Positions 1-64,000 of a stretch of 64,000 nucleotides of DNA are shown here, piece by piece. The DNA comes from Candidatus Kerfeldbacteria bacterium RIFCSPHIGHO2_12_FULL_48_17. Its GTDB lineage: Bacteria; Patescibacteriota; Patescibacteriia; HO2-48-17. The notes below the pieces were generated by a model. The model had not been told where the DNA came from. It saw only the letters and a program-made list of their open reading frames with translations, and made no database searches. The DNA lies in assembly GCA_001818775.1 (NCBI GenBank), contig MHKD01000042.1:41022-105021 (forward strand). Reading direction: 5' to 3'. Made by a program: the position numbers and the translations under genes. Each line of letters begins with the position of its first letter. Positions within the stretch are counted from its first letter, which is position 1.

Positions 1-382
1 CTTCATCAGACAGGAGGCGGGTCGTGGCCACCAGCGGCTGGCTCTTTGAGTATCTATTGATAATTTTTACCGTGCCGGTGGCTTTCTCCGAAAAATCATC
101 AAGCTCCGTAACGTCTGTCGAGGTCTCCTCGCCGGAAACCGTTGTTGTTAAAAAAATGCCGTCAAATCGGGTATCTGAAGGCGGATTTTTCGTGACCTCT
201 GCGTTTTCAACAGGCAATGCAAAATCAAGGGCAATGTCTTCGGCCCGAGGCATAAGGGTGATGACGGTCTTGGAAAAGGAAAAGTAAAGAATAAAAGAAA
301 CAAGGACGACAGTGAAGCCGATGAATGTCCAGAGAATTTTCGCGTAATGTTTTTCTATTTTACTTTTTTGCAGTGAGGGCAT
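1..382 (-). CDS. Hypothetical membrane-anchored protein, partial (runs off window start). Translation: MEWNMPSLQKSKIEKHYAKILWTFIGFTVVLVSFILYFSFSKTVITLMPRAEDIALDF...
   Basis: Open minus-strand frame from ATG at 382 (alt. 394) to position 1 with no stop. Single predicted TM helix followed by a Thr/Ser/Glu-rich region. Overlaps the dnaE 3' end by ~23 nt, as is common in this compact genome. Not in the ORF track because it is unterminated. Competes with the weak plus ORF 24..287. Confidence 0.35.
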   Translation of the reverse strand, partial: MPSLQKSKIEKHYAKILWTFIGFTVVLVSFILYFSFSKTVITLMPRAEDIALDFALPVENAEVTKNPPSDTRFDGIFLTTTVSGEETSTDVTELDDFSEKATGTVKIINRYSKSQPLVATTRLLSDE

Positions 383-3300
383 ATTCCATTCCATTATATA
401 CCCTGATCGATTTTTGACCAACTTTATCAGCAATTTTTGACAAAACACCCGGGTCAGAAGAAATGAGCATTTTCGTATGTATTCTTCTGCCGTTTTCACT
501 GCTGCCGATAAAAAATTCCACCGGACATGACCCGGGAAAATCGGAAAAAATGCGCTTCAGTTCCAGAAGGGTGGTGGGGTGCACCGTGGCCGGAAGCGAT
601 ATGAGAATGCGCTGCGGTGGGATGAATTTCTGTTTGACTTTTTTACTGCTGCTCCGTAAAAAATCCTGAGACGCGTTCCACTTTGGTTCAGCCAGGAGTT
701 TTTGCACGTCTATTTCCACGGCGGCATCCACAATGACCTGCGGAGTGACATCACGGATGCTGAGTTTCCCCTCAATCCGCAAAAATCGCTCTTCTGTCCA
801 CAGATAAGAGGTTTCCTGAAAAATTTTCGGAAAAACCAGAAGTTCAGTTTCACCCGTATGATCAGAAAGTGTGGCAAAGAGCATCTGTTCGCCTTTTTTG
901 GTAACGATTTTTTTTACTTTCGTGATAAGTCCAATGACCCGCACGGGGGCATTATTTTTATACCGCGCCAGCGAAGCCAGCGAAGCAGCGCGTTCTTCGA
1001 GAATATCAGCATACTGAGCCAAGGGGTGCTGAGAAATGTACAGACCAAGGAGTTCTTTTTCCCAGGTCAGGAGCTGGAAAATATTCAACGGGTCAGCTGC
1101 CGCCAGTTTGAGTGGGGGAATATAGCGCGCCCCGTTTTGCTGGAACAAGGAAAACTGCCCCGTATTCGATTCGGTCTGAGCCGTTTTGGCATACTGAAGA
1201 ATGAGCTCAAGATTATGCAGAAGCTGCGAACGGTCACCGAAAGCGTCGAGCGCGCCCGATTTGATCAGACTCTCAACGGATTTTTTATTGAGATCCTTGT
1301 GCTGAATGCGCCGCAAAAAATCCTGCAAAGAAGCAAAACGACCCCCCTCGGTTTTCCGCTCGTCAATAATTTTTCGACTGACACTCCCACCCAGATTTTT
1401 AATGGCCGTCAGTCCAAAGCGGATGCGCGGCTTCCCCGAAGCGAGCGATTCTTTCACTACGGTAAACGTGGAATAGCTTTCATTCACGGCCGGCGGCATC
1501 ACTTCAATTCCCAGATCACGGCATTCCTTCACCTCAATGGCAATGCGATCAGTATTATCACCATCGCTCGTCATGAGAGCGGCCATAAACTGCGCCGGAT
1601 AGTGCGCCTTCAGATATGCCGTCTGGTAGGCGATCATGGCGTAGCACACGGCGTGCGACCGGTTAAAACCATAGCGCGCAAACGGCAGAATAAATTCCCA
1701 CAGCTGCTTCGCGGTACGGGCAGGGATGCCGTTTTTTATCATACCATCAACCATTTTTTGCTCCTGCTGATCAAGCAGCTCCTTGATCTTTTTACCAACG
1801 GCCTTGCGCAACACATCAGCCTCACCGAACGTAAAACCGGCGAGCTGACGAGCAATCTGCATGATTTGTTCTTGATACAGAATAATGCCATATGTTTTTT
1901 GCAGCAACGGCCCCAGCGATTCATGAATATACTCGACGCGCACCCAGCCGTGCTTGCGCGCTATGTAATCAGGTATAAATTCCATCGGCCCAGGACGATA
2001 CAAAGCCACCATTGCGACGATATCTTCAAATTCCGTGGGCTTCAATTCCTTCAAATAGCGCCGCATGCCGGCTGATTCCAGCTGGAATACGCCGATGGTC
2101 TGACCTTTTTGCAACAGCTCGTATGCCGGCTTATCGTCAAGCGGTAAACGATCAATATCAATGACAGCACCCGTTGTCTTGGTTATTATATTCAACGTAT
2201 TACGGATGATGGTCAGGTTTTTCAAACCCAGAAAATCCATTTTCAAAAGCCCCAAATCCTCGACCGGGTGCAGAGAATACTGAGAAATAACGGCCGTATC
2301 GCCCTGCGTTGAATACTGGATACCCGTGTGTTCGGTGAGGGGGTGCTTGGTAATAACGACGCCGCAGGCATGTATGGAAGTATGCCGGGCCACACCTTCG
2401 ATCTTACGCGCGCTCTTCAGTAAACGCTCACAGTCGGGATCATTGGCATGCATCTGTTTTAATTCCGGCACGACGTCAATGGCCTTTTGCAAAGTTGTGA
2501 ACATTGGCACCAATTTTGCTATCCGATCACAGTAACTGTAGGAAAAACCAAGTACGCGTCCGACGTCACGAAGCGCAGCCCGGGCCGCCATCGTTCCAAA
2601 GGTAATAATCTGCGCAACGTGATCCTTGCCATATTGACTTTCCACATAGCGAATGACGTCATCACGCCGTTCGTCATCAAAATCAGTGTCAATATCCGGC
2701 ATGGACACGCGTTCGGGGTTCAAAAACCGCTCAAACAAAAGCTCATACTTTATGGGATCGACGCTGGTAATATTCGTAAGGTAGGCAACCAGGCTGCCGG
2801 CCGCGCTGCCACGGCCAGGTCCGACGACGATGCCGTTTTTCTTGGCCCAGTTGATAAAATCCTGAACAATGAGAAAATAGGAGGCATAACCGGTTTTAGC
2901 GATGACACCGAGTTCATACGCCAAACGGTCGCTGATTTCTGAAGTGACTTGACTATAACGTGCGCGCAAACCCTGGCCACACAACTGCTCAAGTTTTTCC
3001 TGGGCAGTGATCCCGCTGGGAAGTTCGTAGTGGGGCAGTTGGATTTTCCCCAATGCAAGTTCAAACTGACACTGTTTCGCGATTTTGAGCGTGTTTTCCA
3101 AAACCTCGGGATGCGCCGCAAAAACCTGCTCCATCACTTCCGCTGAACGGAAAGAAAAATCATGACCCAGCAAGGTGGGCCTGTCTGTATCCTGAAACAA
3201 TTTTTTTTCACGTATGCATGACAAAATATCCTGCGCTTCAGCGTCGGCATACTCTATATAGTGAACATCATTGGTGGCGACAACAGAAGCCCCAATCATC

Positions 3301-3905
3301 GCCGCCAGTTGAAAAAACATTTCATTCACCCGCATCTGCTGAGCCAGTCCGGGATGATGAAGAACTTCCAGATAAAAATTTTCTTTTCCGAATATATTCT
3401 GAAAAACCGCAGCCACCTTGGCAGCCGCAGCCAAACCAGCATCCAAAGCAACGGTGCCGACCTTTCCCCGGAAACCATGGCTGAGGGCAATGAGGCCATG
3501 GGCATGCGCCGCTAAAATTTTTTCATCAACACTTGGATGTTCGAACCAACCCTGAAGATGGGCAATGGAGGTGAGTTTCAGTAGATTTTTGTAACCGGCA
3601 TCGTTTTTTGCGAGCAAAACCAGGGGATATGCAGGCGCCGTAGCCGCCGCCATGTCAGACAGGGGGAGCGTGGTAACCCACAGCTCCATGCCAAGTATAG
3701 GCTGGATACCGGCACTTTTTGCGGCCTGAAAAAATTCAACCGCACCATACATAACGCCAGAATCCGTCAATGCCAAAGCCGGCATACCCAAAGACTTGGC
3801 TTTCGCAACCAACTGGTGAACCTTTGGCAGGCCTTCCAAAAGACTGTAATCACTGTGCGTATGGAGATGAACGAAATTTTGTGGCATAAGAGGACGCGGG
3901 TACAA
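360..3905 (-). CDS. dnaE: DNA polymerase III alpha subunit (DnaE), 1181 aa
   Basis: N-terminal PHP domain (HLHTHSDYSLLEG...ALTDSGVMYG), polymerase core and OB-fold. Full length is typical of DnaE1. Confidence 0.95.
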   Translation of the reverse strand: MYPRPLMPQNFVHLHTHSDYSLLEGLPKVHQLVAKAKSLGMPALALTDSGVMYGAVEFFQAAKSAGIQPILGMELWVTTLPLSDMAAATAPAYPLVLLAKNDAGYKNLLKLTSIAHLQGWFEHPSVDEKILAAHAHGLIALSHGFRGKVGTVALDAGLAAAAKVAAVFQNIFGKENFYLEVLHHPGLAQQMRVNEMFFQLAAMIGASVVATNDVHYIEYADAEAQDILSCIREKKLFQDTDRPTLLGHDFSFRSAEVMEQVFAAHPEVLENTLKIAKQCQFELALGKIQLPHYELPSGITAQEKLEQLCGQGLRARYSQVTSEISDRLAYELGVIAKTGYASYFLIVQDFINWAKKNGIVVGPGRGSAAGSLVAYLTNITSVDPIKYELLFERFLNPERVSMPDIDTDFDDERRDDVIRYVESQYGKDHVAQIITFGTMAARAALRDVGRVLGFSYSYCDRIAKLVPMFTTLQKAIDVVPELKQMHANDPDCERLLKSARKIEGVARHTSIHACGVVITKHPLTEHTGIQYSTQGDTAVISQYSLHPVEDLGLLKMDFLGLKNLTIIRNTLNIITKTTGAVIDIDRLPLDDKPAYELLQKGQTIGVFQLESAGMRRYLKELKPTEFEDIVAMVALYRPGPMEFIPDYIARKHGWVRVEYIHESLGPLLQKTYGIILYQEQIMQIARQLAGFTFGEADVLRKAVGKKIKELLDQQEQKMVDGMIKNGIPARTAKQLWEFILPFARYGFNRSHAVCYAMIAYQTAYLKAHYPAQFMAALMTSDGDNTDRIAIEVKECRDLGIEVMPPAVNESYSTFTVVKESLASGKPRIRFGLTAIKNLGGSVSRKIIDERKTEGGRFASLQDFLRRIQHKDLNKKSVESLIKSGALDAFGDRSQLLHNLELILQYAKTAQTESNTGQFSLFQQNGARYIPPLKLAAADPLNIFQLLTWEKELLGLYISQHPLAQYADILEERAASLASLARYKNNAPVRVIGLITKVKKIVTKKGEQMLFATLSDHTGETELLVFPKIFQETSYLWTEERFLRIEGKLSIRDVTPQVIVDAAVEIDVQKLLAEPKWNASQDFLRSSSKKVKQKFIPPQRILISLPATVHPTTLLELKRIFSDFPGSCPVEFFIGSSENGRRIHTKMLISSDPGVLSKIADKVGQKSIRVYNGMEYALTAKK

Positions 3906-3974
3906 AACAGATGAGCACCAAAAGTTCCTTCAGTATACCAACATTGCCAGTGACATTCCAGTGGCGTCCATAAC

Positions 3975-3997
3975 GAAAAAACCCGGATTTCTCCGGG
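3975..3997 (-). terminator. Rho-independent terminator-like hairpin downstream of the 4038-4415 gene
   Basis: Minus-strand RNA cccgga-gaaa-tccggg followed by a uuuuuu tract (plus-strand aaaaaacccggatttctccggg). Confidence 0.45.
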
Positions 3998-4037
3998 CGC
4001 CCACTGAACAATTACTCACCCCAAAACCAAAGAAAAA

Positions 4038-4415
4038 TCAAGAAATGCTTTCTTCGGTTTCATCTTCATCATCCTGATTTTTCACCTGGTCTTGATCAGT
4101 TGCCTTGGTTCTTTTTGCCCGGCGACGAATGGATGAAGACGAACTTTTCCTGGCTCTGAAATCACGAACAAGGCCGCCAATATGCTTAAACTCCTTAACA
4201 AGAAAGGAAATTGATTGCGCTGAAGTAAAAATTTTATCCTTAATAGCCAGAACGGCCCGTTCAATCTCTTCGATCTTCTCCCGAAATTCCTTCACCATTT
4301 CATTGCCCTGCTTGAGCAGTGTGCCGATATAGTACATGATCCAAACCAGAAAAACCGTAAATACCAAAATACAAACCGTAAGGACAATATAAAGATAATC
4401 AAGGGACGTAAGCAT
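4038..4415 (-). CDS. Small membrane protein (N-terminal TM helix, C-terminal coiled-coil and acidic/basic tail), hypothetical
   Basis: ORF track 4038..4466. Start moved to the internal Met (MLTSLDYLYIVLTVCILVFTVFLVWIMYY...). No recognisable family. Confidence 0.4.
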   Translation of the reverse strand: MLTSLDYLYIVLTVCILVFTVFLVWIMYYIGTLLKQGNEMVKEFREKIEEIERAVLAIKDKIFTSAQSISFLVKEFKHIGGLVRDFRARKSSSSSIRRRAKRTKATDQDQVKNQDDEDETEESIS

Positions 4416-4508
4416 ATTTTTTGTGTAATTTTTATTCTGTCTGAGACAACACATGCAGTATAGCATATTTTTTTATTTCGGGAAAAAATGCTAGAATAAA
4501 ACCTAAAG

Positions 4509-4666
4509 GGTCTGTCGCCGAATACCATTTCTGCTGCAATCATGGAATTTTGGCCAGAACCGCTTCAAAATTTTTCGGCTTATATTCCATATAAACCTCA
4601 AAATTTATTCAGCAATTCTGTCACAAAATTCCATGATTTCGTCACGAAAGCGTATTCGGCGACAGA
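4509..4666 (+). mobile_element. MITE-like non-autonomous element, copy A (~158 bp). Has 16-bp terminal inverted repeats, a 14-bp sub-terminal inverted repeat and an 8-bp target-site duplication.
   Basis: Terminal inverted repeats GGTCTGTCGCCGAATA...TATTCGGCGACAGAC. Sub-terminal inverted repeat AATCATGGAATTTT / AAAATTCCATGATT. Flanked by the direct repeat ACCTAAAG (4501-4508 and 4667-4674). No coding capacity for a transposase. Copy B at 16880-17039 is 158/159 identical in inverted orientation. Confidence 0.8.
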
Positions 4667-4689
4667 CACCTAAAGACAAACAAAGTCAT

Positions 4690-5565
4690 ATGGCGGAGAC
4701 AAGAATGAGTGATGCGGAATTTTCTTTCGGGTACTGGTGGGTCACGCACCGAGGGCAGCTACGAAAAACTTCCGGCATTACTCTGGTGATTATACATTTA
4801 CTTCTTATAACAACACTCGTCATCCAGGGAGTGAGTTTTGTGTTTGAAGTCATGCGCACGGCCGACTACTTCGAAACAATGGCACAGCCGGATATCGCCT
4901 ACGCCGACGTCCGAAACAAGCAACAACCGCAAAATATCCAACTGGGCGCGACCCAGGTTTTTGATTCTGATCTGGAAGGCAGAGTGAATATCGCCACGGA
5001 AATCACGAATCCCAACGAACACTGGGCCGTGAAAAAAATAACGTACAGCGCGGTGGTCAATGGCGAATTGCAGTCGCCGGAAACCGATTTCCTTATGGCC
5101 CAGGAACGCCACTTTATCACCACATTTGGCATTGAAGCGGCAAGTGCCGGCCAGGTTCAGGCCACGCTGAATGTAACGGACGTTGAATGGGAGCGCGTGA
5201 ATGCATACACAACGCCGAAAGGCAGGATAGATGTCACTGACATTGAGTTCAGCCCGAGCATTACCGTCGAAGATGCCACGAGCAGCGACCAGGTTTTCAG
5301 TCAGGCGACGGCCGACATAACCAACCGCGATATATTTACTTTCGCCGAAGCGGAATTTATCGTCGTGGCGGAAATACAGGGGGATATCATCGCGGTGAGA
5401 AGAATCATGCTCAAAGACCTTATCCCGAGTGAAACGCAAACACTGAGAGCGCAGTGGAGCAGACGGATAAGTCCGGGGGCGGAAGTGAGCGTTCTGACCC
5501 ATATCAACCTCATCGACAAAACCAACAGGAAACTCAGTTTGACACAACCCGCATCAACTGAGTAG
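4690..5565 (+). CDS. Hypothetical membrane-anchored protein with a beta-rich extracytoplasmic domain
   Basis: ORF track 4633..5565. The first 19 codons (MISSRKRIRRQT...) come from MITE sequence, so the native start is probably ATG at 4690 (MAETRMSDAEF) or 4705. One TM helix (ITLVIIHLLLITTLVIQGV), then two similar beta-rich repeats. Confidence 0.5.
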   Translation: MAETRMSDAEFSFGYWWVTHRGQLRKTSGITLVIIHLLLITTLVIQGVSFVFEVMRTADYFETMAQPDIAYADVRNKQQPQNIQLGATQVFDSDLEGRVNIATEITNPNEHWAVKKITYSAVVNGELQSPETDFLMAQERHFITTFGIEAASAGQVQATLNVTDVEWERVNAYTTPKGRIDVTDIEFSPSITVEDATSSDQVFSQATADITNRDIFTFAEAEFIVVAEIQGDIIAVRRIMLKDLIPSETQTLRAQWSRRISPGAEVSVLTHINLIDKTNRKLSLTQPASTE

Positions 5566-5582
5566 ACTATAGCCCTCACACT

Positions 5583-6689
5583 ATGAAAACCAAAGGTTGG
5601 CTCACGAAAGTCAAAAAAATCGACTGGGGTATACTTATTTTCACCGCAATCCTGGTGACATTCGGGTTGTCCATTATCTACAGCATCGGTCTCCATGGTG
5701 AAAAAACGGATCTCAGCGTATTTTACAAACAACTTGCAGCCGTCGGTATAGGGGTCGCCATTCTGATGGGGGCTCTTTTTTTTGATTACCGTTTTTTACA
5801 GCCACTGAGTTGGATAGCGTGTATTCTTGGACTCCTTTTGTTGGCTTCCGTGTTGCTTTTTGGCATCACGATCCGAGGGACAACAGGGTGGCTGAATCTT
5901 GGATTTACGACGGTTCAACCAGTTGAGCTGGCCAAGGTATTCCTCATCGTGACCCTGGCCGCTTGGCTTACCAAATGCGGCGGCAGTCTTGAACGCTGGC
6001 AGAATCTCGTAATCAGCGCGTTAATTGTCTTTGCCTACACGGGACTTGTGCTGCTTCAGCCTGATCTTGGTTCAGCCATGGTCTTTGTCGGCGTGTGGGT
6101 TATGTCGCTGTTTGTGACGAGAACCCCAAACCTGTACCGCATCGGCATCATCGTTCTTAGTATTATTTTTGCTGTGTCGAGTTGGTTTTTTTTGTCAGGG
6201 TTTCAAAAGGATCGTATTCGTGTATTTCTTGATCCGGGTGCCGACCCACTTGGTATTGGATATAATGTTACCCAATCCATCATATCAGTAGGTTCAGGCA
6301 GGTGGTTCGGCAGGGGCCTCGGACTGGGACCGCAAAGTCAGCTGAATTTTCTTCCCGAGCAGGAGACTGACTTTATTTTTGCCGTGATCGCCGAAGAAAT
6401 GGGTCTCATCGGAGCCAGCGTCCTCCTCCTGAGCTTTGGTCTGCTCTGGTTCATGATCTGGCGGCGCGCCAGAAAAACCAGCGACCTGTTTGGCATGTAC
6501 GTTCTCACTTTGGGCCTGTTTCAATTCTTCATCCAAACTTTTGTCAATATCGGTATGAATATGGGAATTTCACCGGTGACCGGTATTCCGTTGCCGTTTA
6601 TCAGCTCAGGCGGCAGCTCCATGATAGCCAGTCTCCTCCTCGTTGGCCTATTTGAAGGAATAGCGTTAAGAAACAGCGAAAAAAGTTGA
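5583..6689 (+). CDS. SEDS-family peptidoglycan glycosyltransferase (FtsW/RodA)
   Basis: Ten-TM topology and conserved SEDS motifs (GWLNLGFTTVQPVELAKV...; PEQETDFIFAV...; PLPFISSGGSS). It is the only SEDS gene in the window. The mreBCD-pbp2 cluster is elsewhere. Confidence 0.85.
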   Translation: MKTKGWLTKVKKIDWGILIFTAILVTFGLSIIYSIGLHGEKTDLSVFYKQLAAVGIGVAILMGALFFDYRFLQPLSWIACILGLLLLASVLLFGITIRGTTGWLNLGFTTVQPVELAKVFLIVTLAAWLTKCGGSLERWQNLVISALIVFAYTGLVLLQPDLGSAMVFVGVWVMSLFVTRTPNLYRIGIIVLSIIFAVSSWFFLSGFQKDRIRVFLDPGADPLGIGYNVTQSIISVGSGRWFGRGLGLGPQSQLNFLPEQETDFIFAVIAEEMGLIGASVLLLSFGLLWFMIWRRARKTSDLFGMYVLTLGLFQFFIQTFVNIGMNMGISPVTGIPLPFISSGGSSMIASLLLVGLFEGIALRNSEKS

Positions 6690-6729
6690 CACAGGGGTCA
6701 ATTAAATGATAGAGTAAAATCACTAAAAA

Positions 6730-7125
6730 TTGAGAAAAAACATGGACAACAAAAAACCAAAAACCAATCTTTCTCAGATGTTGATCCAGGGTTTGCGGCT
6801 CCTTACGCACTGTCCTTTATGCGAAAGCGACTACCAACCCGTTTCAGCCAAGGTTATAGAAGAGAAAGACAATGCGCATTTGGTGTATATACGTTGTAAA
6901 AATTGTCTCAGTTCCGTTCTTGCTGTGGTGATTACTGGTTCGGCTGGAATCAGCTCCATGTGTCTTGTGACCGATCTCAATAGCGAAGATATCAGGCGTT
7001 TTCAGTATGCTGAAAAGCTCAGCATTGATGATGTCATAGATATTCACGAAGCCGTATCGGGCCAGGACAGCCAGGACTTTATTCACTCGCTTGTAGCCAC
7101 ACAGCCATCTACAAGCATTCATTAA
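6730..7125 (+). CDS. Small zinc-ribbon (CxxC...CxxC) protein with a hydrophobic segment, hypothetical
   Basis: HCPLCESDY...IRCKNCLSS followed by VLAVVITGSAGISSMCLV. No family recognised. Confidence 0.4.
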   Translation: MRKNMDNKKPKTNLSQMLIQGLRLLTHCPLCESDYQPVSAKVIEEKDNAHLVYIRCKNCLSSVLAVVITGSAGISSMCLVTDLNSEDIRRFQYAEKLSIDDVIDIHEAVSGQDSQDFIHSLVATQPSTSIH

Positions 7126-7147
7126 ACTTAAAGGCATCAGAAAATTT

Positions 7148-7867
7148 ATGGAAGCACTCTTACTTACCAGTAAAATCCGGGAGGAAAAACGTAAAAATCT
7201 CAAAACTTTGCGTGAATCAGGCTATGTGCCAGCTGAACTGTATGGTCATGGAATAAAAAACCAGCATATTTCCGTGCTGGCGAAAGATTTTCAGAAAGTA
7301 TACCGGCAGGCTGGTGAAAATACCCTCATCGAACTCGTCATTGACAGCCAAAAGCCAGTCAAGACACTGATCAGTGATGTCCAACTTGACCCGGTTACTG
7401 ACCGCATTATTCACGTAGACCTGCAGCAGATTCGCATGGACGAAAAGATCAAAACCCACATTGAATTCGATTTTATCGGTGTTTCACCGGCAGAAAAAGA
7501 AACCGGGGCTATTATCGTGAAAGACAAAACTGAATTGGAAATAGAATGTCTCCCAAGCGACCTTATTCATGAATATAAAATTGATTTAGCGGCTTTGAAA
7601 AAAGTCGATGACAGTATCCGTGTTGAGGATCTGAAACTGCCGGGCACCATTACCATCCTTGAAAATCCTGACACCACGATCGTACATGCAGCAGCTCCGC
7701 GCAGCGAAGAAGAACTCGCCAAACTCGATGAAGCCGTAACAGAAGACGTTGAAGCCGTTGAGGTTGAAAAAACAGAAAAACCTGAAGAAGAAGAAAGCGC
7801 AGCCGCAGGTGAAGGCGAAAAGAAGGGGAAAAAAGATAAACCGGAAAGTGGAAAAACGGGAAAGTAA
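7148..7867 (+). CDS. rplY: 50S ribosomal protein L25 / general stress protein Ctc form, with a K/E-rich C-terminal tail
   Basis: N-terminus MEALLLTSKIREEKRKNLKTLRESGYVPAELYGHG matches the bL25 beta-barrel. The long C-terminal domain and charged tail are typical of Ctc-type L25. Confidence 0.85.
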   Translation: MEALLLTSKIREEKRKNLKTLRESGYVPAELYGHGIKNQHISVLAKDFQKVYRQAGENTLIELVIDSQKPVKTLISDVQLDPVTDRIIHVDLQQIRMDEKIKTHIEFDFIGVSPAEKETGAIIVKDKTELEIECLPSDLIHEYKIDLAALKKVDDSIRVEDLKLPGTITILENPDTTIVHAAAPRSEEELAKLDEAVTEDVEAVEVEKTEKPEEEESAAAGEGEKKGKKDKPESGKTGK

Positions 7868-7914
7868 AAGGGTAAAACACGCGACCCAATCCTAAACACA
7901 ATGAGTACACACTG

Positions 7915-9015
7915 ATGGAGAAAATAAAAGAACTCCTCTGGGCTTTCAAACAAAACAAAAAAACGCAAATGATTGCACTGGGAAGTGTAATCATTGCTAT
8001 TGTTGTGATACTTGGGATCCTTTTCTTTACAAAAAATCAGGATGACAGTCAGGCCACCGTGACAAATCTCAACAGCAATACCGGGGACAATCCGGAAAGA
8101 CTGCGAAGGTTTATTGATGGTGTTTTTGTGAGTTCAGGAAATGAAAATCTTCATCCAAAAGCAGTAATGATTGAAAACCTTGTCAGTACGAGGCCACAGA
8201 GCGGGCTAGGACAGGCAAATATGGTATATGAAACACTCGCCGAAGGAGGAATCACTCGGTTTCTTGCTTTCTATGCCGACGTCGAGAAACCACTCAAAGA
8301 AATCGGACCGGTGCGCTCAGCCAGGCCGTATTTTGTGGCTATAGCCGAAGAGTATGGGGCTTTATACGCGCACGCCGGCGGGAGCCCGGAAGCGCTGACA
8401 GGCATTCAGGGAACAAAAAAAATCACCAATCTTGACCAGATAAGCGGGGATCACCCCTATTTTTGGCGGGCGGACGACCGGGAAGCACCGCACAACCTCT
8501 TCACATCAACAGAGTTGTTGGAACGCGCGGCCAGAGACAAACAAGTCACGGAGTCAGGTGATTTTGATCCCTGGAAATTCAAAGACGATGCGACTTTGGA
8601 AGAACGGCCGCAGGATGGCGCAGAACTCATTCTCAATTTTTCCAGCACCGATTACCGGGTACGGTATATGTATGATAGAGAAACCAACACCTATTACCGT
8701 TACCAGGGGCAGGAAAAACACATCGACAAACTCACCAACGAACAGCTCCATCCGAAAAATATTCTTGTGCAAATGACAACAAGTGCGGTTTTGGAAACAG
8801 ACACCGGCAGGCTCAGCATCGAAACATCCGGCGAAGGAAAAGCACTGATGTATTTTGACGGGCAAAAAAAGGAAGGCACATGGAAGAAGAGCGAATCAGG
8901 ACGCACGATTTTTTACGACGAAAATGGCCGGGAAGTGGAAATGAATGCCGGTCAAACCTGGATAGAGGTCATCCCGAACGACAAAGAGATACTCTATAAT
9001 CAGACCAGTCCGTAA
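7915..9015 (+). CDS. N-terminally membrane-anchored exported protein, paralogue 1 of a tandem pair (possibly DUF3048/YerB-like)
   Basis: Signal-anchor (IALGSVIIAIVVILGILFF). Blocks conserved with the next gene: GGITRF.A.Y...EIGPVRSARPY...ALYAHAGGSPEAL...APHNLFTSTELL. The family name is from memory only. Confidence 0.55.
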   Translation: MEKIKELLWAFKQNKKTQMIALGSVIIAIVVILGILFFTKNQDDSQATVTNLNSNTGDNPERLRRFIDGVFVSSGNENLHPKAVMIENLVSTRPQSGLGQANMVYETLAEGGITRFLAFYADVEKPLKEIGPVRSARPYFVAIAEEYGALYAHAGGSPEALTGIQGTKKITNLDQISGDHPYFWRADDREAPHNLFTSTELLERAARDKQVTESGDFDPWKFKDDATLEERPQDGAELILNFSSTDYRVRYMYDRETNTYYRYQGQEKHIDKLTNEQLHPKNILVQMTTSAVLETDTGRLSIETSGEGKALMYFDGQKKEGTWKKSESGRTIFYDENGREVEMNAGQTWIEVIPNDKEILYNQTSP

Positions 9016-9024
9016 TATACGCCG

Positions 9025-10161
9025 ATGCCAAAAGAAAACAAAGAAAAGAAAAATACAGAAATAAAAATAAAGGAGACGCCCTTTTGGAAAAAATACAGGA
9101 TCGCCATTATTTTTGCGACGCTCGCGATCATCATTGCCGGTACCGGCATCACCTACGCGTACATGAACCAATCCACACCACCGGCGACAGCGAAAAAAGA
9201 AACAAAAAACACCCAGGCGGAAAAAACCACCCCGAGCAACGAACGACACCTCGACGGCAGGCGAGTCGCAATAAAAGATGCCAATAAATATCCGGTGGCT
9301 GTAATGATTGAAAATCTCAGCCCGGTACGGCCCCAAGCCGGACTGGGACAGGCGCAGGTGGTATATGAATCGTTGGTTGAAGGAGGGATAACGCGTTTCA
9401 TGGCCATCTATGACCTCAGTGAAAAAATTGATGAAATCGGCCCGGTGCGGTCAGCCAGACCCTACTACCTCGAATGGGTTTCAGAATATGACGCTCTGTA
9501 CGCGCACGCCGGGGGGAGCCCGGAAGCGCTGCAGGCGATTTCAGGTTTCAATATACATGATCTGAACCAGATCGGCGGGGCACAGGGCTATTACTGGCGA
9601 AGCGACAGCGTCCCGGCTCCACACAACCTTTTTACATCCACGGAGTTACTTACCCGTGCCATAAACGATAACAAACTCGCTGATGTAGAACCGACCTACA
9701 CTCCATGGACATTTACCGATGACCCGGAGGACAACAAAAAAAGCACGGACAAAGAAGTCCAAGCAACTGCAGCCTCGAACATCAGCATTGATTTTTCGAG
9801 CCCTTCCTACAAAGTGGAATATGCCTACGACGCGACCACAAAAGAGTACCTGCGTTCAAACGGCGGCGTACCACACACGGACAAAAACACGGAACAACAA
9901 ATTCGGGCTAAAACGGTGGTGGTTGTCAGCATACCGCCGGTTACTGATGTCGGAGAAAAGGGCAGGATCACCCTGAGTATTCATGGTGGAGGACCGGTGC
10001 GCATTGCCCGTTTTGGCGAAGTGATAACGGGCACGTGGAAAAAAGCCGATCGCACGGCGCGGACGGAATTTTTTGACGCACGTGGGGAAAAAATTGACCT
10101 GGGTCGGGGAAATATCTGGGTGGAAATTGTTCCGGAGGATAAGGGAGTGGAATTTAAGTAA
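9025..10161 (+). CDS. N-terminally membrane-anchored exported protein, paralogue 2 of the tandem pair
   Basis: Same architecture and motif blocks as 7915-9015 (roughly 45-50% identity by eye). Ends 5 nt before the ABC ATPase start. Confidence 0.55.
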   Translation: MPKENKEKKNTEIKIKETPFWKKYRIAIIFATLAIIIAGTGITYAYMNQSTPPATAKKETKNTQAEKTTPSNERHLDGRRVAIKDANKYPVAVMIENLSPVRPQAGLGQAQVVYESLVEGGITRFMAIYDLSEKIDEIGPVRSARPYYLEWVSEYDALYAHAGGSPEALQAISGFNIHDLNQIGGAQGYYWRSDSVPAPHNLFTSTELLTRAINDNKLADVEPTYTPWTFTDDPEDNKKSTDKEVQATAASNISIDFSSPSYKVEYAYDATTKEYLRSNGGVPHTDKNTEQQIRAKTVVVVSIPPVTDVGEKGRITLSIHGGGPVRIARFGEVITGTWKKADRTARTEFFDARGEKIDLGRGNIWVEIVPEDKGVEFK

Positions 10162-10165
10162 TGCC

Positions 10166-10843
10166 ATGGAAGATATACTTACCCTGAAAGACCTAAAAAA
10201 AACATACAACATCGGAAAGTACGGTTCCTTTGATGTACTAAAAAAAATAAACCTGCGCATACGAAAGGGCGAATTCATTGCCATCATGGGTCCTTCCGGC
10301 GCGGGCAAATCAACCCTGCTCCACATGATCGGACTTCTTGACAGGCCGAACAGCGGCGAGGTGGTCATTGATGATCATAATATAGAAGACCTGAGCAACA
10401 GAGAACTCGCCCTCCTCAGGCGGAAAAAAGTAGGTTTTGTTTTTCAGTCGTTCAACCTCATGCCACGCATGACAGCCCTCAACAATGTTCTGCTGCCGGC
10501 GGTATATGCCAAAAAACCACGCCGTGAGCGAATAGAAAGAGCGCAGGAGTTGCTCAAGAAAGTCGGCCTCGAAAACCGAATGCACCATAAATCGAGTGAA
10601 ATGTCAGGCGGCGAAAAACAACGCGTTGCCATCGCCCGAGCGCTCATGAACGATCCTGACATCATACTGGCGGATGAACCGACAGGTAATCTCGACAGCG
10701 CATCCGGAGAGGGAGTGATGAAACTTTTCCACAAACTCCACAAGGAAGGGAAAACCATCATTGCCGTAACACATGACACGAGCATAGCCAAACAGGCGGA
10801 GCGAATTGTTCAGATCAAGGATGGGAAAATTATCAGTAAATAA
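10166..10843 (+). CDS. ABC transporter ATP-binding protein, MacB/LolD/FtsE-type
   Basis: Walker A GPSGAGKST, signature LSGGEKQRVAIARAL, Walker B IILADEPTGNLD. Start moved from the track's 10073 to the Met of MEDILTLKDLKKTY, so that it does not overlap the upstream gene. Confidence 0.9.
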   Translation: MEDILTLKDLKKTYNIGKYGSFDVLKKINLRIRKGEFIAIMGPSGAGKSTLLHMIGLLDRPNSGEVVIDDHNIEDLSNRELALLRRKKVGFVFQSFNLMPRMTALNNVLLPAVYAKKPRRERIERAQELLKKVGLENRMHHKSSEMSGGEKQRVAIARALMNDPDIILADEPTGNLDSASGEGVMKLFHKLHKEGKTIIAVTHDTSIAKQAERIVQIKDGKIISK

Positions 10844-10848
10844 ACGGT

Positions 10849-12099
10849 ATGCTTTTTTGGGAGAATATCAAATTCGCTTTCGGGGCACTCTTTGCGAATA
10901 AAATAAGGACCCTATTAACGATGCTGGGCATAATTATTGGCGTATCTGCGGTAACCATTCTCATCGGCATTGGCGATGGCTTACGCGGCGAGTTCAGTCA
11001 GCAGGTTGAAAGCCTTGGCTCGAATGTACTGGTGGTTACGCCCGGAAAACTTGATGAGAAGAATTTTAATCCGTCAGCATCGTTTGGGGTAAGCACACTC
11101 ACAATCGATGACCTCAACGCCATTCAGGAAAAGGTGCCTTCCATAGAAAAAAGCGCTCCACTTACCCTCCTCTCCGGCACCATTATCTTCAACGGCAAAG
11201 CCGTGGTGAATCTTCTTCCCATCAGCACGACGCAAAATTATTTCAGTATTCTGGAAAACGAACTCGCAGCCGGAAAATATTTTACCGAAGAAACTCTGCA
11301 GAATAAAGAACGGGTTGTGGTGATGGGAGGCAAGGCAGCGGAACAAGTATTTCGCGGCGGAGAAGATGATACCCGCACCGAGGAAGAACTGGCCAGGGAT
11401 GCCATCGAGAAAAAGATAGAACTTATCGGCGAAGAATTTACTGTGATTGGAGTAATGAAGAAAAAAGAAGACGCGTTGAATTTTGGAGGCTCCGACACGA
11501 ACCAGGTGGTTCTTGTTCCGAGAGACACTGCTACGGAAATTACGGGGGAAACCGTCGTGTACCGTATTATAAACAGGGTGAAATCAGCCGAGGACGTTGA
11601 TGCCACCAAACAGGAAGTGCGAGAAACCATCATAGAACAGCATCATGGCATTGAGGATTTTACCGTACTGACACAGGACGATGTTCTCAGCGTATTTAAC
11701 AGTTTTTTCAACCTGCTTTCTCAGGCCATTATCGGGATTGCTGCCATCTCACTCATCGTGGGCGGCATAGGCATCATGAACATCATGCTCGTATCCGTAA
11801 CCGAACGGACACGGGAAATCGGACTACGAAAAGCGATCGGCGCGAGCGGTGGCAACATCATGTTTCAATTCCTCGTTGAGGCCAGCGCGATAAGCGTGGT
11901 TGGCGGATCGGTTGGAGTTGGACTTTCACTCCTCTCCGGGCCACTCATAACAAAATTCTTTGATATACCAACAAAAATCACGTGGGAAGCTATCATCATA
12001 GCTTTTGGGATTTCCGTATTGACGGGAATACTATTCGGGATTATGCCGGCATCAAAAGCGGCAAGAAAAAGTCCGATCGAAGCATTACGCTATGAGTGA
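10849..12099 (+). CDS. ABC transporter permease, MacB/FtsX-like, with a large periplasmic domain
   Basis: N-terminal TM, ~250-aa extracytoplasmic domain, then a C-terminal FtsX-type 3-TM bundle (RTREIGLRKAIGASGGNIMFQFLVEA). Adjacent to the MacB-type ATPase. Confidence 0.85.
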   Translation: MLFWENIKFAFGALFANKIRTLLTMLGIIIGVSAVTILIGIGDGLRGEFSQQVESLGSNVLVVTPGKLDEKNFNPSASFGVSTLTIDDLNAIQEKVPSIEKSAPLTLLSGTIIFNGKAVVNLLPISTTQNYFSILENELAAGKYFTEETLQNKERVVVMGGKAAEQVFRGGEDDTRTEEELARDAIEKKIELIGEEFTVIGVMKKKEDALNFGGSDTNQVVLVPRDTATEITGETVVYRIINRVKSAEDVDATKQEVRETIIEQHHGIEDFTVLTQDDVLSVFNSFFNLLSQAIIGIAAISLIVGGIGIMNIMLVSVTERTREIGLRKAIGASGGNIMFQFLVEASAISVVGGSVGVGLSLLSGPLITKFFDIPTKITWEAIIIAFGISVLTGILFGIMPASKAARKSPIEALRYE

Positions 12100-12529
12100 A
12101 AATAAAAGAAAAACCGAAACTCCCCTGCAAAATTTCAACCTCCCACTGGTGAAAATCCTCACAACACTCACGTACTTCTTGGGCGTAATAGCGCCGGTAT
12201 ACTTTATTCTGTGGTTTTCCACCACCAGAAATCTTCGTACAGGAATCCCGTTTTTCGGTATCCAAAAATTTTTACTCGTCACGTCAATACTCACTTCGTT
12301 CATCATTGCGATAATCGTTTACGCAAACACCAGAAAACATCAGTCAAAAAAAGAGGATTTTAAAAAACTTCTGGACGAAAAAATCATTCCCGATAACCTA
12401 ACTCAAGAGTATGTTTGGCGAAGGTACCATATACTCATCAAACTGTACATTGGGTTGAGTATCTTTTTTTGGGGAAGCGTGTATCTTATCAGCGCCTGGA
12501 TAAGCACCATCATTAGACCACTGGTATAA
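12092..12529 (+). CDS. Small polytopic membrane protein, hypothetical
   Basis: Four predicted TM helices. Overlaps its neighbours by 8 nt upstream and 1 nt downstream. Confidence 0.4.
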   Translation: MSENKRKTETPLQNFNLPLVKILTTLTYFLGVIAPVYFILWFSTTRNLRTGIPFFGIQKFLLVTSILTSFIIAIIVYANTRKHQSKKEDFKKLLDEKIIPDNLTQEYVWRRYHILIKLYIGLSIFFWGSVYLISAWISTIIRPLV

Positions 12530-13683
12530 TGTCCACACAAAAACAAAAAAATTTCAACAGTGCGGTTGCTTTACTCGTCGGCACCGCTGTCGGAGCCGGA
12601 ATTTTCGGTTTACCGTACGCAATACAACAGGCGGGCTTTGGCATAGGCATAATAGAGTTGCTTGTGCTCGGGGGGATACTCCTCTTGGTCAATTTAGCGT
12701 ACGGTGAAATTATTCTCAGAACACCGCAAAAAAAACAACTCATTGGCTACGCGGAGTTGTACCTGGGAAAACCGGGAAAATACGCCAGCCTGCTAGCACT
12801 TTTCCTCGGAATCTATGGAGCGCTCATTGCCTACACCATTGAAGTCGGTACCTTCCTTCATGCCCTGCTCGCAAAAAACATCGGGGGAACACCAATGATG
12901 TACAGTTTGTCTTTTTTTACCGTAATGGCGATCATTCTGTTCCTGGGAATAAAAGTGGTGACCGGCGTCGAAAAAATCATGGTTATGCTGATATTTATAG
13001 TAGTAGCCGGTATTCTCCTGCTTGGTATACCGCACATCGACATGAGTAATTTCATGGGCGCCCATCCGGAGAAGGCGTTTATTCCCTTTGGTGTGATACT
13101 GTTTGCGCTGGCCGCCGGCGCAGCGATACCGACGATGCGGGAAGTGCTCGACAGAGACGCCAAAAAGCTGAAAAAGGCCATTTTTGTAGGCTCCTTGATA
13201 CCGTTCTTGCTTTACCTCGGATTTACGGTTATTGTATTGGGTGTTACCGGGCCAGATACAACCGAAAGCGCTGTTTTGGGCCTTGGAAAATATTTAGGCG
13301 AGTACATTCTCTTTTCCGGAGCGATTTTCGGTATTCTTGCCATGACGACATCCTTTGTATCGCTTGCTTTCGTACTTAGCGACTCATACCAGCGGGATCT
13401 GGGACTAAAGAAGAATACGGCCAAAGTTTTTGTACTGGTATTACCGCTCATGATGGTGCTCCTCAAGGCATTCACATTTATACAGATTATTGGCATTGGA
13501 GGCGCCATACTTGGGGGCACGGAAGGAATCATCGTACTCATGATTCATAAGAGGGCAAAACGGCTCGGTAAGCGCCAGCCGGAATACAGTATACAATGGC
13601 CCCGTCTTGTAAGCATCGGCCTTGTTTCCATCTTTATTCTGGGAATTATCTATCAAATAGGCGCATTTACGGGTCTTCTATAA
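12529..13683 (+). CDS. Amino-acid permease-like transporter (APC/aromatic amino-acid permease superfamily), 11-12 TM
   Basis: N-terminal GTAVGAGIFGLPYAIQQAG motif, typical of Trp/Tyr-permease and amino-acid transporter families. Polytopic throughout. Confidence 0.55.
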   Translation: MSTQKQKNFNSAVALLVGTAVGAGIFGLPYAIQQAGFGIGIIELLVLGGILLLVNLAYGEIILRTPQKKQLIGYAELYLGKPGKYASLLALFLGIYGALIAYTIEVGTFLHALLAKNIGGTPMMYSLSFFTVMAIILFLGIKVVTGVEKIMVMLIFIVVAGILLLGIPHIDMSNFMGAHPEKAFIPFGVILFALAAGAAIPTMREVLDRDAKKLKKAIFVGSLIPFLLYLGFTVIVLGVTGPDTTESAVLGLGKYLGEYILFSGAIFGILAMTTSFVSLAFVLSDSYQRDLGLKKNTAKVFVLVLPLMMVLLKAFTFIQIIGIGGAILGGTEGIIVLMIHKRAKRLGKRQPEYSIQWPRLVSIGLVSIFILGIIYQIGAFTGLL

Positions 13684-13687
13684 AAAC

Positions 13688-15184
13688 ATGACAACGCTGC
13701 CAAAAAGTGACTTCCGGAAATACCGCGTCCTTGAAATGCTGCCTGGCATACTCGTCTGGGCGACACTGATACTCAGTACGCTACTCTCTTTTATCAGGCC
13801 CTTATGGGTGATAATTTTTATTATACTTTTTGATCTCTATTGGTTATTGAAAGTTTTTTATCTTTCAACGTTCCTGATTATTTCCTACCGTCGCCTCAAG
13901 GCAACGGTAAAAAAAGATTGGTTCACTATCGTAAAAAAACACCCGGGTTTTACAGATATCGTACACCTTGTTATATTTCCGACATACGGAGAAAATTTCA
14001 CCATCATCGACAGCACTTTCCAGAGACTTTTGCAGAGTAATTTTCCTTTGGAAAAATGCATTATCGTGGTTGCCACCGAAGCAGCTGACAGGAGAGAAGG
14101 GGAACCGACGGCCAAAAAAATTCAGAAAAAGTATGAAAAGCACTTCAAAAAATTCATTATCACCAAACACGTACTCGATAAAAAAACGGAAATACAAAGT
14201 AAGGGATCGAACATAGCGCACGCCGGTCAGGAAGCAAAAAAATACATCGACGCTCAAAAAATACCCTACGAGAATATCGTGGTTTCTGTATTCGATATTG
14301 ACACCCAGGTGCATCGTGAATACCTCAGCTATCTGTCGCACACCTATCTCAATCACCCCAACCCTACGCGTTCAAGCTATCAACCCGTTCCGGTCTTCCA
14401 TAACAACATTTGGGATGCTCCGGCCATCGTTCGCGTGGCTTCATACGGCACAACCTTCTGGCTCATGGGCGAGCAGATCCGACCGGAAAAACTTTTCACC
14501 TTCTCCTCGCACAGCATGAGCTTTCAGGCCCTTGTTGACGTTGGTTTCTGGTCAAAAGACGTTGTTTCAGAAGACTCACGAATCTTCATTCAATGCCTGC
14601 TGGAATACGACGGGGATTACACACTCACGCCGCTCTATATTCCCGTCTCCATGGACAGTGTTCTCAGTAAAACACGCATCGGTACCCTGGCGGCACTCTA
14701 CAAACAGCAAAGACGCTGGGCATGGGGATGCGAGAACATACCGTTCATGCTCTGGAACTTCACAAAGAACAAAACCATGCCATTCCGTCAAAAATTCCGC
14801 TATGTATTCACGCAAATCGAAGGTATGCACTCATGGGCCACGGCGGCGCTCATCATCACGGTCATAGGCCGACTGCCGCTTTGGTTCGCCGGAGAAACCA
14901 TACAGACCAGCGTTCTCTTTCAAAACACGCCACAGCTCCTCAACTGGATGATGAACTTCGCCCTGATTGGACTTATTTTATCCGTCATCTTCAGCACCGC
15001 CCTCTTACCACCGATCCCCAAAAAGCACGCAAAAATGAAATATATAACGATCATTCTGCAATGGGTACTGCTGCCGGTATCCCTCATTATCTTCGGCGCC
15101 ATTCCGGCGATCGAAGCGCAAACAAGACTCCTAATCGGAAAATACCTGGGCTTTACGGTCACCGAAAAAACACGCAAAGAATAA
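13688..15184 (+). CDS. Processive family-2 glycosyltransferase (cellulose/chitin/hyaluronan-synthase-like), membrane-integrated
   Basis: Two N-terminal TMs. Cytoplasmic GT-A domain with DxD (VFDIDT), a TED-like SEDSR motif and the hallmark QxxRW (YKQQRRWAWG). C-terminal TM bundle. Confidence 0.8.
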   Translation: MTTLPKSDFRKYRVLEMLPGILVWATLILSTLLSFIRPLWVIIFIILFDLYWLLKVFYLSTFLIISYRRLKATVKKDWFTIVKKHPGFTDIVHLVIFPTYGENFTIIDSTFQRLLQSNFPLEKCIIVVATEAADRREGEPTAKKIQKKYEKHFKKFIITKHVLDKKTEIQSKGSNIAHAGQEAKKYIDAQKIPYENIVVSVFDIDTQVHREYLSYLSHTYLNHPNPTRSSYQPVPVFHNNIWDAPAIVRVASYGTTFWLMGEQIRPEKLFTFSSHSMSFQALVDVGFWSKDVVSEDSRIFIQCLLEYDGDYTLTPLYIPVSMDSVLSKTRIGTLAALYKQQRRWAWGCENIPFMLWNFTKNKTMPFRQKFRYVFTQIEGMHSWATAALIITVIGRLPLWFAGETIQTSVLFQNTPQLLNWMMNFALIGLILSVIFSTALLPPIPKKHAKMKYITIILQWVLLPVSLIIFGAIPAIEAQTRLLIGKYLGFTVTEKTRKE

Positions 15185-15186
15185 AT

Positions 15187-15957
15187 ATGTCAGATCAGAA
15201 AACACCAAAAATTTCCGTCGTTATTCCGGCATATAATGAAGTCAAAAAAATCAGGCGATGTCTTACGGCTCTGCAAAAACAAAGCATAAGAGACCCCTAC
15301 GAGATTATCGTTGTTGACAATGGCAGCAGTGATGATACGGCGCCAGTTGCCCGCAAGTTTGGTGTTACGGTCCTTGAAGAAAAAACCCGGGGTGTAGCCT
15401 GTGCCCGGCAGAGGGGTTTTCAGGCGGCGCGGGGGGACATAATTGCCAGTACCGATGCCGATACGATCGTTCCCCCTGATTGGCTGCAAACAATACAAAA
15501 CGCCATGGCTGATCCAAAACGCGTCGGTGTCATGGGTACTTTTTTATTCTACGACCGGGGAAAAATATGGAATGGTTTGACAAAAATAATAACACCGGCT
15601 ATCCGCTTCATTGACTGGATCGTTGGTCATGGACAAAATCATTTTATCGGAATGAATTTTGCCGTCAGAAAGGAAGCCTTCAGAAAAAGTGCGGGGTTCA
15701 ACACCAACCTCAAATACGGTGAAGATATCGATCTTGCAAAAAAAATGAAAAAGTACGGCCGAATAGCGTATATAAAAAAAATGAGGGTCCTTACGCACTC
15801 GCGCCGGTATCAGCTCAACCTGGCATTCGCGAAGTATGTGGTGAACTTTATAAAGACAGACATTACCGGAAAACCATTTCGCAATGAGTTACCGAAAATA
15901 GAGGGAAAAAAGGAAGAAAAAATCCGAAAAAACGAAACTCACTCAGACGCTAGATAA
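15187..15957 (+). CDS. Family-2 glycosyltransferase (soluble GT-A)
   Basis: KISVVIPAYNEVKKIRRCL...IIVVDNGSSDDT...TDADT. Track ORF 14722..15957 is over-extended into the upstream gene. True start is the ATG 3 nt after the upstream stop. Confidence 0.85.
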   Translation: MSDQKTPKISVVIPAYNEVKKIRRCLTALQKQSIRDPYEIIVVDNGSSDDTAPVARKFGVTVLEEKTRGVACARQRGFQAARGDIIASTDADTIVPPDWLQTIQNAMADPKRVGVMGTFLFYDRGKIWNGLTKIITPAIRFIDWIVGHGQNHFIGMNFAVRKEAFRKSAGFNTNLKYGEDIDLAKKMKKYGRIAYIKKMRVLTHSRRYQLNLAFAKYVVNFIKTDITGKPFRNELPKIEGKKEEKIRKNETHSDAR

Positions 15958-16915
15958 TATCGACGCCGAAACCCCGTATAAACTCGCTTGCGGACATCAC
16001 TTTCCCGCCGGCGGGTTGTATTTTTTCTATGAGAAGTTGTGTCTGCCGGGCACAGGGAACAACCAGAGCGTCGGACACGTCGGACAGGACACCGGAATCC
16101 TGACTTCCCTGGGCGCGTGCCTGAACAAGTCTTAGGCGCAAACCGTCTTTTTGACGCACATGAAACACTCCTGGCCATAAAGCAAACGCCCGAATTTTTC
16201 GTTCGATCTCGGTCGCCGGTTCGGAAAAATCAACCCGGCCATCTTCCTTTGTGAGAAGCCGACTGTAGGTTGCCTTTGCGTCATCCTGGGGAACCGGGAT
16301 GACTCTCTGGTCAAGGTACTGCGGCAAAACACGGTCAAGATCACGCGCCCCGAGCTCAAAAAGAGTGCGCGATAAAGAAAAAAAGTCTTCCTGCGGGAGC
16401 AGTATATGGCTGCTTTGAGAAAGTATCGGTCCGGTATCCATGCGGACATCCATCTTCATAATGGTTACCCCGGTTGGTGAGGTATTGTGCCACAAAGCAA
16501 ACTGCAAAGGCGACGGCCCCCGCCAGACCGGAAGAAGGGAAGGATGAATATTGAGAAACCCGCTCGGGGGAAGGGACAGTATACCTTCAGGAATAATTTT
16601 TCCGTACGCAGCCGTCACAGCAACATCGGGGGATAATTTTCGCAGAATAGCAGCAACACGGGGATCCTGAAGTTTTTCCGGTTGAAAAACCGGTATGCCG
16701 TGCTGTTCGGCCGAAAGTTTCACCGGAGTTGACCGGAGCGCCTTACCCCGACCCTGAGGTTTATCAGGCTGCGTAAAAACCCCGACGACGGCATACCGGG
16801 GATTTTCAACGAGCACCCGCAAACAAGGTAAAACAAAATCAGGCGTACCGAAAAATACAACCCGAACCGGCTCAATATGGGTCTGTCGCCGAATACGCTT
16901 TCGTGACGAAATCAT
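15950..16915 (-). CDS. fmt: Methionyl-tRNA formyltransferase (Fmt), whose current start codon is supplied by the MITE
   Basis: VRVVFFGTPDFVLPCLRVL...VVGVFTQPDKPQGRGKAL and the C-terminal Fmt domain. The ancestral ATG (17052..17050, overlapping the def stop) is now out of frame. The first in-frame ATG is 16915 inside MITE copy B, giving the N-terminus MISSRKRIRRQT-HIEPV... Confidence 0.85.
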   Translation of the reverse strand: MISSRKRIRRQTHIEPVRVVFFGTPDFVLPCLRVLVENPRYAVVGVFTQPDKPQGRGKALRSTPVKLSAEQHGIPVFQPEKLQDPRVAAILRKLSPDVAVTAAYGKIIPEGILSLPPSGFLNIHPSLLPVWRGPSPLQFALWHNTSPTGVTIMKMDVRMDTGPILSQSSHILLPQEDFFSLSRTLFELGARDLDRVLPQYLDQRVIPVPQDDAKATYSRLLTKEDGRVDFSEPATEIERKIRAFALWPGVFHVRQKDGLRLRLVQARAQGSQDSGVLSDVSDALVVPCARQTQLLIEKIQPAGGKVMSASEFIRGFGVDII

Positions 16916-17039
16916 GGAATTTTGTGACAGAATTGCTGAATAAATTTTGAGGTTTATATGGAATATAAGCCGAAAAATTTTGAAACGGTTCTGGCCAAAA
17001 TTCCATGATTGCAGCAGAAATGGTATTCGGCGACAGACC
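16880..17039 (-). mobile_element. MITE-like element, copy B. Inverted relative to copy A, 158/159 identical, with a 7-bp target-site duplication.
   Basis: Same terminal and sub-terminal inverted repeats as copy A. Flanked by CAATATG direct repeats (16873-16879 and 17040-17046). Inserted 4 bp downstream of the def stop / ancestral fmt start overlap. Confidence 0.8.
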
Positions 17040-17048
17040 CAATATGCG

Positions 17049-17576
17049 TCATATACGTGTGCGTGAAGGGTCACCACCTGCGCCGCCAGCCGCGCCATCC
17101 TTAAGACCGCCGCTGACAATACGCTCGGCCTTATCAATAAAAAGAATACCGTTTAAGTGATCGACCTCGTGCTGAAAAACCTTTGCTGTGAGACCGGTAG
17201 CCTTGACATCAACAGGTTTACCGTGCCTGTCAAGAGCCTTAAGACGAACCTTCACGGGTCTCTTTACCAGGCCATATACACCCGGCACAGACAAACACCC
17301 TTCTTCCATATAGGTTTCACGTTGCGAAAAAGAAACAATCTTTGGATTCACAAAAACCTGGGCATCGTGACGGGTTTTCCCGCCCAAAACAAAAACCTGG
17401 TGCGGTGTGCCCACCTGTGTGGCGGCAATACCGATACCATCATCAGCAATCATGGTATCGGTGAGATCCTCAATAAGCGCCTGTACTTCTTTGCTGCGCA
17501 GCTTTTCAAGGGTGATGTTTTTTGCCACCTCACGCAGCCGTTTATCGGGATGTTTTAATACGGGAAGTATGCTCAT
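17049..17576 (-). CDS. def: Peptide deformylase
   Basis: Motifs GIGIAATQVG, EGCLSVPG and HEVDHLNG. Start moved to the Met of MSILPVLKHPD (track start at 17669 is over-extended). Stop TGA at 17051..17049. Confidence 0.9.
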   Translation of the reverse strand: MSILPVLKHPDKRLREVAKNITLEKLRSKEVQALIEDLTDTMIADDGIGIAATQVGTPHQVFVLGGKTRHDAQVFVNPKIVSFSQRETYMEEGCLSVPGVYGLVKRPVKVRLKALDRHGKPVDVKATGLTAKVFQHEVDHLNGILFIDKAERIVSGGLKDGAAGGAGGDPSRTRI

Positions 17577-17598
17577 ATCGGTAGTAATCCTAAATGTA

Positions 17599-19266
17599 CT
17601 AGAAAAATTCATCGGGGTCAATGTCAACCAGGGCATCGGCAGGTGGACGCCAATCGCTTTTTGGGTCACGAAGCAATTCCGCCGCTTCGCGGCCGTCCCT
17701 GTAAAAAACCTTCACCAAACGGGCAAAAGGTGGATAATGAAAAATCTTGCGCCTGTTGAGTTCGGAATCATAAAAACCCCTATAATCGTGGCTCTGTACG
17801 AAACGGAAAATGGGATGCTCAGGAGCATGGGTCTGTATAAACACCTCGGGCACATGTGCAGCAAAAAAAGTCAGGAGTTGGTATGTTCTCTCGCCAGCGC
17901 GCCACTGGGGACGGCTCAGCATCTGGTCAACACCCAAAACAATGCCCGCCTGGAAATCGGCAAGCTGAATGCGCTCGAAAGCAAATTCCGTGCCAACAAC
18001 AATATCGGCTTTTTCCCAATTCACATTTTCTTTCACCGTTCTGTCAAGGAGGGCAAGACGCTTATACGGAAAAAGTTTGGCCAGTTCCGAAACAATCTTC
18101 TGTGTGCCGAAACCGGCCGTATACAAACGGGTAGACTGGCAATGCTCGCACCGAACAACCTGGCCGTAAGGATAAAGATGCTTACACTCCGAACAGACCA
18201 GATAACGGGCAAACCCGGTCCGGTTGATAAAAATAAAGCAACGTTTTTTCGCCAAAACACCCAGTGCCGCTTCACTGAAAACTGAATAATTCTTCGCCAT
18301 ACGTTCGGCGTGCATATCAACCACGGTTATGCGCACATCTTTTTCACGCCCGCCCGCAAGAGAAATCCAATCAGCAGCATACGCCGTTGTCACCCGCGGA
18401 GCGCGACTGGTAAAAATCAGGCGCAGGTTGTATTTTTTTTGCAGATACGAAGCAACATCATGAACGGAAAAACGCGGATTCTGATCGTAATTTTTATGAT
18501 GCACGCTGTCCTCATCATCAATAATAATCGTAGAAAGACGCCGAGGAAGAGAAAACAGCGCTGACTTTGTTCCGATGAGAACACGCCGTCGCGAATTTTT
18601 TTGACGCGCTGAAAGCCAAAACGCCCAATAGTCGCGCATCGACAGGGCACGGTCAAGAACACGGGGAGAAAAATCAGCAAAAATCCCCGCAAAGTACACA
18701 GCAGCTGAACGCGAAGGGGTAATGAGAAGGATATCACCCTTACTTTTTTGGAGAATGCCCCGATAAAATGCCAATTTGTGCTGAAGTGACACATACATCA
18801 ACAAAAAAGGTTGCACTGCTTTTTCGGACAGGGCCTGATGAACCGCCGCGGTGATCGATGAAATGTCTTTACGTCGAACAGAAGCGCCGGAGCCAGAAGT
18901 TGATGCACGTCGCGGCTGTGAAAAAACAGGTGCGGAAGGGACATCCGCATCTCGCCTCGGCAGCTCCGGCAGCCAGGTACGGAGACTCAAAGCAGGGGAT
19001 ACAAAATAAAAATCACTGAACCAAGTAAGCGCGTCCAAAAAACGGTCATCGAGAACACCAGAAAAAAGGACACGGTCAATGGTTTTCAGTCGCCGCTTAG
19101 TGCCAGAAGTCTTCTTCAGTTTTCTCACAACACCAACGCAAAAAGAACGGCGCCAGGGAATACGCACAATATCACCAACCGACACATGCATGTCCGTGGG
19201 TATGCGGTAATCAAAAAAACCCAAAGTGCGAACCAGACGCAATCTCGGGATAATTTCAGCAATCAT
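17599..19266 (-). CDS. priA: Primosomal protein N' (PriA)-like helicase. Motif II is retained but no Walker A is recognisable.
   Basis: N-terminal 3' DNA-binding-like domain, DExH-like IIIDDEDSVHHKNYD, and zinc ribbon CSECK...CEHCQ. No GxGKT/S motif anywhere in the protein. Lies upstream of def-fmt, as in Firmicutes-type priA-def-fmt operons. Confidence 0.7.
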   Translation of the reverse strand: MIAEIIPRLRLVRTLGFFDYRIPTDMHVSVGDIVRIPWRRSFCVGVVRKLKKTSGTKRRLKTIDRVLFSGVLDDRFLDALTWFSDFYFVSPALSLRTWLPELPRRDADVPSAPVFSQPRRASTSGSGASVRRKDISSITAAVHQALSEKAVQPFLLMYVSLQHKLAFYRGILQKSKGDILLITPSRSAAVYFAGIFADFSPRVLDRALSMRDYWAFWLSARQKNSRRRVLIGTKSALFSLPRRLSTIIIDDEDSVHHKNYDQNPRFSVHDVASYLQKKYNLRLIFTSRAPRVTTAYAADWISLAGGREKDVRITVVDMHAERMAKNYSVFSEAALGVLAKKRCFIFINRTGFARYLVCSECKHLYPYGQVVRCEHCQSTRLYTAGFGTQKIVSELAKLFPYKRLALLDRTVKENVNWEKADIVVGTEFAFERIQLADFQAGIVLGVDQMLSRPQWRAGERTYQLLTFFAAHVPEVFIQTHAPEHPIFRFVQSHDYRGFYDSELNRRKIFHYPPFARLVKVFYRDGREAAELLRDPKSDWRPPADALVDIDPDEFF

Positions 19267-20060
19267 TATTCAAGAGAAAGTTTCGCCACCAAGTAGCCAA
19301 CGCCAAAGGGATGCTCATAGCTCAGTACCGAAACCGAAAAATTAACGGAATTGAAAATACCAAACAGCACAATAAAGGCCCTAAGACCGCATTCACTGCC
19401 TTCACTGATAAGTTTCTTATCAATATCCCTCAATGCCTTTGAATCAGCCGCCGTAACAGCATCAATAATAGCCTTATCAAGTTTACCGGCATATTCGGAA
19501 AAACCGGCCGGAGCATCATCAGTCAACCGATGAGAAAGGTCACCGGAAGCCACAACAGCAATCCGTTTGTTGGAATTCAGAATCTCTCGCTGCAAGGCAC
19601 GGCCAAATTCAAAATGCGTTTCATAATCCAGAAGCGAGTAACTGACCGGAACAACGCGTGCATCGGGGAGATGTCGCATGAGAAAATACAAGGGGATAAT
19701 AGTACCGTAATCAAGCGCGTCGTGGTGGGTAAGTTTAATGGGAATATCAGCATCACGCGCAGCCTGCTTGAAACGACTAACGAGTTCCAAATCACCGGTA
19801 AATGTCAGCTTGGTGGATATGTCGGCAAATTCCTTCAAATCCGTATCATAGTGGGTGGAAAGGTTTATATAAAATGCGTCAGCTGCCAACGGGGCATGAG
19901 GAGAAATGACAATAATAATATCAGGTTTAGCCGAATAAACAAGCCCTTCGAGCTCGTCAAAAGCCTGTCTTGTCTGGGCCAGTTGTTTCGTTTTCTCTTT
20001 CCCGATACTCGCCAGGAGGAGCGGGGGATGAGGAGTAATGGCACCGATAACAAGTGACAT
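19266..20060 (-). CDS. LigB-superfamily protein (class III extradiol dioxygenase / MEMO1 / AmmeMemoRadiSam-B-like)
   Basis: About 264 aa with an IIVISPHAP motif and His-containing blocks typical of the LigB/MEMO fold. Assignment is by recollection of the fold's motifs only. Confidence 0.45.
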   Translation of the reverse strand: MSLVIGAITPHPPLLLASIGKEKTKQLAQTRQAFDELEGLVYSAKPDIIIVISPHAPLAADAFYINLSTHYDTDLKEFADISTKLTFTGDLELVSRFKQAARDADIPIKLTHHDALDYGTIIPLYFLMRHLPDARVVPVSYSLLDYETHFEFGRALQREILNSNKRIAVVASGDLSHRLTDDAPAGFSEYAGKLDKAIIDAVTAADSKALRDIDKKLISEGSECGLRAFIVLFGIFNSVNFSVSVLSYEHPFGVGYLVAKLSLE

Positions 20061-20062
20061 AA

Positions 20063-21457
20063 CTATTTATCAAGAGTAAGGGGTTTACCGTTTGGATGAA
20101 GGTTAAGAGCCGCCTTTGAGGTAAAGATGATATTGTCCCAACGGTAGCCGAGCTGCGTAAAAGCTTCAGCGCTGGTAAATGCCCGCTTCTCTCCATTGGA
20201 AATAACATATACAGAGCCGACTTCATGAGAACTCACCAGCGTGCCATCAGGGAAGAGCACATCATTGCCGCGGGGAAGCTGATCAATAACCGTAGCAGCG
20301 ACCGAGACAACCTGCTTTCCCTTAAAATTTACATTCAAAAGTTCACGGTTGATGATGTTATGACGAACCCCCTTGGGATCAACATACACCACAGCGCCCG
20401 TTTCTTTATACTGATAAAGTATGCCTGCCGGAAAAACGTCATCCGCAGTAATAGGGCTGTCTTCCTGAAAACTCTTCAGCGTGTCCCAGGAAACAGCCTG
20501 TATCTCCTCGGGATTGTAACCGAGCTTACGAAAAACCTCACCCGAACTTATACCACGAATTTTCCCATCATTATAAAGATAGACCGTGCCGCTCGGCGAA
20601 CGGAGAAGGCTGAAATTCGCAAAAGAAATCGCCTGACCAGTTTCATAAGCATCAAGTGTCACCTTCGAAGCAGGAATAAGATCCCGAGGGTCATAATTGG
20701 CAAAAAAGGCCTCACGCCTGGTAAAGGGAAGTTTCTTGCCATTGCGAATAATGTAAATACCCCCGGTATTCACATCCTGAAGCAGTGTACCGTCAGGGTA
20801 GGAAAGATTAAACCACTTCGTAAAAATATCATAAAATAAACTGTTCCCGCCGACATTTTCATCACCTTCGTGATAACCGACCCAAGGTGTGTATGTATAC
20901 AAAGCCGCTGTCGCCGCATTCTCAGGAGTAACTTCCAAACCATCCAGTGATGTTTTCGTCACCCCCGGACCCCAACCGGAAATGGTCGTACCCGTGCTGG
21001 CAATGTCATCAATATACGTTCGAACACCTTTTGCGCCCCAGGCAACCTGATTATCAAACCCTTTGTATTTTGCGGCCTGCTCAGGAGTGCAGTGGTCGCA
21101 ACGACCATAACCCGTAGCCCAATTCAGCTGGTTATCGGTCGGTCGGCCGGCAGTGATAACTCCTTGCTCAACCTGCATGCGGGTGATAAGGTATTCCGGA
21201 CTTATTTCATAGGTCAACGCGTTCTCATAAATAATCTGTGCAGCCGTTTTCGTAACGCCATCAACCGCAAAAGATAAGCCACCCAGCGCACCCTTCGCGG
21301 CCAGAAAACTCTGGATACGAGACAAGCCCATAGCCTGAGAAGAAGTCAGCTCACGATCACCAATCACATTATTCCGATCAAATGATGCACTGAAGACAAC
21401 GGTAGGAAAACCAAAAAGAAAAACTGATAAGAGAAAATAACGGAGAAAAAATCGCAT
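20063..21457 (-). CDS. Secreted protein with an N-terminal signal peptide and four ~45-aa C-terminal repeats, hypothetical
   Basis: Signal peptide MRFFLRYFLLSVFLFGFPTVVFSA. Four repeats of consensus Y.I.NGKKR.FTS.EAF..LGY. The N-terminal domain has a Cys pair (RCDHC). No family recognised. Confidence 0.5.
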   Translation of the reverse strand: MRFFLRYFLLSVFLFGFPTVVFSASFDRNNVIGDRELTSSQAMGLSRIQSFLAAKGALGGLSFAVDGVTKTAAQIIYENALTYEISPEYLITRMQVEQGVITAGRPTDNQLNWATGYGRCDHCTPEQAAKYKGFDNQVAWGAKGVRTYIDDIASTGTTISGWGPGVTKTSLDGLEVTPENAATAALYTYTPWVGYHEGDENVGGNSLFYDIFTKWFNLSYPDGTLLQDVNTGGIYIIRNGKKLPFTRREAFFANYDPRDLIPASKVTLDAYETGQAISFANFSLLRSPSGTVYLYNDGKIRGISSGEVFRKLGYNPEEIQAVSWDTLKSFQEDSPITADDVFPAGILYQYKETGAVVYVDPKGVRHNIINRELLNVNFKGKQVVSVAATVIDQLPRGNDVLFPDGTLVSSHEVGSVYVISNGEKRAFTSAEAFTQLGYRWDNIIFTSKAALNLHPNGKPLTLDK

Positions 21458-21523
21458 AAATATATAATTTACTTAATGGGAAATTCAGTTTTATTATACA
21501 TAAAATTGTGATATTATTCAAAC

Positions 21524-22264
21524 ATGAAAACTATCAACATTTTGGGGGTGAATATTCATGCGATTACGCGGAACCAAGCAGAAAAAGAGATACAGGCCTA
21601 TCTATTCGATAATAAAACCCGTATTATCGTGACCCCCGGACCGGAATTTCTCGTACGAGCCCACAAAAATCCAGACTTTAAGGAACTCCTCAACAGGGCT
21701 GACCTGGCCCTCGCCGATGGCAGTGGTCTCGTTTTCTTTTCCGGCGGAAACATACCCGAGCGCTGCAGCGGGGCTGATATGATTCCCACCATACTGAAAC
21801 AGCTTCAACACAACAGCGGCAAACTTGGCGTTATTTTGCGCGATGATGGTCTCAGCCGGGCGGACAAACTCATGCATTCTCTCGAAAAAACCAATCCCGG
21901 ATTACATACAAAAATTGTGTACAAAAAAAGCAATGAAACAATAAGCAAAAAAATCCTCCGGGATCTCACAGACTTCATTCCCGATGTGCTACTCGTTGCT
22001 CTCGGTTCTCCACAGCAGGAAGAGTGGATTTTTGCCCACCAACAGCAATTTCCCCAAACCAAAATAATGATGGGGGTGGGAGGAGCGCTTGACTACTGGA
22101 GCGGCGCTATGCGACGCGCACCGCGCTTCATGCGAAATATCGGTCTGGAATGGCTGTGGCGCCTTATCCGCCAACCCCGACGCTTACCAAGAATACTGAA
22201 TGCTGTTATACTGTTTCCATTACTGGTTATAGCCGAAAAAAGTCATAAAAAACACTATGAATGA
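21524..22264 (+). CDS. WecB/TagA/CpsF-family (GT26) glycosyltransferase
   Basis: NILGVNIHAITRNQAEKEI...IIVTPGPEFLVRAH...LALADGSGLVF matches GT26 (TagA/WecG) N-acetylmannosaminyltransferases. Confidence 0.8.
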   Translation: MKTINILGVNIHAITRNQAEKEIQAYLFDNKTRIIVTPGPEFLVRAHKNPDFKELLNRADLALADGSGLVFFSGGNIPERCSGADMIPTILKQLQHNSGKLGVILRDDGLSRADKLMHSLEKTNPGLHTKIVYKKSNETISKKILRDLTDFIPDVLLVALGSPQQEEWIFAHQQQFPQTKIMMGVGGALDYWSGAMRRAPRFMRNIGLEWLWRLIRQPRRLPRILNAVILFPLLVIAEKSHKKHYE

Positions 22265-23714
22265 AATAAAAATCCAGATACGAACGCGCTTTGCGCCAAG
22301 CCCCACAGGAAAACAGCACATTGGGGGATTTCGCACCGCCCTCTATTCCTATCTCTACGCCAAAAAACAAAACGGCGTCTTTATACTGCGCATTGAAGAT
22401 ACTGATCAAGCGCGCTCAGTGAAAGGCAGCGTGGAAAGTATCTACGACGGCCTCAAATGGCTTGGTATACACCCGGATGAAGGACCACGAGAGGGCGGGG
22501 AATATGGACCATACAGCCAATCTGAACGCCTGGATATGTACAAAAAATTTGTTCAGGAACTTCTGGACGGTAAACACGCCTACTATTGTTTTTGCGCTCC
22601 GGAAAGGCTTACCGAACTCAAGCAGGCACAATCAGCCGCCGCCAAACCACCAAAATATGACCAAAAATGCCTCAAGCTCACACCTGACGAGATCAAGGAA
22701 AAACTCAAGGCAGGGGAAAAATATGTAGTTCGCCAAAAAATGCCATCTGAACCGACCCTCACAACCTTTGACGAACTCCGGGGAAAAACGCTCTGGCAAA
22801 CCAAAGACCTCGACGACCATGTACTCTTAAAATCTGACGGCTTCCCGACCTATCACCTGGCCAATGTGGTGGATGATCACCTCATGAAAATCACGCACGT
22901 TTTTCGCGGTGAAGAATGGCTGCCGTCCTTTCCCAAGCACGTGGCACTGCATGGTGCTTTCGGCTGGAAGATGCCAAAATTCATTCATCTCCCACTCATC
23001 CTGTCAAAAGAAGGCGGAAAACTCAGCAAAAGAAAGGGCGCCGTGCCATTGGTTGATATGCAGCACCAGGGTTTTTTGCCCGAAGCCGTAGTAAATTTTA
23101 TGGCGTTTCTGGGCTGGAATCCCAAAACCGAACAGGAAATATTTTCCATGGACCAACTCATTGAAAAATTTTCCATCAAGGGCCTGAATAAAGCCGGGGC
23201 CATCTATGATACGGAAAAACTCCTGTGGTACAACGCCCACTACATTCACCACGCGCCCGCCGAAAAACTTTTACAACAGGCAAAGGAATTTCTTCCCGGG
23301 GGATTTTCCGATGACCTGTATAAAAAAATCATTACCATCGAAAAAAGCCGGCTCACCGCCCTCAGCGAGCTGTCAGAAATCACTGACTATCTCTTCACCA
23401 AAAAACTCAAGATTGATACAAAAATCCTGCCATGGAAAGAAAACACGCCGGACGCAACGGCACAGGCACTGAAATTTTCGGCTGATGCACTGGCAAAAAT
23501 AGGGGAGAAGGACTGGGAAAAACAGGAAAACATTGAAAAAACCCTCAAAACCGCCATACAGACGAGCAATCAAAAAAATGGTCCCATACTCTGGCCTTTG
23601 CGGGTTGCCCTCACCGGAAAAACCCAAAGTCCCAGCCCGTTTGAAGTCGCCTGGGCCCTGGGAAAAGAGGAAACGCAAAACCGAATCGTCGCCGCGATAA
23701 AAGCCTGCTCATAA
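22257..23714 (+). CDS. gltX: Glutamyl-tRNA synthetase
   Basis: Class I aaRS with HIGH-type motif PSPTGKQHIGG and KMSKS-type KLSKRKG. Length and anticodon-binding domain are typical of GluRS. Confidence 0.9.
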   Translation: MNEIKIQIRTRFAPSPTGKQHIGGFRTALYSYLYAKKQNGVFILRIEDTDQARSVKGSVESIYDGLKWLGIHPDEGPREGGEYGPYSQSERLDMYKKFVQELLDGKHAYYCFCAPERLTELKQAQSAAAKPPKYDQKCLKLTPDEIKEKLKAGEKYVVRQKMPSEPTLTTFDELRGKTLWQTKDLDDHVLLKSDGFPTYHLANVVDDHLMKITHVFRGEEWLPSFPKHVALHGAFGWKMPKFIHLPLILSKEGGKLSKRKGAVPLVDMQHQGFLPEAVVNFMAFLGWNPKTEQEIFSMDQLIEKFSIKGLNKAGAIYDTEKLLWYNAHYIHHAPAEKLLQQAKEFLPGGFSDDLYKKIITIEKSRLTALSELSEITDYLFTKKLKIDTKILPWKENTPDATAQALKFSADALAKIGEKDWEKQENIEKTLKTAIQTSNQKNGPILWPLRVALTGKTQSPSPFEVAWALGKEETQNRIVAAIKACS

Positions 23715-23719
23715 TCTCC

Positions 23720-23748
23720 TTCGCAAATAAGGCAATATCTGCTATAAT
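23720..23748 (+). promoter_or_regulatory. Candidate sigma70-like promoter for the M23 peptidase gene. Perfect TATAAT -10 at 23743-23748, placing the TSS at or near the ATG (leaderless or very short leader).
   Basis: ttcgca (-35-like), 17-nt spacer, tataat. The ATG at 23756 lies 8 nt downstream. Confidence 0.3.
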
Positions 23749-23755
23749 ATTGCAC

Positions 23756-25084
23756 ATGGGACAGGAAAACTTCATAAAAACAAAACACCGACAGCGCATG
23801 TACACGCTGACACTTTTCGTCTGTGCCAGTATTTTTCTGGTACTCAGCACAAAAATCACGCATGGCGCCACGGATCCGGCCGACGATACAAAACTCAACA
23901 ATATTGACACGCAAATACAGCAAAAACAGAAAGAACTCACCGACATCGAAGATAAAATCGAATTTTACAACAAAACCATAGAAGTCAAACAGGAGGAACT
24001 CCTGTCCTTAAAAAGCGAACTCGAGCTTCTTGGCACCAATATTGAGCGTACGCAGAAAGAAATCCAGCAAAAGGGAACCGAAATACAGCTCCTGGAGCTG
24101 GAAATACAGGAACTCAAACAAAAAATCGAAGCCAATGAAGGGAAAATCGTCGTACAAAAAAGAAGCATCCAGGACACGCTGAAAAAACTCTACATCGATG
24201 AGCATAAAACGTACCTCGAAGCCACGGTTTCCTCAACGTCATTTTCAAGTTTTTTCAAACAGATAACGTATTTGCAGGAAGTGGAAAAAGAATCGCAGCG
24301 CAACCTGGACACGATCCAAAAACTGCGTGATGAACAAACCGTACAAAAGAAAAAAGTCGAGGAAAAAAATAGCGAAGTAAAACAGACGAAATCCGATCTT
24401 GAAGTCCAGAAAATTGATTACGAAAAACAGCAGGAGCAACGCGCTGACATTCTCATAGAAACGGAAGAAGATGAGGAAAAATTTCAACAACTCGTGGAAG
24501 AAGCGCGTCAAGAACAGCAGAGTATTGATGCCAATATTAGGGCACTGGAAAAAAAGGCGCGGAAACGGCTGGAGGATTTGCAAAAAAAAGACGGCAGCAC
24601 AGGGGACAGTGGATCCGCTGAAGATCTGCTCGGGGATGGAAGTGATTTTGGCGGGGACTTCGCGCCGATCTGGCCGGTCGACAGCCAGACGGTGACGTGC
24701 AGTTTCCATTGCGGCGATTATCCGTTCAGGCGGGTTTTTGAACACTCAGGAACGGACATTGCTGTTCCACAGGGGACAGCTGTCAAAGCCGCCGCTTCAG
24801 GCTATGTGGCTATTGCCAAGGACGGCGGCGCCACCGGGTATTCCTACATCATGCTGGTTCACGGCAACGGCTTTTCGACGGTTTATGGCCACATCAGCTC
24901 AATAGGCGCCAATACGCTGGAGAAACTGGAAACCGGCGCCCTGGTGCGAAAAGGGGAGGGAATTGGGCTGAGTGGCGGCACACCAGGCACGCCAGGCGCC
25001 GGCCGTTTCGTCACCGGCCCACACCTGCACTTTGAAGTGCGCAAGGACGGTATTCCGGTCAATGCGGAGGATTATTTGCCGTAA
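23756..25084 (+). CDS. M23-family (LytM/EnvC-like) peptidoglycan endopeptidase with an N-terminal coiled-coil
   Basis: Long heptad/coiled-coil region followed by an M23 domain (HSGTDIAVPQGTAVKAAASG...HGNGFSTVYGHIS...GPHLHFEV). Confidence 0.85.
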   Translation: MGQENFIKTKHRQRMYTLTLFVCASIFLVLSTKITHGATDPADDTKLNNIDTQIQQKQKELTDIEDKIEFYNKTIEVKQEELLSLKSELELLGTNIERTQKEIQQKGTEIQLLELEIQELKQKIEANEGKIVVQKRSIQDTLKKLYIDEHKTYLEATVSSTSFSSFFKQITYLQEVEKESQRNLDTIQKLRDEQTVQKKKVEEKNSEVKQTKSDLEVQKIDYEKQQEQRADILIETEEDEEKFQQLVEEARQEQQSIDANIRALEKKARKRLEDLQKKDGSTGDSGSAEDLLGDGSDFGGDFAPIWPVDSQTVTCSFHCGDYPFRRVFEHSGTDIAVPQGTAVKAAASGYVAIAKDGGATGYSYIMLVHGNGFSTVYGHISSIGANTLEKLETGALVRKGEGIGLSGGTPGTPGAGRFVTGPHLHFEVRKDGIPVNAEDYLP

Positions 25085-25096
25085 CTTTATAGCGCT

Positions 25097-26548
25097 ATGA
25101 AAAACGAAAAGCGACCACTCCAGGACTGGGCAAAAAAATGGCCCAAGAGGAATGAATCGGTAGGGGAGAAAGAGGACTCTCAAGCGCGACCTGAAACCAA
25201 TGAAGTAATAACAGAAGAGCAGGAACTCAGTGAACGAGTTCGGGAATGGGCAGAGCGCATTAATACTATAGGCGGGGATTACAACAACGCCTACAATTTT
25301 ATTGCACCAAGCGGGAGAGATGGGCGAGACATCATTGAAGAGAGGCAAGAATTTTTAAATGAACAGCACTATACACCAGTCTTTACCTATAAGAAGCTGG
25401 AAAAAGAAGACTTCAAGGAACCGCTGAAAAAACTTCAGGAAATCCGACAGGAACTCAAAGATGAAGAAAAAAATGAGCAAGCCAAAAAAATTCTGCAGGA
25501 AGTGATAGACAACGTCGAAGCAAAGATGATGTTTCTTAAGGCTTCAAAGGAAGGCGATGACGACAAAGCCTTTGAATGGGCAAAAATAGCCTACGGCGAC
25601 ATCGATGATGAACTCGTCGAGTATGCTGAAAAAACACATGTCGACAAGGTTGAAGAAAATGCCAAAAAAAAGTCCAAACTCGAAACGTATTTAAGAAAAT
25701 CAGAAAATAGCCCAGAAGACGCAAAATATGTTTTCGAGGAAGGTCTTAGAGCGCTGGAAGTTCCCATGTATGATCCAGAAAAAGGAACCGAAGGTTGGGA
25801 AGTATTCATTGATCATACGAAGCTAGGAGTGTCGGTAGAATACGCCTCCAAAGAATATCCAAGGCCAACAGTTGTCGTAGGTGGAAAAACTGAGGTACGG
25901 ACAGGATTCAATGTTTTGGAACTACTCGCTCACGAAGTAGGTACACATGTAAGAACCAACCAAAACAGCGAAAACAGCGGATTAAGAGGCACTATATTCG
26001 GCAGGGACTACGAGGTATTCCAAGAGGGAATCGCGTTACTGGCTGAAAAAGAATTCATAAAAGATGTTATTGGCGTAGATACCAACCCCGCAACACCATT
26101 TGCGGTACTCGCTATGAATCAAGTCAAACAGGGGAAAAACTTTCGGGAAACATTCAACTTTATCAGAGAAAAATGGCTTGAGCATAACAGAGCGGAAAAG
26201 CAGGGGTTGGAGGAAGAGATGACCCCTGAGAAGGAGGCTAAACTGCAAAACGACACGAACAAAGATGCCTGGGGAACATGCCAAAGAACTTTTCGGGGAT
26301 TCCATGACCTAAGCAAAGGCGGTAAGTACTACCCTAAGGACAAAGCGTATTTGCAGGGCTTTAAGGAAGTACAGGTGCTGGCAGAGCATGGGCTAGAGGA
26401 GTACCTCGTGGAACACAAAGCCGATGCCACCGTCATTCAACAACTCCTCGATCTCAGGCTCAAACCAAAAGACAAAGTAGAACTCAAAAAAGTAGCACAG
26501 AAAATATTCGCCGACAGTATTAAATGGTTTTTCGAAGGAAAGGAATAA
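25097..26548 (+). CDS. Hypothetical protein with an HExxH motif (LLAHEVGTHV) and a QEG[IL]A-like motif. Possibly DUF1704 / flavohemoglobin-expression-modulating family.
   Basis: N-terminal charged/coiled-coil region. HEVGTH ~280 aa in, then FQEGIALLAE. No signal peptide or TM helix. Confidence 0.35.
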   Translation: MKNEKRPLQDWAKKWPKRNESVGEKEDSQARPETNEVITEEQELSERVREWAERINTIGGDYNNAYNFIAPSGRDGRDIIEERQEFLNEQHYTPVFTYKKLEKEDFKEPLKKLQEIRQELKDEEKNEQAKKILQEVIDNVEAKMMFLKASKEGDDDKAFEWAKIAYGDIDDELVEYAEKTHVDKVEENAKKKSKLETYLRKSENSPEDAKYVFEEGLRALEVPMYDPEKGTEGWEVFIDHTKLGVSVEYASKEYPRPTVVVGGKTEVRTGFNVLELLAHEVGTHVRTNQNSENSGLRGTIFGRDYEVFQEGIALLAEKEFIKDVIGVDTNPATPFAVLAMNQVKQGKNFRETFNFIREKWLEHNRAEKQGLEEEMTPEKEAKLQNDTNKDAWGTCQRTFRGFHDLSKGGKYYPKDKAYLQGFKEVQVLAEHGLEEYLVEHKADATVIQQLLDLRLKPKDKVELKKVAQKIFADSIKWFFEGKE

Positions 26549-26566
26549 ATTGCACCAGGGGAGAAG

Positions 26567-26594
26567 GGTCTGACCACAAATCAGGCCTTTTCTT
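26567..26594 (+). terminator. Rho-independent terminator-like hairpin after the 25097-26548 gene
   Basis: ggucuga-ccacaaa-ucaggcc (one G.U pair) followed by uuuucuu, 19 nt past the stop in a convergent intergenic region. Confidence 0.4.
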
Positions 26595-26879
26595 ATGCCA
26601 TATTATGTGTCGCACAATATATCTTATACGACACTATATAAAATACATTTTGGCTTGCCTATAAACTTTCACCCAAACGGCACTCTTCATAAAAATGTTA
26701 TCTCTATATCCCACCCTCCCCATACCACACCCTCCCTCTCACCGAGAGAGATGCCACCTAATGGACTCTCGTATAATCTCTTTTTACCAAAATACGCCCG
26801 ATGCTCCAAAAATTCCATAAAACAAAAACCGTCCAAAACGGCCTCAAATTTTGACCTATAACGCACGAAACACCTCTCC

Positions 26880-28190
26880 CTACTGATAATATACCTTATC
26901 ACCAAAACGCAGATCTATGTACGTCAAATACCGTGGTTCCTCGGGATATTTCTCCCGAAGAACGGTGAGAAACTTACTCATCTGCGATTCGAAGGCATCA
27001 TCTGTCGTAAAGTAAATATCCCAACCGCCAACCGTACCGATACCGACATCACGGGCCACCGAAGCCACATCGCACGGCGCCGGTGTGTAGGTATTTTCAA
27101 AAATAATCTTTTCCTTCAATTGAGCGAAGCCGTCACTGGCTAAGGGTTGATTGGTGTTTACGCCAGCACCAGCATTCACATTCGCATTGGAATCGACGGT
27201 CTTTGGAGTCTCAGCGGGAACACTCGCCTCTTCCTGGTTTATATTTTGATCCCGCAAGGGTTCATCTTCCTCATTGGTATACAAACGGGATTGATCGAGT
27301 GTCTCCAAAAGTTCCAGACTCTCATCAACGGTAATCTCATCGTTCTGCAAAAGCTCCTGAATATGACGCTTTTCAGACTCAATCCGGGCAACCTCACCTT
27401 CCTCGAGCTGGTCCAACCTCACCCGCTTCTCTATGGTCTGCTTTTGTTCACACTGTACGGGCAAAATAAAAAATGTATCAACCACAACACCGGTACTCCT
27501 GGGAACGTCCTCATGCAAACGCAAAACAAGTTGGGTAAGATTTTCAGAAATAACCTTCTTGTTGACGTCAACACCGGAATTATTATGATCAAAAATTTTC
27601 GGAAAAGTTTCATCGAGTTGATCAGGTTGGGTCTTTTGGGTGACAACACCACTGGGATCGATGTAAAAATACTGATTATCACTTACCCAAACGAGCTTTG
27701 GTACACGCTCTTCCAGGGTGACATGAATATCATGCGGGAATGATTTTTTTACCGTAACGCTCTTCAGAGCGAAGTTATCAGCGATTTTTTCCTCAATGTG
27801 GCGGCGCATCCCCACCTCACCGACGAAAAAGTAGACATCTCTGTCCAAGAAAAACAACCATTTTCTATCTAGCTTTTCATGAACAATCGTAGCGATCTCA
27901 TTCTCCGTGATATAATGATTCCCCTCAACAGAAACATTGACAACCTTAAACGCCTGGACATAATTCAAAAAAACAACAAAAATGGCGACAATAAAAAAAA
28001 CAATCCCGACATGCACCCAGACATCCTTCCTGGGCGCACGCGCGCCAATGGGACGCTGCGAACCAGAAAAATGACGCTGCTTGGGAAAATACGGATTATG
28101 CGAACCATGCCGTGTGGCATTATCCGAAAAACCGACATCAACTGAGCGGCGCAATGGACGACGTGAAGATTTGCGAGAAAATATACCCAT
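26880..28190 (-). CDS. Cell-division protein FtsQ/DivIB-like (POTRA domain) with a large acidic/coiled-coil insertion
   Basis: Basic cytoplasmic N-terminus, one TM helix, POTRA-like VNVSVEGNHYITENEIATIV, and C-terminal YLTYIDLRFGDKVYYQ typical of FtsQ. Contains a ~150-aa E/Q-rich low-complexity insertion. Confidence 0.55.
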   Translation of the reverse strand: MGIFSRKSSRRPLRRSVDVGFSDNATRHGSHNPYFPKQRHFSGSQRPIGARAPRKDVWVHVGIVFFIVAIFVVFLNYVQAFKVVNVSVEGNHYITENEIATIVHEKLDRKWLFFLDRDVYFFVGEVGMRRHIEEKIADNFALKSVTVKKSFPHDIHVTLEERVPKLVWVSDNQYFYIDPSGVVTQKTQPDQLDETFPKIFDHNNSGVDVNKKVISENLTQLVLRLHEDVPRSTGVVVDTFFILPVQCEQKQTIEKRVRLDQLEEGEVARIESEKRHIQELLQNDEITVDESLELLETLDQSRLYTNEEDEPLRDQNINQEEASVPAETPKTVDSNANVNAGAGVNTNQPLASDGFAQLKEKIIFENTYTPAPCDVASVARDVGIGTVGGWDIYFTTDDAFESQMSKFLTVLREKYPEEPRYLTYIDLRFGDKVYYQ

Positions 28191-28195
28191 ATACC

Positions 28196-29482
28196 CTAGG
28201 AACGCACTGAAATTTTTTTGAGACCACCCATGAACGGTTGCAAAACAAGCGGTATGGCAATACCACCGTCCTTCTGCTGATAATTCTCTAGAATGGCAAT
28301 CAGGGTGCGGCCCACAGCAAAGGCCGTGGCATCATTCATGTGAACAAATTGAGTTCCACCCTGTTTACGTTTGACGCGAATGTGGAGACGCCTGGCCTGA
28401 TAATCAGTCATAAGGTCAGAGGTATGGGTTTCACGGTACTTCCCCTGCCCGGGCATCCATGTCTCTATGTCGATCTGACGAGCGTCAGGACTGCTCATAT
28501 CCCCGGTGCATATCATGACCACATGGTACGGCAGCTCTAAAGCGCGCATAAAGTATTCCTGTATGGCCACGAAAAAATTCTGTTCGTCAATCGAATCCTC
28601 AGCAATGGTGAATGATTCCATCTCCAACTTATCAAATTGGTGGACGCGCAAAATACCCTTGGTATCCTTGCCATACGAACCGGCCTCGCGACGAAAAGCC
28701 GTTGAAAAACCGATATACCGCAGCGGCAAATCAGCCTCAGGAAAAGTTTCATCCATGTGCATGGCCCCGAGGGTGTGCTCGGCACTGCCTATCAAAAAAG
28801 CATCATCAGACGGAATATAATAACGCTCATCTTTTGGCTCCAAACGCGCCATTTTCTGAAACGCATCCGGCTTTATAAAAACGGGAGGTACTATGGGAAT
28901 AAACGCCGTCGGTAAAACAGAAAGATGGGCATCTTCAATGATTTTCGCGAGAATTTTCTCATCCGTAAGCGTCTGGAAAACAAACTGAACCAAAGCAAAC
29001 TCCATCCGGGCAGCTTCGCGTTTCAGGAAGGTAAACCGGGCACCTGACGTTTTCGCAGCCCGCTCATTATCAATGATGTCGAGTTTTTTCCCCAGCTCCC
29101 AGTGTGGCAGAGGTATAAAATCAAACTCTCGGGGCTCCCCCACTTTGCGGACAACCCTGTTTTCAGATTCATCCTTTCCAACTGGCGTATCCGCCGAAGG
29201 GACATTGGGCAGCATCTGCAGCAACGGCTCATATTTCGCCAGAACAAGGGCTGATTCTTTCTCCAATGCCTGAAGTTTTTGTTTTAACTCTTTCCCTTTT
29301 TTCGCATCCTTCTCCCGCGCAGCTGTTTTACGCATTTTCCTGATACCTTCCATCGCCTGCTGCAATTCGCGTCTGTGCTCATCAAGTTTTAACACTTCCT
29401 CAACGCTGACTTGTATGCGTTTATCTTTCGCAGCCTTCTGAACGAGCGCCTTATTTTCGCGGACAAAACGTATATCGAGCAT
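28196..29482 (-). CDS. serS: Seryl-tRNA synthetase
   Basis: N-terminal coiled-coil arm (MLDIRFVRENKALVQKAA...) and class II catalytic core. Start moved to Met-28 of the track ORF. Confidence 0.9.
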   Translation of the reverse strand: MLDIRFVRENKALVQKAAKDKRIQVSVEEVLKLDEHRRELQQAMEGIRKMRKTAAREKDAKKGKELKQKLQALEKESALVLAKYEPLLQMLPNVPSADTPVGKDESENRVVRKVGEPREFDFIPLPHWELGKKLDIIDNERAAKTSGARFTFLKREAARMEFALVQFVFQTLTDEKILAKIIEDAHLSVLPTAFIPIVPPVFIKPDAFQKMARLEPKDERYYIPSDDAFLIGSAEHTLGAMHMDETFPEADLPLRYIGFSTAFRREAGSYGKDTKGILRVHQFDKLEMESFTIAEDSIDEQNFFVAIQEYFMRALELPYHVVMICTGDMSSPDARQIDIETWMPGQGKYRETHTSDLMTDYQARRLHIRVKRKQGGTQFVHMNDATAFAVGRTLIAILENYQQKDGGIAIPLVLQPFMGGLKKISVRS

Positions 29483-29604
29483 AAAATCTTCGTTAAAAAT
29501 AACCAAGTACTGCAACGACAATAACGTGTTGATTATATCACGAAAAGCCGACACATCAAACAAAAAATGACAGCCTAACTTAAGACCGTCATTAAGAACG
29601 CGTA

Positions 29605-30072
29605 TTAAGAAATATTCAGTATCTTGAAAGTGAGGACATTTTTCGGGGTGGTGACTTCGACCTGTTCGCCGACTTTCTTGCCCAAAAATTTCTGCCCAAG
29701 CGGAGATTCATTCGAGATCATACCGGCGGAAGGATCAGCTTCATTGGAACCGGTAATCGTGTAAGAAAATTTCTGCCCTTCCGTATTTTCAACTTCAACC
29801 GTTGTGCCGATGTGAACATCTTCCACTCTCGATGCCTTCTTAATGACCGTAACACTCCGAATAATGTCTTCTAATTCCATAATACGACGATCAGTATTTG
29901 CCTGTTCTTCCTTGGCAGCCGTGTATTCAGCGTTTTCAGAAAGATCTCCCAATTCCTGCGCATCGCGAATCCTCTGCGCCACTTCACGTCGCTTGGTGTG
30001 TTTCAAATATTCAAGCTCTTCCTTGAGCTTATCCAAACCGGCCTGGGTAATGAATTTTTGCTTGGGAGTCAT
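29605..30072 (-). CDS. greA: Transcription elongation factor GreA
   Basis: MTPKQKFITQAGLDKLKEELEYLK...RIRDAQELGDLSENAEY. Start moved to Met-50 of the track ORF. Confidence 0.9.
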   Translation of the reverse strand: MTPKQKFITQAGLDKLKEELEYLKHTKRREVAQRIRDAQELGDLSENAEYTAAKEEQANTDRRIMELEDIIRSVTVIKKASRVEDVHIGTTVEVENTEGQKFSYTITGSNEADPSAGMISNESPLGQKFLGKKVGEQVEVTTPKNVLTFKILNIS

Positions 30073-30110
30073 ACAACAAAAACATGAGAAATAAAATTGA
30101 CAAAAGTAAG

Positions 30111-30137
30111 TATATAGGGCACAAAAAAAACTGTCAA
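30111..30137 (-). promoter_or_regulatory. Candidate sigma70-like promoter for greA
   Basis: Minus strand reads TTGACA, a 15-nt spacer, then TATATA, about 39 nt upstream of the greA ATG. Spacer is shorter than optimal. Confidence 0.3.
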
Positions 30138-30200
30138 GAGAATTGCCAATGGTCGTCAACAGGAAAGACGGAAAACCCAAAAAAACAGGCGTAAAAAGAC

Positions 30201-32129
30201 CTAACGAGTGAAATACCACTGTAAGGTTTCTCTGGCAATCGGCAGGGCGGCATCATTACCTCCACCGGCGCCTTCGACCAAAACCGCAATGACCACCTCA
30301 GGATTTTCATAGGGAGCAAAACCCACAAACCAGGAGTGCGTCTTCCCTCCGCTTCCAAACTGGGCCGTACCGGTTTTCCCGCCACTGCTTACCGGCAACT
30401 CTTGCAAAGAACGCGCACTGCCAGCGAGGACGGCTTGACGCATACCATCCTTGACGGTATTGAGGTGCTGAGGATCAATGAAACCCTCACGTCGAATAAC
30501 GGGATCAGGCGTGGAAGAAACACTGCCATCGGGATTCAAGAACTCCTTAACAAAACGCGGCTGATACAATTTTCCGCCGTTGATGATCGTAGCTATGGAA
30601 TTCGCCAGTTGCAGAGGGGTAACGAGAATCTGACCCTGACCGATGGCATAATGATACGTATCTCCGATATACCAACGCTCGCCATAGGTATCTTCCTTCC
30701 ACTGCTTCGTCGGCAAAAAACCACTCACCTCACTGGGCAAATCAATTCCGGATTTTTCACCAAAACCAAATTTTTTGGCGTATTCGGTCAGGCGCTCGAC
30801 ACCAAGCCCGTCATCGCCGTTATAGCCGCCACCAACAATGTAAAAAAATGTATTCACCGATTCAGCCAGGGCTTTGGTAACATTCGTCTGGCCATGACCG
30901 CCCGGCTTCCAATCAGGAAAAACCCACTGGCCAATCTCTATACCGCCAACACTGGAAACCGTCGTGGTCGGCGTAATGACCCCCTCCTGCAAACCGGCCG
31001 CGGCTACCACCGGCTTAAACGTCGACCCGGACGGATAGGTACCCTGAATGGGGCGGAATAAAAGCGGGTTATCAGGGTTCTGAAAAATCTCCTCAATTTT
31101 GGCACTATCCGTCCCCTGATGAAAAACATTGCTGTCATAGGTGGGAAAACTCAGACTCGCCAAAATTGAACCGTCACGGGGATCCAGAACCACAACCGCC
31201 GCATCGGTAGCATCAGAAGTTTCAAAAAATGCCCTAACCTGTTCATAAATAAACGTTTGCAAGTCCTGATCAAGGGAAAGAAGTAAATTTTTGCCGCCGG
31301 TAGATTCGCTCTCAGCAATGACTTCCTTCTCACGACCGAACGAATCAACTTCAATCTGTTTTTTACCATCTACGCCCTTGAGAACGCGCTCATACGACGC
31401 CTCAAGCCCGGTTTTCCCGACATAATCCGTGAGCAAATAATCAGCGTAAGCGGGATCTTCCACCTCAGCCTGACTGATTTTACCGGTATAGCCCAAAATA
31501 TGACCGAGAGACTCGTTGCCAAGATACTGCCGACGGGCCGAAGCAACCACGCGGACACCAGGAATCTCCTGCGCCTTAATCGTTAAAAGTATCGCCGTAT
31601 CCTGGGGAATATCCTCCACCAGGGTAATGGCCTGAAAGGAATAACCTGGGAGAGATTCAAGAAAGGCATCGACATTAACGTCTCTATCGGGAGGAAGATA
31701 TTGCTTCAGCAACTGCTTAAGACGCTGCCTCGCACCCTCGGCCTGGAGAAGATCACCGGGAATGACATCAATGCGAAAAGAAGGAATATTCTTCACCAAT
31801 AAATTCTGCCGACGGTCAAAAATAACACCGCGTGAAGCTTTGACGGTTTCCACCCTGACCCTGTTACCTTCTGCAGCGACCAAGTAATGATCTCCGGAAA
31901 AACCCTGAAGAAAAAACAATCTCCCCCACAGAATGAAAAAACCGACGAACAAAACGATGATGGGAAAAAACAACCGCATCTTTTCTGTTGTTTTTTTTCC
32001 AACCCGGGGTCGGATAGGCTGGGCATCAAAAGGATTCTCAACCGTATATTGCTGAGAATAATCGCTCAACCTGGCATCGAAAACATCCGGTTCCCCATGA
32101 AAAAAATAACGATTTTCGGAATGCTTCAT
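30201..32129 (-). CDS. mrdA: Class B penicillin-binding protein (PBP2-type transpeptidase, MrdA-like)
   Basis: N-terminal TM, dimerisation domain, and transpeptidase motifs STFKP, SSN-like and KTGTA. Immediately downstream of mreBCD. Confidence 0.85.
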   Translation of the reverse strand: MKHSENRYFFHGEPDVFDARLSDYSQQYTVENPFDAQPIRPRVGKKTTEKMRLFFPIIVLFVGFFILWGRLFFLQGFSGDHYLVAAEGNRVRVETVKASRGVIFDRRQNLLVKNIPSFRIDVIPGDLLQAEGARQRLKQLLKQYLPPDRDVNVDAFLESLPGYSFQAITLVEDIPQDTAILLTIKAQEIPGVRVVASARRQYLGNESLGHILGYTGKISQAEVEDPAYADYLLTDYVGKTGLEASYERVLKGVDGKKQIEVDSFGREKEVIAESESTGGKNLLLSLDQDLQTFIYEQVRAFFETSDATDAAVVVLDPRDGSILASLSFPTYDSNVFHQGTDSAKIEEIFQNPDNPLLFRPIQGTYPSGSTFKPVVAAAGLQEGVITPTTTVSSVGGIEIGQWVFPDWKPGGHGQTNVTKALAESVNTFFYIVGGGYNGDDGLGVERLTEYAKKFGFGEKSGIDLPSEVSGFLPTKQWKEDTYGERWYIGDTYHYAIGQGQILVTPLQLANSIATIINGGKLYQPRFVKEFLNPDGSVSSTPDPVIRREGFIDPQHLNTVKDGMRQAVLAGSARSLQELPVSSGGKTGTAQFGSGGKTHSWFVGFAPYENPEVVIAVLVEGAGGGNDAALPIARETLQWYFTR

Positions 32130-32135
32130 AGAAGA

Positions 32136-32666
32136 CTAAAAATGTCTTGCCCAAATGAAACGACTTTTCAAACCACGAAAGCCATAGAAACCAACAGTGG
32201 CGAGTATGGAGTTAAGCGCGAGTTGAACAAGAATATTGTACAAAGAAATATCTGAGAAACCAATGAAAAATACATTCCAACGGAAAACCCAAAAAAGCCA
32301 TGATACCACGAGTACTATAGCATAAAAAGCCAGAGTCGTGATTATGAGTAAAATGAGGACGGAAAAAAGTGTCTGAATGGTGACCAATGAACGAAAAATA
32401 ACAAAACAAAAAACCAGGGCTAAAACAAGTGGTAAAGTAAAAGTACCGACATTAAGTGGTGAAAAGAAATCCAGGAGCACACCGGCAACCAATGCCCAGG
32501 CCAAAGCCACCTGGAAACTGCTGACAAACATGATAAACAGCAAAAAAACAATGACAAAGAAAAATTTTTCCGTACCCCCTGAAAAAATGGAAAAAAAACT
32601 GACCTGTAAAAGAATAATGAACAATAAGGAAAGAAACAAAAGAAAACGTGAAAAAAAACTTCTCAT
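32136..32666 (-). CDS. mreD: Rod shape-determining protein MreD-like polytopic membrane protein
   Basis: About 176 aa with 5 TMs, positioned between mreC and pbp2. Assigned from position and topology only. Confidence 0.55.
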   Translation of the reverse strand: MRSFFSRFLLFLSLLFIILLQVSFFSIFSGGTEKFFFVIVFLLFIMFVSSFQVALAWALVAGVLLDFFSPLNVGTFTLPLVLALVFCFVIFRSLVTIQTLFSVLILLIITTLAFYAIVLVVSWLFWVFRWNVFFIGFSDISLYNILVQLALNSILATVGFYGFRGLKSRFIWARHF

Positions 32667-33475
32667 AATTGGTGCGGAAGAATGGCGGTGATAATTTCGA
32701 GTTTATGAAAATCAACCAAAGGTTCAACGCTTGCCTGCTGAAAAAGTTCGCCCTGGGGTTTATCAACGGTTTCAACTTTACCAATCACCAACCCCTTGGG
32801 AATGAAATCCTCGTCACCTGACGTAATGACAACCTGCCCTTCTTTCACATCCTCAAGCTGCGGAATGAGCTCCATGCGCAAAGCCAGGCCGTGTTCACCC
32901 CGCAGCAAACCAGGGCTTTGCGTATCATTCTGAATCAAGGCGCTGAGGCGGGTATTACTGTCACTGGCCAGGCGAACCTGTGCGGTTTCAGAAGTCACAT
33001 CACTCACCTTGCCGATGAAAATACCACCGGAAACAACCACCGGCACACCGATACCAAGACCATCGGAACTCCCTTTATTCACCAGAATCACCTGTGAAGC
33101 GGGATCACTCGACCTGCCGATAACGTGCATGGGCAGGGCTAAAAAATTTTGCTCCTGTATAAATGCAAGTTGCTCTTGTAAAATTCCCGTTTGTTCAAGC
33201 TGATTACGTAAACGCGTATTTTCAACAATAAGATTATTGATGTCATCGTGAAGTTTTCGATTCTCCTGAAGCACAGCAGATGCGTCAATGTCAGCGGCAG
33301 GATTGACGCCGCCGATGCGAAGACCAAGACGGTAAAGCTGTGTTTGCACAGGGCGGCTCACAAAACCGACAGCGCTTTTCAGAGGACCGAGCCAGCCAAA
33401 GGCATCAAACAAAACCAGCGCAATCACAAGAACAATAATAACAAAGATGGAAGTAAAGCGACGAGGCAGCCGCAT
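32663..33475 (-). CDS. mreC: Rod shape-determining protein MreC
   Basis: N-terminal TM, coiled-coil, and C-terminal beta domain (GIGVPVVVSGGIFIGKVSDV). Follows mreB. Confidence 0.8.
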   Translation of the reverse strand: MRLPRRFTSIFVIIVLVIALVLFDAFGWLGPLKSAVGFVSRPVQTQLYRLGLRIGGVNPAADIDASAVLQENRKLHDDINNLIVENTRLRNQLEQTGILQEQLAFIQEQNFLALPMHVIGRSSDPASQVILVNKGSSDGLGIGVPVVVSGGIFIGKVSDVTSETAQVRLASDSNTRLSALIQNDTQSPGLLRGEHGLALRMELIPQLEDVKEGQVVITSGDEDFIPKGLVIGKVETVDKPQGELFQQASVEPLVDFHKLEIITAILPHQL

Positions 33476-33478
33476 AGA

Positions 33479-34540
33479 TTATTTCATTATTCTCTCGTCA
33501 TGCGTTGAGAGTACAAAAATATCACGCAATGCTTCAATATCCTCGAGAACACGGCCCGTACCGCGGACAACGGCCGTGAGTGGGTCATCAACCACCTTGA
33601 CGGGAACCTGGGTGATTTTCTGAATAACCTTGTCAAAACCACGCAATAAGGCACCGCCACCGGACATTAAAATCCCCCGTTCATAAATATCAGCCACCAG
33701 TTCCGGGGGCGTACTCTCCAAAGTATCTTTAATGGCGTCGGAAAACAGCTTCACGGAACGGCCGATGGCCTCGCGGACGTGTTCACTGCTCACCGTCATC
33801 TCGCGCGGCAGACCCGTGATGATATCACGACCGCGAACCTTGGATTCCAGAACGTCGACATCTTCGCTGGCCGAACCGATGGCGATTTTCAATTCTTCGG
33901 CCGTACGTTCACCAAGCAGCAGATTAAACTGATCGCGGTGGTAGGCAACGATATTGCGGTTAAGCTCATCCCCGGCGATGCGCAGTGATTTTGAAGTGAC
34001 CACCCCACCCAGAGCGACCACGGCAATTTCCGTCGTACCGCCACCGATATCCACAATCATGTGACCCGTGGCATCCTGAACCGGAACACGGGCGCCAATC
34101 GCCGCTGCCATGGGCTCTTCAATCAAAAACACCTCACGCGCACCGGCATTCAAAGCCGCGTCTTCAACGGCTTTTCTCTCAACTTCCGTAACACCTAAAG
34201 GAATACCAATGACAATGCGCGGACGGGGTAAAATAGTAAACGTCTCCCGATGAACCTTTTCAATAAAATGCTTCAGCATCTTTTCCGTAACTTCAAAATC
34301 AGAAACAACACCCTCAACCAAAGGCCGGATAGCAACAATATGACTGGGAGTCCTGCCAATCATATTGCGGGCTTCCTGACCAACGGCTAAAACATGACCG
34401 GTGCGTTCATTCACAGCCACAACCGAAGGCTCGTTAATCACAATGCCCTTATCACGAACATAGACCAGGGTATTGGCTGTACCCAAATCAATGCCCAAAT
34501 CCTTTGAAAATCTTCCAAAAAAATTCTTAATAATACCCAT
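33479..34540 (-). CDS. mreB: Rod shape-determining protein MreB (actin homologue), copy 1
   Basis: GIDLGTANTLVYV...DIGGGTTEIAV...GGGALLRG motifs of the MreB/actin fold. Confidence 0.9.
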   Translation of the reverse strand: MGIIKNFFGRFSKDLGIDLGTANTLVYVRDKGIVINEPSVVAVNERTGHVLAVGQEARNMIGRTPSHIVAIRPLVEGVVSDFEVTEKMLKHFIEKVHRETFTILPRPRIVIGIPLGVTEVERKAVEDAALNAGAREVFLIEEPMAAAIGARVPVQDATGHMIVDIGGGTTEIAVVALGGVVTSKSLRIAGDELNRNIVAYHRDQFNLLLGERTAEELKIAIGSASEDVDVLESKVRGRDIITGLPREMTVSSEHVREAIGRSVKLFSDAIKDTLESTPPELVADIYERGILMSGGGALLRGFDKVIQKITQVPVKVVDDPLTAVVRGTGRVLEDIEALRDIFVLSTHDERIMK

Positions 34541-34545
34541 AGTTG

Positions 34546-34574
34546 AATAAAAATGCAGGAAAACCGTGCCTGCA
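34546..34574 (-). terminator. Terminator-like hairpin between rseP and mreB (possible attenuator)
   Basis: Minus-strand RNA ugcagg-cacgguuuu-ccugca followed by uuuuuauu. Ends 6 nt before the mreB ATG. Confidence 0.3.
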
Positions 34575-34643
34575 TCTTGGCATAAAAATAAGGGGGTGAC
34601 AAGGCGCCCAAAGCCTGCCCCTGGAAAAACTTTGGGCAGAATA

Positions 34644-35771
34644 TTATGAAAACAGGCCCTTAAAAAAACTCACAATAGCGCCGCCATAGCGGCCAATATC
34701 CCGGAAGGTAACGATGACAACCAACGTCAACAAAAGCGCAAAACCGATACGGTGGGCCAAGCCCTCAATTTTTTCGCTGTTCTGCTTGCGCCTGATACGC
34801 TCAATAGTCACAAAAAGGAGCCTACCGCCATCAAGAGCCGGAATGGGCAGAATATTGAAAATAGCCAGGTTTATGGAAAGAATGGCGGTAAACTGGAGCA
34901 CATAGCTGATTCCCAAACGGGCTGCCTGACCGGTCAGTGCTGCTATGCCAATGGGGCCGGCGAGCTCGGCTCCCACGCTGCCTGAAGTAAAAAGCGCACG
35001 AAGTAACCCGAACAGCGCCACAAAAATAGCCGCCAGAAAGCCGAAGGTGTTGAGGAACCCCAGCCAGATGGCACGGTACCATGGATACGAAACCAAACCC
35101 GTATCAAGCAAAGACAGGCCCAAGACCCCGCGGCCGTCATCGAAACGGGAAATGGGAATATCATACGCCAGATTTTGACCGGCTCTGTCAAAAACCAGGT
35201 GAACGGTCTGTCCGACGCGTGAAGCATTATATTCCTGAACAAACGCCGCCGAAGTGACAGCAGCGCCATCAAGGGTCACCACCTTATCACCCGGCTGAAT
35301 GTCGAAGCTGGCGGCGCCAAAACCTTCGTGCACAGCGCTCACCTGCACTGCCTGATTGCGCACCCGACTACCGGAAGTCGCAACCTGATCATCAATGATT
35401 GTCGGTGAACCAATCATGAAACCAATCGACAATAAAACAACCGCCAAAACCAAATTCATGATGACACCGGCCAATAAAATCAAAGCCTTCTGCCAGTATT
35501 TTTTCCGCGCAAAGCTGTTGGCATCTTTATACACCTCCGGATTTTCTTCCTCTCCCACCACGCCTTTTATCTTCACAAAACCACCAAGGGGTATCCAGTT
35601 GATGCTGTACAGAGTCCCCTTGTATTTTATACCGAATAGGCGCGGCGGAAAACCAAAACCGAATTCATCAACCTGCACGCCGGACTTCTTGGCCATAAGA
35701 AAATGACCGAGTTCATGAACAAAAACCAAAAGCCCAAGTATAACGACAAAAAGTATGACCGTGAATAACAT
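34644..35771 (-). CDS. rseP: RIP (site-2) metalloprotease RseP/M50 family with a PDZ domain
   Basis: HELGHFLMAKKSGV (HExxH in TM1), a central PDZ domain, and a C-terminal TM with the LDGG motif (PALDGGRLL). Confidence 0.85.
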   Translation of the reverse strand: MLFTVILFVVILGLLVFVHELGHFLMAKKSGVQVDEFGFGFPPRLFGIKYKGTLYSINWIPLGGFVKIKGVVGEEENPEVYKDANSFARKKYWQKALILLAGVIMNLVLAVVLLSIGFMIGSPTIIDDQVATSGSRVRNQAVQVSAVHEGFGAASFDIQPGDKVVTLDGAAVTSAAFVQEYNASRVGQTVHLVFDRAGQNLAYDIPISRFDDGRGVLGLSLLDTGLVSYPWYRAIWLGFLNTFGFLAAIFVALFGLLRALFTSGSVGAELAGPIGIAALTGQAARLGISYVLQFTAILSINLAIFNILPIPALDGGRLLFVTIERIRRKQNSEKIEGLAHRIGFALLLTLVVIVTFRDIGRYGGAIVSFFKGLFS

Positions 35772-35779
35772 AGAATGAA

Positions 35780-36328
35780 TTAAATGGAGAGAATTTCTTC
35801 TTCCTTCTTAGCGAATATTTGATGAATTTTCTCATTGTACTCGTCAACAACCTCCTGTAATTTTTTCTGCCGACCGTGAAAATCGTCCTCTGAGATAGCG
35901 CCGGATTTATGATCCTCTTTCCAACCCCTAATCACCGACTCACGGACCATACGAACGGCGACCTTGGCTTCTTCTGTTTTTTGATTGGCGATCTTTGTGA
36001 TTTCCTTGCGCCTTTCTTCGGTCATGGGCGGCAAATTCAAGCGGATCAGATTACCGGCGACCACCGGCTTTGCTCCGAGTTGAGCGAGCTCCAAAGCCTT
36101 TTCAACGGCCTGAATAACATTTTTATCCCAGGGTTGAATGGTCAGTGATTTACTGTCAGGCGTCGAGATATTTGCCAACTGATTCAGTGGGGTGTCAACG
36201 CCATACGCCAGAACGCTGACACGCTCAACCAGGGCAGGAGTGGCACGACCGGTGCGCAGCTGGGAAAGTTCATGCGTAAAATGATCAATGGCGGCATCAA
36301 ATTTTTTTACGACATCATGTGGAATCAT
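35780..36328 (-). CDS. frr: Ribosome recycling factor
   Basis: 182 aa. MIPHDVVKKFDAAIDHFTHELSQLRTGRATPALVERV matches RRF. Confidence 0.9.
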   Translation of the reverse strand: MIPHDVVKKFDAAIDHFTHELSQLRTGRATPALVERVSVLAYGVDTPLNQLANISTPDSKSLTIQPWDKNVIQAVEKALELAQLGAKPVVAGNLIRLNLPPMTEERRKEITKIANQKTEEAKVAVRMVRESVIRGWKEDHKSGAISEDDFHGRQKKLQEVVDEYNEKIHQIFAKKEEEILSI

Positions 36329-36339
36329 AAGATAATAAA

Positions 36340-37389
36340 TTATTTTGTAATTTTTTTCGTACCGGCATACAGGACAGACGTCTCAACCGGATGCACAAGA
36401 AGCTGGGTAATGGGGCGTGTCGAAGGAAAACCCTCGAGGGTCATCCAGCTGCGACCGCCATCTTCTGTCTTATGAATAAGATTACCGACGACAAAGTAAA
36501 CAGTGCGCGGGTTCAGCGGGTTGATGACCAGGGATTCAATATTCACCCTGTCTTTCAAAAGCGTTTCGATGGAGCCCCAGGAACCACCGGCATCGCGTGA
36601 TTCCAGTAAACCAAACCTGGAAGCGATAATAATATGAGCCGTATCGGTGGGGTCAATGACAAACGCGGTGATATTCCTGGCATCCGGAAATTCCTTAAAG
36701 ACCTCAACAAAAGGTTGCCACGTCACTCCCCCGTCTGTTGATTTTTCAAAGCCACTGCCGGGTACCAAAATATAAAGCGCGGAGCTGTTCGCCGGGTCGG
36801 AAACAATTCTGGTAATAGGCCGCTTCGGCTCCAGACTGTAGATAACCTGCCAATTGATGCCATTATCAATACTCTGTAAAATGTTACCGTCTGCCGTACT
36901 GATGAGTATACGACTCGGGGTGGTAAAGTCAATAAAAACATCGGTGATAGCCGCCCTGTTCGTGTTGACGTACACCGTCTCCCACGTCTTCCCCTGATCA
37001 ACAGATTTCGCAACCTCATTTTTACTCGAAGCAAACAAAATCTTCGTATTTTTCCGATTAATGTCCAGACGCGCAATATTACCACCCAAGGTGGTCTGCT
37101 TCCATACTTCACCGTCATTTTCACTGATGAACAAGCCGGCCTGAGCCGTGGCAGCATAAACAATCCGGGGTTCAAGAGGGTCGAACATGAGCTGGTTAAC
37201 AGTGAAATCCTTCATACTGCCACTCTGAACGATAAACTGCGCATTGCTGCGATCATGCCAGGTTTCGGCGCCATCAACACTCAGAAACACACCGCCGTCG
37301 ATCGGAACTTCAGCTTTGCCGCAACCGACAAAGAAAACCAGCGAAACCATAGCCAAGGCGAAGCGCCCGGGTAAATGAAAAAATTTCAT
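36340..37389 (-). CDS. Lipoprotein with BNR/Ycf48-like repeats (beta-propeller)
   Basis: Signal peptide plus lipobox (FFVGC). Six or more S.D.G.TW-type BNR motifs (SVDQGKTWE, SIDNGINWQ, STDGGVTWQ, SRDAGGSWG, TEDGGRSWM). Confidence 0.7.
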   Translation of the reverse strand: MKFFHLPGRFALAMVSLVFFVGCGKAEVPIDGGVFLSVDGAETWHDRSNAQFIVQSGSMKDFTVNQLMFDPLEPRIVYAATAQAGLFISENDGEVWKQTTLGGNIARLDINRKNTKILFASSKNEVAKSVDQGKTWETVYVNTNRAAITDVFIDFTTPSRILISTADGNILQSIDNGINWQVIYSLEPKRPITRIVSDPANSSALYILVPGSGFEKSTDGGVTWQPFVEVFKEFPDARNITAFVIDPTDTAHIIIASRFGLLESRDAGGSWGSIETLLKDRVNIESLVINPLNPRTVYFVVGNLIHKTEDGGRSWMTLEGFPSTRPITQLLVHPVETSVLYAGTKKITK

Positions 37390-38435
37390 AAAGATGCTAA
37401 TAGCGAATCAAATAAAAGTTTCGGTTGCATATTTTTTCGTAAAGACTCCTGAGCTTTCTGCAGCCTGTCAATGTGAAAGAGAAGCTCGACGGTTTCGTAC
37501 TTTTGCGCCACCGAACGCAAACGGCCGGAAAAAGACGGCGAATGCACATATTCCTCATGCCCCAATTGCAGGTAAATGACATCTCTTGCCACAGTAGTGC
37601 CATGAACGATCATGTTTTGTGCCCAATTCCGCAAGCTCTGACCGGCCAATGACCGCGGCCACGCAGAATCAAGTCTGCCAAAACGCTGGGCCAGGGATTC
37701 AGCTTCAAAAATTTCCAGCCACCAAACAACCACCTTGTGAAAATCCGCCCGCAAAGAAGGGTCAGCAACAAAAGCCAGCGCTTTCCCGGGTCTGCCAAAA
37801 CTCTCACGACTCAGGTTAAGGGCATCTTCTCTGTCCCCGAGGCGGTCAACGAGCCAGGGATACAAGGCACCCTGCCCGACAGGAAACATAGGAACAATAT
37901 GACAACGGGAAATGAGGGTCTTAGGGAGATGATGGAGAGTTTCCGCAATGAGGATGACGACGGCATTTTTCGGCGGCTCTTCCAACATTTTCAAGAGGGC
38001 GTTGCTGGCTTCAAGCGTCAGAAACTGAGCGCCGTCGATGACCCCAATTTTATACGGAGAGAAAAAAGTGGAAACAGTCTCATGTTTATGGAGTTCACGT
38101 ACCGTTTGTATGGAAATGGCAGAACGCGCACCGGCGTCGGCAGCCTGATCAAACCAATAAACATCAGAATGATGCGTCGACTTTTGCCAAGAAAGACAGG
38201 AAGGACAGACGCCACAGGCAACGGCTGAAAACGACCCGGGCGTTTGACCACGATCGTGGCGAGATTGGCATACCAGTGCCGCCACAAAAAAACGAACAAG
38301 AGGAGCTTTCCCAATATGTCCGGGGCCGTGGAAAATATAAGCATGTGATATTTTGCCAGAAATAAGACTTTTCTCCAAGTACTCCTGAACAAAATTATGT
38401 CCAACAACCGGCCAAACATGTTGCATATGGTTCAT
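37386..38435 (-). CDS. holB: DNA polymerase III delta' subunit (HolB)
   Basis: AAA+ clamp-loader fold. HAYIFHGPGHIGKAPLVRFF (degenerate P-loop typical of delta') and zinc module CGVCPSC. Confidence 0.75.
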   Translation of the reverse strand: MNHMQHVWPVVGHNFVQEYLEKSLISGKISHAYIFHGPGHIGKAPLVRFFVAALVCQSRHDRGQTPGSFSAVACGVCPSCLSWQKSTHHSDVYWFDQAADAGARSAISIQTVRELHKHETVSTFFSPYKIGVIDGAQFLTLEASNALLKMLEEPPKNAVVILIAETLHHLPKTLISRCHIVPMFPVGQGALYPWLVDRLGDREDALNLSRESFGRPGKALAFVADPSLRADFHKVVVWWLEIFEAESLAQRFGRLDSAWPRSLAGQSLRNWAQNMIVHGTTVARDVIYLQLGHEEYVHSPSFSGRLRSVAQKYETVELLFHIDRLQKAQESLRKNMQPKLLFDSLLASL

Positions 38436-39649
38436 GAAGATATAGTACCATATTTCATAAGCACATCCCAGGTCTGCCTGGCCGTTTCTTTCCAGGAAAA
38501 TCGCGCTAATTCGGCCTTCCCTGCTTCCCGTAATTGTGCCTGGAGTTCTTTTGAGCACAAAACTTTTTCCAAAGCCCGGGCCATATCGCCCGCATCAAGC
38601 GGGTTAAAATAATACGCTCCTTTTCCGGCTATTTCGGGTAGAGATGCGATGCGTGAAGCGAGTAAAGGAGTGCCGCAGGCAAAAGCCTCCAGCGCCGGAA
38701 TACCAAATCCTTCATACAATGATGGAAAAACATAGGCATCGGCAGCGCTCAAAATAACGGGTAAATCTTCCTGCGCCACGTAGCCGGTTTCCTGAACCGA
38801 ATTCTGTACGCGGAGACTTTGGATCTTCGCCTGAATAAGTTCGTACTGAAACCCCGGCATACCAGCCAAAACAAGTTTGTGAGGCAGACCCGATCGCTGT
38901 TTAAAAATCGCCCACGCTTCAATGAGCTTAGGGAGATTCTTCTTCTGTTCAAGCCGACCCACGAACAAGACATATGGCTGCTGCAAATGATACTGATCAA
39001 GAACACGCTTGATGCGATTCTGATCGCGGATGGGCTGAAAAAGCGACTGATCAAAACTGTTATAAATACGGGTGATTTTCTCAGGCGGAAAATGATAGCA
39101 ATCAATAATCTCCCTTCTGGAAAAATCAGAAACCGTCAGAATATGCTCAGCGCGTTTCAAAGCGAAGCGCGTGGCCCATTTGTGGTAATCGAGTTCATTA
39201 TTACTGAAACGACCAAAGGTAAAAATTTTAACCAGCCACTTCAGCAAAATTTTTGATAAAACTTTTTCATTGGCAATCGGGTGGAAATCATACAATTGCT
39301 CCATTCGTTCGAAACCAATGTCATGAAGCGTGACAACCGTATGCCGAGGATGAATAAGCGGCATGGTATGCGCCGGAACAAAAAGCACCTGAGGCTTGTG
39401 GAAAAGCATTTCCAAAGACAGGCGCAGCTGGGTCCACAAAAACTTCGGCGGCCAAGCCAGATACCTTGGGAAAAAATACTTCGGCAAATCCTTGGCGAGA
39501 TCTTCGCGCATGGGTTCCCTGGTATACAAAAAAACCTTATGTTCAGGTCCGATAACACGGGCCAGATGCTTAATCAAAAAAAAGGAATACCATTCTGTCC
39601 CGGTACGGTGTACTGAATTTGCCCGTGAAGCATCGATACCTATGAGCAT
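38432..39649 (-). CDS. Family-4 (GT-B) glycosyltransferase
   Basis: C-terminal EGFGIPALEAFACGTPLLAS (EX7E-type GT4 motif). Confidence 0.8.
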   Translation of the reverse strand: MLIGIDASRANSVHRTGTEWYSFFLIKHLARVIGPEHKVFLYTREPMREDLAKDLPKYFFPRYLAWPPKFLWTQLRLSLEMLFHKPQVLFVPAHTMPLIHPRHTVVTLHDIGFERMEQLYDFHPIANEKVLSKILLKWLVKIFTFGRFSNNELDYHKWATRFALKRAEHILTVSDFSRREIIDCYHFPPEKITRIYNSFDQSLFQPIRDQNRIKRVLDQYHLQQPYVLFVGRLEQKKNLPKLIEAWAIFKQRSGLPHKLVLAGMPGFQYELIQAKIQSLRVQNSVQETGYVAQEDLPVILSAADAYVFPSLYEGFGIPALEAFACGTPLLASRIASLPEIAGKGAYYFNPLDAGDMARALEKVLCSKELQAQLREAGKAELARFSWKETARQTWDVLMKYGTISS

Positions 39650-39667
39650 ATATTTGCAATAAAAGTG

Positions 39668-40693
39668 CTAACGCGCCGTTAAACGAGTGGCAACAATACT
39701 GCGCTTATACGACTCAAGATTCTCCAAAGCGATGCCGGTTCCTTTCACAACGCACAACATGGGGTCTTCCGCCACATAAGCAGGAACATCCGTGGCCCTG
39801 GACAAAAGCTGATCAAGATTGCGCAGCTGACCGGAACCGCCGGTAATAACCATCCCCTTATCCATAACATCAGCGGCCAATTCCGGTGGTGTTTCCTGCA
39901 ACACCGATTTCACCGCCTGAATAATCGCGTTAAGCTCATCCTGAATGGCGTCAGTGACGTCATGCGATGTGAGGGTTATCGTACGCGGCAGACCGGAAAC
40001 AACATCACGACCACGCACGTCCATTGCTCCCATTTCTTTCAGGGGCAAAGCAGAGCCTATTTCTATTTTAATATGTTCGGCGGTCCGCTCGCCGATGGAG
40101 AGTCCGTATTTCTTACGAATGTATTCACTGATGGCCACATCAAATTTATTCCCACCGACGCGCACCGAGGTACTGGCAACAATGCCGCCCAAAGAAATAA
40201 CGGCTATTTCACTGGTACCGCCGCCAATGTCAATGACCATGTGCCCCGAAGCCGATCCAATGGGAATATTGGCGCCAATCGCCGCGGCCATGGGCTCCTT
40301 AATAATATATGTCGCCTTCGCGCCCGCCTGAACAGCAGCGTCAATAACGGCCTTGCGTTCGGTGGAGGTAATCCCGGCCGGAACAGCCACCATAACCTCG
40401 GGTCTGACAATACGCACGCCACCGATAGCCTTGTTAATAAAATAACGGAGCATGCTCTCGGTGGTTTTATAATCGGCAATGACTCCATCTTTCAACGGCC
40501 TGGAAGCGACGATGGAATCGGGTGTGCGACCGAGCATTTCTTTCGCCTCGTTGCCAACGGCCAAAACTTTTTTATCAGTAATGGAAATCGCAACAACCGA
40601 AGGCTCATTAATAACAATACCGCGCTTGGGAATATACACCAGCGTGTTGGCGGTACCGAGATCGATACCAATTTTTTTGATCAGATTAAACAT
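39668..40693 (-). CDS. MreB/Mbl-family actin homologue, copy 2
   Basis: IGIDLGTANTLVYI...DIGGGTSEIAV. Second MreB paralogue, embedded among envelope-glycan genes. Confidence 0.85.
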   Translation of the reverse strand: MFNLIKKIGIDLGTANTLVYIPKRGIVINEPSVVAISITDKKVLAVGNEAKEMLGRTPDSIVASRPLKDGVIADYKTTESMLRYFINKAIGGVRIVRPEVMVAVPAGITSTERKAVIDAAVQAGAKATYIIKEPMAAAIGANIPIGSASGHMVIDIGGGTSEIAVISLGGIVASTSVRVGGNKFDVAISEYIRKKYGLSIGERTAEHIKIEIGSALPLKEMGAMDVRGRDVVSGLPRTITLTSHDVTDAIQDELNAIIQAVKSVLQETPPELAADVMDKGMVITGGSGQLRNLDQLLSRATDVPAYVAEDPMLCVVKGTGIALENLESYKRSIVATRLTAR

Positions 40694-40733
40694 AAGGAAG
40701 GTTAAAACGTGATACCGCCTCAGAACCGAGGCC

Positions 40734-42647
40734 TCAGCGCAGTTTTATGAAGAATTCACGATCAACGCTTAAATCAGTGGAAAATCTGATCTTATTATCA
40801 CCGTCATCCTGGCTAATGTCAAGGGGTTTCCACTCCAAAATTCGCTTACCTAAGTCAAAAACAACATTAAGGCCATGCTCAAGTGTTCCTGACTGTTTCT
40901 GGACCAATAAGGTATACCCATCACCCTCAATCTGTTCCTGCACACGCTCTGGCAGCGTATAGCGAAAGCTGAGAACTCCTTCCTGGCCCGGCTCAATCGA
41001 AATGAAGGCGCCAAAGCTGGTTTTACCGAGTTCATCAATAACTTCCACTTCTCCGGGCTTGGCGCCGTGAAGCTTGTCATTCTCCATGACGCCACCCGAA
41101 TCCAGGAGCTGACTCCCCTGCGGCACATACACACGTGTGTAGGTGCGATAGCGAGTGGTCTTCCAGTCAAATTTACCGTTATGTTTATAATGGATTTCCA
41201 CATTACTCACCAAACCCTGTTCCTTGTCATCGGAAAGCGTATAATTGACCGTTCGTTCCATTACCTGATCGGTTTTTAAACTGGCCAGATTCGCATCAAC
41301 CACCATGAGGAAATCACCATTGGTCTGTTTTAATTCTCCGGACCAGCCCTGGGCCTCAACCAGCGACTGAACGTGATCATCCTCAAGTGAAATCAGAATA
41401 TGCTTTTGATTGACATCATTCTGGAACGTCAACCATAAATCCTTCCAGCGCTCCTTTGGCAGGGCCATAACGTGATCCATGATGCTGTTCGCCAATTCAC
41501 CGATAATGGCTTTACGTTCGGCTTCGGAAAGGCCGCGTTTATAAAAATCAACTTCAACCTCGTACTGTAAAACATCAATGAGGTTTTCACTGGTGAATTC
41601 AACACCGGAAACGGTTATGGGTCCGGTGAGCTCCAGCAATGACTGAATAAACGTCGGGGTGACGGATATAACGCCATCGAGGCGTTCCTCCGGCCCGTCT
41701 TCGAGGTGATAAAGTTCAGTGGCCAACTGGGCAGCCTCATGAAAATCCGGACTCCAGTTGGAATCACGTAAAAACCATTCCGTGCCGCCGATATATTTTG
41801 AAATCTGCCACGGCGGAGCCTTGAAATTCTTCCCCTTTGATTTTTCATCAATATTATAAATATTATCGGTTTCAAAGAGAGCGATATCCCCGTTATAAAG
41901 CTTAAGCGTGCCGTAAGTACCGATAAAACCCCCGGTCGGACGAAGCTCGGTGTTGTTTTGCAGCAGAAAAAGATACGTTTTTTCATTGGGGTAACCAACG
42001 ATCGCTGGCAGAGCTTCCATGGCCGGCACTGCCTGGTCAATAACCGACTGAATAAGCGGCAATTTCTCTTTCACGGTGTCACTTGCCTTTTTTATGGAAG
42101 ACAGCAGGCCGTATTCGGGAATTTTCTCCATGGCCAAAACCGCCAAATCCAGATCTGCCTTGGCGCCCTGGAGTTCAGGCGGCGATTCGTGCATTTTTTT
42201 CAAAATCTGACGCTTTTGTTCCGGACTGATGGCATCAAGACTCACGTCGCTGTCCTCCTGAACCACCGCGAGAATTTCATCCCCGAACTTCACAAATTTC
42301 AGCAGAGAAGAACTCAACTGTGAACCGGCAACAAGAATATTCTCCGTGGCATTGACCTGCCTTGAGACAAGCGGAATGAGTTTCAGAACTTTCATCTTAT
42401 CAACACTGACCAGAGCAGCATCAAACTCCGCCTGGGCAGATGCCAGGGCCGCAACGGCATCATTGAGATTTTGCTGTTCAATAAGACCCTGAGCCCGAAC
42501 AATTTCATCCTGACCACGGAGCGCCGCCTGATACGCGGCCAGGGCGTTTTGATAATTGGCCAGCACCAGAACAAAAGAAAGAACAATAAATACTATCAAA
42601 AAAAGACCGGCTTTTTTCATGAAGGAAAGTTTTTTCTTTTTTTTCAT
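40734..42647 (-). CDS. Large N-terminally anchored extracytoplasmic protein (DUF4012-like?), hypothetical
   Basis: Start at MKKKKKLSFMKKAGLFLIVF (track start extended to 42752). One TM helix, then ~600 aa predicted extracytoplasmic. Name recalled from similar loci, not verified. Confidence 0.45.
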   Translation of the reverse strand: MKKKKKLSFMKKAGLFLIVFIVLSFVLVLANYQNALAAYQAALRGQDEIVRAQGLIEQQNLNDAVAALASAQAEFDAALVSVDKMKVLKLIPLVSRQVNATENILVAGSQLSSSLLKFVKFGDEILAVVQEDSDVSLDAISPEQKRQILKKMHESPPELQGAKADLDLAVLAMEKIPEYGLLSSIKKASDTVKEKLPLIQSVIDQAVPAMEALPAIVGYPNEKTYLFLLQNNTELRPTGGFIGTYGTLKLYNGDIALFETDNIYNIDEKSKGKNFKAPPWQISKYIGGTEWFLRDSNWSPDFHEAAQLATELYHLEDGPEERLDGVISVTPTFIQSLLELTGPITVSGVEFTSENLIDVLQYEVEVDFYKRGLSEAERKAIIGELANSIMDHVMALPKERWKDLWLTFQNDVNQKHILISLEDDHVQSLVEAQGWSGELKQTNGDFLMVVDANLASLKTDQVMERTVNYTLSDDKEQGLVSNVEIHYKHNGKFDWKTTRYRTYTRVYVPQGSQLLDSGGVMENDKLHGAKPGEVEVIDELGKTSFGAFISIEPGQEGVLSFRYTLPERVQEQIEGDGYTLLVQKQSGTLEHGLNVVFDLGKRILEWKPLDISQDDGDNKIRFSTDLSVDREFFIKLR

Positions 42648-42763
42648 AATAATTCTATGTTCTGACTGTTGTTTACGGCTTTTTTTTGAGCCTGACGGAT
42701 GTTTGCTGCCGGATATATCAGAGTCGGCGACATGATGAAGAAAATTGGTCATTATGTTTTATT

Positions 42764-43600
42764 TTATTTTGTACACGGTTGATACTTTGGTTGCCTCAAA
42801 CCGTATTTAAATATGAATTTAACCCAATCTTTAATGTGCAAACGGGTTGTATAACTGAAAATGATCTTCAGGCCACTGGTTGCGGCTGATTCGCGTTTAT
42901 GAAAATGGGTAATGTGTGTGAAAGGATAGTATACAACTTTTAGCCCATAATCCCAAGCGCGGAAGCAAAACTCAAGATCCGAAAAATACAAAAAGAAACG
43001 CTCGTCAAGCAAGCCAATCTGGTCAAAAATGGAACGTCTGATGTACATATTCGAACCCAAAACCCAATCAACTTCACGAACAGAGGCATGATCAAAATCC
43101 TTCATAAGATAACGATCTATATCCTTCTTCGCCCAGGGAAGTTTATAAAAAAATGTCCGACGATAAATCGGGGTCAGAAGTTTATAAAAACGAAAACAAG
43201 AATACTGAACAGTTTCATCGGTGTTATACAATTTCGGACCGACAATGCCAACGTCCTGATGTTCATCCATATAATGAAGAATCTTGATAATATCATCGGT
43301 ATCAGAATACAAGATATCGGGATTCATAATCAGGACATATTTCCCCTTGGCTTCACGGATGCCGACGTTATTTCCGGCGGTATAACCGGTATTGGTATTC
43401 ATCGCAATAAAACGCAGCGGTACTTTCAATTCGGCTTTTAAAAACTTTTCCTCCATCATCTCCACCGTGCCATCATGGGAAGCATTATCAAGGACAATCA
43501 ATTCATACTGAAACGGCAAATGCAAATCAAGAATACTCTGAATACCGTTCTTCAGCATTTCCCGATCTTTGTAATTGAGAATAATAATCGATAATTCCAT
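42764..43600 (-). CDS. Family-2 glycosyltransferase
   Basis: MELSIIILNYKDREMLKNGIQSIL...LDNASHDGTVEMM (GT-A, DxD). Confidence 0.85.
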   Translation of the reverse strand: MELSIIILNYKDREMLKNGIQSILDLHLPFQYELIVLDNASHDGTVEMMEEKFLKAELKVPLRFIAMNTNTGYTAGNNVGIREAKGKYVLIMNPDILYSDTDDIIKILHYMDEHQDVGIVGPKLYNTDETVQYSCFRFYKLLTPIYRRTFFYKLPWAKKDIDRYLMKDFDHASVREVDWVLGSNMYIRRSIFDQIGLLDERFFLYFSDLEFCFRAWDYGLKVVYYPFTHITHFHKRESAATSGLKIIFSYTTRLHIKDWVKFIFKYGLRQPKYQPCTK

Positions 43601-43602
43601 GA

Positions 43603-44652
43603 CTAGGCTTTAACAAACCAATGATGAACTTCCCCCGGGCGCAATGTGGAATGGGAGAATATGTATTTTCTTTTCATTTTCATCCGCGCCAACTGACGAA
43701 AGAAAAGAGGTATAGCAGCCAGTGTCCTCTGTTCAAACAGAAGAACGTAAACAAATTTTTTCAGCTCGTACCAAAAAATAAAAGGAAAATCGCGCCAAAA
43801 ATTCCGTGCTGAATCATTTTTCAGCAACACCAACCAGTGATTTTTGTAGGACTGAATGTTATCAATCTTTGATTTTCCCCGCCGGTTGGCCATGGTTCCC
43901 CGATCACTCAAATCCGTACTTCTGCTGACCCGACGATTATGATAGGCAATGGCAGAGGGTAAATACCACAGCGAATAACCGGCATGCCTCAATCGCCAGG
44001 ACATATCATAATCATCTTTATACGCCATGATATCTTCATCAAAATACTCGTGTTCAAATTTCACCGCCTCAAGCGCCGAGCGCCGGAAACACACCAAAGC
44101 GCCGGAAATCCCGAAAACTTCCTGCGGAACATTATACTGACCCGTATCAACCTCGCTCTCACCACGGTCAATGGCGCGCCGGTTGCGAAAAACCTGCACC
44201 CCCGTGGTATCTATCTTAAAAGATTTCACCAAAGTTTTCAACCGGACAAGATCAGAGCTGAACTCCATCTGTTCCCCGGGGAATTTAAGCAATTTTCCGC
44301 CAACAGCCGCAATTTTTTCGTCCTTAAAACCCTTCAAAATCTCCTCAATAAAATTGGGTTCCAAAACAATATCATGATTGCAAATAATGATATACTCCCC
44401 CTTCGCAGCATTGATCCCAATATTAAACCCTTTGGAAAACCAATAATTTTCCGGATTCTCGATCAGCCGTACATCGGGAAACTCTTTTTTCAGAACTGCG
44501 ACCGTATCATCAGGAGAAGCATTATCAATCATGATAAGCTCGATATTGGTATAGGTTTGTCCCCGGATGGAAGCAATGAGAGGACGTAAATACGGCACGC
44601 TCTTGTAGGTAAGAACCAATACAGAAACCAATGGACTGTGTGCGTGGGGCAT
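43603..44652 (-). CDS. Family-2 glycosyltransferase
   Basis: VSVLVLTYKSVPYLRPLIASIRGQTYTNIELIMIDNASPDDTV. Start at the Met of MPHAHSPL. Confidence 0.85.
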   Translation of the reverse strand: MPHAHSPLVSVLVLTYKSVPYLRPLIASIRGQTYTNIELIMIDNASPDDTVAVLKKEFPDVRLIENPENYWFSKGFNIGINAAKGEYIIICNHDIVLEPNFIEEILKGFKDEKIAAVGGKLLKFPGEQMEFSSDLVRLKTLVKSFKIDTTGVQVFRNRRAIDRGESEVDTGQYNVPQEVFGISGALVCFRRSALEAVKFEHEYFDEDIMAYKDDYDMSWRLRHAGYSLWYLPSAIAYHNRRVSRSTDLSDRGTMANRRGKSKIDNIQSYKNHWLVLLKNDSARNFWRDFPFIFWYELKKFVYVLLFEQRTLAAIPLFFRQLARMKMKRKYIFSHSTLRPGEVHHWFVKA

Positions 44653-44656
44653 AGTA

Positions 44657-45328
44657 CTATTTTTTATGAAGAGTAAAGAAAAAATAGATGAGAACAAACA
44701 GCAGGGCGAGCGCGCCCAAGAGAGCGATGATTTGATACGGGGCTAAGAACAGGTAGTCTCCCAGAAAACTCAAAAGTAACGTATGCGGTATAAAACCTAT
44801 AGCCACTATAGCGGCGAACCGCCGAAAGGACAAGCGCGTCAGGCCGAGAAGAAAACTCAAAATATCCACCGGGAAAATCGGGAAAATATAAAAGACAATG
44901 AGATGCTTGTCAAAACGATGGAGGTAATCCGTCGCTTTTTTAATCTGCTTTTCATGGAAGAGCTTCTCGACCAGGGGCTGTCCGAAAACATCCGCCAAAA
45001 GAAAAGCCAGGCAAGAGCCAACCACGCTACCTATATAGGCATACAGCGAACCCAGCCAGGGCCCAAAGAGAAAACCGGAAACAACTGAAATAATCCCCCC
45101 AGGTATAGGCGCGACAACCACCTCTCCGACAATAATAACGATAATAAGCAATGGCCCCCATGGTCCGGCGTAAGTAATAAAATCCCGCAAGAGCACTTTA
45201 TCAGTGAGGATATCTTTATATGCCCACAGGAAAAAAAACAGGGTCGCGACAACAGCAATCAAAATAAAAGCTCCCGCCAGACGTTTCGTGGGAAAAGGGT
45301 GAAGGTTAGGATGTGGATTTGGTTCCAT
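44657..45328 (-). CDS. DedA/TVP38-family membrane protein
   Basis: GEVVVAPIPGGI...FRRFAAIVAIGFIPHTLL, the characteristic DedA re-entrant motifs. Confidence 0.75.
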   Translation of the reverse strand: MEPNPHPNLHPFPTKRLAGAFILIAVVATLFFFLWAYKDILTDKVLLRDFITYAGPWGPLLIIVIIVGEVVVAPIPGGIISVVSGFLFGPWLGSLYAYIGSVVGSCLAFLLADVFGQPLVEKLFHEKQIKKATDYLHRFDKHLIVFYIFPIFPVDILSFLLGLTRLSFRRFAAIVAIGFIPHTLLLSFLGDYLFLAPYQIIALLGALALLFVLIYFFFTLHKK

Positions 45329-46835
45329 GTGTTTGTCTTTCTTTTTTATTATAAACCTCAATGACCGCAAGAGAAAAGAGGATCCAACCAATGCCCAAAG
45401 GGTGATTCAGAAACGGCGTCGTGGTATGAATGAGGAGCACGCTCACAAAACCGAGCATAATGCCCACGACAATCTTGTTACCGTCATCATGCGGTTGCCG
45501 GAAAAAAGGCCAGGCAGCAACCAATATCCGACCCAAAAAATACAGATAGGCAATAAGACCAAAAATACCTAACTTTAGCCATAAATCAAGATATCCCCAT
45601 TCAAAAGAAAACGTGGTATAGAGGCCATCCGGATTATTTGCGAGTGCCCTGGGATCATGTGTCTTATACGTCACCGTCGTCCCAAAACCCGAACCAAGAA
45701 TAGCGTGGCGCGTAGCGGCAGTAAGCAAGGGCCCAAGGAGTTGAAAACGGCTGGCACCCGCCGCCTCGGTGGTAACATCTTCAGTGCGATCCGTGATCAG
45801 TCCGCGAGCGGAAACATTGACACTGCGCATGGGCAGGGGAAAATTCACCAGTCCGAGAACGAATCCAAAATCAAACAAAGCAACAAGCGCCAGGGTGGCG
45901 GTAATCAGACCGATCTTTTTCCAGGAAAATTTCCATACAAAAACAAATAATCCGTAAAGAAATACGATGGTTATCACCGCTCCGACCCAAAAACTGCGTG
46001 AATAGCTGACAAAAACAACGAGCAGAGCAAACGCCCCCCTCACAAACACCGACCACCAGGAATGCCCATTCTCACGCTTTACGTAAGGCGTGAAAAGCAG
46101 AAACGTAAACAGCAGCAGCCCGAAAAAAATCGCATAAATATGACTCTGAAAAAAAACCCGCGTGAAATTTTCAAGCTGGGTAATCTCACCCACCCCGGTG
46201 CGGCGGACCCAGGTATACACATCAGGCAAAACGACGGTAAACTGCTGTGAAAAAATAAACAGCAAAAAAAGTGTCTTCATGATGGAGACCGAGACCGCGG
46301 CCACGATCACCTGCAAAACCGCAACAACATCTTTTTTACTGCGGATAGCATCAACGAACGGCGCGGCCAGGGCGAAAAAAAGATACCCATTCATGTCAAA
46401 AAAAATATTACCGAGCGGGTTGCCGTGAAAATACGCCAACACGACCGACAGAATCATAAAAAAAACAACCACACAATAGGGAATAAAAAAAGTGCTCGGA
46501 TAAAAACGGGCGGACCTCGATCGGATAACGTGCAACACCCAGGCCAGCATGACGACCAAAAAAATACCAAGCCTCAATGAAAGGTCAAAACGCCCCAAGG
46601 GAAGAGAGAAAAGATACCCCTTGGACGCTACGGCCAGTTCGGCCAGCACTATCATGGCTCCATAGAGTAAACGCCTATACGACAACAAAAAGGTGACGCC
46701 GATAATCACCAAAAAGGCAAAAATATTCAGCGCCGGGTACAGAAAACCAAAAAATGACAAGAACTCAACAACGCAAACACCAAGAAAAGCTATGCGGAAA
46801 TATTTCCCGAAAAATATGCTGGGAGAAAAATTCAT
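45306..46835 (-). CDS. O-antigen ligase / Wzy-like polysaccharide polymerase family membrane protein (12+ TM)
   Basis: Polytopic, with a large periplasmic loop near the C-terminus (GSGFGTTVTY...). 4-nt overlap with the upstream GT2. Confidence 0.55.
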   Translation of the reverse strand: MNFSPSIFFGKYFRIAFLGVCVVEFLSFFGFLYPALNIFAFLVIIGVTFLLSYRRLLYGAMIVLAELAVASKGYLFSLPLGRFDLSLRLGIFLVVMLAWVLHVIRSRSARFYPSTFFIPYCVVVFFMILSVVLAYFHGNPLGNIFFDMNGYLFFALAAPFVDAIRSKKDVVAVLQVIVAAVSVSIMKTLFLLFIFSQQFTVVLPDVYTWVRRTGVGEITQLENFTRVFFQSHIYAIFFGLLLFTFLLFTPYVKRENGHSWWSVFVRGAFALLVVFVSYSRSFWVGAVITIVFLYGLFVFVWKFSWKKIGLITATLALVALFDFGFVLGLVNFPLPMRSVNVSARGLITDRTEDVTTEAAGASRFQLLGPLLTAATRHAILGSGFGTTVTYKTHDPRALANNPDGLYTTFSFEWGYLDLWLKLGIFGLIAYLYFLGRILVAAWPFFRQPHDDGNKIVVGIMLGFVSVLLIHTTTPFLNHPLGIGWILFSLAVIEVYNKKERQTHGTKSTS

Positions 46836-47734
46836 ACCTTCGATTGCGAACGGGGTTTAATATGGAGCCAGGCAACGACATGACTCAAAAGCATGCTGAT
46901 GGGATGCAGCAGCGCAATAACGAAGGCGGCTGGGCGGCCCCAGTGCTTGCGGGCATACACCTTAAGGCTCGTGTTAAAAACCTTTTGCTTTTTCGGTGAA
47001 ACCATCTGACCAAAACTCTTACCTTCTTCATGCAGCAAAGTCGTCGCAGGCGTGTACCAAATGGCGTAACCCGCTTCTTTCATACGCTTACAAATATCCA
47101 CATCTTCAAACCACAGCCAAAAATCTTCATCAAAACCGTGCAACGTGTCGCGCAACACGTCACCACGCGCAAATATGGCGGCTCCCATAAGCTGATCAGT
47201 TGGCTGTTCCTTGGTATAGTCAAAATCCTTCGCCAGATAGTGGCGAACCGAACCGATTCCGGAAAAAATATGATGGAGCTTGAGCAGAATAACCACCTGC
47301 GAAGAAAGCGTTGGAAAATTCTTCACCGAAGGCTGAATTTTCTTGTTGGCGTAGACCAAACGCGGTCCAATAAAACCAACTTTCGCGTGTTCCGGTTTTT
47401 CCATCCAATCGTACAAGACCTGTAAAGTGTCTTCAATGAATTGCGTATCCGGATTGAGGATAAAAACATACTTGCCGCGGCTCTTGCGAATACCGATATT
47501 TTGCCCGCGGCCAAAACCCAGATTATCTTTACGGGCAATCAAATCCACCTGCGGAAACTCCTTCTGAATCATTTCGACACTGCCATCCTGTGAGTCATTA
47601 TCAACAACAATAACTTCAAGCGCCAGGCGCTTGGTTTGTTCATACAGGGAAACAAGACAGCGCCTGAGAAAATCCTTCACCTTCCAATTCACGATCACCA
47701 CCGTGACATCAATGGGTTTGTTGCTCTCGGACAT
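46832..47734 (-). CDS. Family-2 glycosyltransferase
   Basis: IDVTVVIVNWKVKDFLRRCLVSLYEQT...VVDNDSQDGSVEMI. Confidence 0.85.
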   Translation of the reverse strand: MSESNKPIDVTVVIVNWKVKDFLRRCLVSLYEQTKRLALEVIVVDNDSQDGSVEMIQKEFPQVDLIARKDNLGFGRGQNIGIRKSRGKYVFILNPDTQFIEDTLQVLYDWMEKPEHAKVGFIGPRLVYANKKIQPSVKNFPTLSSQVVILLKLHHIFSGIGSVRHYLAKDFDYTKEQPTDQLMGAAIFARGDVLRDTLHGFDEDFWLWFEDVDICKRMKEAGYAIWYTPATTLLHEEGKSFGQMVSPKKQKVFNTSLKVYARKHWGRPAAFVIALLHPISMLLSHVVAWLHIKPRSQSKV

Positions 47735-47736
47735 AA

Positions 47737-48348
47737 TTATTTGATTAACGAATACGTCTGCAAAATTTTATCGACATAACGCGCCATCATATCAACTTCA
47801 AAGTTCACTGTATCACCGGCCTTAAGTCCGCCTAAATTTGTAACCTCACGCGTATGCGATATAAGTCCCACGGCAAAACCGTCAGGCGTAGTCTCAACCA
47901 CCGTTAAACTGACACCATTCACGGCAATCGTGCCCTTGTACGCCAGAAATTTGTGAAAATCAGCCGGTATTTGAAAATATAAACGGAGATAATCACCATC
48001 AGCCCGAACTTCGCTCACCTGAGCCAGGCCGTCAACATGACCGAGTAAAAGATGGCCACCAATCGTGCCATTATAGAGTAGTGACTTTTCAATGTTACAA
48101 ACCGAGCCTTTCTTAAGGAAACCAAACGTTGTCAGCCGCAGTGTTTCCGGCATCGCTTCAACGGTGATGGAGTCAGCCGTTCTCTCGATCGCCGTAAAAC
48201 AGACACCATCCAAATTCACACTGTCGCCTATCTTGACATCAGAAAAATAATCCGGTTCGTTCACACGCACCTGAAAAAGTTTACCACCCGCCCGCGCCGG
48301 ACGCACGGCGGTTATTTCCCCCTGAGTTTGAATAATACCGGTATACAT
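47737..48348 (-). CDS. ribE: Riboflavin synthase alpha-subunit-like (tandem lumazine-binding domains)
   Basis: MYTGIIQTQGEITAVRP...GDSVNLDGVCFTAIE, repeated in the second half (GHLLLGHVDG...GDTVNFEVD). This is the two-barrel architecture of riboflavin synthase. Confidence 0.75.
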   Translation of the reverse strand: MYTGIIQTQGEITAVRPARAGGKLFQVRVNEPDYFSDVKIGDSVNLDGVCFTAIERTADSITVEAMPETLRLTTFGFLKKGSVCNIEKSLLYNGTIGGHLLLGHVDGLAQVSEVRADGDYLRLYFQIPADFHKFLAYKGTIAVNGVSLTVVETTPDGFAVGLISHTREVTNLGGLKAGDTVNFEVDMMARYVDKILQTYSLIK

Positions 48349-48369
48349 ACGTATTATTTGACTGTTCCT

Positions 48370-49365
48370 TTAGACTGTTCCTGTCTTCGTTACCGCAAAA
48401 ATGTCACGAATAACTTCCTCAACACTGACTTCATCAATGAAAATATCATCAACCGGAAGTTCCTCGAGAATATGCGCCGCTATTTTTTTATACTGGGCCT
48501 TGGCGACATGCAAAACAGCCCGCTTTGGCGCAAATTCACTCACTTTACCGTATTTTTTGAGATCATTACGCTTCATCTCCTGCGTAAAGGTAATCTTCAA
48601 CAACTTATAATCAGCATGCTTATCAATCAACTCCTGCAAACTGCCGTCATAAACAATCCGGCCCAGGTTCACGATGATAACGCGTTTACACAGCTCCATA
48701 ATGTCGTCCATGTAGTGGGACGTCAGCAAAATCGTGGTCTTTTTTTGTTCATTATATTTTTTCAGGAAAGTGCGGATATTTTGCTGAGAAGTAACATCAA
48801 GACCGATCGTCGGTTCATCGAGGAAGAGCACTTTAGGTTGATGCAACAGTGCAGCCGCGAGTTCACACTTCATACGCTGACCAAGGGAAAGTTTCCGCAC
48901 CGGAATCGTCAGAATATCCTGAATTTCCAGGAGTTCGGACAGTTCCTTGAGTGAGGCACGAAAAACTTTTTCGGGAATTTCGTAAATGGTTTGATTCAGC
49001 AGGAAGGTTTCCATCGCCGGTAAATCCCACCACAGCTGATTTTTCTGACCCATGACCAGACTGAACTGCTTTTGGAATTCCGGCTTGCGGTCCCAGGGCG
49101 TAAAACCCAAAACATTCACCTTACCGGACGTTGGGTACAAAATACCGGAAAGCATTTTAAGGGTCGTGGTTTTGCCGGCACCATTGGGACCAAGAAAACC
49201 CACAAATTCACCCTGTTCAATCGAAAAATTTACTTCCTTTACCGCTTCTGTCAGCAATTTTTCTCGGTGAAAAAGACTTTTGAGCGAACCCAAAAGGCCA
49301 GGCGGCTTTTTGTAATAGGTGTAGGTTTTGCGTAAATTTTGGATGTCGATAATGGGTTGTTTCAT
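48370..49365 (-). CDS. ABC transporter ATP-binding protein (ABC-2 type, with a C-terminal extension)
   Basis: Walker A GPNGAGKTT, signature LSLGQRMKCELAAAL, Walker B LFLDEPTIGLD. Confidence 0.9.
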   Translation of the reverse strand: MKQPIIDIQNLRKTYTYYKKPPGLLGSLKSLFHREKLLTEAVKEVNFSIEQGEFVGFLGPNGAGKTTTLKMLSGILYPTSGKVNVLGFTPWDRKPEFQKQFSLVMGQKNQLWWDLPAMETFLLNQTIYEIPEKVFRASLKELSELLEIQDILTIPVRKLSLGQRMKCELAAALLHQPKVLFLDEPTIGLDVTSQQNIRTFLKKYNEQKKTTILLTSHYMDDIMELCKRVIIVNLGRIVYDGSLQELIDKHADYKLLKITFTQEMKRNDLKKYGKVSEFAPKRAVLHVAKAQYKKIAAHILEELPVDDIFIDEVSVEEVIRDIFAVTKTGTV

Positions 49366-49425
49366 AAAAATACTATACCAAGTTTTTTGCTAATTGTAAA
49401 GTAAATACGCCGATGAGGGCGGACA

Positions 49426-50235
49426 CTAACTGCTGGCGCTGGAATAACTTTTAAGCGCGCGGTTCCACAGGAAGCGGGCGGAAAGAAAGAATACCGCGGC
49501 TGTTAAAAACCCAAACACCACATACCACCAATCAACCTTGCCGAGAAAAATTTCAGCCGGAACAGCTCCCATGAAAACAACGGGTAAAATCGTTGCTGCC
49601 AAAAATCGGAAGAGCTTTCCCTGAAAAATCTGGCGCGGATAACGGCCAAAATTACTGATGTCCTGAACAAATATACTGATTGACCAGGTATTGATCGTCT
49701 TAAAATTAATGGTTCGTAATATAACCAAAAAACTCAGCAGAATAACGACGCCAAAGAAAAGAAAAAGAATGTATAAAATAATAATCCAGACCGGCGGAAA
49801 AGAATACAGAAAAACATAACGCCCCAGGAGAAAAAGTGCCAGTGAAAAATCAACAACCGTTTCCGGCTGTATTTCACTGAACCCGATCAGGGCCAGCGGA
49901 TGCATCGGCCGAACCAACATTCGGTCAAAAGAACCAATGCGAAGCATATAATCAAAGCGCCACATACCGCTCATAAGGAAAAGCCAGGAAATACTCTGTA
50001 TAATAAAATAGGAAGCGAGAATAACCAGCGCCTCATCATGACTCCAACCGGCAACGGCGGGTATATTGGCATACAAAAATTCAATAAACAGCAACGAAGA
50101 AACGGCGCTCAACACATTAATACTGAACTCAGCAAAAAAACTGGCACGGTAGGCCAAACGTACCTGTAAAGCCAGGCGCAAATAGCGCCAGAAAACAACA
50201 AAGTATCTTTGGATTGAATAAAAAATATTGCTCAT
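49426..50235 (-). CDS. ABC-2 family transporter permease (paralogue pair A, copy 1)
   Basis: Six-TM ABC-2 topology. Similar to 51068-51883. Start set so that it does not overlap the upstream gene. Confidence 0.6.
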   Translation of the reverse strand: MSNIFYSIQRYFVVFWRYLRLALQVRLAYRASFFAEFSINVLSAVSSLLFIEFLYANIPAVAGWSHDEALVILASYFIIQSISWLFLMSGMWRFDYMLRIGSFDRMLVRPMHPLALIGFSEIQPETVVDFSLALFLLGRYVFLYSFPPVWIIILYILFLFFGVVILLSFLVILRTINFKTINTWSISIFVQDISNFGRYPRQIFQGKLFRFLAATILPVVFMGAVPAEIFLGKVDWWYVVFGFLTAAVFFLSARFLWNRALKSYSSASS

Positions 50236-50236
50236 A

Positions 50237-51019
50237 CTAACCACCATACGCTTCATAACGTCGCAACCCATAATACCAGATAGATTGGCCGGCTGCAGCA
50301 AAAAATACTGTCCAGGCTATCAGCATCAGGGCAAAAAATCCGGCGTGCGAAAAATCACCCGCCAACATCCGAGCTGGAACATAATAAAAATACTGAAACG
50401 GCAAAAAAGCATTGATCTTGATCAGCCACTGCGGAAAGGCATCAACCGGTAAAATCCTGCCGCCCAGGAAACCGGCAATAAAAATCCAGGACAGAATAAA
50501 ACCCCAGGCACTGTCGGTGAAAAACGCAATCGTACCCAGAAAAAAATAAACAACGAACATCAAAAAAAACATTCCCACGACAAAAACCAGATACATCAAA
50601 AAAGCTTCGAGGAGTAGATAATGACCGAATATAAGGACGCAAAAACCAATAACATAGAGTGGGATAATAAAAATACCGTTGCCGGTGCGATGGCCAAGGT
50701 TAATGCAAAACCAGTACCAAAATCCGCGCAAAGGTTTCAGAATAAAATTGAGAACATTCCCCTGCCGTATATCATCGGACAAAATCCAGGCTACGGCATC
50801 ACTCGCCGACAAAGAAATAAAAGAAACACCAAAATAGTACAAGAGAATATCGCGAAATTCAAAACCAGCCAGGCTGTTGCCTTCGGAATAAATCGTCGAC
50901 CACAACAAAACAAAAACACCCAGCATCAGGAATTCCTTGAAAATGAGAAAAACCAGATTAAAACGGTAGGCCAGGGCGTCCTGGAACGATAAAAAAACGG
51001 TTTTAAGATATTTGTGCAT
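50237..51019 (-). CDS. ABC-2 family transporter permease (paralogue pair B, copy 1)
   Basis: Polytopic. N-terminal FQDALAYRFNLVF block is similar to WQQYLAYRLNLFL of 51885-52694. Confidence 0.6.
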   Translation of the reverse strand: MHKYLKTVFLSFQDALAYRFNLVFLIFKEFLMLGVFVLLWSTIYSEGNSLAGFEFRDILLYYFGVSFISLSASDAVAWILSDDIRQGNVLNFILKPLRGFWYWFCINLGHRTGNGIFIIPLYVIGFCVLIFGHYLLLEAFLMYLVFVVGMFFLMFVVYFFLGTIAFFTDSAWGFILSWIFIAGFLGGRILPVDAFPQWLIKINAFLPFQYFYYVPARMLAGDFSHAGFFALMLIAWTVFFAAAGQSIWYYGLRRYEAYGG

Positions 51020-51067
51020 AAGTTTACATATCTTAGCACAAAAATAAACCGAAGTAAAACCGAAAAC

Positions 51068-51883
51068 CTAATTACTGGCGCTGGAATAGTGTTTGATGGC
51101 AAATTTCCAAAACAAGAGCGACCCGAAAAAAACCGCACAGGCAATGACAAAGGCAAAAATAAGGTACCAGGGATCGGAACGGTGGAGTAAAATTTCTGCC
51201 GGCAGGGTGGCAAAAAGACTGACCGGCAGGATGAAAAGCAAAACCGTGCGAACGTGGCCGGTAAATGCAGAAACAGGATATTTCGCTGCCATAAAAACGC
51301 GCTCCATTAAACGCCCAACACCCTGCGGATTGACCGTCCAGAAAGCGACGCCGGCTAGAAATATCATCAAGCCGAAGTAAAACATAACCCCCAGGAAAAG
51401 AAACAGCAAAAAAAGTGTAAAATCAAAGGCCGTGAACACGAACCCACCCTGGGTAAAAACATACCACCAGAGAAAAATAACCGGCGGCAAGCTGGTCACA
51501 TCAAACCAGTCAATAATACGGAAAGAGACAAAAAACAAGGGGCTTATCGGCCTGATGAGAGTGAGATCAAATTCCCCACGCAGCAAAAGATCAGGAAACC
51601 AGTACGCCAAATTTCTGTGAAAGGTAATAATCACAATCACCTCAAAGGTGAGATAGATTGTTGTCAAAAGCAAGATCTCGTTGAAATCCCAACCGGCGAA
51701 TGATTTGACATGAAAAAAAATCGCCTGAAAAAAGACAACAACAAGAATGGCGCGCAGCATCTTGGCAAAAACGCCAATAAAAAAAGTGCCACGTGAGGAT
51801 ATATTCACCATAAGACTCACTTTTGCCATAACTTGAAAGACGTGGAGATACTTGAAAAATTTTCGAAAAAATTTCATAAGCAT
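51068..51883 (-). CDS. ABC-2 family transporter permease (paralogue pair A, copy 2)
   Basis: Similar to 49426-50235 (FAGWDFNEILLLTTIYLTFE vs VAGWSHDEALVILASYFIIQ). Confidence 0.6.
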   Translation of the reverse strand: MLMKFFRKFFKYLHVFQVMAKVSLMVNISSRGTFFIGVFAKMLRAILVVVFFQAIFFHVKSFAGWDFNEILLLTTIYLTFEVIVIITFHRNLAYWFPDLLLRGEFDLTLIRPISPLFFVSFRIIDWFDVTSLPPVIFLWWYVFTQGGFVFTAFDFTLFLLFLFLGVMFYFGLMIFLAGVAFWTVNPQGVGRLMERVFMAAKYPVSAFTGHVRTVLLFILPVSLFATLPAEILLHRSDPWYLIFAFVIACAVFFGSLLFWKFAIKHYSSASN

Positions 51884-51884
51884 A

Positions 51885-52694
51885 TTATATACCCGAAGCC
51901 GAATAAACTTTCATCCCCCGCCGCCAGAGCACGACGGACACGGAAAAAATAATCAGCAGCCAGGCAACAGCCGTCAGGAATTCAATAGCAATTTCTGTAG
52001 CGGAAAAATTACCCAGATACAACTGCATCGGAACATACGCAAAAAACTTAAACGGCAGAAGATTGAGAAACTGCAACCAACCCGCCGGAAACAGACTCAG
52101 GGGTAAAAGTATACCCGAAGCCAACTCCATGATAACACGCAGCAGCGTGCGCGGACCCCAGGTCTGATCAAACCAAAACGCCATGATACTGAAAATATAG
52201 AACAAACCAAAGTGTATCAGCGCGGCCAGCAGCGTGAAAAAAAGGAGCAGGAAAGCCGCAAAAACAGAAACCGGTGGAACCAGGCGACCTGCAAAAAACC
52301 AAAAAATAACAGCGTAGGCAAACAAGCCGATAAAAAAAGTAAAATATTTCCGGCACATATCCTTGGCCAACCACATAAGGTTCGGACTGACGGGTTTGGC
52401 AAGCCAGGCCGAGAGACCACCCTTGTTGATATCATCACTAATATCATCCCCCTGACGGTGGAGTAATAAAAAAGAAGAAATCACGCCGCCACCGAGAACA
52501 TAGGTTATCATCTCCGGCTGCGAAAATCCGGCAATAACCTGCGCTGAACCAAAACGAAACAACAATGTCCAGACAGCAACCGTAATAAGCGTCTGAAAAA
52601 TTCCGCCAAAGACTTCCAGAAACAAATTTAAACGGTACGCCAAATACTGCTGCCAGGTGAGTTTAAAAATCGAAACATATTTCCGCAGTTGCAT
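51885..52694 (-). CDS. ABC-2 family transporter permease (paralogue pair B, copy 2)
   Basis: Similar to 50237-51019. Confidence 0.6.
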   Translation of the reverse strand: MQLRKYVSIFKLTWQQYLAYRLNLFLEVFGGIFQTLITVAVWTLLFRFGSAQVIAGFSQPEMITYVLGGGVISSFLLLHRQGDDISDDINKGGLSAWLAKPVSPNLMWLAKDMCRKYFTFFIGLFAYAVIFWFFAGRLVPPVSVFAAFLLLFFTLLAALIHFGLFYIFSIMAFWFDQTWGPRTLLRVIMELASGILLPLSLFPAGWLQFLNLLPFKFFAYVPMQLYLGNFSATEIAIEFLTAVAWLLIIFSVSVVLWRRGMKVYSASGI

Positions 52695-52704
52695 GTCCGC
52701 TGCC

Positions 52705-53940
52705 TCAAGCCAATAAAATATCAAGCATAGCGTGAACGCGACGTGTCCACGTATGCGGCGCCACAGCCTGCTGACGGGCTCCGCCTTGCGCTTCTGAATT
52801 CATTTCCAGGACGCGCTTGATATGAAAAGAAAACTCCTCAGCAGTCAACGCAACCTGTATGTATTCAGGAAACAAATCAACGCCGGCAACAGGAGTACTA
52901 ACGACCGGCTTTCCGCAGGCCAGATATTCGTAAATTTTCATCGGGTTCATCGTTTTTGTGAAGGCATCAACCCGATGCGGCAGTATGCCGACATCAAAGT
53001 GCTGTATATATGCCGGCAACTCAGCGTACGTCTTCTGCCCGAGGAACCGAACGTTGGGGTATTTCTGTAATTTGGCCGCACCGGCGCCGGGCCATACCAA
53101 ACCGACAAACACAAATGCCCACTCGGGATGCGCCGCGACAACGTCCTCAAGTAATTCAACATCAAGCCGGCTCTGAATGATACCGTGATACCCGATAATC
53201 GGCTGCATAATATCAGAAAACTCCGCCGGCCGCGGTCTCTGCGCAGCATAATGATCGCTGTCAACCCCATTGGAAATCCAGTGCACCGAAGCATGACCGG
53301 GAAATAAACTGTGGAGATCTTTAGCTACCGTGAAAATAGCCCGCGCATGAGTCGCAATGGTTCGATAATTTTGCCTAATACGATCGCGAATCACCACATA
53401 CTCAGGATGATGCGACCAATCATCAACCGCATCAAATACGGCCACGTCATGGGGAATGGAACGGAAACAGTCGACTTCAAGCGGATTATATGACCACAAA
53501 ACCACGTTGTGAAACTGAAGCTTCTTCATGATTTCCGGCACATGATCCAGGGTAAGCCCGGAAAAAGTATACACCTTTGACGATACGCTCTGACGCGTAA
53601 CCTTATACGTCAAGCCGCGGACAGCAACATTCCTGCCGCCCTGCCACAGCCCCGCCAGTATATATTCTTTCAGCTTCCGCTTCACCGTTTGCGGAACAAA
53701 ATCAACCGACAAAATCTGACGTACGCGTTTATCCTTACTCAGCGCTTCGAGTATAGCCAGATTACGGTTAAAAACGCCCGCATAAAATTTTTTTGCCAAT
53801 GCCGGCTGCCATCGCACGAAACGCCTCAGCCAACTAACCGAAGAACCATGCCATTCAAAATCAGCCGACATGTTCAGCATGACGATATCGATTGGTTCAT
53901 TCTTTCGCAAACTCATAGACGCTACCTTAATGGAGGTCAT
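52705..53940 (-). CDS. Glycosyltransferase, GT-B fold (GT1/GT4-like)
   Basis: C-terminal GT-B nucleotide-binding half (VVSTPVAGVDLFPEYI...). N-terminal half is divergent. Confidence 0.6.
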   Translation of the reverse strand: MTSIKVASMSLRKNEPIDIVMLNMSADFEWHGSSVSWLRRFVRWQPALAKKFYAGVFNRNLAILEALSKDKRVRQILSVDFVPQTVKRKLKEYILAGLWQGGRNVAVRGLTYKVTRQSVSSKVYTFSGLTLDHVPEIMKKLQFHNVVLWSYNPLEVDCFRSIPHDVAVFDAVDDWSHHPEYVVIRDRIRQNYRTIATHARAIFTVAKDLHSLFPGHASVHWISNGVDSDHYAAQRPRPAEFSDIMQPIIGYHGIIQSRLDVELLEDVVAAHPEWAFVFVGLVWPGAGAAKLQKYPNVRFLGQKTYAELPAYIQHFDVGILPHRVDAFTKTMNPMKIYEYLACGKPVVSTPVAGVDLFPEYIQVALTAEEFSFHIKRVLEMNSEAQGGARQQAVAPHTWTRRVHAMLDILLA

Positions 53941-53951
53941 AAAATAGGTTC

Positions 53952-55082
53952 TTAGCGCTGCCCTGACGCACCATCAACCAAACGTTCAAACTTCTGCGCC
54001 TGAATATTCCATAAAAAATCACGCTTCACGCGTGACCGCGCCTGTTCGCCCCATAATTTCCGCTGCTCCGGCCGCTGAATCAGCGTCTCAATCACATCAG
54101 CCAATTCACGGGCATCACCATCGCGAATAATATAGCCTGTCTGCTGATGGACGATGGCATCGGCCATACCCCCGCTGTCCGAAGCAATACTTGGTTTCCC
54201 GAACAACGCCGCTTCCAAAAACACTATGCCAAAACCCTCAACATCCACGCCCCCTTGGTCAGCGCGGGCAGGCATGACAAACACATCACACGCCCGGTAG
54301 GCAGCTGCCATGTCAGCATCAGAAAGTTGATACAAAAAAGTAACGCGCGATCGCAAACCCAGAGAAACAACCACCTTTTCCAGCAGGGTCTGTTCCGGAC
54401 CGGTACCGACGATGAAATAATGCCAGTTATGAATCCCCCGCCCCGCAATATCAGCAAGAGCTGAAAGCACCAAATCATGCCCCTTGCGCTCAACCAGCCG
54501 CCCCACCGTCAATAAAACGAAACAATCCTTCTCCAAACCAAACTCCTGCCGAAAATCACGCTGGCTCGGTAAAAGCTCCGTTACCCCCGGCGGCAGCAAA
54601 GAAATTTTTTCCGCGGATACGCCGCCCTGCACAAGCATACCACGGGTGAATTCACTCACCGAGGTGACAAACCGAGCGCGCCGGCAAATCTGCTGCATAA
54701 GCCAGCGTTTCCGCCACGAACGTTGCGGCAAAGTGACATCCATGCCGTGCGTCAGCACCGAATACGGCAGACGCCATATAAAAGATAAAAGCCAAACCAC
54801 GGTGCCGACCGGCAATACCTGCCCCACGGCAATATGCTTGCACTGATGCTTTCTGGCCGCGCGAAAAATGTGCCAAAAAAGGGGCAGCCACTGCGGCCAC
54901 CAACGCCACACAAGAGACCGGCGCACCACGGAAAACACGGCCTCGTCAACAAAACCATGGGCCCGTGGGGCTAAAACCACAATACTCCCAGCGGATAGAT
55001 GACGGCACAAATTATCATAATAACGGGCGACACCACCCCTTTGCGGGGGAAAATCAAGCGTGACGAGTAGCGTTTTCTTCAT
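53952..55082 (-). CDS. Family-4 glycosyltransferase
   Basis: EGFGIVFLEAALFGKPSIASDSGG (GT4 EX7E motif). Confidence 0.85.
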   Translation of the reverse strand: MKKTLLVTLDFPPQRGGVARYYDNLCRHLSAGSIVVLAPRAHGFVDEAVFSVVRRSLVWRWWPQWLPLFWHIFRAARKHQCKHIAVGQVLPVGTVVWLLSFIWRLPYSVLTHGMDVTLPQRSWRKRWLMQQICRRARFVTSVSEFTRGMLVQGGVSAEKISLLPPGVTELLPSQRDFRQEFGLEKDCFVLLTVGRLVERKGHDLVLSALADIAGRGIHNWHYFIVGTGPEQTLLEKVVVSLGLRSRVTFLYQLSDADMAAAYRACDVFVMPARADQGGVDVEGFGIVFLEAALFGKPSIASDSGGMADAIVHQQTGYIIRDGDARELADVIETLIQRPEQRKLWGEQARSRVKRDFLWNIQAQKFERLVDGASGQR

Positions 55083-56560
55083 AGCGCCTTTTTCCTTAAA
55101 AATACGCGCAAAAAATCACCCATCTCCTGCCGGGTCAAAGCACCGAATAAAAACAAAGATAGACTGTAAACAACAGCGCTGATGAGAATCAAAACCACCA
55201 GGTGCCATTTCTCGGTAAAATACGGCTCAATAAAATACAAAATCAACGCCATGAAAACACCGGCCGCAAAAATCTTTATGAATTTTGCGACCAAATAGCG
55301 AATATTGAACGACTGAACCCGGTACACGAGCGGTAAACCCAAAAACAGCAAAACGATTGTGGAAATAAGCGCAGCGATGCTCGCTCCGATGAAGTGATAC
55401 TGGGGAATGAGAAAAAAATTCACCACCACATTGATGAGCAGGGCAATACCCATGTTCACCGTGTTGCGTGTTTGCAAATTGGCCGCATTGAGGAAATTAC
55501 CAACCGGATAATTCAAAAACAGAAAAACCAAACTCACCATAAAGATCTGTAAAGCAAGTCCCGAAGCTGCAAAGACCGGGCCATACACGCTCACCACAAA
55601 ACGTTCAGCCAACACCAGAACGCCAGACGTTATGGGTATGCTGACCAGCGTCAGATAAAACATGGACTGTTCAAAAACCGGCGCCACCTTCTCCCGCGCA
55701 TGAATAAGGTGATGACTCATGGCCGGAAAAAAACTGGTGGCAAAAGCGCCGGGCAATACCGTTAAGGCCATGGTGAGTTTGAATGCCACTTGGTACCAAC
55801 CCACGTGATCTTCGGTGGTATAGGCCTGGATCATAACCGTATCAATCGAACCGTTCAGGCGGAAAAAAATACCGGCCAAAGCAAACGGTGCGGAAATTTT
55901 AAGCATGCGCCGGAACTGCGACCAGGCAAACAGCGGCGCCACCCTAAGATGCGCCTTAAAAATCACCAAGAAAAGTGAATACGAAAACTGAAAAACACTC
56001 CCGAGAAGAATAGCACCGATGAGAAAATGCAAAGGCAGGCGCATAAGGAGCACGGCCATGCCGGCACCAACAATGACGAACTGGTAGACGATAATACCAA
56101 TGGCTTCATACAGCAGGCGCTGCTTGGCGCGAAAAATGGAATAAAAAGTAAAAGCGAAGGTATCAAGCACGATGATTCCTGACGCCAGATACGACAATTG
56201 CAACGTATCCGGCGGCAGGTGGACGAATGTAGTATATATCTGAAGAGAAACGAACAAAGCAATGAGCGCGCCAATAACCAACAGAATCTTCAACCCAACC
56301 ATACGCCGCAAATTCAGCTCCAGGGTGGTTTCATCTTTCGCTCCTTCACGGGTAAGTATCGGCCCAAGACCAAAATCCATGAAAATAACAAAGATGGAAG
56401 TGAATGTCAGCGCAAAAGCATATTTACCGAGATTCCCATGGCCGATACTCTGTGCAATGAAGGCAAAATAAAAAAACGACAAAATCTTTTGCACCATAAA
56501 GGCTATGGTAAGAAATGTCGTATTTCTTGCGAGGTTGTGTTTTTTATTTGCAGATGTCAT
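55079..56560 (-). CDS. Wzx-type oligosaccharide flippase (MOP superfamily polysaccharide biosynthesis protein)
   Basis: About 490 aa with 12-14 TMs and the typical Wzx layout. 4-nt ATGA overlap with the downstream GT4. Confidence 0.75.
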   Translation of the reverse strand: MTSANKKHNLARNTTFLTIAFMVQKILSFFYFAFIAQSIGHGNLGKYAFALTFTSIFVIFMDFGLGPILTREGAKDETTLELNLRRMVGLKILLVIGALIALFVSLQIYTTFVHLPPDTLQLSYLASGIIVLDTFAFTFYSIFRAKQRLLYEAIGIIVYQFVIVGAGMAVLLMRLPLHFLIGAILLGSVFQFSYSLFLVIFKAHLRVAPLFAWSQFRRMLKISAPFALAGIFFRLNGSIDTVMIQAYTTEDHVGWYQVAFKLTMALTVLPGAFATSFFPAMSHHLIHAREKVAPVFEQSMFYLTLVSIPITSGVLVLAERFVVSVYGPVFAASGLALQIFMVSLVFLFLNYPVGNFLNAANLQTRNTVNMGIALLINVVVNFFLIPQYHFIGASIAALISTIVLLFLGLPLVYRVQSFNIRYLVAKFIKIFAAGVFMALILYFIEPYFTEKWHLVVLILISAVVYSLSLFLFGALTRQEMGDFLRVFLRKKAL

Positions 56561-56629
56561 GGGAAGAAATATCAGGAGATGTTTTCAGACCAGCAAAAAC
56601 CGAGTACAACCACCACATTTGACGCAGCC

Positions 56630-57073
56630 CTAGCGCTTCGACCACTGCGGAGCACGACGGGCACGCTTGAGACCATATTTTTTGCGCTCCTTCACACGCG
56701 GATCACGTTTCAAAAAACCGGCGCGTTTCAGTAGCGTCCGCCATTCCGGGTTAAACAACTGCAAAACCCGAGCAATACCATGCCGAATACTTTCGGCCTG
56801 ACCACGCAAACCGCCACCCTCAACCTTCACGGAAATATAAAACTTACCTGCGGCATCAACCACCTGCAGAGGAGCTTCAACCATACCCTGCCAATAGCTG
56901 TTGACGAACACCTCATGCAAAGGCTTGCCGTTAATAACCAGCCTGGGTTCACCCTTCTTATACAGTCTTACACGCGCAACGGCTGATTTCCGTCTGCCAA
57001 CGGCATACACATAGCCCTGCGCAACAGCATGGCTCTTTGATTTTGATGCCGGTTTGGTGATTTTTTCTGTCAT
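56630..57073 (-). CDS. rpsI: 30S ribosomal protein S9
   Basis: VGRRKSAVARVRL...GGGLRGQAESIRHGIARVL...KR C-terminus. Confidence 0.9.
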   Translation of the reverse strand: MTEKITKPASKSKSHAVAQGYVYAVGRRKSAVARVRLYKKGEPRLVINGKPLHEVFVNSYWQGMVEAPLQVVDAAGKFYISVKVEGGGLRGQAESIRHGIARVLQLFNPEWRTLLKRAGFLKRDPRVKERKKYGLKRARRAPQWSKR

Positions 57074-57076
57074 GGA

Positions 57077-57460
57077 TTATGAGTTAAAACGAAGTCGGTT
57101 CATTCGGTCTTTGCGCTGATTGTTGTTAGGCAACATATTGTAAACAGCACCGCCAATAAGTTTACGGGGATCCTTTTTCAAAACTTCAGCAGCCGTCTGG
57201 GTTTTCAGCGATCCGGGATAGCGGGAATGACGGTAAAAAAGCGCCTGCTCAAATTTACGGCCCGTCATTTTCACCTGGGCAGCATTGGTAATCTCAACAA
57301 TATCGCCACCGTCAATATTATTCTTGATGGTGCGCTTGTGTTTCCCCATAAGCAAAATCGAAATCTTCGTAGCTAATCGGCCCAGCGGAACATTGGCAGC
57401 ATCAATAATATGCACTTTACGAACGATATTCTTGGATGGGGAAACAGAAATCTTTTTCAT
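57077..57460 (-). CDS. rplM: 50S ribosomal protein L13
   Basis: VHIIDAANVPLGRLATKISILLMGKHK. Start at the Met of MKKISVSP. Confidence 0.9.
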   Translation of the reverse strand: MKKISVSPSKNIVRKVHIIDAANVPLGRLATKISILLMGKHKRTIKNNIDGGDIVEITNAAQVKMTGRKFEQALFYRHSRYPGSLKTQTAAEVLKKDPRKLIGGAVYNMLPNNNQRKDRMNRLRFNS

Positions 57461-57464
57461 ACGT

Positions 57465-57827
57465 TTATACGAATTCAATGATAGCCATTTCTGCTGCATC
57501 GCCCTGGCGCAGGCCGACTTTCACCGTACGGGTATATCCACCCGGACGTTTGGTATATTTGGGGCCAAGATCTTTGATCAAAATATCAATAGCCATTTGC
57601 GCTTCGGCACCATTGCCGAGCTGACGCAAAAGCTCACGGCGGGTTTGTAAACCGCTTTTCCCGGCCTTGGTTACAAGTCTTTCAACACGAGAACGGAGCA
57701 CTGAAGCTTTGGCACGGGTGGTCTTCACTTTCTTGTGTATAACCATTTTGCACAGCAAAGAACGCAACAAAGCCGCACGAGCCGGTGCCTTTCTATCGAG
57801 TACTTTTTTACGTTTCCTGTGTCGCAT
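57465..57827 (-). CDS. rplQ: 50S ribosomal protein L17
   Basis: MRHRKRKKVLDRKAPARAALLRSL...GGYTRTVKVGLRQGDAAEMAIIEFV. Confidence 0.9.
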   Translation of the reverse strand: MRHRKRKKVLDRKAPARAALLRSLLCKMVIHKKVKTTRAKASVLRSRVERLVTKAGKSGLQTRRELLRQLGNGAEAQMAIDILIKDLGPKYTKRPGGYTRTVKVGLRQGDAAEMAIIEFV

Positions 57828-57840
57828 ACAATATCAAAAT

Positions 57841-58623
57841 TTATTCCTTTTCTTTATCAGTTTCGGCCTCCGCCTCGACCGGGGCCGTCTTCTTCGACTC
57901 GCCGTCATCAATTTCCGGCATTTCAACACCCTCCGGAGCAGCCTGACCGCTCAATAAAACAAAGTGATCAACCAAAATCTGCGCGGAATCCTTAAACGCC
58001 TGCTCAGGGGTGATGGAACCGTCCGTTTCAATATCCAACGTCAAAGAGTTGTAGTTGGTATACTGCTCGACACGGACATTTTGCACGGTGAAATTCACGG
58101 TGCGAACCGGTGAATAAATGGCATCAACTTCAATAGTGCCAATTTCCAAATCCTTTTTCTCCTGACTCTCAACCGGCACATAGCCGCGGCCATTCTGCAC
58201 CCACAAATCCATGGTCAATTCACCGCTCTTCGTAGTAATGGTGGCAATTTCATGATCAGGATTGACGATTTCCACCTGGGCATCCTTGGTGATATCCTTG
58301 GCCGTCACGGTCTTTTGGCCCTTGGCATGAAGCGTCAATTTCACCGGTTCATCAGAATGCGAAATCAGACGCAGCTTTTTGATGTTAAGCATAATGGAAA
58401 CAACGTCTTCCTTGACATCAGGCACTGCTGAAAACTCATGATCAGCGCCCTTAATCTTTATAGCCGTAACCGCAGATCCCGGTAAAGAAGATAAAAGTAC
58501 GCGACGAAGGGTGTTGCCGATCGTGGTACCGTAACCCGGGTGCAATGGCTGCATGATAATCTTCGCACGATTCTCGCTGACAGTTTCCACACTAATGCTT
58601 GCGGGAAGTTTTATATCTTGCAT
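57841..58623 (-). CDS. rpoA: DNA-directed RNA polymerase alpha subunit, N-terminal domain only. No alpha-CTD, and an acidic C-terminal tail.
   Basis: Alpha-NTD motifs (IIMQPLHPGYGTTIGNTLRRVLLSSLPGSAVTAIKI). The 260-aa protein ends ...AAPEGVEMPEIDDGESKKTAPVEAEAETDKEKE with no helix-hairpin-helix CTD. Confidence 0.85.
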   Translation of the reverse strand: MQDIKLPASISVETVSENRAKIIMQPLHPGYGTTIGNTLRRVLLSSLPGSAVTAIKIKGADHEFSAVPDVKEDVVSIMLNIKKLRLISHSDEPVKLTLHAKGQKTVTAKDITKDAQVEIVNPDHEIATITTKSGELTMDLWVQNGRGYVPVESQEKKDLEIGTIEVDAIYSPVRTVNFTVQNVRVEQYTNYNSLTLDIETDGSITPEQAFKDSAQILVDHFVLLSGQAAPEGVEMPEIDDGESKKTAPVEAEAETDKEKE

Positions 58624-58687
58624 AAGATGTAATTAAATAAAATTTATCTCTAGTTTAGAACAAAGAAATCGGCCAAGCATGAAAGTC

Positions 58688-59326
58688 CTATTTCGAATAG
58701 AATTCGACGATTAAGCTCACATTCAACGCATCTACCAGTTCTTTTGCCTGCGGCGCGGCAGCAACCGTGATCTTCATCGCCTTCTTGTCCACCGCCAACC
58801 ACTCCGGAACCTGATTCATGGTTGTTTCCTTCTGAACGGCCAGCATATCTTCCCAAATCTTCTTCTTGGCTTTGGTGGAGCTCACTTCAACCACATCACC
58901 CTCGCGCAAAACATAGGAAGGAATCGTAACCTTGCGCTTATTGACGAGGAAATGACCATGAGTGACAAACTGCCGGGACTGACGACGCGACTGGGCAAAA
59001 CCGGCGCGGTACACGGCATTATCCAAACGCGCCTCAAGCATTCCCACAAAAAATTCACCGGTATTGCCTTTTTTCTGAGTAGCAGCCTCAAAAGTGTTGC
59101 GGAACTGGGCTTCACGTAAACCGTACATCCGCTTGACTTTTTGCTTGGCGCGGAGTTGGGTGCCGTATTCCGTCATTTGCATACGACGACCACCACCGGA
59201 GGAACCCGGGGCATAATTACGCTTGACGATGGCGCATTTTGAAGTATAACAACGCTCACCCTTGAGAAAGAGTTTTTCGCCTTCGCGGCGGCACCGTTTA
59301 CATTGTGGACCAAGATCCTTTGCCAT
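58688..59326 (-). CDS. rpsD: 30S ribosomal protein S4
   Basis: MAKDLGPQCKRCRREGEKLFLKGERCYTSKCA (zinc ribbon) plus the S4 domain. Confidence 0.9.
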   Translation of the reverse strand: MAKDLGPQCKRCRREGEKLFLKGERCYTSKCAIVKRNYAPGSSGGGRRMQMTEYGTQLRAKQKVKRMYGLREAQFRNTFEAATQKKGNTGEFFVGMLEARLDNAVYRAGFAQSRRQSRQFVTHGHFLVNKRKVTIPSYVLREGDVVEVSSTKAKKKIWEDMLAVQKETTMNQVPEWLAVDKKAMKITVAAAPQAKELVDALNVSLIVEFYSK

Positions 59327-59344
59327 AAGAGAAAACAAGAGGAA

Positions 59345-59752
59345 TTAAACGCGACGCGGTTTGGGTCGGCGGACACCGTTGTGCGGTATGGGCGTAACAT
59401 CTCGGATGGATACCACATTCAAACCATTGGCCCCCAAAGCACGAATCGCCGCTTCACGACCACTGCCGATTCCCTTTACATTCACATCAACATCTTTCAA
59501 ACCGTAATCTCGGGCTTTTTCCACCGCCAATTTGACAATCACACCGGCTGCATACGGTGTAGCTTTCTTCGGACCCTTAAAACCGGCTTTTCCGGCGCTG
59601 GCCCAGGAGAGAATATTCCCCTGCTGATCAGCCAATGAAACGATCGTGTTGTTATAGGTAGCCTGAATAAAAGCCAAACCACGAGCGACGTGGTGACGCT
59701 TTTTCTTTTTCTTGATGGGAGCCGCGGATGAAGTTGTCGGTGTCGTAGCCAT
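59345..59752 (-). CDS. rpsK: 30S ribosomal protein S11
   Basis: [40 protein letters not shown]...[13 protein letters not shown]. Confidence 0.9.
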
Positions 59753-59755
59753 AGT

Positions 59756-60148
59756 TTATGTCTTTTGATCAGCTTTCTTTCTACCGCTGGTCGTGGTGCG
59801 ACGAACGTTACCGCGACGGGTACGGGAATTGGTCTTGGTTCGTTGTCCACGCACCGGCAAACCTTTCTGGTGCCGGGCGCCACGGTAGGTGGAAATATCC
59901 TTTAAACGCTTGATATTATTGAAAATATCCCGACGAAGTTCACCTTCGATGCGATAACCGCCCTTTTCAATGGCTTCGCGGAGTTTATTGACTTCGGCGT
60001 CCGTCAGATCTTTGGCGCGCGTATCAGGATTGATACCGGTTTGCGCCAAAATTTTTCGGGCAACCGTTAAACCAATACCATAAATAGAGGGAAGCGCGTA
60101 TTCGATACGCTTATCTTTTGGTAAATTTACACCGGCAAGTCGTGCCAT
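59756..60148 (-). CDS. rpsM: 30S ribosomal protein S13
   Basis: [26 protein letters not shown]. Confidence 0.9.
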
Positions 60149-60166
60149 CGCGTTTAAAAAAAGTTA

Positions 60167-60280
60167 TTAACCCTGACGCTGTTTATGCTTGGGATTGTGA
60201 CACAACACAACCACGACCCGCTTCCGACGGATAACCTTACAATCTTTGCACATCTTTTTTACGGAAGCTCGTACTTTCAT
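60167..60280 (-). CDS. rpmJ: 50S ribosomal protein L36 (37 aa)
   Basis: Missed by the ORF track (<60 aa). Manual translation of the minus strand gives [37 protein letters not shown], a C..C..C..H zinc ribbon. It sits at the canonical position between infA and rpsM. Confidence 0.85.
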
Positions 60281-60286
60281 ACGTGG

Positions 60287-60577
60287 TTATCTACGATAAA
60301 CAATTCGGCCCTTGGTGAGGTCATAGGGCGTCATTTCCACCAGCACGGTGTCGCCAGGCAAGATGCGAATTTTATTCATGCGCATTTTACCGGACAGGTG
60401 CGCCAACACCTGATGGCCATTGCCGAGAACGACCTTAAAATGGGCGTTGGGAAGCAGTTCTTCTACTTCCCCCTCCAGTTCAAGAAAACCTTTTTTATTC
60501 GTTTTCCCGATATTAGCATCACCCTTGGGCTGTTCCGGCTTTTGGGCTGGCGTCGTTGACGGCTGCGAAGTAGGCAT
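60287..60577 (-). CDS. infA: Translation initiation factor IF-1 with a ~25-aa low-complexity N-terminal extension
   Basis: OB-fold core ([62 protein letters not shown]), preceded by [24 protein letters not shown]... Confidence 0.85.
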
Positions 60578-60794
60578 TATTATACAGTATGTTACAAAAA
60601 AAATGTCCTCAAGCGCTGTTCGGCGGCTTGATAGTTGGTGATGCTACAGAAATTGTGCTGAGTTTTCAACCATTCAAACCCGAATGCGTGAGTTTCCGAA
60701 AGTGAAGTCATTATAGCAGAAAAAGGATATACGTCAAGTTAGGGGAAGAAAACACATGAGAAACAAATAAAAAAGCTAAAACTGGGGGAAATAT

Positions 60795-62669
60795 TTACTT
60801 TTTTGGTTCAAGTACCGCCTTGATCCGGCGTACTCCAGCCGAAACCGCTTCTTCTTTGGTTATCGTATAATGTCCCAGTTCACCGGTATGCTGCACATGG
60901 GGACCGCCACAAATCTCAAAGGAAAAATCACCCATGGTGTACACCTTCACCTTGTCACCATAGCGTTCTTCAAAATTGCCCATAGCACCGCGGCGTTTGG
61001 CTTCATCGACCGTCATCACTTCAAAACTCACCGGCAGGTCGCGGCTAATCTGGAGATTCACCATATCTTCCACGGCCTTGAGCTGCTCAGACGTAAGTTT
61101 AGTAGGATGGGCGAAATCAAAACGCATGCGTTCGGGCGTGATATTACTTCCCTTCTGCGTGACGTGATCCCCGAGAATATTGCGCAGGGCTTTGTAGGTC
61201 AGATGCGTGGCCGTGTGAAAACGCGTCGATTCAGCCGAATGATCCGCCAGACCGCCTTTGAATTTGTGCTTGGAGGCAGTGCGCGACAGATCCTGGTGTT
61301 TCTTCATTTCGGATTTGAAAGCGTTCAGGTCAACGTTGAGCCCCGCTTCCTTGGCCATTTCCAGCGTTATCTCAACCGGAAAACCATAACTCGTAAACAG
61401 ATCAAACGCATCTTTGCCCGTGATATCACCCTTCGCGCGCAATTTTTCAAATTGCCGAATACCCTTCTCGAGCGTGCGACGGAATTTCGTTTCCTCTTTT
61501 TGAATTTCGGCTTTGATTTGCTCGCGGCGATCATGCAGACTCGGGTACGCTTCCTTATATATATCAATAAACGTTTCGGTGATGGCAGCAGCAAACATTT
61601 CGCCGATGCCGAGCTGGTTGGCGAAACGAACAGCACGGCGAATGAGGCGACGGGTAAAATAACCCTGGTCTTTATTGGAAGGTGCGGCACCGTCAGCGAT
61701 GAGGAAAGTGGCAGCACGCATGTGGTCGAGGATGACGCGGAAAGCATGGGTGTGCGCGGGTTGTTCAGCGGCGTATGTTTTGCCAGAGAGTTTCTCGAGT
61801 TGGGTGCGGGCCGGGGTAAAAATATCGAGCAGAAACACATCAGGATTGTGATTATGAGCAGCGGCCAGGCGCTCAAGGCCACCACCAAAATCCACATTCT
61901 TTTTTTCGAGCGGCACAAAACCGGCGTCGGTTTTTTTGTAGGCCATGAAAACGTTGTTGCCGATTTCCATGAAACGCCCACAGTCGCAGTTGACATGGCA
62001 TGGTTGTTTGGCAAATTGCGAGGCGGCGTGAATGGCCGCGCCTTTTTCCTCACCGTAAAAATCCCAGAACATTTCTGCGTCTGGGCCACCGGGTTCACCG
62101 ACAGGCATTTTGTCTGGTATACCAGCGCGTGACCACCAATTTTTCTTGGCGTCGTAATAGAAAATCCGTCCGCCCTGCATGCCTTTTTCCCAGGCGTTGT
62201 CTATAATAGGTGCGTTGACGTTTTTGCTGGCAAACTGCTCCTGCCACAACTTGGCCGATTCTTCATCGCGCGGGACGCCAATCTTTTCATTGCCCCGGAA
62301 AACCGTGATATAGAGGTTGCGCGGGTCGAGCTTGAGGGTGTCGGTGAGAAATTCAAACATCCAGGGAATCTGTTCTTTCTTGAAATAATCGCCGAGTGAC
62401 CAGTTACCGAGCATTTCGAAAAAGGTGGTGTGACGATTATCGCCGACTTCTTCAATGTCATCGGCCCGGAACGATTTTTGCGAATCGGTCAGACGCGTGC
62501 CCTGGGGATGCGGCTGACCGAGGAGGTAGCTGATCATGGGTTGCATACCCGAGCCGGTGAAAAGCGTCGTGGGATCATTTTCGGGCAGCAAAGAAGCCGA
62601 GGGGAGAATCGTATGTCCCCTGTCTTGGAAAAATTTGAGATATTGTGCGCGGATTTCTTGTGTGTTCAT
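60795..62669 (-). CDS. alaS: Alanyl-tRNA synthetase (catalytic, tRNA-recognition and editing domains). No C-terminal C-Ala/DHHA1 domain.
   Basis: N-terminus MNTQEIRAQYLKFFQDRGHTILPSASLLPENDPTTLFTGSGMQPM. Editing-domain HxxxH (FHTATH) and CGGxH (CGGPHV). About 624 aa, versus ~870 for canonical AlaRS. Confidence 0.85.
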   Translation of the reverse strand: MNTQEIRAQYLKFFQDRGHTILPSASLLPENDPTTLFTGSGMQPMISYLLGQPHPQGTRLTDSQKSFRADDIEEVGDNRHTTFFEMLGNWSLGDYFKKEQIPWMFEFLTDTLKLDPRNLYITVFRGNEKIGVPRDEESAKLWQEQFASKNVNAPIIDNAWEKGMQGGRIFYYDAKKNWWSRAGIPDKMPVGEPGGPDAEMFWDFYGEEKGAAIHAASQFAKQPCHVNCDCGRFMEIGNNVFMAYKKTDAGFVPLEKKNVDFGGGLERLAAAHNHNPDVFLLDIFTPARTQLEKLSGKTYAAEQPAHTHAFRVILDHMRAATFLIADGAAPSNKDQGYFTRRLIRRAVRFANQLGIGEMFAAAITETFIDIYKEAYPSLHDRREQIKAEIQKEETKFRRTLEKGIRQFEKLRAKGDITGKDAFDLFTSYGFPVEITLEMAKEAGLNVDLNAFKSEMKKHQDLSRTASKHKFKGGLADHSAESTRFHTATHLTYKALRNILGDHVTQKGSNITPERMRFDFAHPTKLTSEQLKAVEDMVNLQISRDLPVSFEVMTVDEAKRRGAMGNFEERYGDKVKVYTMGDFSFEICGGPHVQHTGELGHYTITKEEAVSAGVRRIKAVLEPKK

Positions 62670-62771
62670 ATCGTCACTGTAATAAATTTGGTGGGTTTTG
62701 GCAATATTAAAAGAGGACTCATATAAAACATATGAGTCCAACCTCCTTTCTGGGAAAGAACGAATCAAAAA

Positions 62772-63950
62772 TCATGTCTGCTCCAGGGAAAGCAGCCGCT
62801 GCCTGAGATCAGATCGAAGTTGTTCGACCTTGGGCGATGGTGGAAAATTCTGAGTCGCTTCCTGAATCATGATCGGAACCAATATCCGACGGATGGCACC
62901 GACATACGCATTTATCAGCACCAACTGCTCTGTAGTGAGAATAGTGAGAATCTCCGGACCATTGATGTTAAAAGAGAGATCCATCCATTTCCCTTTAAGC
63001 AAACAGCCACAAAAGGTAAAAAGTGTCATCCAACCGATATGACCGCTCGGCAGCGGCTGAATTACAACAAAATTAGGTCGACGACGGGTACCACCAGCAT
63101 ATTCAGGCTCCGGAGTAATCCGAAAACTCTTACCATCGGATAACTGGATGAAACGTGGTAATACTGGCCAAGTAGCCTCACACAAAGCCGGATCTATCTG
63201 CATTGAGCGCTGACGCCAACTATTTTGCCACAACATCTCCTCAACATTTTCTGGGGCAAGACGCTCAAAAACCGCCTTGATTCTTAAATCGAGCATCTTT
63301 GCCTGTTGCGCGGCAAGATTTCTTTCACGAAGGGTATCAATAGTAGCCTGATTCATGACACCCTCGTAAGAAATACCGAGGTCAACATACAGCCATAGTG
63401 GCAGCATACCAGCATAGACAATCATGAACTCCTGAAGTTTCTCATATGCTTGGTCAACAGAAACACTCAAAGCCTGAAGCAGCTGCCGTTTTATATCAAG
63501 CGGATCAACCTTGTACTCCTTGAGAACAGATTCTCTGAGGAAAAAAATGATTTTGAGAATCTGGGGAAATCTTGAATCAGCGAAATGCTCAAATTCAAAA
63601 TTTCTTACTCTCTCAGTGAGAAACGCATATTGCCCAGCGCCAAGAAAATGAGCAGAGAAATCACTCACCACCGAAGATTCTGAAATCGTAAAACGAAGCT
63701 GAGAAGCCTTGGCTCGACTCCGCAGTAAATCATCTATTTCCTGAATCCTATGATAGCGGTGCTCCTGCCAGTACCGAACAAGGAAAAGATAATCATTCAC
63801 AGTTTCTGACCACAACCCGAGTTCACGGATAATGTCCAAAAAAGTGAAAAACTTCCTACACTGCGCTCCAGCCCGCGACATTTGTGTTTCAGAAGCAAAG
63901 CCGCGGAGAAAGATCTTAGAAAAAATATGCTGCGGACATATCTTTCTCAA
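62772..63950 (-). CDS. Hypothetical cytoplasmic protein (392 aa), family unknown
   Basis: Long ORF on the same strand as the flanking genes. No TM or signal peptide. No motif I can place. Confidence 0.4.
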   Translation of the reverse strand: MRKICPQHIFSKIFLRGFASETQMSRAGAQCRKFFTFLDIIRELGLWSETVNDYLFLVRYWQEHRYHRIQEIDDLLRSRAKASQLRFTISESSVVSDFSAHFLGAGQYAFLTERVRNFEFEHFADSRFPQILKIIFFLRESVLKEYKVDPLDIKRQLLQALSVSVDQAYEKLQEFMIVYAGMLPLWLYVDLGISYEGVMNQATIDTLRERNLAAQQAKMLDLRIKAVFERLAPENVEEMLWQNSWRQRSMQIDPALCEATWPVLPRFIQLSDGKSFRITPEPEYAGGTRRRPNFVVIQPLPSGHIGWMTLFTFCGCLLKGKWMDLSFNINGPEILTILTTEQLVLINAYVGAIRRILVPIMIQEATQNFPPSPKVEQLRSDLRQRLLSLEQT

Positions 63951-64000
63951 AATTTCCAGGTAAGAAGCTGCATATTGGTGGTAAAAAATCGTGCGCGCAA

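Follow-up and report, generated by a model that had tools for sequence, protein, structure and literature searches.

We found that two near-identical sequences in the window, the whole 64,000-nucleotide stretch of Candidatus Kerfeldbacteria DNA that was analysed, are very probably copies of a non-autonomous DNA transposon (MITE), which belongs to a family specific to one CPR clade and is mobilised in trans, and that one of them, copy B, lies in fmt. The family is previously undescribed; the kind of element, MITE, is already known. A non-autonomous MITE mobilised in trans was also the core reading of the first-pass annotation, and it is strongly supported by target-site duplications across the family, the copy number, the copies in the closely related genome Ga0155625 and the comparison of filled and empty sites. 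The elements have the features of MITEs: they are small and non-coding, with terminal inverted repeats, a fixed 5-bp duplication, dispersed copies and insertion polymorphism.

Copies A and B are both 162 bp and align as reverse complements with one internal C/T mismatch, which agrees with the two near-identical inverted copies first described. In addition, the penultimate base of copy A differs (CAGACAC versus CAGACCC), and the copies are otherwise identical from GGGTCTG to CAGAC. An inverted-repeat search of the window found arms at 4508-4672 and 16876-17040 (165 nt, 98% complementary). Exact matches to the 15-mer GTCTGTCGCCGAATA number four in the window, one at each element end and none elsewhere, a count that no shuffle reached. 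The terminal repeats are present as annotated, but they measure 18 bp (GGGTCTGTCGCCGAATAC) instead of 16 bp and bound an element of 162 bp instead of about 158 bp. Likewise, the sub-terminal inverted repeat is real but is 15 nt long (AATCATGGAATTTTG / CAAAATTCCATGATT), not 14 bp. The element is non-coding, and ORFs within its 162 bp are only read-through artefacts. Both copies recur in independent assemblies, copy A as an exact match on ANAN16-1 scaffold_1073, and two further contigs stop inside copy A or copy B, as assemblies typically do at repeats. The parts of the two copies are as follows.

4508-4669, minus strand (relative to copy B as plus): copy A, miniature element, 162 bp; exact copy in the independent assembly L269 (1431-1592)
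4508-4525, plus strand: left terminal inverted repeat of copy A, GGGTCTGTCGCCGAATAC, the family consensus
4652-4669, minus strand: right terminal inverted repeat of copy A; tip CAC versus CCC, mismatch at 4668
4538-4552, plus strand: sub-terminal inverted repeat arm of copy A, AATCATGGAATTTTG; partner at 4624-4638; the arms co-vary between subfamilies
4624-4638, minus strand: sub-terminal partner arm of copy A; carries an ATG (4633-4635) that reads outward in frame with the downstream ORF
16879-17040, plus strand: copy B, miniature element, 162 bp; present in contig L001 and at the end of contig L002
16879-16896, plus strand: left terminal inverted repeat of copy B
17023-17040, minus strand: right terminal inverted repeat of copy B
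16910-16924, plus strand: sub-terminal inverted repeat arm of copy B; partner at 16996-17010; minus-strand ATG (16915-16913) in frame with the fmt body

Insertion of the element duplicates 5 bp of an AT-rich target. The duplications in the window are these.

4503-4507, no strand: target-site duplication of copy A, left (CTAAA)
4670-4674, no strand: target-site duplication of copy A, right (CTAAA)
16874-16878, no strand: target-site duplication of copy B (AATAT); minus strand ATATT, within fmt codons 3-4
17041-17045, no strand: target-site duplication of copy B, second copy (AATAT)

When duplication length was scanned over 111 copies, the only signal was at offset 2 and length 5, where 58 of the 111 were exact; a 7-bp reading fitted 5 of 111, and lengths 7, 8 and 9 at any offset fitted 0-5. 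In the dereplicated set, the 5-bp duplication was exact in 65/124 copies and matched at four or more of the five positions in 90/124, versus 1/124 and 4/124 in a shifted control. About half of the copies thus have no perfect duplication. The duplicated 5-mers are 91% A+T, with T at position 2 in 75% and A at position 4 in 75%, that is, a loose target consensus wTwAw. The duplications of 8 bp (copy A) and 7 bp (copy B) reported initially are therefore replaced by 5 bp; those strings are the 5-mer plus terminal-repeat bases or chance matches. Transposases of the IS1, IS256 and ISL3 types make 8-9-bp target duplications in the ISfinder family table. A transposase of one of these types had been proposed from the 7-8-bp duplications, and with a duplication of 5 bp there is therefore no ground left for that proposal.

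The family extends far beyond the window. After dereplication, our census counts 124 copies, drawn from ten or more Patescibacteria MAGs. The pattern GTCTGTCGCCGAATACNNTTTC matched more than 109 stretches in species-representative genomes, nearly all of them Patescibacteria MAGs, and a narrower pattern matched 32 stretches in JGI metagenomes. The first 109 loci contained 384 terminal-repeat-like sites, whose inverted pairs cluster at 33, 40, 71, 81 and 157-159 bp. In total, more than 500 terminal-repeat sites were found in about 0.95 Mb of retrieved DNA from at least 10 MAGs, and the densest MAG had up to 8.3 sites per 10 kb (about one per 1.2 kb) in loci that were chosen for the element and do not represent the genome as a whole. 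In H43-bin112_1, 95 such sites are severed by contig or locus ends. Full-length elements are imperfect palindromes of 157-163 bp with a non-coding core; internally deleted derivatives are 33-81 bp, and many copies are truncated or decayed. The 18-bp end GGGTCTGTCGCCGAATAC hardly varies among 120 arms and stays the same in hosts whose GC content ranges from 29% to 50%. Sub-terminal inverted repeats are specific to lineages, each of which has its own subfamilies; the lineage of the window has at least ten full copies when the window and Ga0155625 are counted jointly. The family is restricted to a Patescibacteria (CPR) clade that includes Candidatus Kerfeldbacteria. Reports of MITEs in Patescibacteria were absent from the literature library searched. 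In IMG/VR, the terminal-repeat 16-mer and 14-mer gave single matches only, none of which has the sub-terminal motif or pairs credibly with an inverted end, and we would expect about this number by chance, which is our judgement and not a computed expectation.

Recent activity, suggested by the first-pass annotation, is borne out: the window copies differ at one internal base, and Ga0155625, a JGI genome of the same or a sister lineage, carries eight full copies that are 96.3-99.4% identical to them, each with its own 5-bp duplication. In a comparison of two species, five reconstructed empty sites align contiguously with the orthologous locus of the other species. The window spacer orthologous to L153 (2423-2584) is free of the element, and on the sister contig L268 the def/fmt ATGA junction is intact (431-434) where the window carries copy B. 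Empty sites, which had been proposed as a check, were thus found between species (the five pairs and the L268 junction); at strain level an empty allele was found for neither window insertion, and the reconstructed empty site of copy B had no match in JGI metagenomes. The family has far more copies than two, and their positions are not conserved across relatives, contrary to the two observations that had been named as speaking against a transposon. The strong predicted structure described below would be explained by a conserved gene for a structured RNA, or by a regulatory palindrome, at orthologous positions. However, insertion positions are not orthologous between relatives, and the presence/absence data contradict such a role. 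Copies are found in both orientations and, by crude gene calling, in every intergenic context, and they carry target duplications. Rfam gave no match in the window, and in four element-rich loci only tRNAs passed the gathering score. We regard this explanation as highly improbable.

Copy B is not intergenic but splits fmt after codon 4 and breaks the overlap between the def stop and the fmt start.

17049-17576, minus strand: def (peptide deformylase), directly upstream of copy B
17049-17052, minus strand: ATGA overlap; the def stop (17051-17049) overlaps the original fmt start (17052-17050), now parted from fmt by the element
15950-16876, minus strand: fmt body (methionyl-tRNA formyltransferase), 3' of the insertion, beginning IEPVRVVFFGTPDF

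The original fmt ATG now meets a stop inside copy B. An ATG inside copy B is in frame with the remaining fmt, and the frame of an upstream ATG at 17098 reads through the entire element, which is stop-free in that frame, into fmt. We infer that fmt is translated from a start codon supplied by the insertion, and apparently the gene survives on it. Translation may start at the element-internal ATG, with the product MISSRKRIRRQT-HIEPVRVVFFGTP..., or else at the upstream ATG at 17098, in which case the whole element would be read through.

Copy A has a gene directly downstream.

4690-5565, plus strand: gene downstream of copy A, 291 aa, a membrane protein with no family match; also called as 291 aa in L269

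The probable own ATG of this gene lies about 15-20 nt past copy A. In the lineage of the window, an element-internal ATG is in frame with the downstream gene at 3 of 6 arm-1 ends, which is too few to judge against chance. Most family copies lie between genes according to a crude gene-context analysis that gives no coding/intergenic count. The context of copy B was called wrongly by the crude gene caller, whose context statistics are only indicative. Neither enrichment at gene 5' ends, a question raised by the first-pass annotation, nor an orientation bias was demonstrated; orientations in tandem gene contexts were 14 versus 9, a difference that is not significant and, with this gene calling, only indicative.

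The element is predicted to fold into a rod-like hairpin, with dG -69.6 kcal/mol (z = -10.2) as RNA and dG -48.9 (z = -11.2) as DNA, in line with the long RNA stem-loop proposed earlier. Subfamily interiors are not alignable, so a global alignment with RNAalifold yielded the terminal stem alone, and an arm-versus-arm analysis was used instead. Agreement between arms was 0.78-0.88 versus 0.51-0.53 with shuffled arms (columns 29, 38 and 46). Palindromy spans the whole element, beyond the ends alone, and from one subfamily to another the sequence changes but the palindromic layout and the arm polarity persist. These features might indicate repeats that the host maintains for a role of the hairpin in RNA or DNA (in mRNA stability, termination or protein binding), in the manner of REP/BIME, ERIC or bcr1, and that spread through one conserved enzyme of the chromosome or through a process akin to recombination, not through a classical IS. 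The stability of the predicted hairpin (z about -10), the co-varying arms, the invariance of the 18-nt end over the 29-50% GC range and the lack of an IS-like partner in 956 kb all fit this explanation, and bcr1, a repeat of about 150 bp that reaches 130 copies, has a TTTAT motif and lacks a known transposase, offers a precedent (PMC6542083). However, target duplications of fixed length and with a symmetric preference for A+T are what staggered-cut transposition leaves behind, and they are absent from REPs. The arms would be expected to co-vary just as much if a single protein had to bind the two ends. Moreover, a promoter and terminator scan of both copies gave nothing above shuffles, orientation relative to genes shows no significant bias, and numerous copies are truncated or decayed. 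Host-maintained repeats are an improbable explanation.

For a MITE, a transposase must act from elsewhere. Probably a DDE-type transposase, supplied in trans, binds both ends, cuts the target with a 5-bp stagger and then joins the element ends to it. We searched for its gene in the window and in 956 kb around elements, that is, in DNA within about 8-14 kb of them. In neither did we find a transposase gene with GGTCTGTCGCC at its borders, and no pair of terminal repeats among the loci examined encloses a transposase. The 59 ORFs of the window all encode housekeeping or unknown proteins, and none of the genes recurrently flanked by elements resembles a nuclease or transposase. Three intervals considered as autonomous elements of 1.5-3 kb hold ordinary genes between separate elements: a methyltransferase and RNase HII (L128, 254-1755), gltX and an M23 peptidase (L172, 4156-7109) and a secreted protein (L177, 826-2619). 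End pairs in the '+,+' arrangement exactly 1199 nt apart at three loci are one orthologous locus, with a decayed 179-bp subfamily copy and small ORFs only. The ORF families that recur most often among the loci consist of housekeeping paralogues (GT4 glycosyltransferases, pilin-like proteins, response regulators, PilB-type ATPases, release factors and ABC proteins). The large unknown ORFs proved to be PBPs, adhesin-like proteins or a VirD4-like ATPase, or had no Pfam match (L185, 1307-5071; L225, 1321-3537).

The 5-bp AT-rich duplications seen here are a signature of the Tn3 family and of Tn3-derived miniature elements (TIMEs) (PMC4133298), so a TIME mobilised by a Tn3-family transposase was considered. 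The tip GGGTCTG-CGC matches the outer part of the Tn3 repeat GGGGTCTGACGCTCAGT, a sequence that adjoins blaTEM and Tn3 tnpA in thousands of plasmids, at 12 of 17 positions, a match that was chosen post hoc. Among the IS families of the ISfinder table, only Tn3 is known to pair GGG(G) ends with 5-bp duplications, which speaks for a Tn3-derived element. However, about 18 nt of the ends are conserved here versus 38 in the Tn3 type, the tip is GGG, and the inner TAAG motif is absent. Functional-looking derivatives down to 37 bp also argue against a Tn3-type origin, as does the very high copy number, whereas TIMEs are usually single-copy (PMC4133298). No Tn3-family TnpA or resolvase was found in the 956 kb: with Tn3 TnpA (1001 aa, from L267), TnpR and the IS26 transposase as queries, phmmer gave no match at E <= 10 among 4388 ORFs. 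In two other plasmid loci, Tn3 tnpA is truncated by IS26. A Tn3-derived element is, on balance, unlikely, though a real possibility.

A more speculative idea, to which we give only a small chance, is that the mover is no conventional IS transposase of the same genome. It would be encoded by a conserved, domesticated single-copy gene of the chromosome in these CPR lineages, a DDE analogue of the REP/RAYT system, or be supplied by a phage, a plasmid or the bacterium on which these episymbionts live. Elements at the 5' ends of genes, with fmt as an example, would also act as portable start-codon or leader modules. A domesticated or external enzyme would account both for the invariance of the 18-nt end over hosts of 29-50% GC and for the absence of a partner beside more than 500 ends.

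As non-autonomous MITEs, the elements can be compared with several known repeats. REPs are 20-40 nt, make no target duplication and are moved on single strands by RAYT, an HUH Y1 enzyme. Like the present family, REP/BIME are very abundant palindromic repeats, and their mobilising enzyme is a single-copy gene, not a multi-copy IS; the present family differs in its 5-bp duplication and in having no nuclease- or transposase-like gene recurrently flanked by elements. Correia/NEMIS of Neisseria, RUP of Streptococcus pneumoniae and ERIC of enterobacteria are high-copy palindromic MITEs of 100-160 bp, mainly intergenic and co-transcribed with their neighbours. They share with the present family the occurrence of full-length and internally deleted size classes, but have other terminal repeats and duplications (TA in Correia and RUP) and other host phyla. 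Rickettsia palindromic elements (RPE) occur in reduced genomes and can lie within coding sequences and be translated. Copy B, inside fmt and stop-free in the fmt frame, is similar; RPE, however, have no clear terminal repeats or target duplications, whereas the present family is mostly between genes by the crude context analysis.

TIMEs, whose cognate transposase is known, carry Tn3-type repeats of 38 bp, occur on Pseudomonas plasmids and chromosomes, and are usually single-copy, for which their authors invoke transposition immunity (PMC4133298). They resemble the present elements as non-coding miniatures with 5-bp AT-rich duplications, a G-rich tip and a stem-loop of about -70 kcal/mol, and both may adjoin genes and affect their expression. 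In contrast, the present family has 18 conserved nucleotides, copy numbers that reach hundreds per genome of about 1 Mb and no Tn3-family transposase in the 956 kb. bcr1 of the Bacillus cereus group is also dispersed, 150-160 bp long and present in tens to more than 100 copies, with a 5-nt AT-rich insertion motif and no known transposase (PMC6542083; Okstad et al. 2004). It differs in its single motif TTTAT and the recombination-like mechanism proposed for it (PMC6542083), whereas the present family has diverse wTwAw 5-mers and clear 18-bp inverted repeats.

In conclusion, the family is multi-copy, with lineage subfamilies, deletion derivatives and insertion sites that differ between related genomes. 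CPR/Patescibacteria genomes, of about 1 Mb, are usually described as streamlined and repeat-poor. Transposition is active now or was so recently in these lineages, though no transposase is visible. The family accounts for the fragmentation of some CPR MAGs, in which assemblers break contigs at the elements, and protein databases are contaminated by element-derived N-terminal extensions, such as the 382-aa Fmt call and P0001. The fmt gene provides a concrete, testable case of a miniature transposon that landed within the opening codons of a core gene for translation.

The window carries two near-identical copies of one miniature element in inverted orientation, as the first-pass annotation had proposed: in the reverse-complement alignment the stretch GGGTCTG to CAGAC differs by a single internal C/T, and the tips also differ, with CAGACAC in copy A against CAGACCC in copy B. 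The sequence features concerned are as follows.

4508-4669, minus strand (copy B taken as plus): copy A, 162 bp
16879-17040, plus strand: copy B, 162 bp
15950-16876, minus strand: body of fmt
17049-17052, minus strand: ATGA, overlap of the def stop TGA with an ATG

A repeat search of the window recovered the pair as 165-nt arms with 98% complementarity and a separation of 12.2 kb, and the 15-mer GTCTGTCGCCGAATA occurs in the 64 kb only at the four element ends. Neither copy is an assembly artefact: an independent assembly (contig L269) contains copy A without a single difference, copy B is also found in contig L001, and two further contigs break off 20 nt and 53 nt into copies, as assemblers commonly do when they meet a dispersed repeat. 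Folding bore out the predicted long stem-loop, giving an end-to-end rod-like hairpin (RNA, dG -69.6 kcal/mol, z = -10.2; DNA, dG -48.9, z = -11.2).

The window spans housekeeping genes of a Patescibacteria (CPR) genome with a GC content of ~47%, and Kerfeldbacteria MAGs with names implying 48% GC are present in the NCBI taxonomy. It encodes dnaE, ftsW/rodA, def, fmt, priA, mreBCD, ribosomal proteins, rpoA, alaS and many glycosyltransferases; tRNA and Rfam searches gave no match in it. A 392-aa ORF adjoining alaS (62775-63950, minus strand) has no Pfam or NCBIfam match. The other direct repeats of the window come from two MreB paralogues (33482-34540 and 39671-40693, repeat family D2) and two tandem DUF3048 paralogues (7915-9015 and 9025-10161, repeat family D6), and have no relation to the element.

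The two copies belong to a large family. When one genome of each species was scanned, at least 109 stretches matched GTCTGTCGCCGAATACNNTTTC against a chance expectation of ~1, and nearly all of the matches listed were in Patescibacteria MAGs.

Element-bearing sequences in the species-representative scan
H43-bin112_1, MAG
Modern_marine.mb.217, MAG
MM_PC_MetaG.mb.212, MAG
DP16D_bin.9, MAG
Kerfeldbacteria MAG
A few contigs carrying other labels

A narrower pattern gave 32 stretches among JGI metagenome contigs. In the first 109 loci, 384 sites lie within two mismatches of the terminal 15-mer, with 114 close inverted pairs among them, whose lengths peak at 33 bp (31 pairs), 40 (5), 71 (8), 81 (3) and 157-159 (51). 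H43-bin112_1 has 253 terminal-repeat sites in 305 kb, or 8.3 per 10 kb, a figure for loci picked for carrying the element and not a genome-wide density; 95 of the 253 are severed by contig or locus ends. The nearest copies are in the JGI bin Ga0155625 and in Candidatus Kerfeldbacteria RIFCSPLOWO2_02_FULL_42_19. Eight full copies in Ga0155625 are 96.3-99.4% identical to the window copies, those of the Kerfeldbacteria MAG 88-93%, and the subfamily of AT-rich MAGs ~70%.

In a further subfamily, the same terminal arms surround a different GC-rich hairpin core (GAGGAGGAAGACTCTC...GAGAGTCTTCCTCCTC), for which the sole Rfam match was a sub-threshold one to a generic 3'UTR hairpin model.

Loci of the GC-rich-core subfamily
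L264, 8760-8938
L231, 5126-5308
L242, about 5680-5853
L135, from 2278
L151, from 1313
L252, from 7976

Two contigs binned as 'Gammaproteobacteria', L203 (CAYHOD010000074.1) and L228 (CAZJPG010000012.1), carry the element together with CPR-type gene families (GT4 paralogues and pilin-like proteins) and are probably mis-binned Patescibacteria contigs. At L139 7080-7170, immediately past a truncated element arm, ATATCAATTGGAAAAAA is repeated four times in tandem in a pattern that looks iteron-like; the L139 sequence stops at 8000.

Comparison of the flanks of 111 copies at all offsets and all lengths gave a single signal: the element extends by two bases per side (GG...CC) and is followed by a 5-bp direct repeat, exact in 58 of the 111, whereas other duplication lengths at that offset occurred in 0-2 copies. 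The terminal inverted repeat is GGGTCTGTCGCCGAATAC. The duplication of 7-8 bp initially read from the window does not hold, since the 7-bp reading fits 5/111, and the suggestion of an IS1-, IS256- or ISL3-type transposase, which was based on it, is left without support in the census. Among dereplicated loci the 5-mer was exact in 65/124 and agreed at four or more of the five positions in 90/124, against 1/124 and 4/124 in a control with a 7-nt outward shift. The duplicated 5-mers are 91% A+T, with T in 75% at position 2 and A in 75% at position 4 (wTwAw). The duplications are CTAAA for copy A and AATAT for copy B, and no two of the ten lineage copies that keep both ends share a 5-mer.

The two arms are non-equivalent and keep the same polarity in every subfamily. 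Beyond the common 18 nt, arm one reads (G/T)CTTTCG and arm two C(A/G)T(T/A)TTC; a 15-nt sub-terminal inverted repeat follows, subfamily-specific in sequence and complementary within each subfamily (for example AATCATGGAATTTTG, AATCGTAGAATTTCG and ATTTCCCAGATTTCG). The variant end GGGACTGTCGCCGAATGC has the identical change on both arms. Binding of both ends by one protein would account for such concerted change, and so would selection on the hairpin.

Short forms are also present. The 33-bp form (37 bp including GG/CC) is GGGTCTGTCGCCGAATAC-GGTATTCGGCGACAGACCC. In the 157-bp AT-rich subfamily, CCGAATAC occurs as two direct copies, one on the inner border of the left terminal repeat and one immediately inside its right counterpart (...TATACCGAATACGGTATTCGGCGACAGACCC); a deletion between the two would yield exactly the 33-bp form. 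Internal deletion could similarly account for the 40-, 71- and 81-bp forms. Exact 5-bp duplications flank short forms in 12/32 and 12/25 cases, somewhat below the full-length rate, and many additional sites hold one-ended, truncated or decayed copies. In 4 of the 32 33-bp copies (L201 2850-2882 and three others), the flanks extend the palindrome without a direct repeat, as in TTAATATGG...CCATATTAA; this pattern suggests hairpin-templated rearrangement at some sites.

For each complete copy the two flanks were fused into a rebuilt empty site (GAATAAAACCTAAAGACAAACAAAG in the case of copy A, CCGGCTCAATATGCGTCATATA in that of copy B), with which all loci were searched. Five filled/empty orthologous cases were found between H43-bin112_1 and Modern_marine.mb.217, with a contiguous empty locus and a flank identity of 70-78%. 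One filled/empty pair (L214 about 4060-4330 and L230 about 40-290) shares a conserved non-coding stretch, …GATGAAAAGTRGCTCGCTTGAC…GTACAGAATCCGGCTTATA…, which may be a structured RNA gene with the element inserted in or beside it. The alaS-side spacer is filled in the Kerfeldbacteria MAG (L153 2423-2584) and element-free in the window. An exact-match scan of JGI metagenomes gave zero matches to the empty allele of copy B, so both window insertions look fixed in the sampled populations.

Copy B is inserted in fmt after codon 4. On the minus strand the site reads ...CGTATATGACGCATATT[GGGTCTG...CAGACCC]ATATTGAGCCGGTTCGGGTTGTATTTTTCGGT..., and the copy with its two duplications (16874-17045) parts the ATGA at the end of def, where the stop overlaps the original fmt start, from the fmt body. 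With the element and one ATATT taken out, the sequence becomes ATG ACG CAT ATT GAG CCG GTT CGG GTT GTA TTT TTC GGT, translated as MTHIEPVRVVFFGTP. The junction is intact in the nearest available relative, the Logan contig L268 (Fmt identity 64%), which has the same ATGA overlap followed by MSTSRRQRVLFFGTP and an equal number of residues ahead of the conserved (V/L)FFGTP; this match, together with the restored reading, places the insertion. The old ATG now opens a 32-residue peptide with its stop within the element; since the element and duplication amount to 167 nt, it is also in a different frame from the fmt body. The interval from the element to VVFFGTP has no ATG, GTG or TTG in frame, and two candidate in-frame starts are left: an ATG in the sub-terminal repeat (16915-16913), giving MISSRKRIRRQTHIEPVR..., and an ATG inside def in another frame (17098), from which translation traverses the whole stop-free element to give the 382-aa Fmt called in L001. 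The cluster representative P0001 begins with the element-derived peptide MEFWPEPFQNF.... We infer from the intact length and the fixation in several samples that fmt is still functional. A gene for a 291-aa membrane protein has its likely ATG (4690) 15 nt downstream of copy A, whose internal ATG (4633) happens to be in frame with that ORF as well. Of six such ends in the lineage, three share the frame of a long ORF, a proportion indistinguishable from chance.

All testable generic features of MITEs were found save an autonomous relative. No inverted end pair enclosed a transposase among the loci examined, and the window ORFs are all housekeeping or family-less. Searches by phmmer with Tn3 TnpA, Tn3 resolvase and IS26 transposase gave no match at E <= 10 among 4388 ORFs of at least 60 aa from 956 kb of element neighbourhoods. 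ORF families recurring across loci were considered as transposase candidates and proved to be housekeeping paralogues; large or unknown ORFs beside solo ends were housekeeping or unassignable.

The definition of TIMEs comprises 38-bp repeats of Tn3 type, AT-rich duplications of 5 bp and mobilisation by a transposase of the Tn3 family (PMC4133298). In the present family, the 5-bp AT-rich duplication and the G-rich tip point towards Tn3; the tip agrees at 12/17 outer positions with the Tn3 repeat, the sequence of which was confirmed in records from plasmids and E. coli. Against membership, conservation is limited to 18 nt, the inner TAAG is absent, and the copy number is high where TIMEs are usually single-copy; we keep a Tn3 link as a lead, though an unlikely one. 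The closest functional likeness is to Correia, RUP and ERIC, which are high-copy palindromic MITEs. Copy B, within fmt, recalls the Rickettsia palindromic elements, which are translated within genes. A further likeness is to bcr1 of Bacillus cereus, a repeat of ~150 bp that reaches up to 130 copies, shows a 5-nt AT-rich motif and has no known transposase (PMC6542083).

In conclusion, the element represents a real and recently active MITE family with a well-defined anatomy and, going by the searchable literature, new for Patescibacteria. Its interest lies in its density in very small genomes, in the breaking of MAG assemblies, in the spurious protein N-termini that derive from it and in the insertion in fmt.

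Follow-up and report, generated by a model that had tools for sequence, protein, structure and literature searches.

A 162-bp palindromic repeat occurs twice in the window, the 64,000-nucleotide stretch of Kerfeldbacteria DNA analysed here. We consider it likely that this repeat is a MITE served by an unseen trans-acting transposase that makes 5-bp cuts at AT-rich pentamers, that its copies survive at gene boundaries, and that of the two in the window copy A is a passive hairpin and copy B supplies the start codon of fmt, the gene for methionyl-tRNA formyltransferase.

Anatomy and spread of the element

The two copies, the ends of copy A and the flanking target-site duplications (TSDs) are as follows.

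4508..4669, + strand: MITE copy A (162 bp, read from L to R), from repeat search and alignment
16879..17040, - strand: MITE copy B (162 bp, read from L to R), within the 5' end of fmt
4508..4525, + strand: left terminal inverted repeat (TIR) of copy A, GGGTCTGTCGCCGAATAC, 18 bp
4652..4669, - strand: right TIR of copy A, its outermost CC reading AC here
4503..4507, unstranded: TSD CTAAA, left of copy A
4670..4674, unstranded: TSD CTAAA, right of copy A
16874..16878, unstranded: TSD AATAT, fmt-proximal side of copy B
17041..17045, unstranded: TSD AATAT, def-proximal side of copy B

The first-pass annotation had taken the repeat for a palindromic mobile element, and the TIRs, the 5-bp TSDs, the hairpin and the dispersed copies bear this out. 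Copies A and B lie in inverted relative orientation and are 98-99% identical over about 160 nt, with 1 base different. The 16-mer GTCTGTCGCCGAATAC has four matches in the window (4510 and 16881 on the + strand, 4652 and 17023 on the - strand) against 0.02 expected. Since the flanking GG/CC, present in 60 and 58 of 70 family copies, belongs to the element, the true ends of copy A are 4508 and 4669. The TIRs are perfect over 16-18 bp in both window copies, and 70 further copies are likewise TIR-paired. Copies A and B each carry a separate perfect AT-rich TSD, CTAAA and AATAT, respectively. Across the family, 5-bp TSDs in the same register are perfect in 39 of 70 copies and have at most one mismatch in 46, with shifted registers giving 0-11, and TSD positions are more than 85% A/T. 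A transposase of a type making 5-bp staggered cuts at such pentamers would presumably move the element in trans. An early reading of the TSD as 7-8 bp, together with the idea of an IS1595-like or ISL3-like element, was ruled out by the 70 copies, in which GG/CC is part of the TIR and the TSD is 5 bp. A composite transposon made of copies A and B, which lie 12.2 kb apart, was ruled out by the matching TSD that each copy has of its own, and also by the housekeeping genes between them, which include no transposase.

The element is small, transposase-free and multi-copy, with two copies in the window, eight in the JGI genome Ga0155625 and dozens in other MAGs. Its longest internal ORF is 43 aa, and two of its three L-to-R reading frames are open throughout. 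The outward ATGATT previously noted on both arms was found there; the motif is the palindrome CATG, and the minus-strand ORF 4292..4543 starts MIAAEM. The hosts of the family are Kerfeld-, Falkow- and Magasanikbacteria and other Patescibacteria MAGs. The eight copies in Ga0155625 are 97-100% identical to the window element, which indicates recent activity. Two related MAGs have orthologous intergenic regions with and without an element, copies have decayed to 33-81-bp remnants, and some Patescibacteria MAG contigs break at this repeat. Single 16-mer matches in non-Patescibacteria genomes were treated as chance, a rough estimate being a few hundred recurrences per 596 Gb. Our literature search found no paper linking MITEs to the Candidate Phyla Radiation (CPR).

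A cognate autonomous element was not recovered: among the matches listed, no TIR-bounded long ORF was found in 129 related loci, and neither the window nor the viral contigs scanned showed an autonomous partner or transposase. TIR pairs 400-3000 bp apart, considered as a possible autonomous parent, resolved into individual small copies or into random matches with 3 mismatches inside genes (L031, 1.5 kb; L128:6700). The loci examined had no intra-genome repeats of at least 250 bp besides the MITE, and an all-against-all BLAST of them returned orthologous regions only, with no multi-copy IS. Two 17-mer matches in coding DNA, taken as chance, were all that the viral contigs gave, a plasmid BLAST with the element gave zero matches, and a protein search with the 53-aa frame +1 translation of the element returned no other protein cluster representative. 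The empty sites are predicted to read TATGACGCATATTGAGCC and AAAACCTAAAGACAAAC. An exact empty site was found for neither copy, and a JGI metagenome scan with the reconstructed def/fmt junction gave 0 matches. In exact-protein look-ups with Def and RodA, each recovered contig carried the element or broke within it, and all five assemblies were filled.

Copy A folds into a single whole-length hairpin (-69.6 kcal/mol, z = -12.9). Hairpins of REP, ERIC and Correia elements have been proposed to act as mRNA 5'/3' stabilisers, RNase III sites or attenuators, and the repeat might likewise owe its retention mainly to a function of its RNA or DNA hairpin, with positions that reflect a selected role. 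The whole-length fold fits such a role, as do the compensatory changes in both arms between subfamilies (double changes at 15 of 35 pairs) and the location of copies in transcription units at gene junctions. However, arm covariation is expected anyway when both ends bind the same transposase and subfamilies have symmetric founders, no U-tract terminator was detected at the element, and the decay of copies to short remnants also speaks against it. Rfam gave zero families at gathering thresholds over the whole window, and a relaxed search for a known RNA family returned just sub-threshold, generic hairpins of eukaryotic miRNA precursors. We regard a mainly functional hairpin as unlikely, and it is compatible with the MITE explanation rather than exclusive of it.

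The palindromic doublet architecture and high copy number also recall REP/REPIN-type elements, whose mobilising enzyme is a RAYT (HUH) transposase and not a DDE-type one of the cut-and-paste or replicative sort. HUH-mediated single-strand insertion yields no TSDs, whereas clear 5-bp TSDs flank most copies of this element. No RAYT gene was found near any copy examined, nor did a RAYT-like ORF adjoin one, and we consider such an origin exceedingly improbable.

Insertion sites and the position of copy A

The first-pass annotation proposed that the element integrates preferentially into translation-initiation regions and that its outward start codons and a possible internal promoter may rewire expression. 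Insertion sites were surveyed in 70 family copies with reconstructed empty sites, mostly from other genomes and with crude longest-ORF gene calls. Sixty-six of these copies (94%) were intergenic or at most 45 nt from an ORF end, as against 22% for AT-rich 5-mers of the same DNA, and only 4 of 70 lay in gene bodies. The nearest boundary was a stop in 28 cases and a start in 19; 14 copies lay inside an ORF within 45 nt of its 3' end, as against 3 within 45 nt of the 5' end, which does not support a preference for initiation regions. The MITE lands at gene boundaries generally, not at gene starts in particular. In compact genomes with AT-rich junctions, only insertions at gene boundaries would survive, which would explain why copies lie close to start and stop codons alike.

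Several features of the subfamily found in the window do favour start targeting. Of its 10 near-identical copies, 4 have a start codon no more than 25 nt away. One copy coincides with an ATGA stop/start overlap, and the TSD of another directly adjoins an ATG. In 8 of the 10 it is the R end that points to a gene start, 7 of the 8 informative copies share the orientation of the flanking genes (p ~0.07), and one out-of-frame copy (L128:2484) has its element ATG mutated to ATA. A mild start or orientation bias may therefore exist in this subfamily. However, orientation in the broad family is nearly even (14 co-oriented, 12 opposed), and the outward ATG is no general trait of the element: the sister subfamilies have CTACG (another Kerfeldbacteria genome) or GAAAT (marine MAGs) in its place. 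The supposed in-frame bias likewise dissolved, as the ATG is in frame in 3 of the 8 copies whose R end faces a gene start, which is the chance rate. Both window copies do turn the same end towards a gene, but this has a 50% chance by itself and does not amount to a bias. With the ATG sequestered in a stem and no sigma-70-like promoter match, we judge start targeting with systematic rewiring to be very unlikely, and boundary survival remains our preferred reading. The features around copy A are as follows.

4690..5565, + strand: gene for a hypothetical protein that has a single hydrophobic segment (N-terminal) and belongs to no Pfam family
4633..4635, + strand: R-arm outward ATG, whose hairpin partner is CAT 4541-4543
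4541..4543, - strand: L-arm outward ATG, not in the frame of the divergent gene 4038-4466, since 4543-4466 is not divisible by 3
4489..4497, + strand: TGCTAGAAT, an extended -10-like motif read by eye, 5 nt before the target site of copy A

Copy A does lie upstream of this gene, as previously described, but the distance given, 23 bp, needs correction to 20 nt (ATG 4690) or 35 nt (ATG 4705). Gene callers start the gene at 4690 (291 aa) or at 4705 (286 aa, the NCBI start, with GGAG upstream), and none uses 4633. The claim that ATG 4633 is in frame with the gene held, and this codon heads an ORF at 4633..5565. Such a match has a 1-in-3 chance a priori, and the codon sits within a stem of -70 kcal/mol; the in-frame ATG is probably incidental and is stem-buried. 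The A/T-rich central part had been suggested to act as an outward promoter. A scan of both strands over 4300-4900 gave zero sigma-70-like matches (1.6 expected from shuffles), leaving that suggestion without support. The motif TGCTAGAAT was also unflagged in this two-hexamer promoter scan. Judged from the sequence, the insertion of copy A would have fallen at a likely promoter or slightly past it, leaving about 20-35 nt before a hypothetical membrane-protein gene. If TGCTAGAAT is used as that promoter, the whole of copy A would be the 5' leader of the 4690 gene, and its effect would most likely be the mere addition of a long 5' hairpin to the mRNA.

Copy B and the start codon of fmt

The features at the def/fmt junction are as follows.

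15950..16915, - strand: fmt (methionyl-tRNA formyltransferase), taken to begin at the element ATG, with the Pfam domain from residue 18
17049..17576, - strand: def (peptide deformylase)
17050..17052, - strand: native fmt ATG, in an ATGA overlap with the def stop TGA (17049-17051), now out of the fmt frame
16913..16915, - strand: element ATG, the sole canonical in-frame start from fmt codon -53 to +31 and the start of NCBI OGY81727.1
16954..17052, - strand: 32-codon leftover ORF, MTHIGSVAEYHF...GLYSI and stop, running from the native ATG through the hairpin 5' arm, with its TAA just past the apical loop
SVAEYHFCCNHGILAR: predicted tryptic peptide of the 32-codon leftover ORF
IPFLLQSWNFGQNR: predicted peptide for an Fmt start at 17098

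Copy B had been placed within ~25 bp of a start codon, with one end facing the gene start. It does not lie upstream of fmt; the insertion is 9-10 nt within the original fmt coding sequence, after codon 3-4, and it breaks the ATGA stop/start overlap of def and fmt. In the closest relative (L135, 64% identical) the def TGA overlaps the fmt ATG as ATGA at an element-free junction. The frame of the native ATG now terminates within the element, and the fmt frame stays open through it. As the first-pass annotation had noted, the same element end that faces the 4690 gene yields the prefix MISSRKRIRRQT fused to Fmt; 12 residues of the Fmt N-terminus are element-encoded, with MISSRKRIRRQT where MT stood. 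Copy B occupies the same site in five independent assemblies. The Fmt models differ three ways, among ENA, NCBI and protein-level assemblies; ENA callers prefer an fmt ATG 61 codons upstream and NCBI the element ATG.

From its position and frame, the element ATG is probably the start of fmt in copy B. The broader proposal that the element ATG serves as a gene start is very probably right for fmt, where it is the only nearby canonical in-frame start and the one chosen by NCBI; for copy A no caller adopts it. The full copy B region folds at -81.7 kcal/mol, and its 3' arm alone resembles shuffled sequence (z = 0.17). Shine-Dalgarno motifs precede only 4 of 57 genes in this genome, and because they are so rare an accessible A/U-rich ATG is a typical start here. 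We propose that Fmt could now be made only from the R-arm ATG of the element. Ribosomes ending def would restart at the old ATG and translate the 32-codon leftover ORF by a putative coupling; this translation would cross the 5' arm of the hairpin and stop just past its apex, so that the stem melts. The melted stem would expose the element ATG, 38 nt downstream of the stop of the leftover ORF.

Alternatively, copy B may merely have inactivated fmt, leaving a young pseudogene in which the in-frame element ATG is a coincidence. The native ATG is indeed severed and out of frame, the new one lies inside a stem of about -80 kcal/mol, and an intact ORF means little after so recent an insertion (the copies are 99% identical). 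However, the frame is open across the whole element and the ATG lies 17 codons ahead of the conserved Fmt domain, where the prior for an in-frame rescue is just 1 in 3. The insertion is moreover fixed in five independent samples, the adjoining def, whose function depends on formylation, is intact, and the leftover ORF offers a plausible way to open the stem. Inactivation is in our view decidedly unlikely, and a start supplied by the element remains the preferred reading of copy B.

Significance and comparison with known elements

CPR genomes are seen as streamlined, with little mobile DNA, and the repeat described here documents an active MITE family among them. It explains the assembly of some Patescibacteria MAGs into tiny contigs that break at the element, and it flags annotation errors in which the N- or C-termini of proteins derive from a repeat. 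The fmt case would be a transposon insertion that removes a start codon while donating a new one, with a coupling mechanism proposed in a host without Shine-Dalgarno sequences. The type of element is already established, since promoter donation, hairpins and in-frame fusions are all known for MITEs. We put forward only tentatively the wider possibility that this is an undescribed, CPR-wide MITE family, possibly of an unknown 5-bp-stagger transposase type, co-opted here as a functional fmt start whose hairpin and 32-codon leftover ORF re-create def-to-fmt coupling by ribosome-driven melting of the stem. In sister genomes the family would reach about 1 copy per 2-3 kb, a heavy repeat load for streamlined genomes of about 1 Mb.

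The outer end of the element, GGG(G)TCTG..., presumably resembles the start of a Tn3 IR. Like TIMEs, the Tn3-derived MITEs, whose AT-rich target duplication is 5-6 bp (cf. PMC4133298), the element has 5-bp AT-rich duplications. TIMEs, however, are at least 262 bp long and have 38-40-bp IRs homologous to Tn3-family transposons, whereas identity of the ends stops here at 18 bp. The plasmid BLAST gave no match, although Tn3-family elements abound on plasmids, and no Tn3-type transposase was found for the element.

Correia elements (CREE/NEMIS) of Neisseria are hairpin MITEs, too: they measure 100-160 bp, lie at gene junctions, are co-transcribed with their neighbours and can alter downstream expression. 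Their TIRs are 26 bp long, their target duplication is TA, and outward promoters have been documented in them, along with IHF sites (PMC10969869). The present element differs in its 5-bp TSD, its 18-bp TIR of other sequence, its Patescibacteria host and the lack of a detected promoter-like site.

Like the Rickettsia palindromic elements (RPEs), it is a palindrome with stop-free frames that can be read as host protein. RPEs are typically in-frame inserts in the bodies of many genes; here gene bodies hold just 4 of 70 copies, the fused part forms the very N-terminus and makes up for a start codon that was lost, and the Fmt N-terminus is an isolated example rather than a case of routine in-frame reading.

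Compared with commonly cited MITE families, the element differs in TIR sequence, in its 5-bp AT-rich TSD and in its Patescibacteria host. Bacterial MITEs are non-coding, multi-copy elements of 37-190 bp with TIRs, TSDs and a hairpin, found at gene junctions (PMC10969869; Delihas, PMC3184786), and the element described here resembles them in its small size, its hairpin, its position at gene junctions and its occasional in-frame read-through into neighbouring ORFs.

The palindromic element

Direct reading of the sequence bore out the first-pass annotation's description of positions 4509-4710. The 16-mer GTCTGTCGCCGAATAC matches the window four times, against 0.02 expected by chance, and the matches pair up in inverted orientation (4510/4652 and 16881/17023). 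Copies A and B are mutually inverted 160-nt units that differ at one position, and both arms carry the outward ATGATT that had been claimed for them, because its motif is the palindrome CATG. Among 70 further TIR-paired copies from other genomes, GG precedes the 16-mer in 60 and CC follows it in 58, placing the true element ends 2 bases beyond the 16-mer, so that the direct repeat on either side measures 5 bp. In 39 of the 70 copies this target-site duplication (TSD) is perfect, and 46 show no more than one mismatch; shifted registers give 0-11 perfect repeats. Its positions are overwhelmingly A/T, approximately WTWAW.

Copies A and B and their flanking duplications
4503-4507 and 4670-4674: TSD of copy A, CTAAA
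4508-4669 (+): copy A, 162 bp
16874-16878 and 17041-17045: TSD of copy B, AATAT
16879-17040 (-): copy B, inside the 5' end of fmt

Folded as RNA, the 162-bp unit forms a single hairpin (-69.6 kcal/mol, z = -12.9), and two of the three reading frames from its L end to its R end lack a stop. The element had no Rfam match at curated thresholds, and relaxed thresholds returned generic miRNA-precursor hairpins alone, with scores far under their cut-offs. The element is a MITE, as it has an 18-bp terminal inverted repeat (TIR) and a TSD of fixed length, is small, lacks coding capacity and is dispersed in many copies. Elsewhere in the window, the repeat finder returned a 49-nt direct repeat, 88% identical, at 8349/9483, which is due to two tandem paralogous DUF3048 genes (7915-9015 and 9025-10161).

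Copy B and the start codon of fmt

The most interesting part of the case is copy B, a more consequential insertion than copy A, which cut off the start codon of fmt and probably supplies its replacement. As previously noted, the end corresponding to the R end of copy A fuses the prefix MISSRKRIRRQT to Fmt. Removal of copy B and one TSD copy in silico restores def ...CGT ATA TGA... and fmt ATG ACG CAT ATT GAG CCG GTT... (MTHIEPVRVVFFGTPDF), a junction in which def stop and fmt start share the sequence ATGA. An identical def/fmt overlap, with no element, occurs in the nearest relative available, whose Fmt is 64% identical. The native fmt ATG (17052) now reads 32 codons into copy B, to a TAA at 16956-16954. 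The fmt frame is open across the entire copy, and it seems improbable that fmt is a young pseudogene. In this frame the element ATG at 16915 is the sole ATG, GTG or TTG from codon -53 to codon +31 relative to itself. The NCBI model (OGY81727.1) starts there, and ENA callers start at an ATG 61 codons upstream. In the protein read from the element ATG, residue 18 is the first of the Fmt Pfam domain. All five independent assemblies recovered carry the insertion, and the reconstructed empty site, used as a query, was not found in the JGI metagenomes.

A Shine-Dalgarno-like motif precedes the first start codon in 4 of 57 long ORFs of the window (background 9%), the upstream regions are merely A/T-rich, and initiation in this Kerfeldbacteria genome appears to be SD-independent. 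Given the near-absence of such motifs, start choice should depend on how little structure surrounds the codon. When both arms are present, the def/fmt junction has a predicted fold of -81.7 kcal/mol in which the element ATG is buried; taken by itself, the 3' arm shows no more structure than shuffled sequence does (z = 0.17). The leftover 32-codon ORF starts at the old coupled ATG, spans the whole 5' arm and ends immediately past the apical loop, leaving 38 nt to the element ATG, so ribosomes arriving from def would open the stem and expose the new fmt start. Such a route, as read from sequence and predicted folds, would be classical translational coupling by structure melting.

Two further records touch this locus. 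The database protein P0001 (SRC, SRR3990167_3147922), a cluster representative, joins the inward frame-0 ORF of the element (MEFWPEP...KFHDFV) directly to Fmt LPCLRVL through the tripeptide DFV, which both have in common. It lacks the conserved N-terminal strand of Fmt and looks like a chimera from protein-level assembly. The contig L133 (ERZ27254763 k141_484018) runs from def into copy B and then changes inside the element to a CTACG-type variant with its right flank; it is a chimeric assembly induced by the repeat.

Copy A and the choice of insertion sites

Copy A itself is unremarkable. It lies between divergent genes, 41 nt from the ATG of 4038-4466 (-) and 16 nt from ATG 4690 in empty-site coordinates; one independent assembly also has the insertion, and another breaks within it. 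The proposal that its ATG is in frame with the 4690 gene held, since ORF 4633..5565 opens at ATG 4633 (prior one in three), but as a start codon it found no backing: gene callers start at 4690 (291 aa) or 4705 (286 aa, NCBI) and never at 4633. Only 4705 among the candidate starts has GGAG upstream, and ATG 4633 pairs with CAT 4541-4543 in the predicted hairpin stem. The gene has no Pfam family. A promoter scan of 4300-4900 on both strands gave zero sigma-70-like sites and thus no support for an outward promoter in the element centre. By direct reading, TGCTAGAAT at 4489-4497, 5 nt upstream of the copy A target site and unreported by the two-hexamer scan, resembles an extended -10 element; if this candidate were used, the whole of copy A would be the 5' leader of the 4690 mRNA.

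A preference for translation-initiation regions had also been suggested. We reconstructed the empty sites of the 70 family copies, taking crude longest ORFs of at least 80 aa as genes and all AT-rich pentamers in the same DNA as control. Of these copies, 49 fall between genes and four within gene bodies, while the final 45 nt of an ORF hold 14 and the first 45 nt three; gene-boundary sites thus account for 94% of copies versus 22% of control pentamers. The nearest boundary is a stop for 28 copies and a start for 19, stops lie no more than 30 nt from 31 copies and starts no more than 30 nt from 26, and orientation relative to flanking genes is balanced (14 co-oriented, 12 opposed). The suggested preference is therefore not supported family-wide; AT-rich targets combined with loss of gene-disrupting insertions fit the pattern, and homing to initiation regions does not.

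The window's subfamily (10 copies) is somewhat more start-biased: four copies lie within 25 nt of a start codon, the R end points towards a start in 8/10, and 7/8 informative copies are co-oriented with genes (p about 0.07). On these 10 copies, the subfamily may have a weak bias of its own. The R-end ATG is in frame with the downstream gene in 3/8 subfamily copies, which is the chance expectation. One copy (L128:2484-2641) sits exactly in the ATGA where the stop of an RNase H-like gene overlaps the start of the following gene, and its duplicated ATGA(T/A) keeps both stop and start; it is the sole subfamily copy with a mutated R-arm ATG (to ATA), which if unmutated would be out of frame. In another, the TSD adjoins an ATG directly.

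Distribution, movement and known systems

Exact-sequence look-ups assigned the window to Candidatus Kerfeldbacteria bacterium RIFCSPHIGHO2_12_FULL_48_17. In a scan of one genome per species (596 Gb), repeated TIR matches were confined to Patescibacteria MAGs: another Kerfeldbacteria genome (copies 90% identical), one Falkowbacteria and one Magasanikbacteria genome, and three unclassified "Patescibacteria group" MAGs. Single matches in other phyla are at the level estimated for a chance 16-mer in 596 Gb. Lengths between TIR ends fall into classes of 33, 40, 71, 81, 127, 157-159 and 186 bp. A subfamily-specific 24-mer recovered eight more full copies from JGI metagenomes, all from genome project Ga0155625 and 97-100% identical to the window copies, which points to recent activity of the subfamily. 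Between subfamilies the two arms vary jointly, with double substitutions in 15/35 predicted pairs; CATGG/CCATG in the window corresponds to CGTAG/CTACG in the other Kerfeldbacteria genome, so the outward ATG is a lineage-specific by-product of palindromic CATG and not a conserved family trait.

That genome also holds a second subfamily (L051:2278-2450 and L031:7486-7643), which keeps the TIR and subterminal GCTTTCG around an unrelated G+C-rich hairpin core, GAGGAGGAAGACTCTCC...GGAGAGTCTTCCTCC. TIR ends number about 8 per 10 kb of fetched DNA in JBBTVV01 (H43-bin112_1, L002-L113) and about 5 in JAHJAP01 (Modern_marine.mb.217), values inflated by selection for the TIR. In H43, 42/66 locus edges terminate inside an element, so the repeat fragments these MAG assemblies. 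Twenty-eight copies have a minimal form of TIR, one base and TIR (33 bp, or 37 bp when GG/CC are counted), and every one has a separate 5-bp TSD (for example L040:3675-3707, L076:1318-1350 and L113:3824-3856). In the 157-bp type, CCGAATAC-C-GTATTCGG forms part of the L arm, and deletion between two direct GTATTCGG repeats would give exactly this structure, which could have arisen recurrently in place, or once and then transposed. Solo ends without a partner arm occur at L031:1093-1122 and 1728-1757. One encodes the C-terminal tail (...WGLSPNTLSSPYAS...) of a glutamate dehydrogenase-like ORF and directly precedes the ATG of an RNase HII-like ORF (identities by translation); here decayed copies supply ends of annotated proteins.

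No autonomous copy was found among TIR pairs up to 3 kb apart or intra-genome repeats, and no autonomous copy or transposase among the genes between copies A and B or in viral contigs; the plasmid collection searched held no match to the element. A composite transposon formed by copies A and B was rejected because each has its own TSD. Taken together, the observation in the first-pass annotation stands, and its mechanistic interpretation finds only partial support. The searched literature contained no paper linking MITEs with CPR/Patescibacteria. In its 5-bp stagger, AT-rich targets and GGG-starting ends the element is reminiscent of Tn3-family elements and their TIME derivatives (PMC4133298), but its end-to-end identity stops at 18 bp, versus about 38 bp in TIMEs. 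MITEs are already known to bring promoters, hairpins and in-frame fusions, as established in the cases of Correia, ERIC, BOX and Rickettsia palindromic elements (PMC10969869).

Follow-up and report, generated by a model that had tools for sequence, protein, structure and literature searches.

Bacterial MITEs such as the Correia elements (CREE) of Neisseria, ERIC, RUP/BOX and Nezha are short non-coding elements with terminal repeats and a target duplication that are present in many copies, and the elements described here have the same form. When co-transcribed with their neighbours, bacterial MITEs form a long RNA hairpin and can alter the expression of the neighbouring gene (PMC10969869; PMC2649163), and the in-frame fusion of MITE ORFs with host ORFs was described in a review as "not unusual" (PMC10969869; for CREE, PMC2649163). 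A MITE that cuts a gene from its own start, with a replacement start inside the element, is a known kind of event. Correia elements have a TA duplication and a 26-bp repeat, whereas the family described here has different ends and duplicates 5 A/T-rich bp, which places it outside the Correia family. The copy on which we focus here, referred to as copy B, lies not in an intergenic spacer but inside a translationally coupled gene overlap, in a host from the Patescibacteria (CPR). The term MITE was not found among the top-ranked full-text matches in the literature on Patescibacteria/CPR.

TIMEs and Tn3-family transposons have a 5-bp (occasionally 6-bp) A/T-rich duplication and insert into A/T-rich DNA; TIMEs are defined by terminal repeats of ~38 bp with homology to those of the Tn3 family, and their RNA hairpins range from -70 to -115 kcal/mol (PMC4133298). 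The present family likewise duplicates 5 A/T-rich bp, and the predicted hairpin of copy B falls within the TIME energy range. On the other hand, TIMEs are 256–262 bp long and usually single-copy, whereas the full elements of the present family are 161–163 bp long, with 37-bp derivatives and dozens of copies in some genomes. The element ends begin with GGGTCTG, which may resemble the start of the Tn3 repeat (GGGGTCTG), a likeness limited to the first 7 nt. Homology to the 38-bp Tn3-family repeat was not demonstrable, the element had no blastn match among plasmids, and no Tn3-type or other recurrent transposase was seen in the fetched loci.

Rickettsia palindromic elements (RPEs) are, like copy B, palindromes of ~150 bp that are partly stop-free and translatable within a host protein. 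RPEs are frequent inside coding regions, whereas only 1 of 98 copies of the present family lies inside an ORF with 60 or more codons to either side, where random placements give 41–49%. A "translatable element" of the RPE kind was considered, as a frame without stops is present in 28 of 35 full-length copies compared with 10% of shuffles, and was rejected since the copies are related to each other and the family is strongly depleted inside ORFs. With termination-reinitiation and start-unmasking coupling, the copy B locus would share the ATGA, a short stop-to-start gap (38 nt) and the upstream translation of one strand of the stem, whereas here the arrangement would be an accidental transposon product acting via an intervening junk ORF.

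An element inserted between def and fmt

The window, which is the whole 64,000-nt stretch of DNA that was analysed, belongs to the uncultivated groundwater bacterium Candidatus Kerfeldbacteria RIFCSPHIGHO2_12_FULL_48_17. Fmt carries out formylation and Def deformylation; both are normally co-produced, and def is needed only with a working fmt. The def product matches Pfam PF01327 (E = 8e-48), shows the motifs GIGIAATQ, EGCLS and HEVDH, and is identical to the protein OGY81679.1 of the same organism. The fmt product matches PF00551 and PF02911, and its PDB Fmt match (E = 6e-62) aligns query residue 15 to residue 2 of the E. coli protein. The features of the locus are listed in Table 1.

Table 1 Features of the def–fmt junction, with the second full copy of the element (positions in the window)
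Feature	Position	Strand	Remarks
Promoter-like site TTGACC-17-TACATT	17593..17621	(-)	upstream of def; consensus match only
def (peptide deformylase)	17049..17576	(-)	175 aa, intact; stop TGA 17051..17049
Alternative in-frame ATG in def 3′ end	17096..17098	(-)	382-aa Fmt, 61-aa leader; 40% A+T upstream
Ancestral fmt ATG	17052..17050	(-)	ATGA overlap with def stop; upstream sequence unchanged by insertion
Target-site duplication ATATT, left copy	17041..17045	(-)	
MITE copy B	16879..17040	(-), canonical orientation	162 bp, 41% GC, 79% self-complementary
Left terminal inverted repeat GGGTCTGTCGCCGAATAC	17023..17040	(-)	copy B
Short ORF MTHIGSVAEYHFCCNHGILARTVSKFFGLYSI from ancestral ATG	16954..17052	(-)	32 codons, TAA 16956..16954 (frame translation)
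Element-borne ATG	16913..16915	(-)	in frame with fmt
Right terminal inverted repeat, minus-strand reading GTATTCGGCGACAGACCC	16879..16896	(-)	copy B
Target-site duplication ATATT, right copy	16874..16878	(-)	
fmt, NCBI start	15950..16915	(-)	321 aa, MISSRKRIRRQT + HIEPV...; P0121; formyltransferase core intact
MITE copy A	4508..4669	(+)	duplication CTAAA at 4503..4507 and 4670..4674

A non-autonomous MITE has landed recently within codons 3–4 of fmt, at the target ATATT, 4–8 nt past the def stop. Copy B sits directly 3′ of def and leaves both def and the fmt core intact. Its ends are perfect 18-nt terminal repeats, with imperfect complementarity reaching ~50 nt, and the window contains 4 occurrences of the 17-mer repeat end, where 0.11 would be expected. 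Excising the element together with one copy of the duplication gives ATGACGCATATTGAGCCG, which equals MTHIEPVRVVFFGTPDF; precise excision restores MTHIEPVRVVFFG and, with it, the ATGA overlap between the fmt ATG and the def stop, and the uninterrupted junction would read ACGCATATTGAGCCGG. The repeats, the duplication and the exact excision bear out what the sequence-only reading had proposed, namely that an inverted-repeat element lies between def and the fmt core and separates fmt from its ancestral start, and that its removal restores an ATGA-coupled start. That reading had divided the insertion into a 160-bp element and a 7-bp duplication. The total of 167 nt stands, whereas the family as a whole supports 162 bp plus 5 bp, here ATATT. 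Of 97 bounded copies, 55 are flanked by a perfect duplication of 5 bp, and a shifted control gave 1 of 97; the 7-bp alternative fits only 3 of the 55 clean copies, both copies in the window being among the three.

Since the 167 nt added are not a multiple of three, the old fmt ATG which overlaps def is now out of frame with the enzyme. It opens instead a short ORF encoding the peptide MTHIGSVAEYHFCCNHGILAR, with a stop after 32 codons and not after the ~27 first supposed. The pair in the window is no longer a translationally coupled def–fmt pair, because the overlapping ATG does not lead into fmt any more; the reconstructed ancestor and the two relatives described below do have such a pair.

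Only 2 of 160 positions distinguish copy A from copy B, and this near-identity indicates that the insertion of copy B is very young. Copy A ends 21 nt before ATG 4690 of the gene downstream of it, and its own ATG 4633 happens to share the frame of that gene.

The element family in Patescibacteria

The family is common to several classes of Patescibacteria, where its copies are almost always intergenic; 98 or more bounded copies are spread over several genomes. Terminal repeats, a duplication of fixed length, a small size without a transposase gene and multiple dispersed copies were all found, as is typical of MITEs, and the target duplications are ~90% A+T. Only 2 of the 98 bounded copies, both in the window, have an internal ATG that precedes an ORF leading out of the element; in Kerfeldbacteria 42_19, copies with 92% identity have TCTACGATT where copy B has TCCATGATT. 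The idea that the element end acts as a portable start and ribosome-binding cassette in general is therefore not supported, as the ATG is specific to a subfamily and none of the other copies sampled provides one. The ORFs of copy B are short by-products of the palindrome, and the in-frame ATG was probably a lucky by-product of the palindromic CATG in the arms of this subfamily, rather than an evolved cassette.

We searched 115 fetched loci for an autonomous partner, and no large ORF recurred between or beside the repeat ends. Inverted repeat ends 0.4–6 kb apart enclose ordinary genes (methyltransferase, RNase HII), and only two pairs of distant ends have flanking 5-mers in common, as chance could well produce with A/T-rich targets. 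An all-against-all comparison of 481 ORFs returned between-genome orthologues only and no multi-copy ORF, and Rfam held no family for the element, with sub-threshold miRNA-hairpin noise only.

The junction in relatives and in the population

In the closest relative (L001), with an Fmt 64% identical, the fmt ATG and the def stop show the same ATGA overlap, and in a second relative (L203) a 3-nt gap separates def and fmt, followed by the same downstream neighbour. The retention of a tight def–fmt junction in both indicates that it is the ancestral state. In the reconstructed ancestral Fmt of 311 aa, HIEPV lines up with residue 2 of the E. coli protein. Most homologues have the conserved Gly of FGTP at position 7–13; the reconstruction has it at 13, and the form starting with MISSRK at 23. 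Thus, the alignment agrees with an ancestral MTHIEPV. The net 10-residue N-terminal extension of the element-start Fmt is in the upper tail of natural variation.

At all 5 distinct contig places with the exact def, the sequence passes into the element at the same junction, and a single place spans the element completely; no empty site was found among them. In the search for an insertion-free allele, a single scan of metagenomes with the Fmt protein gave no match above 43% identity, and the reconstructed 311-aa Fmt was absent from a collection of 15 billion proteins.

Such an arrangement could also arise if a repeat-induced misassembly had put the element into the junction. Contigs L199, L200 and L202 do break within the repeat, and the short contig L201 is a chimera, in which the element is followed by DNA that flanks a copy in another Kerfeldbacteria species. 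Against this, the duplication is perfect on both sides, excision yields an orthologue-like start with the ATGA overlap, and the junction is spanned by the 105.7-kb NCBI scaffold and by ENA contigs of ~60 kb, which leaves an artefact very improbable.

Candidate starts of fmt

The NCBI record OGY81727.1 starts at the element ATG 16915, and the frame translation confirms the earlier prediction that this ATG is in frame and gives MISSRKRIRRQT fused to HIEPV. In this product MISSRKRIRRQT takes the place of MT, with the junction peptide QTHIEPVR compared with (M)THIEPVR in the empty-site form. Read directly from 16953 to 16916, the sequence after the stop of the short ORF shows that ATG 16915 is the first ATG, GTG or TTG, 38 nt downstream.

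It is not, as had been stated, the only in-frame ATG, since ATG 17098 within def is in frame as well. On the fmt strand, two of the three frames of copy B have no stop; the fmt frame is stop-free from 17152 through the whole element and holds ATG 17098, GTG 17077/17074 and TTG 17119/17137, and an upstream start would encode the peptides LIFHINLK, IPFLLQSWNFGQNR and IYSAILSQNSMISSR. The full read-through ORF is present on 3 contigs, at which the ENA gene call (P0122) takes ATG 17098. Public records therefore differ on the start of fmt (321 aa vs 382 aa), both being predicted calls. Since HIEPV corresponds to E. coli residue 2, and the next in-frame TTG/GTG downstream would remove the first beta-strand and the GTP loop, translation of a functional Fmt has to begin within the element or before it.

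SD matches were dropped as a criterion for ranking the candidates, because SD sites are scarcely used in this genome: in 29 of 52 ORFs none of the N-terminal candidate starts has one, and the level of 4-mer matches is close to background. The A+T content at -20 to -1, in contrast, averages 68% for 40 unambiguous starts of the genome and 50% before internal ATGs. It is 65% before ATG 16915, 40% before ATG 17098 and 15% before the GTGs. In this composition, the sequence before ATG 16915 is similar to the A/T-rich leaders without SD that are typical of the genes in this genome.

RNA folding and transcription of the element

The element RNA is predicted to fold end to end, with an MFE of -80.3 kcal/mol (z = -9.1), and in the predicted fold of the free mRNA ATG 16915 pairs with 17005..17007 inside the long hairpin. 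Holding the translated 5′ arm open raises the predicted mean unpaired probability of 16935..16901 from 0.23 to 0.43; a local hairpin of the 3′ arm would then still leave the start region only ~43% unpaired.

The element has neither a promoter-like site nor a U-tract terminator on the fmt (minus) strand. A promoter within the element driving fmt was considered and rejected: the sole promoter-like site, at 16980..17009 (+), faces away from fmt, into def in the antisense direction, and is no more than chance would give. Its weak equivalent on the fmt side, expected by symmetry, would put the ATG in its -10 box and thus outside the transcript.

How fmt may be translated

The best explanation, to which we give a probability of about 0.45, is an insertion followed by a short-ORF relay with reinitiation at ATG 16915, the relay being the part that we infer. 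Def and fmt would still be co-transcribed across the element, since on the fmt strand it lacks both a U-tract terminator and a promoter-like site. Ribosomes leaving def would restart at the unchanged ATGA junction, where they would now make a junk ORF of 32 codons. As the short ORF extends across the 5′ arm and the hairpin tip, its translation would unzip the hairpin which buries ATG 16915; the ribosome would then halt at TAA 16956..16954 and reinitiate 38 nt further on, and the product would be an Fmt with MISSRKRIRRQT instead of MT. The insertion has probably lowered Fmt output.

If fmt is neutral, the ATG would be in frame by chance in 1 of 3 cases; if fmt matters, it has to be, which gives a modest likelihood ratio of ~3 for retained function. 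Also, as the family is nearly absent from ORF interiors, a gene-cutting copy is exceptional and may have needed rescue. Counting against the relay, SD-less reinitiation over 38 nt is inefficient in model bacteria, as seen in E. coli scanning and reinitiation studies, fmt is dispensable in several bacteria, and the two stop-free frames of the element mean that an upstream start could equally feed fmt. In a stricter form of the relay, which we put forward tentatively, the def–fmt coupling has been rewired and not broken, at which translation of the decoy ORF is required to unzip the hairpin and pass the ribosome to the element ATG.

Somewhat less likely, though a serious rival to the relay, is that fmt is off or strongly reduced. 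The insertion would then be recent, polar and neutral to slightly harmful, the ATG and the open frame coincidental, and little or no formylation of the initiator tRNA tolerated, as fmt loss is in several bacteria that remain viable. The burial of ATG 16915 in a predicted -80 kcal/mol hairpin, within an element that offers fmt no SD or promoter-like site, would fit such a loss. So would the fact that no copy outside this subfamily supplies a start, with a chance of 1/3 for an in-frame ATG and two of three frames open, and the very recent insertion (2/160 differences) makes the intact fmt ORF uninformative on selection. On the other hand, the insertion is on every contig across several samples and assemblies, with zero empty sites, and def remains intact; the avoidance of gene interiors by the family argues that disruptive copies get purged, and the context of ATG 16915 is like that of native starts. 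The sequence-only reading had offered a choice between a portable start and a compromised fmt, which was a reasonable dichotomy that missed a third option, in which an upstream start reads through the element.

We regard this third option as unlikely. Translation would start at ATG 17098 or at GTG 17077/17074, overlapping the end of def, and would give Fmt an element-encoded leader of 54–61 residues. The frame is open, automatic gene calling picked ATG 17098 on three contigs, and a ribosome coming from there would itself melt the hairpin. However, these starts have a G+C-rich context (40% and 15% A+T vs the 68% mean of the genome), AAGG adjoins ATG 17098 without a spacer, and they would sit within the actively translated def in another frame. 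ATG 17098 has no history as a start either, having ancestrally opened just a 17-codon dead-end ORF, and the 61-residue, partly hydrophobic leader is far beyond the range of orthologues. The element-encoded peptide occurred in no other protein-cluster representative (a 55-aa query in the fmt frame gave 0 candidates among the representatives; the 12-residue tag alone is below detection and hence a weak negative).

Least credible of all is ribosomal bypassing, with take-off from the ATT in the left copy of the duplication and landing on that in the right copy, 167 nt being skipped to give the ancestral MTHIEPV...: the duplication does provide a take-off codon with a matching landing codon, and a strong hairpin begins at the take-off site, two features of known bypass sites (T4 gene 60, yeast mitochondrial bypass elements), but the take-off codon is followed by GGG and not by a stop codon, a 4-residue nascent chain makes a nascent-peptide signal impossible, the gap is more than 3x the known 50 nt, and nothing in the data calls for it.

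Significance

If the stricter form of the relay is true, the junction would be a natural, transposon-made, two-step and structure-gated translational relay between functionally linked genes, in a host that does not rely on SD. A natural allele with a transposon between an intact def and an intact fmt is a ready-made test of how much their coupling matters. The same def–MITE–fmt allele can inform start choice in SD-less genomes and the effect of a MITE hairpin on downstream translation. It also documents a MITE family in Patescibacteria, whose mobile elements are little described.

The def–fmt junction and its ancestral state

On the minus strand, the conserved Fmt core is separated from the def stop by an inverted-repeat element (Table). 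The 17-mer GGTCTGTCGCCGAATAC occurs 4 times in the window, against a chance expectation of 0.11, as two inverted pairs (4509/4668 and 16880/17039). These belong to two MITE copies, copy A (4508..4669, plus strand; duplication CTAAA) and copy B in the def–fmt junction, whose 160-nt cores differ at 2 positions. When copy B and one copy of its duplication are removed in silico, the junction reads ...ACGTATATGACGCATATTGAGCCGGTT... and the fmt ORF begins MTHIEPVRVVFFGTPDF, with its ATG overlapping the def TGA. The central observation of the sequence-only reading, a MITE in this junction whose excision restores an ancestral def-overlapping fmt ATG, was therefore correct, while some of its details changed. 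The ORF now opened by the old ATG has 32 codons rather than about 27, and the duplication, taken as 7 bp, is 5 bp family-wide, being perfect in 55/97 bounded copies versus 1/97 in a shifted control. The 7-bp reading also fits just 3 of these 55, both window copies among them; with either reading, the insertion added 167 bases.

Features of the def–fmt junction and candidate fmt starts
Feature	Position	Strand	A+T at -20..-1	Remark
priA	19266..17599	minus
def	17576..17049	minus		stop TGA 17051..17049
fmt	core down to 15950	minus
MITE copy B	17040..16879			162 bp, including flanking G and C
ATATT duplication copies	17045..17041 and 16878..16874			around copy B
Old fmt ATG	17052..17050			overlaps def TGA
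Stop TAA of the ORF from the old ATG	16956..16954			32 codons from old ATG
ATG in element	16915		65%
ATG in def 3′ end	17098	minus	40%	in frame with fmt
GTG in def 3′ end	17077, 17074	minus	15%	in frame with fmt
TTG in def 3′ end	17119, 17137	minus		in frame with fmt

In the closest relative (P0002, 64% identical), def and fmt overlap by ATGA and Fmt begins MSTSRRQRVLFFGTPNF; in the next one (P0003, 49% identical) the two genes are 3 nt apart, with the same glycosyltransferase as downstream neighbour. The gap is 350 nt in a more distant Parcubacteria relative, and tight coupling is thus a local feature of this clade, not a universal one. In most of 120 homologues, the Gly of the FGTP motif is at position 7-13; it falls at 13 in the 311-aa reconstruction, at 23 in the 321-aa form starting at the element ATG (MISSRK) and at 84 in the 382-aa form starting at ATG 17098. 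The proposed ancestral N-terminus thus matches that of orthologues. A start downstream of the element would leave the enzyme incomplete, since HIEPV aligns to residue 2 of E. coli Fmt.

The Def C-terminal tail (GGLKDGAAGGAGGDPSRTRI; 17049..17110, minus) is unusual, being Gly/Ala-rich and beyond the Pfam domain (residues 4-152). Neighbouring genes in the window also share diverged direct repeats with 72-88% identity (8349..8397/9483..9531, 34416..34495/40590..40669 and 43442..47604), which are unrelated to the MITE and are probably paralogous gene segments. In one protein-level assembly (P0001, SRC SRR3990167_3147922, 327 aa), a diverged translation of the MITE (MEFWPEPFQNFWAYFPYKTPNFFINSVKKFHDFV) passes into Fmt at LPCLRVLV through the tripeptide DFV common to both parts; the first beta-strand is missing, and the protein is either chimeric or a deletion variant.

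The element family

The repeat end is present in many copies in several Patescibacteria genomes, including a second Kerfeldbacteria species (copies 90-92% identical), Magasanikbacteria, Falkowbacteria and three further MAGs, in two of which contigs often terminate in the repeat. Single 17-mer matches in unrelated phyla are at the level calculated for chance in 596 Gb. Bounded copies fall into size classes of 37 bp (two ends back to back; 39 copies), 44 bp (8), 75 bp (7), 161-163 bp (34) and 190 bp (1). The target sites have an A+T content of about 90%, the first ATG of an outward ORF lies 0-55 nt downstream of many copies, and only 1/98 copies is well within an open frame, compared with 41-49% of random placements. 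No recurrent transposase-like ORF was seen in the loci retrieved for the family, and the element matched no Rfam family and no plasmid.

The 37-bp derivatives, the commonest class, were seen in L004, L017, L039, L051, L057, L075 and others (H43-bin112_1, Modern_marine.mb.217), 20 of them with perfect 5-bp duplications. Such a derivative lengthens its site by 42 nt (14 codons), duplication included, and none of the six frames of the repeat has a stop; despite this, no 37-bp derivative was found deep within an ORF. Only one full-length copy (L075, 2242..2402) was found within a long open frame, an ORF at 2087..3586 for a 499-aa multi-pass membrane protein. The ORF reads through this copy in frame, 65 codons past its opening; the copy may be a true in-frame insertion or lie upstream of the real start. 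In Kerfeldbacteria 42_19 (L021, 1697..3019 and 1126..1944, both minus), a 440-aa ORF terminates within a MITE end (tail ...WGLSPNTLSSPYASKTATRK) and the long open frame of an adjacent ORF, whose core is RNase HII-like, reaches upstream through another repeat end (GVCRRIRFHL); thus, the element often abuts or overlaps gene termini.

The element ATG belongs to a palindromic CATG found in both arms and in this subfamily only. The 92%-identical copies of the other Kerfeldbacteria species read TCTACGATT there, and of all copies sampled, none but the two window copies carries an internal ATG ahead of an outward ORF; a portable start cassette as a family-wide feature is therefore not supported. In copy A, ATG 4633 is in frame with a downstream membrane-protein ORF (4633..5565, plus), for which no public gene call uses 4633 as the start: the calls begin at 4690 (291 aa) or 4705 (286 aa). 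The copy A region is divergent and intergenic, and would measure only about 56 nt without the element. As the CATG is palindromic, the opposite element end has an outward-facing ATG too (MIAAEMVFGDRP...; 17005..17160, plus, and 4292..4543, minus), from which, in copy B, a 51-codon ORF runs antisense to the 3′ end of def. This ORF has the same orientation as a weak promoter-like site at 16980..17009 (plus; TTGAAA-18-CATGAT).

Candidate starts and the favoured reading of fmt

The element ATG had been considered the only one in frame upstream of the Fmt core; this was wrong, as the fmt frame is stop-free from 17152 through the entire element and includes ATG 17098. Because there is more than one in-frame start, public annotations disagree: NCBI OGY81727.1 is the 321-aa form, while ENA gene calls (3 contigs) give the 382-aa form. 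Shine-Dalgarno sites are hardly used in this genome; 29/52 window ORFs have no such match near any N-terminal candidate start, and the genome appears to initiate translation largely without them. Upstream of 40 unambiguous window starts, A+T at -20..-1 is 68%, versus 50% for internal ATGs.

The element RNA is predicted to fold end to end (-80.3 kcal/mol, z = -9.1), with ATG 16915 paired to 17005..17007. As the element has no promoter-like site on the fmt strand and no U-tract follows its hairpin, fmt would have to be read off the def transcript. Upstream of the old ATGA junction the sequence is unchanged, so that ribosomes are expected to keep initiating at this junction. Translation of the 32-codon ORF would then take them through the hairpin's 5′ arm and tip, and they would terminate 38 nt before ATG 16915 and reinitiate at it, giving an Fmt in which MISSRKRIRRQT replaces MT, probably at reduced yield. 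We favour this relay as plausible, since the upstream junction is intact, no ATG, GTG or TTG lies between the stop and ATG 16915, and, with the translated stretch held single-stranded, the start region's predicted unpaired probability goes up from 0.23 to 0.43.

Alternative explanations

It is possible, at rather less than even odds, that fmt is silenced or strongly reduced. The ATG is buried in the predicted hairpin, the insertion is young, and fmt is dispensable in several bacteria. However, the family avoids gene interiors, the context of ATG 16915 is native-like, and empty-site contigs are absent: no insertion-free allele turned up, the protein collection does not contain the reconstructed protein, and a metagenome scan with Fmt gave no match closer than 43% identity.

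Initiation upstream, with read-through of the element, is doubtful. Two of the three frames on this strand lack stops and so allow it, but it would add a 61-residue leader, and such a start had no function before the insertion, when it opened a 17-codon dead end. Its sequence context is also atypical, as the coding sequence of the Def tail is G+C-rich.

Misassembly had to be considered, as several contigs with the exact Def (OGY81679.1, Candidatus Kerfeldbacteria bacterium RIFCSPHIGHO2_12_FULL_48_17) break within the repeat and a short one, L201 (ena:ERZ27254763:k141_484018, bases about 784-969), is chimeric. It runs from the 48_17 def into the MITE, whose 3′ part changes to the subfamily of Kerfeldbacteria 42_19, which co-occurs with 48_17, and exits into the right flank (CTTTAAACAGGA) of the 42_19 copy in L080, a cross-species join that arose because both species share the MITE. 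Nevertheless, it is very improbable that the def–MITE–fmt junction itself arose in this way: the duplication is perfect on both sides, excision restores an orthologue-like start exactly, and 60-105 kb contigs span the junction fully. Ten contigs carry the exact Def; at all 5 distinct places retrieved from them, the sequence enters the element from the same junction, which 1 of the places spans completely. Ribosomal bypassing between the duplicated ATT codons is the least likely explanation.

Relation to known elements

The GGGTCTG start of the family is suggestive of Tn3-derived TIMEs; homology between its repeat ends and Tn3/TIME repeats could not be shown. The family is like TIMEs in its 5-bp A/T-rich duplication (PMC4133298), but unlike them in its high copy number. 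MITEs that fuse to host ORFs, form hairpins in co-transcripts and alter the expression of neighbouring genes are well documented (PMC10969869, PMC2649163, PMC2229807). The def–fmt insertion is real, its sequence-only interpretation was partly right, and it is a new example of this known kind, in a poorly studied lineage and at an unusually sensitive site.

Follow-up and report, generated by a model that had tools for sequence, protein, structure and literature searches.

An RNA Polymerase Alpha Subunit Lacking the C-Terminal Domain in Candidatus Kerfeldbacteria and Related Patescibacteria

The DNA that was analysed, a 64-kb stretch referred to here as the window, comes from a groundwater member of the Patescibacteria, Candidatus Kerfeldbacteria, which NCBI taxonomy places within the Parcubacteria group of that phylum. 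Its rpoA gene (57841 to 58623, minus strand) begins with ATG and consists of 260 codons followed by a TAA stop at 57841 to 57843. The gene order is infA, rpmJ, rpsM, rpsK, rpsD, rpoA, rplQ, rplM, and rpsI, and it is the same in a relative (L082). On the minus strand, infA (IF1) is at 60287 to 60577, rpmJ at 60167 to 60280, rpsM at 59756 to 60148, rpsK at 59345 to 59752, and rpsD (S4), directly upstream of rpoA, at 58688 to 59338 (ORF list and Pfam). The rpsD-rpoA-rplQ context of the canonical operon is therefore present in the window. The gene for L17, rplQ (57465 to 57827, minus strand), encodes 120 aa and is complete, with residues 20 to 120 matching positions 1 to 97 of the 97 in Pfam model PF01196. 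An earlier note on this DNA had placed rplQ 14 nt downstream of rpoA. The two genes are indeed adjacent, but the spacer (57828 to 57840, minus strand) is 13 nt long, with the rplQ ATG at 57827, so that the stated distance was off by one base. In related genomes, too, rplQ lies directly after rpoA at 78 of the 80 loci, and the gap between them has a median of 18 nt.

A candidate sigma-70-type promoter of the operon, found by consensus scan only, lies upstream of infA (60710 to 60737, minus strand). It reads TTGACG-16 nt-(TG)TATAAT, agrees with the consensus at 11 of 12 positions, has an extended -10 element, and is preceded by a T-rich tract upstream of the -35 element. The infA product is 96 aa long and carries a Pro/Lys-rich N-terminal extension of ~25 residues before the usual S1-like domain of ~72 aa. 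The longest rplM ORF (57077 to 57499, minus strand) and rplQ share 35 nt. If rplM instead starts at the internal ATG at 57460, 4 nt past the rplQ stop, its product is the 127-aa protein that was called in an independent assembly (L084), and this ATG is probably the true start.

The window RpoA is identical to a database protein annotated as RpoA of a Candidatus Kerfeldbacteria bacterium (P0001). Its N-terminal domain (alpha-NTD), the domain for dimerisation and beta/beta' assembly, occupies residues 1 to 226 (57946 to 58623, minus strand) according to Pfam, AF2, Foldseek, and alignment with E. coli. PF01193 (RNA_pol_L) matched residues 26 to 221 with 83.5 bits, and PF01000 (RNA_pol_A_bac), inserted in RNA_pol_L, matched residues 55 to 171 with 109.9 bits. 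An AF2 model made from a 57-sequence alignment had a mean pLDDT of 88.6, with values of >90 over the folded residues 9 to 222, and Foldseek searches of the PDB with this model returned alpha-NTD chains with target-normalised TM-scores of up to 0.94 and rmsd values of 1.2 to 1.8 A. The NTD is colinear with those of solved structures, to which it is 42 to 48% identical, and R40 and R41 of the LRR motif, the equivalents of E. coli R44 and R45 (R41 corresponding to R45), are invariant among relatives. By its NTD and by synteny the protein is identified as an rpoA orthologue, as an atypical member without the C-terminal domain (CTD).

The profile for the alpha-CTD (PF03118) gave no match in the 260-aa RpoA even at E<=1. 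Two NCBIfam models of the full-length subunit were matched above their cutoffs but only in their N-terminal parts: NF003519 (286.5 bits; cutoff, 277) over positions 2 to 244 of 320, and TIGR02027 (267.2 bits; cutoff, 227.8) over positions 2 to 211 of 298. Scores for six other rpoA subfamily models fell under the respective cutoffs because the C-terminal third of the protein is missing. A global alignment with what we take to be the E. coli alpha sequence is colinear and ends near E. coli residue 260, at the start of the CTD fold. Alignments with PDB alpha subunits, which support this independently, are confined to RpoA residues ~6 to 240 (for example, residues 10 to 250 of the E. coli chain). 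Thus, the protein resembles the canonical RpoA of E. coli, B. subtilis, and T. thermophilus (~310 to 330 aa) in its colinear NTD and its rpsM-rpsK-rpsD-rpoA-rplQ position, but it lacks the helix-hairpin-helix CTD of ~80 aa and stops about 20 residues past the E. coli linker position. The earlier note's account of a 260-aa RpoA with an intact NTD and no CTD is borne out by these results.

In place of the inter-domain linker, the protein ends in an acidic tail, residues 227 to 260 (57844 to 57945, minus strand), recognised from composition and pLDDT. Of its 34 residues, 12 are D or E and 4 are K or R, for a net charge of about -8, and it terminates in ...PEIDDGESKKTAPVEAEAETDKEKE, just as the earlier note had quoted it when describing an acidic tail instead of a CTD. 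Residues 230 to 260 had pLDDT values of 46 to 58 and no secondary structure in the AF2 model. The tail has neither an RGRP motif nor any basic patch, its basic residues being the 4 already mentioned. Among the closest relatives its length varies from 16 to 39 aa, and its sequence is unconserved and unalignable even among the closest of them (P0002 to P0007).

Relatives were examined for the same truncation, and it is widely shared. RpoA proteins with neither PF03118 nor a CTD motif made up about 86 of the best 120 database proteins listed; they were 234 to 301 aa long, and some were encoded on contigs of 0.6 to 1.17 Mb. A CTD was present in 32 to 33 of the best 120, for example in Doudnabacteria. 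RpoA was also CTD-less (232 to 302 aa) in 72 of the 80 closest species-representative genomes. The CTD-less lineages include Kerfeld-, Veblen-, Uhr-, and Falkowbacteria and the "Parcubacteria group," whereas Doudnabacteria and some others keep the CTD. A phmmer search of 1.84 billion cluster representatives gave 9443 matches, and among the best 150 of these (50%-identity clusters) 85 had a CTD, about 40 were CTD-less proteins of the Patescibacteria type, and the rest look frameshifted. Close relatives from other samples, 89% (L081) and 73% (L082) identical, have the same truncation and synteny. Judging from these sequences, a large branch of the Patescibacteria commonly has a CTD-less alpha.

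Some of the database records had features of their own. Three RpoA-like representatives (P0125, 569 aa; P0126, 526 aa; P0174, 664 aa) are ~2 times the normal length, with two matched stretches each, and could be tandem duplications, fusions, or assembly chimeras. Several metagenome-assembled genome records titled 'uncultured Gammaproteobacteria' (binchicken; L004, L012, L015, L017 to L019, and others) contain a CTD-less RpoA of the Patescibacteria type in Patescibacteria-like operons, and their titles look like placeholder or wrong taxonomy.

When the NTDs were placed on a neighbour-joining tree, the types of tail that follow them clustered by clade, and therefore the CTD-less state is inherited, although a domain of 220 aa is too short to tell one loss from several. 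The reading that we consider very likely is that the alpha-CTD has been genuinely lost, by inheritance, in Kerfeldbacteria and neighbouring clades, so that alpha serves as an assembly scaffold only, the tail is an unconstrained remnant of the linker, and promoter strength comes from sigma. The window RpoA has the naturally CTD-less pattern, with a complete NTD and an ORF that ends within or just after the linker.

One alternative is that the 34-residue acidic tail is functional in itself, either as a nucleic-acid mimic that suppresses nonspecific DNA binding or as a docking site for a basic partner. Acidic mimics of this kind are known from the C-terminal tail of the Firmicute delta subunit and from region 1.1 of sigma-70. 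The net charge would suit such a role, as would the recurrence of acidic tails or linkers across CTD-less relatives, which may mean that selection acts on composition and not on sequence. However, neither the sequence nor the length of the tail is conserved in the closest relatives, the tail is fully disordered in the AF2 model, and the whole Uhrbacteria-type clade (232 to 236 aa) is essentially tail-less. As for a basic partner, no RGRP motif, AT-hook, or other obvious candidate is encoded in any real ORF of the 64-kb window. A functional tail is thus unlikely.

It would also be conceivable that the function of the CTD is provided in trans, either by an alpha-CTD protein of its own or by another, full-length rpoA (as in Francisella) located outside the window, which covers 64 kb of the genome. 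Two alpha paralogues do exist in at least one bacterium (PDB 6wmp_A and 6wmp_B). A CTD HMM was built from the CTDs of 33 relatives and E. coli and was run with filters off against every stop-to-stop segment in the six frames of the window. It found no free-standing CTD (best E=2), in keeping with the earlier note's statement that the CTD is not split off nearby, and the window contains no second rpoA copy. A tblastn match at 30333 to 30470 on the plus strand (E 0.019, 24 bits), antisense to the PBP2 gene, was dismissed as noise. When the CTD HMM was run over the surroundings of rpoA in 80 related genomes (475 kb in all), it matched only eight rpoA genes with an internal CTD and nothing outside rpoA, and within +/-3 kb of rpoA there was no free-standing CTD in any of the 72 CTD-less relatives. 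Furthermore, the window rpoA occupies the canonical position between rpsD and rplQ with a strongly conserved NTD, and the AT-hook and Lys-rich tails of sister clades, described below, would be difficult to account for if the cells still had a CTD. By the established mechanism, a CTD that is not tethered to alpha would be unable to recruit the polymerase. From the 64-kb window and these rpoA neighbourhoods, we regard provision of the CTD in trans as very improbable.

The sequence at the 3' end of rpoA was reproducible. The gene and 41 nt downstream had 0 mismatches in four independent assemblies (three from ENA and one from JGI), and the identical protein is encoded on 9 contigs. Both of the other frames stop before rplQ, and no frame can hold the ~240 nt needed for a CTD because rplQ starts 13 nt after the stop. 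In the +1 frame the last ~70 nt (57828 to 57915, minus strand) read as an Arg/Lys-rich peptide, ...TASRRRRPRSRRRPKLIKKRNKF, that stops 9 nt before rplQ. In the 89%-identical relative a stop breaks this frame, and in the 73%-identical one the encoded peptide is not basic; the basic reading is taken as an expected by-product of GAR-rich acidic codons. A 3' frameshift, which the earlier note had named as something that might reveal a continuing ORF, cannot reveal a CTD here because rplQ follows after 13 nt and the independent assemblies agree. Since the truncation is common to related genomes, an assembly error is not the explanation, and the artefact reading (a sequencing or assembly frameshift or a truncated pseudogene) is already refuted; a programmed +1 frameshift to the basic end ...SRRRRPRSRRRPKLIKKRNKF, which only superficially resembles the basic tails of relatives, was rejected because the +1 peptide is not conserved in the two relatives, and this whole family of explanations is exceedingly improbable.

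If, as seems very likely, the CTD has been lost by inheritance, the NTD-only alpha would still be expected to dimerise and to be the platform on which beta and beta' are assembled into the core enzyme. We infer that the 260-aa alpha assembles an alpha2-beta-beta' core from the conservation of the fold and the invariant R40/R41. The 34-residue tail would be a disordered, unconstrained remnant of the linker between domains. Because no alpha-CTD would be tethered to it, such a polymerase would neither read UP elements nor be recruited by class I activators, and the contacts that the alpha-CTD makes with other factors, sigma region 4 among them, would also be lost. Promoter strength would come from contacts of sigma with the core promoter, and any regulators would have to touch sigma, beta, beta', or the alpha-NTD. 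Like the assembly function, all of these consequences for transcription are expectations; the absence of UP-element reading and alpha-CTD-dependent activation, which the earlier note had also proposed, would be soundly expected from E. coli and B. subtilis biochemistry. No transcription-factor families were found by Pfam among about 50 window ORFs, where GreA was the only exception. Where a lineage has few regulators, loss of the CTD could plausibly be tolerated and become fixed.

Previous work on alpha subunits without a CTD is consistent with this interpretation. The alpha-NTD dimer nucleates assembly of beta and beta', and without the CTD there is no UP-element binding or class I response (PMC8321222). 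The CTD is dispensable for assembly and basal transcription, as E. coli truncations demonstrated (PMC8321222, its references 64 to 67). B. subtilis with a CTD-deleted alpha grows with a doubling time of 1.9 h, versus 1.0 h, and expresses its ribosomal and secondary-carbon genes less strongly (PMC4495994). The engineered E. coli alpha(1-235) and alpha(1-256) and B. subtilis RpoA-del have the same architecture as the window protein, assemble core, and support basal transcription, in B. subtilis with growth at about half the rate. However, these are laboratory constructs in organisms that depend on the alpha-CTD, whereas the truncation in the window is natural and apparently long-standing. Archaeal RpoD/RpoL and eukaryotic Rpb3/Rpb11 are also assembly-platform subunits with dimerisation and insert domains only and no DNA-binding CTD. 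In contrast to archaeal RpoD, the window protein is clearly bacterial (30.6 bits against NF001988, for which the cutoff is 153), and it is expected to form a homodimer, unlike the archaeal and eukaryotic heterodimers.

Natural loss of the alpha-CTD has been noted before in Hodgkinia and Tremblaya, which live as endosymbionts of insects, and in microalgal (Euglena) chloroplasts, and one sentence in Rangel-Chavez et al. (2021, PLoS One) states that the loss "is also present in Parcubacteria" (PMC8321222). In all of these, as in the window, the NTD is kept, the CTD is missing, and UP-element recognition is not expected. The paper cited there for Parcubacteria contains no such statement; the word 'polymerase' is absent from its main text, and rpoA appears only in the supplement, listed as a core gene. 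Apart from the PMC8321222 sentence, the full-text literature searched contained no work on RpoA, the alpha-CTD, or AT-hooks in Patescibacteria/CPR, and a 2024 review of the Patescibacteria makes no mention of RNA polymerase, sigma factors, or promoters. A CTD-less alpha in Parcubacteria is thus on record but uncharacterised, so it is real and not new. Compared with that remark, the loss is documented here gene by gene, and it is structured by clade, with several alternative tails. Unlike Hodgkinia and Tremblaya, which are 150-kb endosymbionts, the Kerfeldbacteria type comprises ~1-Mb bacteria of the episymbiont type.

The newer element is outside the window, in the AT-hook and Lys-rich tails that take the place of the CTD in sister clades. 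When tail states were classified over 200 related RpoA sequences, the CTD was present in 42, an RGRP AT-hook tail in 45, and a Lys-rich C-terminal end (e.g., ...KPKKKKASKKK) in 50; another 34 were essentially bare (<=240 aa; Uhrbacteria-type), ending in ...LKDLTYSE, and the remaining 29 were acidic or other. The window RpoA and its nearest relatives (P0002 to P0006) fall in the acidic or bare group. Sister proteins with AT-hook or Lys-rich tails share with it the CTD-less NTD backbone (50 to 57% identity), the operon position, and an acidic disordered segment after the NTD, but they end in KKRGRPKK or K-rich stretches, whereas the window protein has no such basic patch.

The pattern KK-RGRP-KK was found in 43 of the 45 hook sequences, 3 to 7 residues from the C-terminus; examples are the 3' ends of rpoA in loci L005 to L007, L013, L028, and L064 and the proteins P0016 and P0036. 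The linker before the hook has a median length of 33 aa, and D and E make up 36% of it. In pairwise comparisons the identity of the hook decamer is 0.81 and that of the linker 0.16, which indicates selection on the motif. The Pfam AT_hook model (PF02178) matches the hooks at the right place with 11 to 12 bits, under its cutoff of 17.4. Proteins of the Lys-rich clade (P0019, P0027, P0030, and others) end in ...EKPKKKKASKKK, and those of the Uhrbacteria-type clade (L022, L044, L052, and L057) stop right after the NTD with the conserved end already given. No publication on AT-hook or Lys-rich RpoA tails of Patescibacteria was found in the literature searched.

AT-hooks read the minor groove of A/T-rich DNA, as the alpha-CTD does on UP elements, so the tails would be miniature surrogates of the CTD. 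It is possible, though we hold this only tentatively, that the alpha-CTD was lost in a large part of the Patescibacteria and that minimal DNA-binding tails on an acidic linker, a single canonical AT-hook or a Lys-rich stretch, took its place repeatedly, with the Kerfeldbacteria lineage of the window and the Uhrbacteria type representing natural nulls. If so, the polymerase of the null lineages would make no alpha-mediated contact with upstream DNA. UP-like sequence was assessed as A/T content and W-run length upstream of predicted promoters in the fetched loci, grouped by tail class. The A/T content at ~-61 to -38 exceeded that of the locus by 0.064 in the AT-hook class, 0.072 in the Lys-rich class, and 0.035 in the bare class, a trend in the direction that surrogate tails would predict but not a significant one (p 0.1 to 0.3).

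The alpha-CTD is usually presented as universal in bacterial polymerase, and here a natural polymerase would do without it in a free-standing bacterium with a ~1-Mb genome. Neither UP elements nor class I activation of the CRP type should be assumed in predicting promoters and regulons of CTD-less Patescibacteria, and quality filters based on length or domains should not flag their rpoA as truncated. The AT-hook, Lys-rich, acidic, and bare tails may indicate how few parts are needed to restore contacts with DNA upstream of promoters.

Other genes in the window also had unusual features. The alanyl-tRNA synthetase (60795 to 62768, minus strand) is only 657 aa long, with the Pfam catalytic and second additional domains and no C-terminal C-Ala/DHHA1. 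In GreA (29605 to 30219, minus strand; 204 aa) the match to the Pfam GreA domains does not start until residue 56, which implies an N-terminal extension of ~55 aa or a mis-set start. The window contains several sets of paralogues: four consecutive ABC2_membrane_6 permease genes (49426 to 52724, minus strand), two adjacent DUF3048 genes (7915 to 10161, plus strand), and two MreB genes (33479 to 34540 and 39668 to 40693, minus strand). Nelson and Stegen (2015) reported that riboflavin synthesis genes were missing from the Parcubacteria genomes they examined; in the window, the product of the gene at 47737 to 48348 (minus strand) resembles riboflavin synthase and has two Lum_binding domains.
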